From: Candidatus Electrothrix yaqonensis
Lineage (GTDB): Bacteria; Desulfobacterota; Desulfobulbia; Desulfobulbales; Desulfobulbaceae
Length of the DNA: 32,000 nt
Direction: 5' to 3'
Assembly: GCA_047651235.1 (NCBI GenBank)
Contig: CP178758.1
Location: forward strand, 2,340,001-2,372,000
A model generated the notes under the pieces. It did not search any database. It had not been told where the DNA came from and saw only the letters and a list, made by a program, of their open reading frames with translations. Shown here in pieces: positions 1-32,000 of the stretch. Each line of letters opens with the position of its first letter. Position 1 is the first letter of the stretch. Made by a program: the position numbers and the translations under genes.

Positions 1-360
1 ATCTGACTCCTGTTTGCAAGAAAGAGGGAAAGGATGACAGGTTGCACGGGAGACCCGGACTGCACTTACGAACTGATCGTATCGGTGCTATTATACCACG
101 CGGTGCTCTTGTCGTACAGGCAGACCCGCTGAAAGCCTTTGCCGTCGGCACCTATATCCTTCCTGCCAGCGCAGTTGTTAGGAACGGGAATTAAATAACT
201 GCCGCATTTCGTGGAAGCGATGCCCGTCATCATGTGCATCTCGATCAGGCAAACGTACCAGTTATTAAATCCTCATTCCTTAATCCAATAATATCCTGGT
301 GAAACAGCCGAAGTTTTCATTTGTCTCCATCCCCGATGGAAATCAGCAGCCGCTGATACC

Positions 361-699
361 TCAACCTCTTTTTGCCGGGGCAGCCTGCTTCTCTTCTGCC
401 GGAGGAATGGCGAGAATATATCCGCGATGCACCTTGGTCCTGACATTATTCGCGATTTCCAGGGTCACCGTACTGTCGGTCAAGCCGGTTATCTGACCGT
501 GAATGCCTCCTCCGGTCATCACCTTGTCGCCTTTTTTCAGATTGCTGAGAAAATCCTGCTGTTCCTTGGCCTTTTTCTGCTGGGGCCGGATAAGCAGAAA
601 ATAGAACACAATAAAAATTAGGATAAGCGGAATAAACGAGGCAATACCTCCGGCTGCCGGTGAACCGGCGGCTCCCTGTGCATAAGCGATTCCAGTCAT
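361..699 (-). CDS. yajC: Preprotein translocase subunit YajC
   Basis: 112-aa ORF. It has an N-terminal TM segment (FIPLILIFIVFYFLLIRPQQKK) followed by LKKGDKVMTGGGIHGQI..V.LEIA, the typical YajC layout. ATG start at 699. Confidence 0.9.
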   Translation of the reverse strand: MTGIAYAQGAAGSPAAGGIASFIPLILIFIVFYFLLIRPQQKKAKEQQDFLSNLKKGDKVMTGGGIHGQITGLTDSTVTLEIANNVRTKVHRGYILAIPPAEEKQAAPAKRG

Positions 700-745
700 T
701 TGTATCTCCTTAGGAATATTAACAAAACGTCTTGTTGGCGGTTAA

Positions 746-1339
746 TTATTTTTTTGGTAATGCATACGAAACTTTTTCCTGCTGATCCACAGAAATATAC
801 TTCATTTTCTGCAGTTTTCCTATAATTGATGTCAACTCTTGACCACTCAGCTTGTTTGTGAACAGCGAGTTGATGGTGTTGGAGAGCGTTGCAAGTTTTC
901 TCGGTTTTGACTGACCTCTTCCTGCCAGGTTCTGGACAATGGCCTGTATTTTTCATCAGGGTCAGTTATATTGGAAAGGCGCAGAAGCGGTATTTCAGCC
1001 AAATCGGTTACCCGTCCGGCTTTAATCTTTCTGCTCCGCAAATGCTGTATAAGCGGATCAAATCCTGTATCTCTGGAGATCACATGAAAATAGCCCTGAG
1101 TATCCTGCGAGGATAACTGACCTATATAACGCAATATGGAAATCCAGCGCATTCGGGCCGTTGCCTGCTATTTTGACGTACTTTGCGTTGTTCCCGAATT
1201 TTTGCAGAGCATTTGCGGTTTCAAAAGGAACTTTTGTCTGCCTTTCCCCGACAAAGACAAAAATCTGAAAAGGATGCTTTACCAGCACGTCTACGTTTTT
1301 AGGTTGAACATTTTCAAAATCAATGAAAATATAGTTCAT
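746..1339 (-). pseudogene. PIN/NYN-like nuclease-domain protein, disrupted by two frameshifts
   Basis: Three minus-strand frames join into one coherent protein of about 197 aa. Segment 1 is MNYIFIDFENVQPKN...NGPNALDFHIA, with a frame break near 1128-1129. Segment 2 is YIGQLSSQDTQGYFHVISRDTGFDPLIQHLRSRKIKAGRV...DPDEK, with a frame break at the T5 run 949-953. Segment 3 is IQAIVQNLAGRGQSKPRKLATLSNTINSLFTNKLSGQELTSIIGKLQKMKYISVDQQEKVSYALPKK, with its stop at 746-748. The family name comes from the motif layout only (acidic IDFENV start, ISRDTGF). Confidence 0.6.
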
Positions 1340-1466
1340 CGGAGGCAAGTGGACATCTCCCGCTACGATTGACTTTCCCGCTGTGCATAAAGATTCCGGC
1401 AAGACTTCATCAAAGGGCCGCTGAGCCTTTCGATAACGACGGTTTTTTATAACAACTCTACCCTGT

Positions 1467-1492
1467 GAAGTAAAGAGCAGAAGTAAAGAGCA
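1467..1492. repeat. Perfect 13-bp tandem duplication (gaagtaaagagca x2)
   Basis: Read directly. Copy 1 is 1467-1479 and copy 2 is 1480-1492. It lies in the roughly 400-bp non-coding spacer between the PIN-like pseudogene and pal. Confidence 0.9.
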
Positions 1493-1759
1493 TTCCATTG
1501 CGGACCGCATGATGCAGTCGCCGAACAACTCGAACAACGTTCTGGAAAGCAACGTATGCGGACTTTGCAGAACAGAAGGAACAGCAGCTGTTCTCCGCTG
1601 ATCCTCTGAAGGCGCAGTAATCCAGGGCCCGCTGAACCGTATAATTTTCTTGACGTTCCGGCCAGAAAGAATGTAGACTATTGCAGACAAATAAATAGTT
1701 CTGTTTTCCTGTATCCTGCAATTATTACAAAATAATTTATCTTGCTGAGGACTTTTTTC

Positions 1760-2509
1760 ATGAATGTCATGAATACTTTCATGCCCCGTATGCTGTTTTT
1801 TGCCTGCTTGGCCCTTTCTCTCGTTCTCACCGGATGCGGTTCGAAAGAGTTAGAACCCTATCAGTCGCCAACTGCGCCTGACGGTACCCGCACAACAACC
1901 AAGACAACCACGACAAAAACACGTCCGGGTTATGCCTCTTTTGTCGATGGCGACGGTAATCTCGGTAACATTCTGGAAGAAACTGTTGATGGAAATAAAA
2001 CAGGAGAGGAAGATTCAATATTTGATGATCTGCCCGGGACCGGGACACTGGCGGACAGCAATACGCCCGTTGTTGAAAGCCTTGATGCAGGTAGCGGAAC
2101 AGGAGATCAGCTACTCGGTTTCGACAAAAGAATAGAAGATAAGAGCGATGCCTATAAGCGGGAACATGGCCGATCCTCCAGACAGATGCAACCTGTGTAT
2201 TTTGATTTTGACAAGTCCACTATCCGTGCCGATCAGATTTCGCATATAGAGCATAATGCCGATTATCTGAAAAGCAATATGGCTGGCAAGGTGCTTATTG
2301 AAGGAAACTGCGATGAGTTCGGAACCAACGAATACAATCTGGCACTGGGAGAACGGAGGGCGATGAGTGCAAAAAAATACCTGATCAAGCTCGGTGTTGC
2401 TGGCTCCAGAATCAGAACTGTGTCCTATGGTGAGGAACGTCCTTTATTTATCGGTTCCGAAGAGTCTGATTATGCCTACAACCGGAGAGCTGATTTTGTT
2501 CTGGAATAG
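1760..2509 (+). CDS. pal: Peptidoglycan-associated lipoprotein (Pal, OmpA-like C-terminal domain)
   Basis: Lipobox LVLTGC. A Thr/Gly-rich linker follows. The OmpA-like domain reads VYFDFDKSTIR...NCDEFGTNEYNLALGERRA...YGEERP...NRRADFVLE. The start is ambiguous among TTG 1742, ATG 1760 (GAGG 9 nt upstream), 1769 and 1781. Confidence 0.88.
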   Translation: MNVMNTFMPRMLFFACLALSLVLTGCGSKELEPYQSPTAPDGTRTTTKTTTTKTRPGYASFVDGDGNLGNILEETVDGNKTGEEDSIFDDLPGTGTLADSNTPVVESLDAGSGTGDQLLGFDKRIEDKSDAYKREHGRSSRQMQPVYFDFDKSTIRADQISHIEHNADYLKSNMAGKVLIEGNCDEFGTNEYNLALGERRAMSAKKYLIKLGVAGSRIRTVSYGEERPLFIGSEESDYAYNRRADFVLE

Positions 2510-2557
2510 AACAGACTCATTGCCTGCTGCCTGATTCAGGTTTCAGGTCAGGCCGAC

Positions 2558-2589
2558 AGCCGGACAGCGCCTATGCTGCCCGGCTTTTT
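2558..2589 (+). terminator. Probable intrinsic terminator after pal
   Basis: Outer stem is agccgg (2558-2563) paired with ccggct (2580-2585), with an inner cagc/gctg pairing. It is followed by tttt at 2586-2589. Confidence 0.5.
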
Positions 2590-2715
2590 ATGTCTGAAAG
2601 GTTCTGTTTCTGCCTGTTGCTCCCCTGTTTTTTACTCGACATCCGGCATCTGTTCCGCTACATTGCCGTCTGCCGGAACGTATCAGAGCTTCCTTCCTGC
2701 TGAACAAACAAAATT

Positions 2716-3228
2716 GTGAAAGTGAATCCTCGGCGTGCAGGCCGATATTATTATCTCCGTTTACTCCGCCTTCAGGGAACCCCCTATTCTCTGGCTATGG
2801 GCACGGCCCTCGGCGCCGCCATTGCCGTCACCCCCACCCTGCCTCTGCATACCGTCTGTATCATCGGGCTTACGCTGCTGCTGCGGGTGAATACAATCGC
2901 CGCCTTGATGGCCGGAACCGTGGTCAGCAATCCCTTCACCTTTGCGGGCCAGTATTATCTGTCCTGGAAGATCGGCTGTATACTCCTGCCGGGCAGACTG
3001 CATGCAAACCAGGACCAGCTGCATGAGCTGTTGCACCTGATCAGAGATGCCTCGTTTCTTGATGGGATTAAAATAATGGGGCAAATGGGTGCTGATGCCA
3101 TGCTGGTGCTGCAGACCGGCGGTCTTGTGCTGGCTGTTCCCCTCGGCATTCTCACCTACTTGGTTGCTATCCGTTTTTTTGCCAGCCTGCAGAAAAAAAA
3201 GCAGCGGAAACACCTGCTGAATAAATAA
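2716..3228 (+). CDS. DUF2062-family membrane protein
   Basis: The N-terminus LRLLRLQGTPYSLAMGTALGAAIAVTPTLPLHTV and the following TM segments match the remembered DUF2062 layout. GTG start. Confidence 0.65.
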   Translation: MKVNPRRAGRYYYLRLLRLQGTPYSLAMGTALGAAIAVTPTLPLHTVCIIGLTLLLRVNTIAALMAGTVVSNPFTFAGQYYLSWKIGCILLPGRLHANQDQLHELLHLIRDASFLDGIKIMGQMGADAMLVLQTGGLVLAVPLGILTYLVAIRFFASLQKKKQRKHLLNK

Positions 3229-3237
3229 GCTCCGTTC

Positions 3238-4194
3238 TTATCCTGCGGCTGCCGCCAGGACCAGATTGCGCAGCCCGCTGATGAACTGCGGATTATCGTT
3301 CAGCCCCTTGGTTGATTCAAGCCGCATTCCCATCCCATCAGCCTGCTCCTTATACAGCATGTCGATTTCGTACAGGGTCTCGATATGATCGGAGACAAAG
3401 GCGATGGGGACCATCAGAATATTTTTGCATCCTTCCTGCGCAAGCTGTTCCAGCATATCCGGCGTGGAGGGTTCCAGCCACTCCACCGGCCCGCTGCGGC
3501 TCTGAAAGCAGAGTCTGCCCTGTCGGCCGAGCTGTTGTTCCAGGGCTGCAATGGTGATCCTGAGTTCTTCCACATAGGGATCGCCCTGTTCAATAAATTT
3601 TTTCGGCAGGCTGTGAGCACTGTACACCAGCTGCACCGGCTCGTCCGCATCGAACAGGGCCAGCCCTTCCCGGATGCGGGCTGCCAGCGCATTAATGTAC
3701 TTCGGTTCGGCAGGCCAAGAGCGGATCTCCCGAAGAGGCAGGTTGTAACCGGGCCGTCTGTTCTGTTGTCTGAGATCATGCAGCGAGGAGCCGGTGGTAG
3801 CCCGGCAGTAATGCGGGTACAGGGGCAACGCAATGAGTTCAGTCACTCCGGCATCGACCATCTCCTGAAGCACGGCGTCGGCAAAAGGGTGCCAGTAGCG
3901 CATGCAGGAGCGCACCATAAATTCGCCGTGAGCAGCCAGGGATTGCTCCAATGCTTGGGCTTGGGCGGCGGTTATGCGGGCAAGCGGGGAGCCGCCGCCG
4001 ATTTTCCGGTAATTTTCTCTGCTCACCGGGGCACGCCGGAAGGCGATCATCGCCGCAATCGGCTTCTGCAGCAGGGCAGGGCCGAGGCGGATAATCTGCC
4101 GGTCGGAAAACAGATTGTACAGGAAAGGCCGTACATCTTCGAGTTTTTCCGGACCACCCATATTAAGTAGCAATACCCCGATTTTTCGTTCCAT
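3238..4194 (-). CDS. hemH: Ferrochelatase
   Basis: IGVLLLNMGGPEKLEDVRPFLYNLFSD..II, YRKIGGGSPL, YPHYC..TTGSS and VPIAFVSDHIETLYEID are classic HemH blocks. The start is chosen at the MERKIG ATG (4194) rather than the ORF-track start at 4266. Confidence 0.9.
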   Translation of the reverse strand: MERKIGVLLLNMGGPEKLEDVRPFLYNLFSDRQIIRLGPALLQKPIAAMIAFRRAPVSRENYRKIGGGSPLARITAAQAQALEQSLAAHGEFMVRSCMRYWHPFADAVLQEMVDAGVTELIALPLYPHYCRATTGSSLHDLRQQNRRPGYNLPLREIRSWPAEPKYINALAARIREGLALFDADEPVQLVYSAHSLPKKFIEQGDPYVEELRITIAALEQQLGRQGRLCFQSRSGPVEWLEPSTPDMLEQLAQEGCKNILMVPIAFVSDHIETLYEIDMLYKEQADGMGMRLESTKGLNDNPQFISGLRNLVLAAAAG

Positions 4195-4558
4195 TTGTTT
4201 TGTTCTGCTGAGATTACCGGATCGTCGGATCAGGACAGCGTACCCGGCATACACGGATTTCGTCAAGGAAATGTCGTTTCCCTCTTGTCTATTTCCAGAT
4301 CAATGTCTATAGTAAAAATATGAGAAGGTTATATTCTACGTTCACCCTCCTGATTCTTTCCCGGCAGCACTCCTCTGATTTTTTCCGGCACCTTCCTTAC
4401 CGCTTGCAATACATTCTGCTGTTGAGTATCGTGCCGGATTACGGTGTCCGATGCTGTCGGATATGTCCGGACGGCGGGTGATCACTATAACCTTTGACGA
4501 TAAGGCAGCGGCATAGGGCTGCTGGCGCCACAAATATTATGGACATTGTGGAGGACAT

Positions 4559-5098
4559 ATGGATTTAAAAGTTGAAGCCAGAAATCTGGAGATGCGCAAC
4601 GGCTGGCAGGAAAAAATAGAGGAAGAACGGGAAAAACTTATCCGTCATTACGCAAACCTTGTTCTTCACCTCCGCGTCACGATTGCAGCCACGCCCGGGT
4701 ACAAAGAGGGAGGATACGAGATCAGTCTGGTGGCATCGGTGCCGAACGATACCGTTGTGGTTAAACGATGGGGAGAAAAAGTACATCCCCTGCTGGTGGA
4801 AAGCTTTGATGTCCTCGGTCTGCAGCTGAAAGATATTGTCCGCAAAAAACAGGATCACAAACATCAGGTCAGCATGAAAAACCAGGGAGGCATTCCGGGC
4901 GGTGACGCCAGAGGGACAATCCAACGCATATTTTCTGAATACGGTTTTATCATGACCCATGATAATCAGGAAGTCTTTTTTCATGCGAAATCCCTGAAAG
5001 ATGTCTCCATGGACGACCTTGAAGAAGGCGTTCCGGTCAGTCTTGCCCTTGAGGAGGGAGACAAGGGCCTGCAGGCCGTCTGGGTGAAAGCGGCCTGA
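4559..5098 (+). CDS. HPF/RaiA (S30AE)-like domain fused to a C-terminal cold-shock (CSD/OB) domain
   Basis: The N-terminus MDLKVEARNLEM..GWQEKIEEEREKLIRHY...LHLRVTI resembles the HPF/YfiA fold. The C-terminus (aa 118-177, nt 4910-5089) reads GTIQRIFSEYGFIMTHDNQEVFFHAKSL....LEEGVPVSLALEEGDKGLQAVWV. This matches the CSD pattern with RNP1-like YGFI and RNP2-like VFFH. A GGAGG Shine-Dalgarno (SD) sequence precedes the ATG. Confidence 0.7.
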   Translation: MDLKVEARNLEMRNGWQEKIEEEREKLIRHYANLVLHLRVTIAATPGYKEGGYEISLVASVPNDTVVVKRWGEKVHPLLVESFDVLGLQLKDIVRKKQDHKHQVSMKNQGGIPGGDARGTIQRIFSEYGFIMTHDNQEVFFHAKSLKDVSMDDLEEGVPVSLALEEGDKGLQAVWVKAA

Positions 5099-5299
5099 AC
5101 TCTGACTGGGTTCCGCTGCAGCAGCACTATAAATGCAAATTAGGGGTTGAAATCTACAACATAAAATCAGATAGATAGAGCTGCGAAATTCTGTAGAACC
5201 GGAACGGCCTTTCTGTAACTATCTGTTTTTAGTGGGACCGGATAATCCAACTCCTAATTCGCACTATAAGAAGTTAAGAAGTAAAATTACAGGAACAAG

Positions 5300-5329
5300 C
5301 CTCTGCCCGGACCGGCAGGGGCTTTTTTT
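5300..5329 (+). terminator. Strong intrinsic terminator
   Basis: Stem cctctgcc (5300-5307) pairs with ggcagggg (5314-5321), giving 8 bp with one G-U pair and a 6-nt loop. It is followed by c plus T7 (5323-5329). It lies about 200 nt after the stop of the HPF-CSD gene and about 110 nt before nadA. Confidence 0.7.
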
Positions 5330-5369
5330 ATTGTCTTGAGCAGAAAAAACTGGTTTGATGGAGAATTTA

Positions 5370-5384
5370 TCCAGACAGTCTGGA
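5370..5384. promoter_or_regulatory. 15-bp perfect palindrome tccagac-a-gtctgga upstream of nadA (candidate operator)
   Basis: Read directly. It lies 56 bp upstream of the nadA ATG and downstream of the 5300-5329 terminator. Confidence 0.35.
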
Positions 5385-5439
5385 CAAAAAGCCTCACGCA
5401 GCGGTGCAAATACAACCACCAGAAAGGAGCCGGTCAGCC

Positions 5440-6537
5440 ATGTCATTCGTCCGCCAGGCAGATATAGGAGCAATATATCAGGAGATGGACCAGGAGGAAA
5501 TCCTTGAACGGATCGCGGCCCGGAAAAAACAGCTGGCAGGCGATCTGCTTCTCCTCAGTCATCATTACCAGCATGATGCTCTGTACCAGTTTGCCGACCT
5601 CACCGGTGACTCGCTCAAGCTGGCTGCCGAGGCTGCGAGAATTAAGGATAAACAGTTTCTGGTGTTCTGCGGGGTGCATTTTATGGCAGAGGCTGCAGAC
5701 ATCCTGTCTGCTGAGCACCAGCAGGTTATCCTGCCGCACCTTGATGCCGGCTGTCCTATGGCGGAGATGTCGACCGCACCTGCTGTGCAGGCTGCATGGA
5801 CGGAACTGAGCTCCATATCCGGAATACCGGAGGAGGAAATCACCCCGATCACCTATGTCAACTCGTCCGCTGCCGTAAAAAGTTTTGTTGGAGAAAAAGG
5901 GGGGGCCTCCTGTACTTCTTCCAACGCGGAACGGGTGCTGGAATGGGCCCTGAACAGAGGACGGATGGTCTTTTTCTTTCCTGACCAGCATCTCGGACGC
6001 AACGCCTCCTATGCTCTCGGTCTGCCCGAAGAACAGGTGGTGCTCTGGCGGCGTGGCGAACACATGGGCGGCTGCACCCGTGAGGAGCTGAAACATGCCA
6101 AGGTGGTGCTCTGGGACGGATACTGCGAGGTCCATATGCGCAGTTTTCCTGAGCACGTCCGTTACTGGCGGGCCAGAAAACCGGGGGCGACCGTGATCGT
6201 GCATCCGGAGTGCAGAAACGAGGTTGTCCGGCTGGCCGATATGTCCGGGTCCACGGAAACAATTATTTTTGCTGTGGAATCCGGCAAACCGGACAGCCAA
6301 TGGGTGGTCGGTACGGAAGTGAATCTTGTCAAACGCCTGGCCCGTCTGCATCCTGACAAGGCTGTGCATTCTCTGACCCCGGGCTGCCTCTGTCCGACCA
6401 TGTCCGCTGTCAGCCCGGCCAATCTGCTCTGGGTTCTGGATAATCTGGCCGACGGCAGAGTGGTCAACCGGGTACAGGTTACCGGAGCCATAGCTGAACA
6501 GGCTGCAAAATGCCTAGACAGAATGCTGTCCATCTGA
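5440..6537 (+). CDS. nadA: Quinolinate synthase
   Basis: LLSHHYQ...FADLTGDSLKLA....FLVFCGVHFMAEAADIL, VNSSAAVK, FFPDQHLG and HPEC are characteristic of NadA. The ATG at 5440 has an AGGAG SD at 5425-5429. The ORF-track start at 5404 is a GTG with no SD. Confidence 0.9.
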   Translation: MSFVRQADIGAIYQEMDQEEILERIAARKKQLAGDLLLLSHHYQHDALYQFADLTGDSLKLAAEAARIKDKQFLVFCGVHFMAEAADILSAEHQQVILPHLDAGCPMAEMSTAPAVQAAWTELSSISGIPEEEITPITYVNSSAAVKSFVGEKGGASCTSSNAERVLEWALNRGRMVFFFPDQHLGRNASYALGLPEEQVVLWRRGEHMGGCTREELKHAKVVLWDGYCEVHMRSFPEHVRYWRARKPGATVIVHPECRNEVVRLADMSGSTETIIFAVESGKPDSQWVVGTEVNLVKRLARLHPDKAVHSLTPGCLCPTMSAVSPANLLWVLDNLADGRVVNRVQVTGAIAEQAAKCLDRMLSI

Positions 6538-6570
6538 GCAGGGCCGATATCCATACTACGCTACTTTACC

Positions 6571-8547
6571 ATGCAATTTTTTTCTTTTTTTGCCGGACGG
6601 TCCGGTTCACGAACCTCTCTGTACGGCCTTGGTGAAGACTCCGACCAGACGAAGAATGGTCTATGGGCCGGACACTGGCTGGCTCTGTTTCTCTGGGTCG
6701 CTGCTGCAGTTGCAGGGTATTATTTTCTGGTGCTGAACAGCGGCCTGCTGGAAGTGGAGCTGGAAACCGATACCCGGACAGTGTTCAAGGTCTATTGGCC
6801 GAACCGACACGGCAACTTCAGTGAGCGTAATATGGCCGAGCTGATGATGGAGCCGGGAAGAACCCATTATGCGCTGCGGGTGAACAATACGGCAAAGATC
6901 GATTGTCTTCGCCTGGATCCCGGCGAAAAAACAGCGTGGGTCACTATCAAAAAACTGCGCATCCGGCAGTGGGGATATCCGGATTATCAGGTCAGCAGCA
7001 GAAAGGATTTTGAACAGCTTCAGGAGATCAGCGGGGTAGAGTCTTTCACCCGGCATGAACAGGGAGTGACGGTTCAGGTCAACAGCAGAGACCCGCAGCT
7101 GAAACTGAACCTGCCGGTCAGGCAACGACAATTCTCTCCGCTGACAAACAGAACAGAGGCCCTGCGCCTCATCGGCGTTGTCCTGCTGGCGACAGCAGGG
7201 TATTTTTTCTTTCTGCGCTTTTTCAGCAATTCGGATTTTATTCCTGTGCTGGCGGCAGCTGCCCTGACCCTTGCTTTTGTCATGGCCTTTATCAGCGAAT
7301 TCAATACGCATCCGGATGAATATGTGCATGTGGCTGCGGGAAAATATTTTACCGACCATACCCTGCCGCCCAAAATCGACATCAATAACGACGATTCTCC
7401 CATTGCGCATACGTACAGCCGTTATGGTGTTTCACGCCTGCACTCCGTGGAAATTGTCTATCTGCTGGCCGGAAAATATCTCCGCCTTGTTCAGCCGCTG
7501 TACCAGAAGCCTTTTTTTCTGCTGCGTCTGTTCAATGTGCTGCTGTTCGCCTCGCTGATCTTTTTTGCCTTCCACAAAAGAGACTTCCGTTTTTTTCTGC
7601 TCCCTTTTCTGTTTTCGTCGCAGATCTGGTATATTTTCAGTTATTTCAACTCAGATGCCTTTGCCACAGTCATCGGCCTGCTGGCTGCCTACCAGCTTGC
7701 CGGGCAGCGCTCTGCCTGTACAACATTACTGTTTGACGAACAAACCAAACAAACCGGATATACTTGGCTGAAAATTCTGCTGCTGGGATTGCTTTTCGGC
7801 CTGCTGCTGCTGCTGAAGAAAAACTTTTACGCCTTGTACCTCTTCTTTTTCTGTTATTTTATCTGGAAGATATGGGTTCTTCGGCCCGAACTGACAGGGA
7901 AGAGAATATTCCGCTTCTGCGCTATGGTGCTCATCGGCTGTACAGTCTGTGCAGGAGTACGTCTGACAGACGCCAAGGTTAATAATTTCAACAAGCAGAA
8001 TTTACTTTTTAAGGCGCGCCAAAAATATGCGGACAGGTTGTATAACCCAAATACGCCGCTTGACAAACGGCATGCGTATCTGCAGATGCGGGAACGCGGA
8101 AAAACACTGCAGGAGCTGCTGGCAGCAGACCGCTGGGCAGAAAAATCTTTTCGTACCTCTTTCGGGGTGTACGGATATACCCAGTATTCCGGTTCGTTCA
8201 GTTATTACGATTACGTGCGCTATACTGGTCTTGCGCTGCTGCTCACCCTGATTGTTTCTGTTTTCTGCAGAGGAGGGCGTGAGGCAGTTATTCTGCTTGC
8301 TATGTCTACGGGCACGGCGCTGCTGCTGATCGGGGTAGCCTGCTGGCATGCCTGGACAGTGGATTTTCAGGCCCAAGGGCGTTATCTCCTCCCCATTGTG
8401 CCGATGCTGTCCGTGCTGCTCTATCATTGCCGACGCCTTCTGTTCCGACCAGCCTTTTACGGATTATTTTTTGCGCTTTTTTCGCTCTCGGTATATAATT
8501 TTATACTGGTCGGTCTGCGTGATATTGGCAAATATGCTGTCCATTGA
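6571..8547 (+). CDS. Large polytopic membrane protein, putative GT-C-fold glycosyltransferase with an N-terminal periplasmic domain
   Basis: 658 aa. One TM is followed by a soluble segment of about 130 aa (FKVYWPN...YALRVNN..IDCLRLDPGEK..WVTIKKLRI). Ten or more TM segments follow, with an acidic loop motif HPDEYVHVAAGKYF after an early TM, as in GT-C, ArnT or DUF2142-type enzymes. The function is inferred, not proven. Confidence 0.55.
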   Translation: MQFFSFFAGRSGSRTSLYGLGEDSDQTKNGLWAGHWLALFLWVAAAVAGYYFLVLNSGLLEVELETDTRTVFKVYWPNRHGNFSERNMAELMMEPGRTHYALRVNNTAKIDCLRLDPGEKTAWVTIKKLRIRQWGYPDYQVSSRKDFEQLQEISGVESFTRHEQGVTVQVNSRDPQLKLNLPVRQRQFSPLTNRTEALRLIGVVLLATAGYFFFLRFFSNSDFIPVLAAAALTLAFVMAFISEFNTHPDEYVHVAAGKYFTDHTLPPKIDINNDDSPIAHTYSRYGVSRLHSVEIVYLLAGKYLRLVQPLYQKPFFLLRLFNVLLFASLIFFAFHKRDFRFFLLPFLFSSQIWYIFSYFNSDAFATVIGLLAAYQLAGQRSACTTLLFDEQTKQTGYTWLKILLLGLLFGLLLLLKKNFYALYLFFFCYFIWKIWVLRPELTGKRIFRFCAMVLIGCTVCAGVRLTDAKVNNFNKQNLLFKARQKYADRLYNPNTPLDKRHAYLQMRERGKTLQELLAADRWAEKSFRTSFGVYGYTQYSGSFSYYDYVRYTGLALLLTLIVSVFCRGGREAVILLAMSTGTALLLIGVACWHAWTVDFQAQGRYLLPIVPMLSVLLYHCRRLLFRPAFYGLFFALFSLSVYNFILVGLRDIGKYAVH

Positions 8548-8595
8548 AGAATCCGCCAGTACCGCTGGTGTTAATCCTGGAGGTTCTAAAATAAG

Positions 8596-9339
8596 ATGAT
8601 CTCAAAAATAACCCGATATTGTATTCTGCCGCTTCTGGTTGGTATGCTGGTTTCTCTTCCCTGCCAGGGAGAAGAAAACAAGATCAATAGAGCTGAGCTG
8701 GTCTGGTCCCAATGGGACGGACTGCGACACGAAATTTACACCAGTTCTCTGCAGAACGGCGAATGGACAGTCTGCATCAAGCTGACGGATAACAATGCCA
8801 ATAATCTGCATCCGGTTCTTGATACAGGACCGGACGGGACAAAATGGGCTTTCTGGACTGTTGTACGGCCTGACGGAATATCTGTAGAGTACGCATACTG
8901 CAAGGACGATGAATGGAGTGAACCTCAGAAATTACCCATAGAGCAGAACTCCGCTATCACTCCTTCGGTCTTAATAGATCCGGCTGGAAGGGTCTGGCTG
9001 GTGTGGGCCGGGAATGAAGGCGGGAATGACGATATTTATTACACCCGTTATCAGGGAACTTCCTGGAAAAAGCCCAAGGTGCTTCATACCGCAAATGAGG
9101 TTCCTGATATTCAACCGGACATAGCATATAACGATGAAAGGAAGATTGAGGTCAGCTGGCTGGGCTTTCGTGATGGCGTGTATAAAAAACTTGCTGCCGT
9201 TTATACGGAGGGAAGTAAGGGGTGGTCTCCTGAACAGGAAAAGGCGGAGTCCGAAAATGAAGACAGTACAGAAAATGACGAACTCCTCCTCCCTTCCTGT
9301 ATGCCGGCAGACAGCCAATATTTTCTGAAGATATATTGA
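8596..9339 (+). CDS. Secreted repeat protein (beta-propeller-like blades), function unknown
   Basis: There is a signal peptide ([16 protein letters not shown]). About four repeats of roughly 45 aa follow the pattern (V/A)W...DG...IYY....G.W..P..L: [30 protein letters not shown] and SKGWSPEQ. The C-terminal tail is acidic. A GGAGG SD lies upstream. Confidence 0.6.
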
Positions 9340-9370
9340 TGCAATAACAAACCGAAAGCAGGAGAGTTCA

Positions 9371-10342
9371 ATGAGACTGTTCGGGATTGTCACAGCAGGA
9401 ATAGCAGCCGTATTGGTCATGACCTTTTCCTGCCGGGCTGATGTGGTGGTCTGCTTCGGCGACTCTGTCACAGCAGGACATACACACGACAGCGGCTATC
9501 ATATCACCCCGTATCCGACCAACCTGCAGAAGCTGCTTGATACGGATTCGCCCGGCACCGGGGTTATCAATGCGGGGCAGAGCGGAGAATCCACTCTTGG
9601 CGGCGTATCACGTATCCAAGGAGTGTTGGACCAATATTCCCCCCGATATGTCCTTCTTATGGAAGGTGCCAATGATGTTATGGGCGGCATCTCGCCCAGC
9701 ACCACGGTATTCAACCTCAACGAGATGCTGAAAAAGATCCTTGCTGCCGGTGCTGTGCCGATTCTATCCACCATAACACCGAATAGCAGCAGTTCCTCCT
9801 TTCAGCCGGAAAACTATAATCCGGAAATAATTACCCTGGCACAGAACGGAGGCACTGCACTGGTTGACACCTATGCCAATATAATAGCCGACTGGCCGAA
9901 TCTCAATGTCGATGGAGTCCATCCTAACGAAGCAGGATCTCTGAGAATTGCACAGGGCTTTGCCTCTCAGCTCGTGAGTACACAGAATGCCTCATCCGGC
10001 GGAGGCGGAGGCAGCGGATGCTTTATTGCCACAGCAGCCTATGGAACGGCTCTGGAACCGCAGGTTGTCCTCCTGAAGAAATTTCGGGATATCTACCTGT
10101 TGACCAATAGAGCGGGACAGCAGTTTGTCGAGCTGTATTATACCTATTCCCCGCCGGTGGCGGATTTTATCCGGCATCATCAGGTGCTTCGTTTTCTCGT
10201 CCGCCTGCTTCTGCTGCCTCTGCTTGCACTCAGTTTCTTTCTGGTTGAATTTTCTTTTGTTGAGCAGATACTCACCGTCATTTCTGTCTCTCTGTCCTTG
10301 GTTCTTCTGATGAAGATGATACGACAGAGGCTGCATACATAG
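9371..10342 (+). CDS. SGNH/GDSL-family hydrolase with a C-terminal CFIATAAYG (CFI-box-like) membrane-anchor module
   Basis: After the signal peptide come SGNH blocks I ([11 protein letters not shown]), II (NAGQSGEST), III (MEGANDV) and V (DGVHPN). A Gly linker follows. The C-terminal module reads [51 protein letters not shown] and is followed by two hydrophobic segments (nt 10019-10342). Confidence 0.8.
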
Positions 10343-10438
10343 TCTGTACTTTTTTCCATTCAAAGCACAAACAAACAGTGAACTGCCCCTGCATCAGACA
10401 ATGCAGGGCATTATCCGGGAGCCTTGCGGTAAATTATT

Positions 10439-11194
10439 ATGTTCAAAGGGCTGCACGTTGGTGTTGTCATGCCGGCCTACAACGCCGAAAAAACACTCAT
10501 TCAAACCTATGAAGAAATCATAGCCCAGGAAATTGTTGATACCATCATTCTGGTGGATGACAGCAGTTCCGATAACACGGTGGACGTGGCAAAGAAGCTG
10601 GACCGGGTTACAGTCCTTGAACATTCCAGGAATATGGGATACGGGGCCAACCAGAAGACCTGCTATAAAGCTGCGCTTGACGCAGGCGCAGATATTGTCA
10701 TTATGGTCCACCCGGATTATCAGTATACTCCCAAGCTGATTCCCGCAATGACCGCCCTTATCGGGAACGGGCTTTTTTCCTGCGTACTGGGTTCACGAAT
10801 TCTGGGAGGCAATGCCGTGTGTGACGGTATGCCGCTCTATAAATATATTGCCAACCGCCTGCTGACTTTTACGGAAAATATCCTGATCGGGGCCAAACTG
10901 TCCGAATACCATACAGGATACAGAGCCTTTTCCAGAAAACTACTTGAACAGCTTGATCTGTCTGTCAATTCTGATGATTTTGTCTTTGACAATCAGATGC
11001 TCCTGCAGATTATCTGGGCCGGGGAAAGTATCGGCGAGGTGAGCTGTCCGACTAAATATTTTGCAGAGGCATCATCCATTAATTTCGTTCGGTCTGTGCG
11101 TTATGGACTGGGCTGTCTGGCAGCAGCTGTTCAGTTCCGCCTTGCAAGAATGCACCTGATACGCTCCCCTCTCTTTACCCACAGATCAGAATAA
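10439..11194 (+). CDS. Family 2 glycosyltransferase (polyprenyl-phosphate sugar synthase-like)
   Basis: VVMPAYNAEKTL, ILVDDSSSDNT, GYGANQKTCY and MVHPDYQYTP form the GT2 / Dpm1-ArnC-GtrB-like signature. There are no C-terminal TM segments. Confidence 0.85.
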   Translation: MFKGLHVGVVMPAYNAEKTLIQTYEEIIAQEIVDTIILVDDSSSDNTVDVAKKLDRVTVLEHSRNMGYGANQKTCYKAALDAGADIVIMVHPDYQYTPKLIPAMTALIGNGLFSCVLGSRILGGNAVCDGMPLYKYIANRLLTFTENILIGAKLSEYHTGYRAFSRKLLEQLDLSVNSDDFVFDNQMLLQIIWAGESIGEVSCPTKYFAEASSINFVRSVRYGLGCLAAAVQFRLARMHLIRSPLFTHRSE

Positions 11195-12615
11195 TGCCAG
11201 CATACAGCAGCCCCCGGGCAACCGAAAAAAATACGATAAAGACGGGCGACCGCTGTGACGCAGCGGAAGTACGGAAATGGTTAGCTGCCGGGTGTCTGCT
11301 CTTTATTGCAGCAAATATCCTGCGCAGTTGGGCCGCTGTGAGCAGTATAGGGTTTCATATGGAAGACAGTATGCTGTTTTCCAGGTATTACGGTAACGTG
11401 GTGCCGATTACCGACGTGGGCAGAACGCTTTTCGGGCAGCCCTACAAAATGCTGATAACCAACCTTACTGCATGGCTTTTTGCCCATTTTGATGTCAGGA
11501 TACAGCCGTATCTGTACTTAGGGACAGGTTTTCTCTGGGGAACTTGTGCGGCCTGCTGTTTTTTTGCCTCCGGACTGATCCGTTCCCGCACAGTTCTTCT
11601 TGTCGGGCCCCTGCTGATGGGTCTGGTGGGGCTGAACCACATCTATTATTATACGACCTTGGTCTTTATTATGTACACATGCCTGGCTGTTCTGCTGGCA
11701 TTGTTTTTTTATCCTGCACCAAAATCTGTTTTCAGTACGCTGCTGTTCATTATAGCATGTCTTTGCCTGCCCTGGGCCGGGCCGTATTCAGTCGTGGTGC
11801 TTCCTGCCTCCCTGCTTTTTCTTGTTCTGTTCCGGCATGAGCTGGACAGGAAAAAACAATGGCCCCTGGTCCTAGCTGCGGGTTCCTCCTTTATTTATTA
11901 CCTGAGTGTTCAGGGCGGAACAAGCAATATCATGGGCATAACAAATAAGAAAATTGTCACCGCCTATTTTGCTTCGCTGCTTGACCGGATAATTTTCTTT
12001 GACCTGTTCAAGAGTGTTTCTCCGTGGTATTGGCTCGTGTTTCTCGCTGTTGTCGGCGGCAGTTTCTTTCTCTTCCGTAAAGATGCTGTCTTTATAAAAC
12101 ATTCTCTTGTCATGCTGGCCATTATCTTCGGCTCCTATGCACTTTTTTATTTAAGCAGTAAATACCCTATGTATAATTTCCCGAAACCCTGTCATATTTT
12201 TCTTTCTTTATTTTTCTGGTGCATTTATCTGCTATATTTTGCCGATCATCTTTTTCAGGTTTATGGTGAAAAAAAACAGGCGGCTGTTCTGTTCTGCCTG
12301 CTTGTCTGTCTGCTTATTATTGTTGATAATAAAAATTTTCCGTATAAACGCAAGATAAGATACCCCCTCCCGGATACAGGTGCATTTATCGCCGCGATTC
12401 ATACTATGGAACAGCGGGGGTTTGAAGAGAAAAACCAGTATGTTATTCTTCGTCAATACAGCTTTCCGTATCGTCTTTTCCGTCCGTGGGTGCAGGTCGG
12501 CAGCAGGCGTCCGGATGCGCAGCAGCTTCTCCGCAGCGACCTGCCGCCTGCTCTGCAGAATGCTTTTGTCAGTTCAACCAAGGAAAGAAGACCGGAAGTC
12601 GAAAAAATCGATTGA
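11194..12615 (+). CDS. Polytopic membrane protein of unknown function (possible lipid-linked-sugar-utilising transferase)
   Basis: 473 aa with ten or more hydrophobic segments. Its ATG overlaps the TAA of the GT2 gene by 1 nt (taATG at 11192-11196), which implies translational coupling. I recognise no motif. Confidence 0.55.
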   Translation: MPAYSSPRATEKNTIKTGDRCDAAEVRKWLAAGCLLFIAANILRSWAAVSSIGFHMEDSMLFSRYYGNVVPITDVGRTLFGQPYKMLITNLTAWLFAHFDVRIQPYLYLGTGFLWGTCAACCFFASGLIRSRTVLLVGPLLMGLVGLNHIYYYTTLVFIMYTCLAVLLALFFYPAPKSVFSTLLFIIACLCLPWAGPYSVVVLPASLLFLVLFRHELDRKKQWPLVLAAGSSFIYYLSVQGGTSNIMGITNKKIVTAYFASLLDRIIFFDLFKSVSPWYWLVFLAVVGGSFFLFRKDAVFIKHSLVMLAIIFGSYALFYLSSKYPMYNFPKPCHIFLSLFFWCIYLLYFADHLFQVYGEKKQAAVLFCLLVCLLIIVDNKNFPYKRKIRYPLPDTGAFIAAIHTMEQRGFEEKNQYVILRQYSFPYRLFRPWVQVGSRRPDAQQLLRSDLPPALQNAFVSSTKERRPEVEKID

Positions 12616-12738
12616 ATTTTTTTCCCTCTTCAGCTCGTGAATTTTTTCCTGTATGACAACATGACTGCATCGATGTAACACACCTCATATTTATCCTGCA
12701 ATCCTACAGAATAAACAAAAAATACTTGGAGCATAACT

Positions 12739-13623
12739 ATGGAACAGGGGCTTGCCAAGGCCAAAGTGCTGATCGAATCGTTGCCGTACCTGCGTGAGTT
12801 CAGCGGCAAAACCGTTGTCATCAAGTACGGCGGTCATGCCATGGTGGATGAGGAGCTGAAAAAAAATTTCGCTCTGGATGTCATTCTGCTCAAATATATC
12901 GGGATCAATCCGGTGATTGTGCATGGCGGCGGCCCGCAGATCAACCGCTTTCTGGAGAAAATGCAGATCACCTCAAACTATATCCAGGGTATGCGGGTAA
13001 CAGACGGCCAGACCATGGATGTGGTGGAAATGGTCCTGGTGGGTAAGGTCAACAAGGAGATTGTCGGGTTGATTAATCATTGCGGCGGCCGGGCGGTGGG
13101 GCTTTCCGGCCGGGACGGTGATCTTGTCCAAGCGAAAAAGATGAAGATCCTCAGCAAACCGGAGGCCGAGAATGCCCCCCCGGAACTCATTGATCTGGGC
13201 CGGGTCGGGGAGGTCACCAAGGTCAACCCCGAAATCCTGGAAACTCTGGATGCAAAGGACTTTATCCCGGTCATCGCGCCGGTCGGGGTCGGCGAAGACG
13301 GACAGGCGTATAATATCAATGCTGATCTGGTTGCAGGTGCTGTGGCCGCCGAGCTTAATGCGGCCAAACTGATTCTGCTTACCGATGTAGAGGGCGTCAA
13401 AGACAGTCAGGGCAACCTGCTTTCTTCCATCAGCGAGGGAAACATTGAGCGGATGATTGAAGACGGGGTAATCAGCGGCGGGATGATCCCAAAACTGCGC
13501 TGCTGCGCCTCCGTCCTTGACGGAGGGGTAAACAAGGCCCATATCATTGACGGACGGCAGGAACACGCCATTCTGCTGGAGATTTTCACTCATCAGGGCA
13601 TCGGTACCGAGATAACTGCCTGA
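12739..13623 (+). CDS. argB: Acetylglutamate kinase
   Basis: [38 protein letters not shown] and GGMIPK are canonical ArgB blocks. Confidence 0.93.
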
Positions 13624-13826
13624 ATCCGCTCCAGTCCGATAAGACACGCGCTGTCAAAATAATGGATGGTTTCATCCGTCAATCTCCTGCTGCAGCTCTT
13701 CAGCATTGTAATTGCAGACCGGAACCTGATAGTGCCCCAGCACATCAATAATTGTCTTTTCGCAGGAGACGTTCTTGCACATTCTGTTCCTGTTCAATAT
13801 TTCTATCAATTTTCTGTCAACCGATT

Positions 13827-15143
13827 ATGCCCTCTTTCGGGAGCAATCACTCGTCTCATATCGAACGGTCCGTCGATCACATCTGCCTCTGTCCGGGCTG
13901 CGACCTGCTGCTGGAAAAGGCCAGGGCCACCTCCGAGCATACTGTGGTCTGTCCCCGCTGCTTGTACCGTCTTGACCGGAAGCGCCCGGATGCCATCCGG
14001 AGAACCTTGGTACTGTCGCTCACCGGGCTGCTGCTTTATCTGCCAGCAAATTTTTTTCCTCTGCTCAGCCTGAATATTCTCGGTGCGGAGATAACAAGCT
14101 CGCTGTTCCGCAGCACCTTAAGCCTGTTTGAGCAGGGAGAGTATCTGGTCGGTATTCTTGTGGTGCTGACCGGGTTTATCTGTCCGCTCATGATCCTCTC
14201 GCTTCTCTGCGCAGTTGCTGCCGGTCTGTTTTTCAACAGGAAAAGCAGGTGGATGTCCATCTTTCTGCACTGGTACCATCACCTGAATGAATGGGCAATG
14301 CCGGATATCTATCTCATTGCTGTCTTTATCACCATTATAAAAATACACTCTGCCGGAGCAATCGCCTTCAATGCAGGATTGTTCTGTTTCATCGGCTTGG
14401 TGATAACAACAGTAGCGGCGCAGGCATCTGCTAATGAACCCTTATTCTGGAGCAGACTGGAACGACAGGATGAACAGGAGAACCAGATACTTGCCATTGA
14501 CCCGGCAGCACGGACCGGTAAAGAGGCGCGGCTGCTGCTCTGTCCCACCTGCCATAAAGTTATCCAGTCGGAGGTTGCTGCCGGAAACAGAAACCCTGCC
14601 TGTCCCCGCTGCGGCGAACCGCTGCATCTGCGCAGGCGGAACAGCGTTGACCGGGCCTGGGCCCTGATCGTCAGCGCAGTCCTCTTTACTCTGCCAGCCA
14701 ACCTGCTCCCCATCATGTCGGTCTCCTCGTTCGGCAACCGCGCGGAAAGCACCATCATTGACGGCATCATTCATTTTTTCCAGGAAGGCTCCTACGGTAT
14801 CGGAGCCGTTATCCTCACCGCCTCTGTTCTGGTGCCTCTGTTCAAGATATTCGGCATGAGCCTGATCCTGATTTCCATCCACTTTCAACGGACAAGATGG
14901 CTCCGGCATAAGGCGATGATGTTCCGTTTTATCGCCTTTGTCGGGCGCTGGTCCATGCTGGATATCTTTGTCATCGCCCTGCTCTGTTCTCTGGTGCGGT
15001 TCGGCAGCCTGTCCTCGGTTGATGCGGCTCCGGCAGCCCTGTACTTCAGTGCTGTTGTCCTCAGCACCATGTTTGCGGCCATCAGCTTTGATACCCGGCT
15101 GCTCTGGGACAGCGCTGAAGAAGAGGCTTCGGAAAGCAGTTGA
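13827..15143 (+). CDS. pqiA: Paraquat-inducible protein A family membrane protein (two PqiA repeats)
   Basis: Two repeats are present. Each starts with a CxxC...CPRC zinc-ribbon-like motif (CPGCDLL..CPRC and CPTCHKV..CPRCG). Each is followed by LLLYLPANFFPLL or LFTLPANLLPIM and TM segments with W(A/S)M.DI(Y/F). The start is chosen at ATG 13827 and the ORF-track start is 13752. Confidence 0.85.
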   Translation: MPSFGSNHSSHIERSVDHICLCPGCDLLLEKARATSEHTVVCPRCLYRLDRKRPDAIRRTLVLSLTGLLLYLPANFFPLLSLNILGAEITSSLFRSTLSLFEQGEYLVGILVVLTGFICPLMILSLLCAVAAGLFFNRKSRWMSIFLHWYHHLNEWAMPDIYLIAVFITIIKIHSAGAIAFNAGLFCFIGLVITTVAAQASANEPLFWSRLERQDEQENQILAIDPAARTGKEARLLLCPTCHKVIQSEVAAGNRNPACPRCGEPLHLRRRNSVDRAWALIVSAVLFTLPANLLPIMSVSSFGNRAESTIIDGIIHFFQEGSYGIGAVILTASVLVPLFKIFGMSLILISIHFQRTRWLRHKAMMFRFIAFVGRWSMLDIFVIALLCSLVRFGSLSSVDAAPAALYFSAVVLSTMFAAISFDTRLLWDSAEEEASESS

Positions 15144-15159
15144 AAACTGTTGAAAGCGG

Positions 15160-15501
15160 TTAATTCGGCCGTTCTTCCGTGGTCCCCAGCACCTTGGCGA
15201 TAATTTCCCGTTTCATCGTGGCATGGGGTTCCGGGGCCTTCCAGATGATAAACTGCTCCAACACACGCATGTAATCACCGTTATCCTGTCTGCACTGCTC
15301 ACAGACAGAGCTTGCCTGATCACGGTACATGATGATTTTGCTGGCCGGTTCACCGGCAGAGTTGACAGCCGCCATTTTACGGCAGCCGCAGTTCAGCCGG
15401 ATCACGGCAACGCCCACGGCATCCGGGCTGCCTTCCAGGATTCCTTCAACCATTGCCTGTTCGCCCTGTTCCGGGCTGCGTATTTTTTTTTCTGCACTCA
15501 T
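15160..15501 (-). CDS. Hypothetical small protein with CxC...CxxC cysteines
   Basis: 113-aa ORF convergent with pqiA, with a 16-bp gap. It contains LNCGCRK and SSVCEQCRQ. I recognise no family. The coding call rests on ORF length and the absence of any competing gene. Confidence 0.45.
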   Translation of the reverse strand: MSAEKKIRSPEQGEQAMVEGILEGSPDAVGVAVIRLNCGCRKMAAVNSAGEPASKIIMYRDQASSVCEQCRQDNGDYMRVLEQFIIWKAPEPHATMKREIIAKVLGTTEERPN

Positions 15502-15654
15502 CGATAAAAAAAGCGGAATAAATTCAGCGGACCCGATATAGGCCGCAGTGTTTTGAACGATGCTGTTTCTGAGGGTTACTCGGTTATTTTCCGGAAAAAA
15601 ATGGCTTCCAGCAGATGGCCCCGGCTCCCCTCCGGTCAGGAAAGGAAGAAAAAC

Positions 15655-15789
15655 ATGCCCGGTATTCGCATAATCCGTTTACCGGAAAAGATTATTGAGG
15701 TTAAATACAATCCGACTGGCGATCATAATCGAAATCATCTGATTGAACAAGTTCCGCAGGCCCATCTCCCGGAGAGAATTATCCCATAA
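15655..15789 (+). CDS. Possible small ORF (44 aa) immediately upstream of the ArnT-like gene
   Basis: MPGIRIIRLPEKIIEVKYNPTGDHNRNHLIEQVPQAHLPERIIP. An AGGAAG sequence lies upstream. Its stop is 2 nt before the next ATG. No homology evidence is available. Confidence 0.25.
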   Translation: MPGIRIIRLPEKIIEVKYNPTGDHNRNHLIEQVPQAHLPERIIP

Positions 15790-15791
15790 CC

Positions 15792-17357
15792 ATGATGCAC
15801 TGCTGCCGGACAAAAGAACCAGGCGAGGAAGCAAACGCTATCTCACCAGCCTGGCTGATCATCGCTCTCGGCCTTGCCGTGCGTCTGCTGATCAGCGACC
15901 GGTTTCTGCTGGCCCCGGACGAGGCCCATTACTGGCAATGGAGCCGATACCCTGATATCGGCTATTATGATCATCCGCCCATGATTGCTTGGTGTATTTG
16001 GTTGACAACCCATGTTTTCGGGCACACGGAATTTGCCGTCCGCCTGCCCACGATTCTGGGGAATACAATCACCTCGGTCTATCTCTGTCTGCTGGCAGCC
16101 CGCTGGTTCTCCCGGCAGACCATCCTGCAGGTTGCTCTGCTCAGTCAGGGGGTTCTGCTGCTCAACGGCGCCGCCTTGATCGCCACCCCGGACGGCCTGC
16201 TGCTTCCCTGCTGGGCAGGGGCCTGTTATCATGCGGCCGTTGCCCTTGAACGCGATACCCTGCGGCAGTGGCTGCTCACCGGCATCTGGTTCGGTCTGGG
16301 CCTGCTCTCCAAATATACAATGCTGCTTTTTCTGCCCTCCCTGTTTTTCTGTATGCTCTTTACCGGGGCGTACCGGCAGCGGCTGTTGACCGTAAAGCCG
16401 TGGTCAGGGCTGCTCACCGGTCTGGTCCTTTTTACCCCGGTGGTGCTCTGGAATGCGCGGAACAACTGGGTCACCTTCCGGCATGTCCTTTTTCAGGGCG
16501 GAGTGGACAATGCCGCTCTGATCACTCCGGCATATCTGGGTGAGTTTTTCGGCACCCAGGCCGCTCTGCTTTCACCGCTCATCTTTCTGTTTATCCTTGT
16601 TGCCTGGTTCCGAGGCCGGGCTGGTCAACGGATAGCGCAAGAACAAGCCGCCTTTCTGATCTGGATGTCCCTGACCGGCTTTGCTGTTTTTGCCCTGCTC
16701 TCCCTGCACGTCCGGATTTACGGGAACTGGCCTGCTCCGGCCTACCTGACGGCACTCATCCTGACCGCAGCCCTGTACAGTCCGGGCCGGGCCGGAACTC
16801 CTGCCTCCAGATATCGGTTATGGAATATCGGCATCGGGCTGGCCTTTCTGCTTTCCATCCTTGTGACAGCACAGCTGCTGTATCCGGTGCTGCCGCTCAG
16901 GGCTGATCTCGACCGGACAGCCCAAGAAACCAAGGGCTGGGACACACTGGCCCGGATTCTGGACAACGAGCTGCAGCAGATGGAACGGCCGGATAAGACC
17001 TTCATCTTCGGTCTCCGCTATCAGTTTGCCGGGGAACTGGCCTTTTACATGCAGGGGCAGCCGCGCACAGTGTCCATCAACCGCTGGTCACGACCGAATG
17101 TCTATGATTTCTGGTTTGAGGATGCTATATTGATCGGCAAGGATGCAGTCGGTGTTTTTGAACATAAACCGGTGATTACCGTGCTGCCGGAAGTCTTTGA
17201 GCGGGTGGACCCGGTCAGGGAAATTACGCTCCGGCGGACAACGCCCTGGTTCGGCGAAGAAACAGTGCATACCCTGTACATGGCCCGCTGCTACGGCTTC
17301 AAAGGCGGTCTGAGATGGCTGCCCAAGGACCCTGACGACGTCCGGGCAATACGATAA
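15792..17357 (+). CDS. ArnT/PMT-like (GT39/GT83) dolichyl/undecaprenyl-phosphate-sugar-dependent glycosyltransferase
   Basis: LAPDEAHYWQWSRYPDIGYYDHPPMIAW...FGHTEFAVRLP and GLGLLSKYTMLLF are typical of the PMT_2/ArnT family. The N-terminal half is polytopic and the C-terminal domain is soluble. Confidence 0.85.
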   Translation: MMHCCRTKEPGEEANAISPAWLIIALGLAVRLLISDRFLLAPDEAHYWQWSRYPDIGYYDHPPMIAWCIWLTTHVFGHTEFAVRLPTILGNTITSVYLCLLAARWFSRQTILQVALLSQGVLLLNGAALIATPDGLLLPCWAGACYHAAVALERDTLRQWLLTGIWFGLGLLSKYTMLLFLPSLFFCMLFTGAYRQRLLTVKPWSGLLTGLVLFTPVVLWNARNNWVTFRHVLFQGGVDNAALITPAYLGEFFGTQAALLSPLIFLFILVAWFRGRAGQRIAQEQAAFLIWMSLTGFAVFALLSLHVRIYGNWPAPAYLTALILTAALYSPGRAGTPASRYRLWNIGIGLAFLLSILVTAQLLYPVLPLRADLDRTAQETKGWDTLARILDNELQQMERPDKTFIFGLRYQFAGELAFYMQGQPRTVSINRWSRPNVYDFWFEDAILIGKDAVGVFEHKPVITVLPEVFERVDPVREITLRRTTPWFGEETVHTLYMARCYGFKGGLRWLPKDPDDVRAIR

Positions 17358-17387
17358 CAACAACAGCCCCTTCGGGCGAGAACATAT

Positions 17388-18200
17388 ATGACATTCTTGC
17401 AGGCAATCATCCTCGGCATTGTCCAGGGATTGACGGAGTTTATTCCGGTATCCAGCTCCGGCCATCTGGTACTGGTGCCTCATTTCCTCGGCTGGCATTT
17501 TTCCAAAGAACAGGGGTTTATTTTTGATGTTCTGGTCCAGTGGGGCACTTTGTTTTCCGTATTTATCTATTTCCGGAAAGACCTGACAGCAATTACCACT
17601 GCATTTTTTCAGGGCATTCTCCGCTGCACTCCATTTGCCGAACAGGATGCGCGCCTCGGATGGTATCTGATCCTGGCAACCCTGCCGACCGTATTTTTTG
17701 GTCTGCTGGGCAAGGACCTTATTCAATATGCCTTTGCCAGTGCTGAGATGACCGGGTACTTTCTTTTTCTGACTGCCGTGCTGCTGGTGATTGCCGAGAC
17801 CGCAGGCCGACGCGACCGGAACATGGCCCAGGTCACCCGGCTCGACAGCCTCTGGATCGGCTTTTCTCAGGTGCTTGCCCTGCTGCCCGGTGTGTCCCGT
17901 TCAGGCGCCACAATCGCAGGCGGCATGACCCGGCATCTGGACCGGTCTGCTGCCGCCCGTTTTTCCTTCCTGATGTCCGTGCCGGTCATGCTGGGGGCGG
18001 GTGTGCTTGCCATTAAAGACTTGGTCGCACTGCCTGCGGCAGATGACTTTTTCCTGCCTCTGCTGGCCGGTTTTCTGGCTGCTCTGGTGTCCGGCTACAT
18101 CGCCATCCGCTGGCTGATCGCCTATCTGAACAGACACTCGCTCTACCTTTTTGCGGTATACTGTACGCTGCTTGGCCTGATAACGATTCTTTCCGTGTAA
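17388..18200 (+). CDS. uppP: Undecaprenyl-diphosphate phosphatase
   Basis: GIVQGLTEFIPVSSSGHL and PGVSRSGATIAGG are the two BacA/UppP signature motifs. 270 aa with about 8 TM segments. Confidence 0.93.
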   Translation: MTFLQAIILGIVQGLTEFIPVSSSGHLVLVPHFLGWHFSKEQGFIFDVLVQWGTLFSVFIYFRKDLTAITTAFFQGILRCTPFAEQDARLGWYLILATLPTVFFGLLGKDLIQYAFASAEMTGYFLFLTAVLLVIAETAGRRDRNMAQVTRLDSLWIGFSQVLALLPGVSRSGATIAGGMTRHLDRSAAARFSFLMSVPVMLGAGVLAIKDLVALPAADDFFLPLLAGFLAALVSGYIAIRWLIAYLNRHSLYLFAVYCTLLGLITILSV

Positions 18201-18495
18201 CGATTATCCCCTTCCCGGTCCGACCGGATCCCGCCATCTTTTCTTCTTCCCTCCTCCCTGACTGTCTGGAGAAAAAACAACAAGTCTGCAAGATTACCCT
18301 TGACTTTTCAGATTCAGTATGTTTGCCTTTTTGTCAAAAAATAATTCGGCAAACCTTATTACGAACTATCAAGATGATGATATCTCAGCAGTAAAAAATA
18401 GTGGATTCGCCTGTTATCGGCAACCTGTATTAACCGCCAATAACCAATAACGTTTACTGCATCCGAATTGTTAGAGTGGTTAGAGGAACCAGGTC

Positions 18496-21003
18496 ATGAC
18501 AGTCAGCTTTGGTGTTTTCTTTGGAATTGTAGTTATAGCTATGCTGGCCAAGCCGGTTTTTTTGCTGATTTTTGGACCGATTATTGTGTATATCGGGGAA
18601 AAACAGCCTGCCAAACCGAATATCGGACCTCATGACCTGAACACGTTTCCCCAGGATATTCAGGACTATTTTCTCCAGAATATACCTGCCCTTGAGCAGC
18701 AGAGATTCAAGGGCATCTGCTGTTGTATTTCAGAGCCGGATACCCCGATGATGCTGCATTTCTGTCTGTTGAAACATGCCGACAAACAGGATGTAGCCAT
18801 GATCGTAGTCGGTCAGAATGACATCCGCTGTACAGAGTTTGGCTCCGAGTTCAACGGGCTGGATATCAGCACGAACAACAACCTTCAGCATCCCTTCGTT
18901 TTTCCTGAACGACAGGACGCAAAGAAATATTCTTTTCCAAACATTTCGGATCCCGGCGAACTGTATACCATTCATCGGCTCCTGCTCCGGCGAGATGCAC
19001 AAGATGCAGCTCCGAAGACTGTGGCTGATGGAGCAGAACTGGATGAGGTTAAAAAGGGAATAATCCGCGAAATGGAAAGAAATGTGGTGGATGGATATCA
19101 TCGTTTTGATACTGCTTCCGATGCATATCGCCCTACGGTCAAAGGGGCCATTCTTATGACATGGAAAATGATCTGGCCTTTAGAAAATATTCTACGGGCG
19201 AGACATACACGCAAAATGGAGCGTGTGCTCCGGGAAGTCATGAAGGACAGGGAAAGCCTGTCGGCTGAACCTGCGGTCGCCCTTCAGACAAACCAAAATG
19301 CTGAACATGATGAAAGTCAACAGGAATCATATAAGATTGTTTTTGAAGGAGCAATTCGGGAGGACCGGAATCCTGCTCAGGTCAAGCGGCTTCTTGCCAA
19401 ATTGGCCCGGACAGACGACGCTGCTGTAGAGCGGCTTTTTACCCCGTCGACAAAAAAAATTCTGAAGCACAACCTGACTAAACAGGAGGCATTGAACTAT
19501 AAAAGAAAGTTTGAAACAACAGGTGCATGCTGCAAAATTTTTCGTGAGCGCTCTGTGTCTTCTCCGTCGTCAGCCGCTTCCCCTTCCACTGCACAGCAGC
19601 CTCATCCGAACGAACCCACCGGAGCATCATCTCAGCACAATGAATCATCCGCCTGTCCCCGTCTCACGAAAAAGGAGCGGGCCAGTGGGTTATTTCCGGA
19701 TATCGCGGAAAGATTCCGTCGCGGACCAATTAAAAACGCTGTCAGGCTGCCTCCTTTGGGTGTATGTTTTATATTTCTTCCTATATTCATCATCTTTACA
19801 CTGGGTGCTGTGCTGGTCGGACTTAAAACAGGGATGATATTTTTTCAGACGAAAAAGTTAGAGTATTTCGGTGCGCAGACTCAGGGCACTGTGATGAATA
19901 GAGAAGTTTCTCAAGGGAATTCATCTGTTGAAGGAAAAGACGATGTCCAGTACTACTATGTAGCCTATCAATTTCAGGCATCAATACCGGGGCGGAAAGA
20001 ACAAGTATTTTCAAGAGAGGAACAGGTCACCAAAGAGTTATATGACCAGCTCAAACCTGATACCAAAGTACCGGTCGTTTATAATCAGAAGGCCACAGTT
20101 GCAAGAATCAAGGGCAATTATCTGATACTTTCGTTTCCAGATGGAGAGGCACTGCCGCTTTTCTCCTCGCGAGGAATGGGAGCAATGTTCGTGTTACTTG
20201 CCATTACCCTCTTCGGCGGATTTGCGGTTATCGGGCTTTTGCTTTGGCTTGTCAGCGACCTTATCGCCCTTGTTTTTCTGTCCTCTACTGGACGGATGGT
20301 CACAGCAAAGGTTATTGAACTGGAAAAATATAAAGGATCAGACTCGACTGAGTACTCGAACGAGTACGCGATGATCTGCCAGTTTCAACCTGAAGAACAA
20401 GGTGCCGTGCCCATTATAGGACGACAAAAAATTTCCAGAGATATCTATACTGCCTATCGTCAGAAAAACACTGTAGATGTTCGCTATGTCCCAAAGAAAC
20501 CAAAGTGGTTTAAGATCGTAGTTAATCCTGATACAAAATCCGCAACGAATCGTGGCGGAAAATCATCTTATCTTCCAATCTCTATAAAGTTATGGGCGTT
20601 TACACAATATTCCGGCGTCGCGGTGCCAGCCTGTATTATCGGGAGTATTCTGGTGGGCGTGCAATTATACAATATGTACCAGAGAGAGCCTGTTAATTTT
20701 TCTGCCGCAGCTTTTGGAGCTTTTGTAGTTATTCTCAGTTCAGCGGCCTTTTTACGGAAGAACCTCCTGCAACGACGCATACAGGAACTGGAAGAGCATG
20801 GCAGAACTGCCTGTGCGGAAGTTATAGATATTGAAGAAGATGGAGATCTTTACGTAATGGTGTATCAGTTTGATGGCGGTTCCCGATCAATTACTGCCAG
20901 GGAAACGCGAGACGAACCTTGGGGGAAAGAAGTCGGCGATTCGGTGCCTGTCCGTTATCTCGAAAACAATCCCACAGTTTTTGACCAAATCTTTGAAGAG
21001 TAA
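18496..21003 (+). CDS. 835-aa membrane protein with three tandem DUF3592-like modules and an unassigned N-terminal region
   Basis: The N-terminal TM is followed by an unknown domain (aa 40-270). A beta-alpha-alpha-beta-alpha-beta-like segment resembling the L7/L12 C-terminal fold follows (aa 279-349, nt 19330-19542). A Ser/Pro-rich linker comes next. Three TM-flanked modules follow with the DUF3592 pattern G.V....(E)......Y...Y.F...G: QGTVMNREV..YYYVAYQF, GRMVTAKVIELE..YAMICQF and GRTACAEVIDIE..YVMVYQF. Confidence 0.7.
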   Translation: MTVSFGVFFGIVVIAMLAKPVFLLIFGPIIVYIGEKQPAKPNIGPHDLNTFPQDIQDYFLQNIPALEQQRFKGICCCISEPDTPMMLHFCLLKHADKQDVAMIVVGQNDIRCTEFGSEFNGLDISTNNNLQHPFVFPERQDAKKYSFPNISDPGELYTIHRLLLRRDAQDAAPKTVADGAELDEVKKGIIREMERNVVDGYHRFDTASDAYRPTVKGAILMTWKMIWPLENILRARHTRKMERVLREVMKDRESLSAEPAVALQTNQNAEHDESQQESYKIVFEGAIREDRNPAQVKRLLAKLARTDDAAVERLFTPSTKKILKHNLTKQEALNYKRKFETTGACCKIFRERSVSSPSSAASPSTAQQPHPNEPTGASSQHNESSACPRLTKKERASGLFPDIAERFRRGPIKNAVRLPPLGVCFIFLPIFIIFTLGAVLVGLKTGMIFFQTKKLEYFGAQTQGTVMNREVSQGNSSVEGKDDVQYYYVAYQFQASIPGRKEQVFSREEQVTKELYDQLKPDTKVPVVYNQKATVARIKGNYLILSFPDGEALPLFSSRGMGAMFVLLAITLFGGFAVIGLLLWLVSDLIALVFLSSTGRMVTAKVIELEKYKGSDSTEYSNEYAMICQFQPEEQGAVPIIGRQKISRDIYTAYRQKNTVDVRYVPKKPKWFKIVVNPDTKSATNRGGKSSYLPISIKLWAFTQYSGVAVPACIIGSILVGVQLYNMYQREPVNFSAAAFGAFVVILSSAAFLRKNLLQRRIQELEEHGRTACAEVIDIEEDGDLYVMVYQFDGGSRSITARETRDEPWGKEVGDSVPVRYLENNPTVFDQIFEE

Positions 21004-22310
21004 TGCTTATGCAAACCAAAAAAACATTCTTCCTGTATGCAGCTCACCTCTTCCTGGCCTGCACACTCATCAGCCTCCTGGGCTGCACACCCGAAACAGA
21101 TCCAGACAAGCAGCTGATCACGGTCTGGGCGCACAGCGGTCAGGAGGGCGAACGCAAGGTGCTCATGGATCAGGTGCAACGTTTTAACGAAGAATTTCCT
21201 GATGTCCACGTTGAACTCACCCTGCTGCCAGAAGGTTCGTACAACTCCCAGCTCCAGTCCGCCGCCCTTTCCCACGACCTGCCCGATGTGATCGAGTTTG
21301 ACGGGCCGTTTCTGTACGGCTATGTCTGGCAGAATCAGCTTCAGCCCCTGGACGACCTCCTGCCTGCGGCAGTGCAGGCCGATCTCCTGCCCTCCATCAT
21401 CAAGCAGGGCACCATGCACGATCATCTTTTTGCTGTGGGCATGTTTGACTCCGGTCTGGGCATGTACGGCAATAAGGCTTTGCTGGAGGCGGCGGGCATC
21501 CGCATTCCCTTTTCAGTGAATGATGCCTGGACAGCGGAAGAGTTCAAGCAGGTGCTGAACAAGCTGGCTGCCCAGGACCAAGGCGGAGCTGTGCTGGATC
21601 TCAAGGCCAATTACCGGGGCGAGTGGTTCACCTATGCCTTTTCCCCGATTATTCAATCTGCTGGCGGTGATCTGATCGACCGGCAGGATTATCTGTACGC
21701 AGAATCGGTGCTGGCCGGGAATGAGGCGGTTGGTGCCATGACCACCCTGCGGGATTGGTTTCAGCAGGGCTATGTTGATCCGAACCTGGATGATGCCGCC
21801 TTTGTCGAGGAGCGGGTCGCGCTTTCTTGGGTCGGACATTGGGAATATCCCCGCTATGCAAAGGCCCTGGGCGACAAGCTGGTCCTCCTGCCTCTGCCGG
21901 ATTTCGGGCAGGGCTCAAAGACAGGTCAGGGTTCCTGGCAATGGGGAATCAACGCGGATGCCCCCCATCCCGAGACGGCAGCGCAGTTTCTCGCCTTCCT
22001 GCTCCGCCCGGAAAATATCCTCGCCATGACCGGGGTCAACGGTGCCGTGCCTGCCACCAAGACCGCCGTTGCCCGCTCGCCCTTGTACAGGGAAGGAGGC
22101 CCGCTCCGGCTTTTTGTGGACCAGCTCCGTCAAAGCAGCGTGGAGCGACCGCGCACCCCGGCCTATCAGGTGATCACCTCGGTCTTTCAGCAGGCCTTTG
22201 ATGAAATCCGCAACGGTGCTGATGTGCAGAAGGCCCTGCATCAGGCTGCCGCAGCCATTGAGCAGGATATTACCGACAGCGAAGGCTACCGTTCCGTTCC
22301 CCGTTCCTGA
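21003..22310 (+). CDS. ABC transporter substrate-binding lipoprotein (family 1, sugar/glycerol-phosphate type)
   Basis: Lipobox LISLLGC. ITVWAHSGQEGE..., YNSQLQSAAL..DLPDVIEFDGP, WQWGINA and the overall length fit the extracellular solute-binding family 1. The ATG overlaps the upstream TAA by 1 nt, and an alternative ATG lies at 21009. Confidence 0.85.
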   Translation: MLMQTKKTFFLYAAHLFLACTLISLLGCTPETDPDKQLITVWAHSGQEGERKVLMDQVQRFNEEFPDVHVELTLLPEGSYNSQLQSAALSHDLPDVIEFDGPFLYGYVWQNQLQPLDDLLPAAVQADLLPSIIKQGTMHDHLFAVGMFDSGLGMYGNKALLEAAGIRIPFSVNDAWTAEEFKQVLNKLAAQDQGGAVLDLKANYRGEWFTYAFSPIIQSAGGDLIDRQDYLYAESVLAGNEAVGAMTTLRDWFQQGYVDPNLDDAAFVEERVALSWVGHWEYPRYAKALGDKLVLLPLPDFGQGSKTGQGSWQWGINADAPHPETAAQFLAFLLRPENILAMTGVNGAVPATKTAVARSPLYREGGPLRLFVDQLRQSSVERPRTPAYQVITSVFQQAFDEIRNGADVQKALHQAAAAIEQDITDSEGYRSVPRS

Positions 22311-22344
22311 CAGCATAATAGCATAAACAGCAGAGGTTTCCATT

Positions 22345-23238
22345 ATGAACACGTTGCACAACGACAACCGGGTCGGCTGGCTCATGGTTGCCCCGGCCCT
22401 TACCGGTCTGGCCCTTTTTATCGGCCTGCCTTTTCTTCTGGCCCTGATCCTTTCTTTTACCAATCTGAAGCTGGCCTCGCCCCTGCCGTTGACCTTTGTC
22501 GGCCTGCAGCATTATGCCCGTATTCTTCAAGACCCTGTCTTTCTTCGGGCACTGCTCAATAACCTAATCTTTGCCGTGGTCGTGGTGCCAGCCCAGACCG
22601 GCTGCGCCCTCCTGCTTGCCTTGCTGGTGAACCGCAAACTGCCCGGCATGGTGGTCTTCCGCACCCTGTTCTTCCTGCCGGTGATCTTCCCCTTTGCCCT
22701 GATCTCCGTGGTCTGGATGCTCCTCTACGCGCCCGGTCCCAACGGGGTCATCAACTCTGTGCTTGAGGTCCTGACCTTCGGATTCTGGGAGCCGCAGGAT
22801 TTCCTCCATAACCAATTCCTTGCCCTGCCCGCGATCATGGTGGTCTCGATCTGGCAGGGAGCCGGGTTTCAGATGATCGTCTATCTCGCCGGACTCCAGG
22901 ATATTTCAGAAGAACTCTACGAGGCAGCCCGGCTGGATGGGGCCAATTCCTGGCAGCAGTTCTGGCATGTCACCTTCCCCTGCCTGCGCAACACCACCCT
23001 GTTCGTGGTCTCGGTAACCACCATCCTTTCGTTCCGGCTCTTTGATCAGGTCCAGATTATGACTAAAGGCGGCCCGCTCAATGCCACCGCCACTGTGGTC
23101 TTCGAGGCCGTGCGCTCGGCCTTTGAACGCCAACAGATCGCCCGTGGCTCGGCCATGACCGTGGTTTTTTTCATCATTGTCCTCGGCCTGACCTTTTTCC
23201 AGCGGCGGTTGGTGAGCGAGGATCGGAGGGTGGGATGA
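22345..23238 (+). CDS. ABC transporter permease (MalF/UgpA-type)
   Basis: Six TM segments are present. The EAA loop reads LQDISEELYEAARLDGANSWQQFWHVTFP, which is the binding-protein-dependent transport inner-membrane component signature. Confidence 0.9.
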   Translation: MNTLHNDNRVGWLMVAPALTGLALFIGLPFLLALILSFTNLKLASPLPLTFVGLQHYARILQDPVFLRALLNNLIFAVVVVPAQTGCALLLALLVNRKLPGMVVFRTLFFLPVIFPFALISVVWMLLYAPGPNGVINSVLEVLTFGFWEPQDFLHNQFLALPAIMVVSIWQGAGFQMIVYLAGLQDISEELYEAARLDGANSWQQFWHVTFPCLRNTTLFVVSVTTILSFRLFDQVQIMTKGGPLNATATVVFEAVRSAFERQQIARGSAMTVVFFIIVLGLTFFQRRLVSEDRRVG

Positions 23239-23288
23239 TTTTTTCCAGATCAAATAACTGAGACGGAACTTAAAACGACGGAGGATTT

Positions 23289-24500
23289 ATGAAGTCCCTC
23301 AGACAACTACTTGCAGCATCTATTCTGGCAACCCTACTGCTTGTATTGCTTTTACAGAGCGGTCAGACGGTAGCTGCGCAGAAATCTCCGCCCTTTTACT
23401 GGGACTTCATCAATGTCCTGATTGATGTGCAGCAGAACGGCGACATGCTTATCACCGAGACCCAGAAATACGTTTTCACCGGGCCGCACACCAATGAGCG
23501 ATACCGCTACATTCCGCTGGATAAAGTAGATGGCATTGATCAGATCGAGGTTTATGAGGGCGAAGAGAAGCTGGCCGAAGAGACAAATGTCAAAAACGGG
23601 CAGCGGTGGATCAAATGGCGTCATGATCTGAACCCGCCGGAGAGTCATACCTTTGTGCTCAAGTATCGTGTCAAAGGCGGTATCCAAGTTCACGGCGAAG
23701 AGGATTGGGTGTACGTCAAAGCGATTTTCAAAGACCGCTCCGCACCGATTGAAAGCGGCAAGGTAACGGTACGCCTGCCGGATTCGCTGGCCGGAAAGAT
23801 CACCAGCTTTAAAAATTTTGGAGTGCCTGCCGAACCTCGACAGATTGATGAACGGACGGTTGAATTCGTTGCAAAAGGCACTTTGCCACCGGGACAGGAA
23901 CTGGAGGTGAGGGTTGCTGTTCCGCATGGGATACTCGCCCTTGCGACTCCGGCAATATTGAAGGAGCAACCAAGGAAAAGTGCGGAGTATTGGCGGCAGC
24001 AGAAAAAAAAGTACGAACGGATTGCTAATTCTTCAAAGCCACCGAATCCGTTTATTTTCACCTCCATTAAAATAGGCATAATATCAGTATTTTCCTTGAT
24101 AGGAATATTAACTTTTTGGTGCTGGCTTCGTGACGGATTAGAAGAGGGTAAGAGCGTAAAACAACTTGTCAAAAATTTCATGATATTTATCGGATCCGTT
24201 GCCATTGTTATTGGTATGACATGGGCTGCCGAAGCTATGAAATCTATTACAATACCAGTTCATTTGAACGGCCTTTTATGGAGCATATTGCGCCTTCTGT
24301 TAGGTGCATTGAAAATAATTATGTCTTTCGCTGCCTTATTAATTATCCCAATTCTTTTAATATTGTTCAGCATAGGTGAAGGCGGAGGAAGTAGCAGCGG
24401 TGGTGGTTACTCTGGCAGCGGCTATGCTGGCGGAGGAGGCTTTGGAGGCGGTGGTTCCGGTGGAGGAGGAGGTGGTGCCTGCGGCGGTGGTGGCGGCTGA
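23289..24500 (+). CDS. DUF2207-like membrane protein with a Gly-rich, Cys-containing C-terminal tail
   Basis: After the signal peptide, the N-terminal domain reads FYWDFINVLIDVQQNGDMLITETQKYVFTGPHTNERYRYIPL...HTFVLKYRVKGGIQ...VTVRLP, as in DUF2207. TM segments follow. The 41-aa tail is GEGGGSSSGGGYSGSGYAGGGGFGGGGSGGGGGGACGGGGG (nt 24375-24497). Confidence 0.75.
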   Translation: MKSLRQLLAASILATLLLVLLLQSGQTVAAQKSPPFYWDFINVLIDVQQNGDMLITETQKYVFTGPHTNERYRYIPLDKVDGIDQIEVYEGEEKLAEETNVKNGQRWIKWRHDLNPPESHTFVLKYRVKGGIQVHGEEDWVYVKAIFKDRSAPIESGKVTVRLPDSLAGKITSFKNFGVPAEPRQIDERTVEFVAKGTLPPGQELEVRVAVPHGILALATPAILKEQPRKSAEYWRQQKKKYERIANSSKPPNPFIFTSIKIGIISVFSLIGILTFWCWLRDGLEEGKSVKQLVKNFMIFIGSVAIVIGMTWAAEAMKSITIPVHLNGLLWSILRLLLGALKIIMSFAALLIIPILLILFSIGEGGGSSSGGGYSGSGYAGGGGFGGGGSGGGGGGACGGGGG

Positions 24501-24557
24501 GCGGAGGGTGGGGTAGATACCCTTTCAGTTCAGACTATAAACTTCGAAGGAAACAGC

Positions 24558-24905
24558 ATGCATAATGAGTTAGAAGATATCAAGAAGATAGAGAGACAAT
24601 TCATTCAATACAGTCAATACAAAAAAATAATCTCTCGGAAAAAAAAGGTAAAAAGAATTTTAACGATAGCGGCTGCTATAACTGCTGTGATATGGGGTAT
24701 GGTGCTGCTGTTTAAAACTATAGGCCCAGGACCACTATTCTTAATACTTCTGATAGGTGTTGTCGTCCTTTTCATAACCGGTAGTAGTGGAGGCGGGGGG
24801 AGTGGCAGCGGCTACACTGGCGGCTATGTCGGTGGTGGCGGAGGCTTCGGCGGCGGTGGTTCCGGTGGAGGGGGAGGCGGATGCTGCGGTGGTGGTGGTG
24901 GCTGA
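24558..24905 (+). CDS. Small two-TM protein carrying the same Gly/Cys-rich C-terminal tail
   Basis: 115 aa. The N-terminus is basic (KKIISRKKKVKR), followed by two TM segments. The tail is GSSGGGGSGSGYTGGYVGGGGGFGGGGSGGGGGGCCGGGGG (nt 24780-24902). It parallels the upstream gene's tail at both protein and DNA level. Confidence 0.6.
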   Translation: MHNELEDIKKIERQFIQYSQYKKIISRKKKVKRILTIAAAITAVIWGMVLLFKTIGPGPLFLILLIGVVVLFITGSSGGGGSGSGYTGGYVGGGGGFGGGGSGGGGGGCCGGGGG

Positions 24906-24944
24906 GTCTGTCGAACATCGAAAAGCAAAAATAAAGGAGGAACC

Positions 24945-25235
24945 ATGAAGTGCCTCAGACAACTGCTTGCTGTGTATGTCCAGGCAATCGTACTTGGATT
25001 ATTTTTACTGAATACTCAAACAGCATCGGCGAAATCCCCGCCCTTTTACTGGGACTTCATCAATGTGCTGATTGATGTGCAGGGAAACGGCGACATGCTG
25101 GTCACCGAGACCCAGAAGTACGTCTTCACCGGGCCGCACACCAACGAACGTTACCGCTATATTCTGCTGGACAAGATAGAACATATTGATCATATTGAAT
25201 TTTTATAGGGAGAAAAAAAGCTGGCGTTTCAGACC
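24945..25235 (+). pseudogene. Decayed and truncated second copy of the DUF2207-like gene
   Basis: The first 87 codons closely parallel 23289-23550 (MKCLRQLL...SPPFYWDFINVLIDVQGNGDMLVTETQKYVFTGPHTNERYRYILLDK). A compensated +1/-1 indel creates an in-frame TAG at 25206-25208. Nucleotide similarity to copy 1 fades at about 25235. Confidence 0.75.
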
Positions 25236-25413
25236 ATTCTCCTCAGCTAAAATTGGCCTGCCTTTAGCCTATCCAGTCCGATCATTCACGAATGTACAGC
25301 GGAAGCTCCTACCCGGTCACGATCTTGGTGAGAATACAGTCCTTCAGCCACTCCAGAGCATCCTCTTCAAGTCCCAACCCTCCACCACAACGGAGGGTAA
25401 CACAGAAAAATGA

Positions 25414-25782
25414 TCAATTCTCCAGCAAAAGATCCCCTAACTTGTAGAAACGCCTCAGCCCGAACTGTCGGCTGTATGCTTCCCATCTTTCTCGATGGCC
25501 GGACGAATTGTTACGGCTCAGCCACAACGTAATACGGCGTTGCTCGTCGCGATGCATCAATTCGATGATGTAGAGGGTGTAGCGGAAACCATCACTGTCG
25601 GAGTGGTATTCACTACGTGCCAAAACCCCTTCATACTCAGATAGCGGCTCATCCCAGGCATCGCGAAAGCATGGAAAGATGGATACTTGCCGATAACGGA
25701 ATGTCTTGCCGTCGAACTCTGTCCCTGTACGCGTGGAGAAAGAGAGAAGGCCCAACAGGAAGAGACCGATGCCAATCACCAT
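25414..25782 (-). CDS. Hypothetical membrane protein, probably 5'-truncated by the IS element
   Basis: 122-aa ORF from an internal ATG. The same frame stays open upstream (..FEGAFEADIFDILNELFF-MVIGIG..) to a TGA at 25846-25848, inside the IS inverted repeat and just past its outer edge at 25837. I recognise no family. Confidence 0.4.
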   Translation of the reverse strand: MVIGIGLFLLGLLSFSTRTGTEFDGKTFRYRQVSIFPCFRDAWDEPLSEYEGVLARSEYHSDSDGFRYTLYIIELMHRDEQRRITLWLSRNNSSGHRERWEAYSRQFGLRRFYKLGDLLLEN

Positions 25783-25836
25783 GAAAAACAGCTCATTCAG
25801 TATGTCGAATATGTCAGCCTCGAATGCCCCCTCAAA

Positions 25837-26991
25837 GATCAGGGCTGTTCAATTCTAGAAAATCCCGGCGTAATCAAACAGACGATTTATATCCATACAG
25901 TTCCTGAAAAGCTCCCGGCTGACATTTTTCACCTTGTTCTTACGAAGAATATTGAGAGCAAAGCTTCTCAGTTTCGCAAATATGTGCGGATTGCAACGAA
26001 TTCGGGAGCGGTCTTCGCCCATAGAAACATCCCGAACATAATGATTTCCATTCTCGATCCGCCAATGCCCCAGGATTCCCTGACATATTTCTTCAGCGTC
26101 CGAACCGGCTGTTGAAACATAAAAGGATGTCTCATGAGTGTTTTTCCATTTTTTCTTCTTTGTATCAAACACCTGACGAAATCGATCGATTCTGATAAAA
26201 ACTTCCACTTTGCGACTCTCTATACGGTTTCGTTTTTTTTTCAAAAGGCTCCGTGAAAACATCATCAGGAACAGACGTATTCGCGATATTTTCACAGTCG
26301 TTCAGGAGAGTTTTCTGATTTTTTTTAACCTGAGCAATCACATCGTTTCCCGTTTCAGCGGCGGCCTGAAGAGTTTTTTTCTGACAATGAAGGGCGTCGA
26401 AGGTAAAAATGCGGTCGGATAAACCGAGTTCTTTCATCAGTTTCCGCGCCGCCGGGATTTCATTGCTTTTCTCCCTGATTTCTTCATGGCCGAGAACGAC
26501 GGCGCGGTCGCCAGCAAAAGCACTCAATATCTGAAGCTGATTAATATCCTTCATGTTATCGAGACTTCCCCGGAGAGTTTTGCCGTCGCAACGAATAAAT
26601 TCTCCGTCCGGTTCCTCTTCCGCGAGAGCTTTGCCGTGCTCCCTGAAAATCCGCTCAAGTTCCGAACCGGAAGTATTCAGAATGACAGTGCGGATCGTTG
26701 TATATGCAGGAGCTTTTTTCCAGTCCAGGCCGAAATATTCATTGAGCCTTTCACGATGCGCATCAACGAACAGATGGATTTTGCGATAAGAATCCGAACC
26801 GCTCAGGATCGCCATGATCGAAAACAGAAGAATATGCGTAAGCTCATATCGCCGGCCCTGCCCGCGTCGATGATCTTTGATTGTGTTCAGCAAAAAAACA
26901 GCATGCAGAATCCTCGTGTAAAGTTTTTCTGTATCAATTACTGCATACGTCTTGAAAATACAAGCTCTTATAGAATTGAACAGCCCTGATC
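25837..26991 (-). mobile_element. ISAs1-family-like insertion sequence (1155 bp) with perfect 21-bp terminal inverted repeats
   Basis: gatcagggctgttcaattcta at 25837-25857 is the exact reverse complement of tagaattgaacagccctgatc at 26971-26991. The interior encodes an ISAs1/H-repeat-type DDE transposase. No direct target-site duplication is visible at the flanks. Confidence 0.8.
25855..26991 (-). pseudogene. ISAs1-family transposase, frameshifted at a T9/A9 homopolymer
   Basis: The N-terminal frame reads LNTIKDHRRGQGRRYELTHILLFSIMAILSGSDSYRKI..CDGKTLRGS..FDALHCQKKT. The C-terminal frame reads KKKRNRIESRKVEVF...YVSTAGSDAEEICQGILGHWRIENGNHYVRDVSMGEDRSRIR..LRSFALNIL. The two frames join if the run at 26233-26241 is 8 nt rather than 9 nt. 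No in-frame ATG lies between the right IR and the conserved N-terminal block. Confidence 0.8.
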
Positions 26992-27181
26992 CCGCGACGG
27001 ACCCGGTCAGAATCACACCGCAACACGTCGCATATATACGGTCGCATATATACGTTATGCCGCCGTATCCGAACTTTTCCGCTTCAACTGCGGCGTATCG
27101 ACGGCGGTCTTTTTCAGACAGGCTGCCGTAAAAATTACGCATTCGCGTTTCTATCTCAGGAGAATATGTCTTTATCTTCAT
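26992..27181 (-). pseudogene. N-terminal remnant of an ISAzo13-like transposase, interrupted by the ISAs1-like element
   Basis: MKIKTYSPEIETRMRNFYGSLSEKDRRRYAAVEAEKFGYGGITYI resembles the N-terminus of ISAzo13-type transposases (..ERQRRL.AA.EA..LG.GG...). Removing one copy of the 14-bp duplication restores GGITYICDVLRCDSDRVRRG, an HTH-like continuation. Confidence 0.55.
27027..27054. repeat. Perfect 14-bp tandem duplication (gtcgcatatatacg x2) causing a frameshift in the ISAzo13-like remnant
   Basis: Read directly. Copy 1 is 27027-27040 and copy 2 is 27041-27054. Confidence 0.9.
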
Positions 27182-27269
27182 AACCGGATGAGAATAAACG
27201 CAACTATGAAATTGTCAATGACCTGTCAGCAAGTTCCGTTGTTATTAAATTTTCATTCCTTCGTCAGTC

Positions 27270-27908
27270 TTACACAACAATCTGTATCTCAGCTGGAGGC
27301 GGCGGCAGGACATCCGAGGAACCCGCCCCGATACTGGAACTCTTCATTTCCACGCTGGCGGAAACCCATTTGAAAAAGCTGGCAAAAGCGGCGCTGTCCG
27401 TGGTGTCCAGGCTGACCACCGTGTCGGTCAGCTTTTTCAGCTGCTCGATCTTTGCCTTGGGCCCGGCCGCACAGGCGATAATTCGGGCAAAATGACTCTT
27501 TTTGACCTGCGGGATCACTTCATCGTACAGGGCCACATCCGAAGGGCTGCCGTCGGTCATCAGAAAGAGCATGGGCCGCCAGTCGCCTTTGCGCTCCTTT
27601 GTGCTGTGGATGATATCTTTTTTCACCCGTTTGACAATCAGGGACAAGGCGGCTCCGGTGCAGGTCGGGCCTGATCTGGGGCAGACAATTTCCGAGACCT
27701 GGACCTGAGACAGGGGCGTCAGGGGGAACAGTTCCTTGACCTCGATATCAAAGGTGATGATGGAAAGGTACACGGAATCCAGGGCATGCGGATCCTGACG
27801 CAGGGCCGTCATCATGGCCTGCAGCCCCACATTGACCGACTGGATGGCTTCTCCGTGCATGGAACCGGAGGTGTCGATGGCAATATAGATGGGTAATCTT
27901 CTGGACAT
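27270..27908 (-). CDS. TerY-like von Willebrand factor A (vWA) domain protein
   Basis: The MIDAS motif is LPIYIAIDTSGSMHGEAI. Other matching blocks are YLSIITFD, TCTGAAL, GDWRPMLFLMTDGSPSD, IIACAAG and the C-terminal FFKWVSASV...LPPPPAEIQIVV. This is the characteristic layout of the roughly 210-aa TerY/vWA family. Confidence 0.85.
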   Translation of the reverse strand: MSRRLPIYIAIDTSGSMHGEAIQSVNVGLQAMMTALRQDPHALDSVYLSIITFDIEVKELFPLTPLSQVQVSEIVCPRSGPTCTGAALSLIVKRVKKDIIHSTKERKGDWRPMLFLMTDGSPSDVALYDEVIPQVKKSHFARIIACAAGPKAKIEQLKKLTDTVVSLDTTDSAAFASFFKWVSASVEMKSSSIGAGSSDVLPPPPAEIQIVV

Positions 27909-28020
27909 ATTTTCTCCTTGATTATGCGTTGAACCTTATCTTGCCCCGCCCAGGCCGGTACCGGCGAGACCAGAACAACCACCCCGGTTCCCTTGATCTG
28001 GGTCTGCAAGAGCCACTCCG

Positions 28021-28041
28021 TAGCCAATAGCCAATAGCCAA
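28021..28041. repeat. Heptanucleotide tandem repeat (TAGCCAA)x3
   Basis: Read directly as tagccaa tagccaa tagccaa. It lies 113-133 bp upstream of the vWA start codon, on the opposite strand, and 19 bp downstream of the adaptor gene stop. Confidence 0.9.
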
Positions 28042-28059
28042 AATGCGGGGAGTCCGTAA

Positions 28060-29214
28060 TCACCGCATGAATTCGGAGAGGTCAGTGAGCGATTTGACCA
28101 CTCTGACTTCCTGACCGTCCTCCACGCTGCGGTGGCCCCGGATAATGACTTTTTCGCCGAGATGCAGGCCGCTGCGGACCAAGATCTGCCAGCCCTCGGT
28201 AAAGCCGGTCTCCACCGGTCGTCTGCGGGCAATGCCGTCTTCCTCTACATAGACAAACTGCTCGTCGTTTCTGGTGACAACCGTGTACAGAGGAACTGCA
28301 ACCGCCTGTTCTTCCTGATGTTTGACAATATCCGCGCGAAGAAACATACCCGGCAGGATACGGCCGTCGCGGTTGTCTATGGCCAGCTCCAGCCGGTAGG
28401 CATGGGCCATAGATTCCGGGGCCGGGGCAAGAAAATGGATCGGGGCCTGAAAGAGCGCATCATCCAGCGAGCGGATGCGCAGTGCAACCTGTTTGAGCTG
28501 TCGTACTGCGCTGACGTCCGCCTCCGGTACGGCAACCACTGCCTTAACCCGGTCGATCTGCAGAATCTCAACAACAGGCTTCGGCATCATCTGATTGACC
28601 ACCATGCCGACCTCGGCGTCAAGCCGATTGATAATGCCGGATATGGGCGCGGTAATTTGGCAGCGGGAAAGCGCAAGTTCTGCGTTTTCCAGAGATGCCT
28701 TGGTCTGACGCAGCCGGGACTTCTGTTCATCCAGATTGGCCTGAGTGGAAATCCCCTTACTGCGCAGGGTTTTATTCCGGGAATAATCTGCCTGAGCCAA
28801 GGCATAGGCGGCCTTGGCCGCATCCAGAGCGATCCGGTAATCATCCGCTTCAATGCGGGCGATAAGCTGGCCTTTTTTGACCTGATCGCCCTCATGGACA
28901 AAAATTTCTTCAATACTGCCGCCGATCTTGGCCATCAGGGCCAATTTTGTCCAAGGTTCCACCAGACCGGGCAGGCTGACCTTGTCCCGCAGCACCGTCG
29001 GCCTGAGTTCCAGCGTGACCACGTTGACCGGCGGACTTTCCGCGACCGTGGCACTTTTCAACTCCTCTTCCCGCGCCGCCTTTTGGTCGGCAACCCGTTG
29101 CCCGATAAACAAGGCCAGGCCGAACAGGGCAAGAATGAAAAGAAAACCGGGCAGGTTTCTCAGGAAAAACCAGACAATTCTGCCGCGCAGGGTTTTCGGT
29201 TCCGGATGTTTCAT
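28060..29214 (-). CDS. Efflux transporter periplasmic adaptor subunit (HlyD/MFP, RND-type)
   Basis: After an N-terminal TM come lipoyl-like and coiled-coil regions: LPGLVEPW, GQLIARIEADDY, AQADYSRNKTL..KGISTQANLDEQ and CQITAPISGII. The C-terminal beta-barrel region reads VAVPLYTVV...VYV. Confidence 0.88.
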   Translation of the reverse strand: MKHPEPKTLRGRIVWFFLRNLPGFLFILALFGLALFIGQRVADQKAAREEELKSATVAESPPVNVVTLELRPTVLRDKVSLPGLVEPWTKLALMAKIGGSIEEIFVHEGDQVKKGQLIARIEADDYRIALDAAKAAYALAQADYSRNKTLRSKGISTQANLDEQKSRLRQTKASLENAELALSRCQITAPISGIINRLDAEVGMVVNQMMPKPVVEILQIDRVKAVVAVPEADVSAVRQLKQVALRIRSLDDALFQAPIHFLAPAPESMAHAYRLELAIDNRDGRILPGMFLRADIVKHQEEQAVAVPLYTVVTRNDEQFVYVEEDGIARRRPVETGFTEGWQILVRSGLHLGEKVIIRGHRSVEDGQEVRVVKSLTDLSEFMR

Positions 29215-29864
29215 GCGTCGTTTTCAGACTCAGACTCAGATACAGGTTGTTCTGACTGCTCTCTGGGCATCAGGCCAACCATTGCCTGCTCAATCATCAG
29301 TTCCAGGGACTCCCGAACATCATCCTCAGTATGCAGCCGGCCGGAATACCAGGCAGACAGAGCCATCAGGTACATACCGTAAAAATGGCCACAGGTTATG
29401 ATCAGTTCAATATCGTTCCGCAACTGCCCCCGTTCCTGGGCCTCCTGAAATATCCGGATAAACAGAGCGATAAACTGCTCTTCTATTTGCCTTGATTTTT
29501 CCAGAGTGATCTCTCTGGGAAAGTTCATTTCACGGGCCAGGGTCCGGCCAAACTCCTTATTTCCGGTGACATACCTGAACTCGGTCATGAAGATAAGAAG
29601 CAACTGTTCCTGCAGAGAAATATTCGGGTCGATTTCCTGTCGGATGGCTTCGTGCATACAGGCTAGTTCCTCTTCACAGAACGCTAGGAGGATCTCATTT
29701 TTTGAGCTGAAATAAGAATACACCGTGCCCTTACCGATCCCGGCAGCTTTAGCCAGGGCGGAAATGCTGGTATTTTCATATCCCCGTTCACCGAACAGGC
29801 GTACTGCGGCTTCCATGATTGCAGCTCTGGTTGCCTTCTTTTTTTGTTCCCGTAATCCGATCAT
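29211..29864 (-). CDS. TetR/AcrR-family transcriptional regulator
   Basis: The N-terminal HTH reads KKATRAAIMEAAVRLFGERGYENTSISALAKAAGIGKGTVYSYFSSK. There is a 4-bp ATGA overlap with the adaptor gene. Confidence 0.9.
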   Translation of the reverse strand: MIGLREQKKKATRAAIMEAAVRLFGERGYENTSISALAKAAGIGKGTVYSYFSSKNEILLAFCEEELACMHEAIRQEIDPNISLQEQLLLIFMTEFRYVTGNKEFGRTLAREMNFPREITLEKSRQIEEQFIALFIRIFQEAQERGQLRNDIELIITCGHFYGMYLMALSAWYSGRLHTEDDVRESLELMIEQAMVGLMPREQSEQPVSESESENDA

Positions 29865-29974
29865 GAATGTCTTTTTTTAAATAACAATGCTATAAATATT
29901 TGATAGACTTCTCAAGATGATTTGTCCCACTCGGAAAAGCAGGAAATCCTCCTTGAGAATCCGCAATACAATTC

Positions 29975-30058
29975 GACTGCGGTCTTTGTTGACCATGGTC
30001 GAATTTTATAAGATTACAAAATGTTCATTCTGGAGTCAAATAAAAAACGACTTTGGTC
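29975..30058. promoter_or_regulatory. Three GAC-N4-GTC palindromic sites (candidate TetR operators)
   Basis: The sites are gactgcggtc at 29975-29984, gaccatggtc at 29991-30000 (a perfect 10-bp palindrome) and gactttggtc at 30049-30058. An 8-bp inverted repeat, aattcgac at 29970-29977 and gtcgaatt at 29998-30005, also overlaps them. All lie 110-195 bp upstream of the TetR start. Confidence 0.4.
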
Positions 30059-30258
30059 GATTTTCTGTTTTTCCTGGGCAATATTCTGGAAGGAAAGGTA
30101 AACAGCAGGATACGAAAAGATCAGGAAAGAAAGGAGAAAGGAATGATAAGTGATTCTGATCATTCCTCCTCTATTCTGTCGTTGCGGTGAACAGGTTGCG
30201 ACCGGAATATACTCATGTCGCGTCCCGGAGCAAACAGGAGAAAGTTTGTTCGGCGGGT

Positions 30259-31020
30259 TTATTCCGTCCCTGTCAGCAGGGTGTTCAGCAGCTGCTCCGG
30301 CGCATTATTCAAATTTTCCTGCACCGTAATAATTGTCTGCTCCGCCCGTTCTGCCCGGCGCACCGCAGCAGAATCCGGGAAAAAAGCCACCGGACGCTCG
30401 CCCAGTTCCTGTTCAAGAAACTCCTGATCTTCCGCATTCTGAACCAGGTTGCCGACAAAATAAATGCGGGGAATCCGAACATCCTCGGCCATTTTCCTGA
30501 TTTTCAGGGCGGTCCGGATACCTGAGCGGGAGGGGATCACCACGATCAGCAGACAGTCAACCCCGGCCACTGTGCCCCGGCCCAGATGCTCCACCCCGGC
30601 CTCCATATCCACCAGCACGGTTTCACCTGCGGTGAGCAGCATTTTTTTGAGCATCTTGCGTAGAACATGATTTTCCGGACAGGCGCAGCCGCCTTCGGCT
30701 GTCTGCACAGCCCCCAGAATCATGAGCCGGATACCGTCCTGTTCCAGCGTAAAATCCCGCAGCAGGTCATTGACCTCCGGGTTGAGGTTGTAGAACGGTG
30801 ACCCCTGAGTTTTCCCGGCCCGTTCAGCCAGCAGTCTCCCCATTTCGGCAATGGGCCTGACCTTTTTCGCCGCAGTAATCCCCAGGGTTTCCGCCATGTG
30901 CGGACTGGGATCGGCATCAATCACCAGGACTTTCCTGGCCTGTTTCTGCAGCTCCCCGGCCAGCAGGGCCATGATGGTTGTTTTTCCGACGCCGCCCTTG
31001 CCGCTGATTGCTATTTTCAT
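30259..31020 (-). CDS. cooC: CooC-type P-loop ATPase (MinD/ParA superfamily, nickel-insertion accessory protein family)
   Basis: The deviant Walker A is MKIAISGKGGVGKTT. VLVIDADP follows. The CxC motif GGCACPEN is typical of CooC/AcsF. Walker B-like VLVDMEAGVEHLGRG is also present. Confidence 0.75.
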   Translation of the reverse strand: MKIAISGKGGVGKTTIMALLAGELQKQARKVLVIDADPSPHMAETLGITAAKKVRPIAEMGRLLAERAGKTQGSPFYNLNPEVNDLLRDFTLEQDGIRLMILGAVQTAEGGCACPENHVLRKMLKKMLLTAGETVLVDMEAGVEHLGRGTVAGVDCLLIVVIPSRSGIRTALKIRKMAEDVRIPRIYFVGNLVQNAEDQEFLEQELGERPVAFFPDSAAVRRAERAEQTIITVQENLNNAPEQLLNTLLTGTE

Positions 31021-31159
31021 GGCATCTTCTCCTGAATTTCTTGCCTTGTTCCGGCAGAGTGGTTACAGTATTCAAAGATGGCTGGAGTGCCACGGGCGTG
31101 TCATATCTTCACGTCAAGCGGGCAATTCCGTAAATTCTATCAGGAGGAGACTATACAAT

Positions 31160-31873
31160 ATGCAGACAAACTATGCGAGCACTACTGCTGTTGATGCCAG
31201 AGCGCGGCAGGAGGCTTCAACGATTTTTCTGGCCAAGGTGTTTAACTGGATGGCTGTCGGGCTGGGGCTGACCGGGGCTGTTGCCTGGCTGACCGCAAAT
31301 ACCAGTCTGGCATCTGCCATTGCAAGTAGCGGGCTGTATTGGATACTGTTTCTTGTTGAAATAGGAATGGTTTTCTATCTGTCCGCCCGCATCGACAAGA
31401 TGGCACCGAGCACAGCTACCGGACTGTTTTTCGGCTATGCTTTTCTCAATGGCCTGACGCTGTCGATTATTTTTCTGATCTACACCAAAGAATCCATTGC
31501 CGGAACCTTCCTGGTTACTGCTGCGATGTTCGGGGGCATGTCGGTATACGGCATGGTGACCAAACGGGATCTCTCCGGTTTTGGCTCCTTTCTGTTTATG
31601 GGGCTGATCGGCATTATCCTTGCTTCGATCATCAACATCTTCATGCAGAGTTCAACCCTGTACTGGGCGATTTCCTTTATCGGGGTGGGAGTTTTTGTCG
31701 GCCTGACCGCCTATGATGTGCAGAAGATTAAAATGATGGGCGAGCAGGGAATTATGAGTCAGGGAGAAGGTGCTGTTCAGAAAGGAGCAATTATGGGTGC
31801 CTTGGCCCTGTACCTGGATTTCATCAACCTGTTTCTCATGCTGCTACGGTTCTTCGGCGGCGGGCGTGACTGA
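31160..31873 (+). CDS. BAX inhibitor-1/YccA-family membrane protein
   Basis: F..KVFNWMAVGLGLTG.. opens seven TM segments, and the end ALALYLDFINLFLMLLR is typical of the family. The ATG at 31160 has an AGGAGGA SD. The long ORF-track extension from 30851 lies antisense to cooC and is rejected. Confidence 0.88.
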   Translation: MQTNYASTTAVDARARQEASTIFLAKVFNWMAVGLGLTGAVAWLTANTSLASAIASSGLYWILFLVEIGMVFYLSARIDKMAPSTATGLFFGYAFLNGLTLSIIFLIYTKESIAGTFLVTAAMFGGMSVYGMVTKRDLSGFGSFLFMGLIGIILASIINIFMQSSTLYWAISFIGVGVFVGLTAYDVQKIKMMGEQGIMSQGEGAVQKGAIMGALALYLDFINLFLMLLRFFGGGRD

Positions 31874-32000
31874 CCGGAGAGAAAGCCTTTTGAGCGCAAA
31901 CGCCCGGAGTGCTGCTCCGGGCTGCCTCCACATGTCGCAGCATTTAACATTTAAGAAGCTGTTTTAAAAACCTCGCCGGAACTGCGGCCCCTCGCGGGAT

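Follow-up and report, generated by a model that had tools for sequence, protein, structure and literature searches.

We analyzed the gene at positions 18496 to 21003 of the window, by which we mean the whole 32,000-nt stretch of Candidatus Electrothrix yaqonensis DNA. The gene, here called the target, is followed on the same strand by a sugar-type ABC transporter locus. The features discussed below are as follows, with window coordinates, strand and, in parentheses, the evidence; L001 and L010 to L012 are loci used for comparison.

18300-18326, plus strand: box TTGACTTTT-N11-TGTTTGC, with a -35-like TTGACT at its start (shared with L010 to L012).
18321-18354, no strand assigned: 7-bp inverted repeat gtttgcc/ggcaaac (at chance level).
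18480-18495, plus strand: left edge of the cassette, with a Shine-Dalgarno-like AGAGGAA (18482-18488) spaced 7 nt from the target ATG (homology start).
18496-21003, plus strand: target ORF of 835 aa, TAA stop included (ORF call, orthologues, dN/dS).
18496-19263, plus strand: N-terminal TM helix (aa 2-34) followed by an alpha/beta domain with interfacial/basic helices (aa 35-256) (hmmsearch, AlphaFold2).
19327-19548, plus strand: ~75-aa module, aa 278-351 (dN/dS, subthreshold PF00542, hhalign, AlphaFold2).
19549-19752, plus strand: Ser/Pro-rich linker, aa 352-419 (composition; AlphaFold2 pLDDT <50).
19756-20166, plus strand: DUF3592 unit 1, TM helix aa 421-457 and beta-barrel aa 463-545 (Pfam, hydropathy, AlphaFold2).
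20167-20520, plus strand: DUF3592 unit 2, 41-residue hydrophobic helix aa 558-598 and beta-barrel aa 600-675 (Pfam, hydropathy, AlphaFold2).
20602-21000, plus strand: DUF3592 unit 3, helices aa 703-728 and 735-768 and beta-barrel aa 770-821 (Pfam, AlphaFold2).
21001-21011, plus strand: junction TAAtgcttATG, with the target stop at 21001-21003 (sequence; same in L001; homology to L010 and L011).
21003-22310, plus strand: sugar-type ABC substrate-binding lipoprotein, lipobox LLGC (SBP_bac_8, SBP_bac_1).
22345-23238, plus strand: ABC permease gene, the only one (Pfam; comparison with L010).

The 835-aa ORF that an earlier note on this DNA had described was recovered by ORF calling. The target is present in four independent Candidatus Electrothrix/Desulfobulbaceae assemblies; a Logan contig (L001; 820 aa) and a Desulfobulbaceae MAG (L008) each carry the same unbroken frame. 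Whole-gene dN/dS was 0.21 to 0.31. By domain, the values ran from about 0.15 to 0.40 and stayed below 0.5 throughout, unit 3 included; a short spacer at aa 257-277 was the sole segment with dN/dS of ~1 or higher. The NCBI annotation gives a shorter product, of 751 aa. Two observations back the long start: the orthologues conserve aa 1-84, and the alignment of the N-domain family described below agrees with it. Both the ribosome-binding site and the N terminus are conserved; we correct the public start site to give the 835-aa product. The shorter NCBI product, and the lack of unit 3 in two orthologues (that of L002, and P0005), might be taken to mean that the ORF is an artefact, either an assembly chimera or a decaying, functionless fusion of separate genes. 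However, with one continuous frame in three independent assemblies, constraint on every domain, and a conserved ribosome-binding site and N terminus, this explanation is scarcely credible. The chimera in particular, which the earlier note had named as grounds for giving up its proposal, is ruled out by the frame shared with L001 and L008 and by the whole-gene dN/dS. Synonymous divergence was uneven along the gene (dS against L001 of only 0.17 in unit 3 and 0.5 to 0.8 elsewhere), and this wide variation indicates a mosaic history. These comparisons show the target to be a real gene under purifying selection. We conclude that its product is a multi-pass protein of the inner membrane, one that has so far turned up almost exclusively in cable bacteria.

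DUF3592 (PF12158) was the sole significant Pfam family in the target, scoring 33 bits over the whole protein against a cut-off of 25.3. When each unit was scanned alone, DUF3592 was the top match but fell below threshold (E = 1e-3, 0.15, and 9e-3); all seven barrel segments taken from the target and its orthologues matched the family (best E = 2.6e-8). In-register alignment of the barrel segments gave shuffle z-scores between 2.3 and 6.3, and AlphaFold2 placed helix-plus-beta-domain units at aa 421-545, 558-675, and 703-821. When the full model was searched against the PDB with Foldseek, the matches were confined to the DUF3592 parts and consisted of small barrels and OB folds (best 3rd4, probability 0.99), so that the barrels resemble OB-like small barrels. 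The three units previously proposed, coordinates included, were thus borne out by Pfam, by the in-register alignment, and by AlphaFold2. Unit 3 has two helices before its barrel and no closing TM helix.

As a rule, DUF3592 proteins carry one unit and measure roughly 150 to 240 aa. Members such as Mycobacterium Rv0556/ML2271 contain the same unit, a small beta-barrel between two TM helices, whereas the target carries a tandem of three, the last without its closing helix, each under the Pfam threshold on its own, and all fused to an N-terminal region of ~410 aa. P0005, a 598-aa protein from an ENA metagenome contig, shares with the target an N-domain followed by two DUF3592 units (39% identity). 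It lacks the ~75-aa module, the Ser/Pro linker, and unit 3, and a protein kinase gene rather than a binding-protein gene lies downstream. We conclude that the two-unit form is ancestral and that unit 3 is an addition in the lineage of the window. A metagenome scan with the full-length alignment returned nothing.

The N-terminal ~230 aa had been put forward as novel sequence. This did not hold, although the family is uncatalogued: hmmsearch with the N-domain found 1,251 cluster representatives (clusters at 50% identity) at an E value of <1e-3, 375 of them at <1e-10. When 60 family members and the fusion proteins were scanned against Pfam, NCBIfam, and PADLOC, no entry for the N-domain family emerged. 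Profile matches cover query positions ~8 to 244, that is, from the N-terminal TM helix through the C-terminal W/K-rich helix. Most members are stand-alone proteins of ~250 aa. Such proteins (for example P0004, P0153, and P0154 from Pyrinomonadaceae) align over their full length to target residues ~5 to 245 and have the motifs YVEF, TNN, LYxxH, and YRPTxKGAxLMTWKxxWP in common with it; most of them end after the basic helix, whereas the target continues into further domains. In the known fusions, the partner of the N-domain is either a pair of DUF3592 units (P0005) or DUF4253, and the number of TM helices in between is always odd. For six N-domain genes, stand-alone or variant, the gene neighborhoods were mutually unrelated and had no common partner. 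AlphaFold2 modeled the N-domain with a pLDDT of 94.6, and a Foldseek search of this model against the PDB gave nothing below an E value of 0.1. If the reading proposed here holds, a sizeable family (about 1,250 clusters at 50% identity), with a confidently predicted fold but no Pfam or NCBIfam entry and no solved relative by sequence or by Foldseek search of the PDB, is worth cataloguing. Separately, a match of the N-domain to a methyl-accepting chemotaxis protein (8vl8/8fyv; E = 0.024) was rejected because the matched part, which we take to resemble a helical four-helix-bundle sensor, falls in the alignment on the beta-sheet core of the modeled domain.

The ~75-aa module is the most strongly constrained segment of the gene (dN/dS of 0.09 to 0.20), and the same module is found inserted within the N-domain of P0106. 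The earlier note had seen an L7/L12-like fold in this segment. There is local likeness to the L7/L12 C-terminal domain (PF00542) at aa ~320 to 348, a strand-helix-strand ending in "...TGA-C-K-I", but the first half of that domain has no match in the target, and the Pfam score was below threshold (14.2 bits against a cut-off of 25.9; E = 0.056; model positions 37 to 66 only). With hhalign, a comparison to L12 sequences gave a probability of 58% over 29 columns. The L7/L12 domain is beta-alpha-alpha-beta-alpha-beta, with a three-stranded sheet and three helices, whereas AlphaFold2, working from a five-sequence alignment, gave the module helices only, at a low-confidence pLDDT of 58 to 66. No L12 structure was among the Foldseek matches of the full model to the PDB, and a homologue search with the module as the query returned nothing. 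With ~30 residues matching weakly and a low-confidence model that does not show the fold, the L7/L12 assignment is at best tentative. The Ser/Pro-rich linker reported to follow the segment is present and is predicted to be disordered.

At the downstream end, the ATG at 21003 overlaps the stop codon of the target, and homology to L010 and L011 begins exactly at 21009. From this homology, the ATG at 21009 is more likely to be the start of the binding-protein gene than the ATG at 21003. The TAATG that the earlier note had pointed to at 21001-21005 is present, but its ATG is not the conserved start. Because stop and start either overlap or lie 5 nt apart, the target and the binding protein are probably translated in tandem. 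L001 carries an identical junction at 84% nucleotide identity. A consensus scan found no terminator or promoter at the junction; either one had been named beforehand as evidence against coupling of the two genes. The adjacent transporter operon is of the CUT1 type; the target lies beside the binding-protein gene in the window and in L001 and not in L010 to L012, L002, or L009. The binding proteins of L010, L011, and L012 are 85 to 90% identical to that of the window, with no DUF3592 gene upstream, and the two-module orthologues (EH2 in L002 and P0005 in L009) have other downstream genes and no adjoining binding-protein gene. The proposed coupling to a transporter is therefore physically real but lineage specific, and as a conserved architecture it was not sustained.

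These data bear on whether the sugar ABC importer has in the target a dedicated accessory subunit in the membrane, with the coupling reflecting a stoichiometric functional partnership. LpqW, a periplasmic lipoprotein, has a binding-protein fold. The predicted contact of a DUF3592 barrel with LpqW provides a precedent for such a subunit (bioRxiv 10.64898/2026.07.15.738315), and the shared strand, the tight junction retained in L001, and the lack of a terminator consensus between the genes are all in keeping with it. However, three loci have nearly the same binding protein without an upstream DUF3592 gene, and neither the L002 nor the P0005 orthologue adjoins a binding-protein gene. Moreover, GC3 jumps sharply at the junction, from 0.45 in the target to 0.69 in the binding-protein gene, and the transporter locus of the window is incomplete, with one permease (the second, present in L010, is missing) and an IS element nearby. 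We consider a dedicated transporter subunit very unlikely.

The target has a GC content of 0.46 and a GC3 of 0.45, whereas GC3 is 0.64 to 0.76 in the BacA, PMT_2, binding-protein, and permease genes. The gene is thus AT-richer than its neighbors, as had been claimed, and the earlier hand count of 25/60 G+C at 19801-19860 is exact. Nucleotide homology to L001, L002, and L008 starts at 18480, and in these three loci the upstream gene is of the formate/nitrite-transporter family, 27 nt away. The spacer upstream of the target in the window is 295 bp long and contains a 7-bp inverted repeat, both as described before; no remnant of a formate/nitrite transporter gene was found in it. The repeat had been called regulatory looking. 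It is at chance level, with 32% of shuffles containing one, and its second arm is not conserved in L010 to L012, but its first arm lies within a box that is truly conserved. In L010, L011, and L012, the same box precedes the ATG of the binding-protein gene by 84 to 97 nt, and it occurs once in the window, against a chance expectation of 0.01. By its conserved position, the box is probably the native control element, promoter- or operator-like, of the binding-protein operon. No promoter in the spacer passed a consensus scan, and an Rfam scan of the window gave no RNA family. We rejected a sigma-70 reading of the box, for which a 17-nt spacer gives a poor -10 element (TTGCCT) and the consensus scan gave no promoter; we also rejected a sigma-54 reading, since, as we read the sequence, the spacing of GG and GC is unfit and L011 lacks the GG.

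Because the box is upstream of the target in the window, the target sits as a cassette between the operon control box and the binding-protein start, and the GC3 jump at the junction together with the displaced box shows a lineage-specific insertion. We conclude that the target is an accessory, low-GC3, recombining cassette spanning 18480 to 21008 and that its link to the transporter gene is a recent insertion into the operon leader, not a conserved partnership. Since the cassette sits between the native box and the binding-protein start codon, the target is most likely transcribed from the promoter of the sugar-type ABC operon. If this reading holds, a tight stop/start junction can come from a recent cassette insertion, and this argues for caution in assigning function from translational coupling alone.

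The upstream neighbors include PMT_2 (GT-C type; 15792-17357), BacA (undecaprenyl-pyrophosphate phosphatase; 17388-18200), and a GT2 gene, all on the same strand as the target. The target could be a cofactor of envelope glycan synthesis acting with PMT_2 and BacA, by analogy with ML2271 and MptB. ML2271/Rv0556 is predicted to be an essential cofactor of MptB (bioRxiv 10.64898/2026.07.15.738315), and the P0106 gene comes after a giant glycosyltransferase gene. However, the adjacency is specific to the window, given the formate/nitrite-transporter family gene at this position in L008, L001, and L002; between BacA and the target lies the spacer with the box of the binding-protein operon; and the GC3 of the target is unlike that of PMT_2 and BacA. 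A role in glycan synthesis thus seems quite unlikely.

The low GC3 of the target, which is like that of the transposase and other accessory genes of the window, could instead mark an immunity- or effector-type membrane protein of a conflict system, moving between loci with no tie to a housekeeping pathway. The flanks vary among close relatives, dS is mosaic, related loci contain an IS element and a GmrSD-type gene, and DUF3592 genes occur within LXG toxin loci of Streptococcus suis (PMC12482557). In contrast, PADLOC models had no match in the target, P0005, or the N-domain relatives scanned (P0004, P0058, P0059, and P0106), and no toxin-like neighbor was present in any locus examined. We regard membership of a conflict system as unlikely. 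Among the loci examined, no conserved gene neighborhood pointed to a function, and a term search of the cable-bacterium YB6 genome paper gave nothing bearing on this locus.

We then considered the topology of the protein. In 60 family members, the tail before the first TM helix averages 5 aa with 0.1 K/R, and the 15 aa after it carry 2.15 K/R; the K/R count ahead of the second TM helix is 5. The N-terminal helix would insert N-out, which would put the N-domain and the ~75-aa module on the cytoplasmic face, beside the membrane surface. AlphaFold2 renders aa 558-598 as one 41-residue helix, a segment that may cross the membrane once or else form a tight hairpin; a single pass would place barrels 2 and 3 on the side opposite barrel 1. 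The segments right after the helices preceding barrels 2 and 3 are K/R-rich, which, taken alone, suggests a possible cytoplasmic location. In AF3 models, the Rv0556/ML2271 barrel is periplasmic and contacts LpqW and MptB (bioRxiv 10.64898/2026.07.15.738315). We favor a periplasmic location for the DUF3592 barrels of the target, where they might dock envelope partners such as lipoproteins and membrane enzymes, as predicted for Rv0556/ML2271 with MptB and LpqW. The Rv0556 analogy draws on predictions for a single-unit protein of another phylum.

Taken together, we propose that the target is a fused membrane protein under selection, carried as an accessory cassette in the leader of an ABC operon and acting as a membrane-spanning adaptor, a reading to which we give a probability of about 0.5. 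The adaptor or scaffold role is a best guess held with low certainty; the target would not be a dedicated transporter subunit. As a speculation that we think improbable, the N-domain may represent a class of membrane-anchored cytoplasmic modules that is new and widespread, has a fold unseen in solved structures, and is wired across the membrane to varied outward-facing domains (DUF3592 barrels or DUF4253). The three-barrel version in cable bacteria would then, on the model of Rv0556 with LpqW and MptB, dock periplasmic lipoproteins, for example the coexpressed binding protein, and would connect the cytoplasm with what happens in the shared periplasm. For DUF3592, the predicted role beside a mycobacterial glycosyltransferase is so far the sole functional lead, and, if our reading holds, the N-domain fusion offers a natural handle on the family.

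The gene under study is a single open reading frame with an AGAGGAA Shine-Dalgarno-like sequence 7 nt ahead of its ATG:
18496-21003, + strand: target gene, 835 codons, three-unit DUF3592 membrane protein

The earlier note had read three DUF3592 units in this protein, and the profile searches bear this out. DUF3592 (PF12158) is the sole significant Pfam family in the whole protein (33 bits; gathering score, 25.3). When the modules were scanned one by one, DUF3592 was the best match for each, at levels that are all subthreshold singly (E = 1e-3, 0.15, and 9e-3). The barrel segments can be aligned with one another in register, with the common pattern G..T...V / Y..Y.FQ / V.V.Y..P (shuffle z-scores of the barrel-to-barrel alignments, 2.3, 3.3, and 6.3), and 7 of 7 barrel segments from the window and the orthologues matched DUF3592 (best E = 2.6e-8). 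In a full-length AlphaFold2 model (mean pLDDT, 72; barrels, 66-86), units of a helix and a beta-domain span aa 421-545, 558-675, and 703-821. These parts resembled small barrels and OB folds in Foldseek (top match, 3rd4; probability, 0.99; E = 0.15). We conclude that the target is a DUF3592 member by the family's own criterion. Its three units and its long N-terminal extension are unusual for the family; the two-unit orthologues terminate after unit 2.

The N-terminal ~230 aa, previously described as a novel region without a recognizable motif, are not an orphan. An exhaustive profile search with target aa 1-415 yielded 1251 cluster representatives (E<1e-3), of which 375 passed E<1e-10. With few exceptions, these relatives are stand-alone proteins of ~250 aa, and their alignment with the target covers aa ~8-244, the N-terminal hydrophobic helix included. 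Pfam, NCBIfam, and PADLOC contain no model for this N-domain family, which is large but uncurated and deserves a Pfam entry. Its AlphaFold2 model, built from a 60-sequence alignment, is of very high confidence (pLDDT, 94.6; pTM, 0.88). It shows a sheet, mainly antiparallel, that is flanked by helices, together with a long helix at the N terminus, a W/K-rich one with the motif YRPTxKGAxLMTWKxxWP, and a basic one at the C terminus; a Foldseek search of the PDB gave no match below E=0.1. A chemoreceptor sensor with a borderline sequence match was rejected because its seemingly helical sensor region aligned to the beta-sheet core of the model. The metagenome protein P0005 joins the N-domain to two DUF3592 units (39% identity; DUF3592, 40 bits). 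Six fusions (P0058, P0076, P0084, P0086, P0109, and P0151) join it, through one or three transmembrane helices, to a C-terminal DUF4253 domain that ends LYCWWD. DUF4253 is a second recurrent transmembrane fusion partner. In both fusion types the partner is attached across the membrane, a hint of a modular transmembrane arrangement. The gene neighborhoods of six family members had no common partner gene.

A word-index protein search found only three relatives of the target, all from cable bacteria: an identical NCBI product of 751 aa (Candidatus Electrothrix sp. YB6), one of 820 aa on a Logan contig (L001; 79-81% identity), and one of 684 aa from Electrothrix sp. EH2 (L002; 70% identity). When species-representative genomes were scanned, a Desulfobulbaceae MAG (L008) joined this list. 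The YB6 product begins at M85 and hence lacks the membrane helix at the N terminus as well as the initial strand and helix of the N-domain. Because aa 1-84 (18496-18747) are kept in the 820-aa and 684-aa proteins and are part of the domain common to the 1251-representative family, ATG 18496 is supported as the start, and the NCBI start shortens the protein. The public annotation of this start merits correction. Whole-gene pairwise dN/dS was 0.21 (with L001) and 0.31 (with L002); it stayed <0.5 in every domain, unit 3 included, and reached ~1 or higher only in the short spacer at aa 257-277. Since purifying values extend across the domains, the reading frame is very probably neither a chimeric assembly of separate genes, a possibility raised earlier, nor a decaying fusion. 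Synonymous divergence differs strongly from one part of the gene to another: the comparison with L001 gave a dS of 0.79 for the N-domain but 0.17 for unit 3, and that with L002 gave 0.38 for the N-domain but 1.6 for unit 1. This indicates that cable-bacterial lineages have recombined within the gene.

Within the target, dN/dS was lowest (0.09-0.20) at aa 278-351, a module of ~75 aa that the earlier note had likened to the L7/L12 C-terminal fold. The evidence for this likeness is thin. Against the Pfam L7/L12 model (PF00542), the module scored 14.2 bits (E=0.056), with only model positions 37-66 covered, leaving the target outside that family. Alignment by hhalign to L12 C-terminal sequences gave 58% probability over 29 columns. 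The AlphaFold2 model of the module, from a very shallow alignment, is helical (pLDDT, 58-66), and there was no L12 structure among the Foldseek matches. A search with the module alone found no homologues. The same 'YKIVF...KTGA-C' module is inserted within the N-domain of P0106, a protein of the multicellular magnetotactic bacterium Ca. Magnetomoraceae gMMP-15 (L013, 6001-6966), between the YxEF strand and the TNN strand. The module is autonomous and strongly constrained, as it occupies a different place in P0106 and dN/dS in the target is lowest there. The P0106 gene is preceded by a gene for a 1343-aa multi-glycosyltransferase.

Membrane helices of the target lie at aa 2-34, 421-457, 558-598, 703-728, and 735-768; the protein also holds a disordered linker and three small barrels. 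Among 60 family members, the tail ahead of the first helix has a mean length of 5 residues and a mean of 0.1 K/R, and the 15 residues after this helix average 2.15 K/R. This scarcity of K/R before the helix relative to after it favors an N-out/C-in orientation, with the N-domain, the ~75-aa module, and the linker predicted to be cytoplasmic. Barrel 1, one helix further on, would be periplasmic. This agrees with detection of the mycobacterial DUF3592 protein Rv0556 at the surface by immuno-EM (PMC2891697) and with an AF3 model in which the Rv0556/ML2271 barrel is periplasmic and lies next to MptB and LpqW, a lipoprotein (bioRxiv 10.64898/2026.07.15.738315). Barrels 2 and 3 would share one side, since two helices lie between them. 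The 41-residue hydrophobic helix at aa 558-598 could be either a hairpin or a single pass, and K/R-rich flanks ahead of barrels 2 and 3 argue the contrary way on topology. We tentatively propose that the target is a membrane-spanning adaptor: its barrels, on the periplasmic side, would dock partners in the envelope, and its conserved domain, on the cytoplasmic side, would lie at the surface of the membrane. Published leads for DUF3592 are limited to a predicted role as MptB cofactor (bioRxiv 10.64898/2026.07.15.738315) and occurrence in LXG toxin loci (PMC12482557). At present, the target bears on no open question.

The TAA of the target had been reported to overlap the ATG of the ABC binding-protein gene. 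The TAATG is indeed present at the junction (gaagagTAAtgcttATG, the same in L001). However, homology of the window to L010 and L011, two metagenome loci with binding-protein orthologues, begins exactly at ATG 21009 (MQTKK...). Hence, ATG 21009 is probably the conserved start, and the ATG inside TAATG is junction-specific. Stop and start are then 5 nt apart, and GAAGAG lies 8 nt ahead of 21009. No terminator or promoter consensus, either of which would have spoken against coupling, was found at the junction. Even so, the pairing of target and transporter is not a conserved architecture: three metagenome loci encode binding proteins 85-90% identical to that of the window, all without an upstream DUF3592 gene. 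Upstream lies instead a PAS-adenylate cyclase gene, a GmrSD-type gene, or noncoding sequence. Genes downstream of the two-unit orthologues are unrelated. We conclude that the target is not a conserved component of the ABC operon.

The target had also been called AT-richer than its neighbors. The hand count behind this (25/60 G+C) was exact, and GC3 is 0.45 in the target versus 0.64-0.76 in BacA, PMT_2, the binding protein, and the permease. GC3 in the window is bimodal:
Low class (0.41-0.53): target, GT2 at 10439, 473-aa ORF at 11194, DUF2207, small ORF, transposase
High class (0.61-0.76): amino-acid kinase, PqiA, PMT_2, BacA, binding protein, permease, VWA, HlyD
Intermediate (0.56-0.57): TetR, ORF 6571-8547, ORF 9371-10342
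This pattern suggests that the window is a mosaic of core and accessory DNA. A same-strand, envelope-related run lies upstream of the target at 10439-18200 (GT2, the 473-aa unknown, amino-acid kinase, PqiA, a GT-C type PMT_2 glycosyltransferase, and BacA/UppP).

In 3 of 3 metagenome loci (L010 to L012), the binding-protein start is preceded, at a distance of 84-97 nt, by a box, TTGACTTTT-N11-TGTTTGC. A single copy occurs in the window, at 18300-18326, 196 nt upstream of the target ATG (chance expectation in the window, 0.01 occurrences). Homology of the window to the target orthologues starts at 18480, and in the target's relatives a formate/nitrite-transporter family gene is only 27 nt upstream. 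Most simply, these data would mean that a low-GC3 cassette, 18480-21008, now separates the first codon of the binding-protein operon from the operon's native control box, and that the target has become the first gene of this operon in the window's lineage. A 7-bp inverted repeat, which had made the spacer seem regulatory, is present, but its significance is weakened by the occurrence of such a repeat in 32% of shuffled spacers. The window-specific part of the spacer, between the box and the target ATG, also has a 16-nt direct repeat (TCGGCAAACCTTATTA / TCGGCAACCTGTATTA, at 18346-18361 and 18417-18432) that may be due to chance.

The gene order in L010 (6004-10139) is binding protein, permease, DUF2207, and second permease. 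The corresponding stretch of the window (22345-27181) has permease 1 and DUF2207 but lacks the second permease; the transporter locus is incomplete. After DUF2207 lie the following:
24558-24905: small Gly-tailed ORF, 115 aa
24945-25208: truncated DUF2207 copy, after the small ORF
26165-27181, - strand: IS element, DDE transposase
The DUF2207 protein and the 115-aa protein have nearly identical Gly-rich tails (24380-24500 and 24780-24905, respectively), ...GGGGFGGGGSGGGGGG(A/C)CGGGGG.
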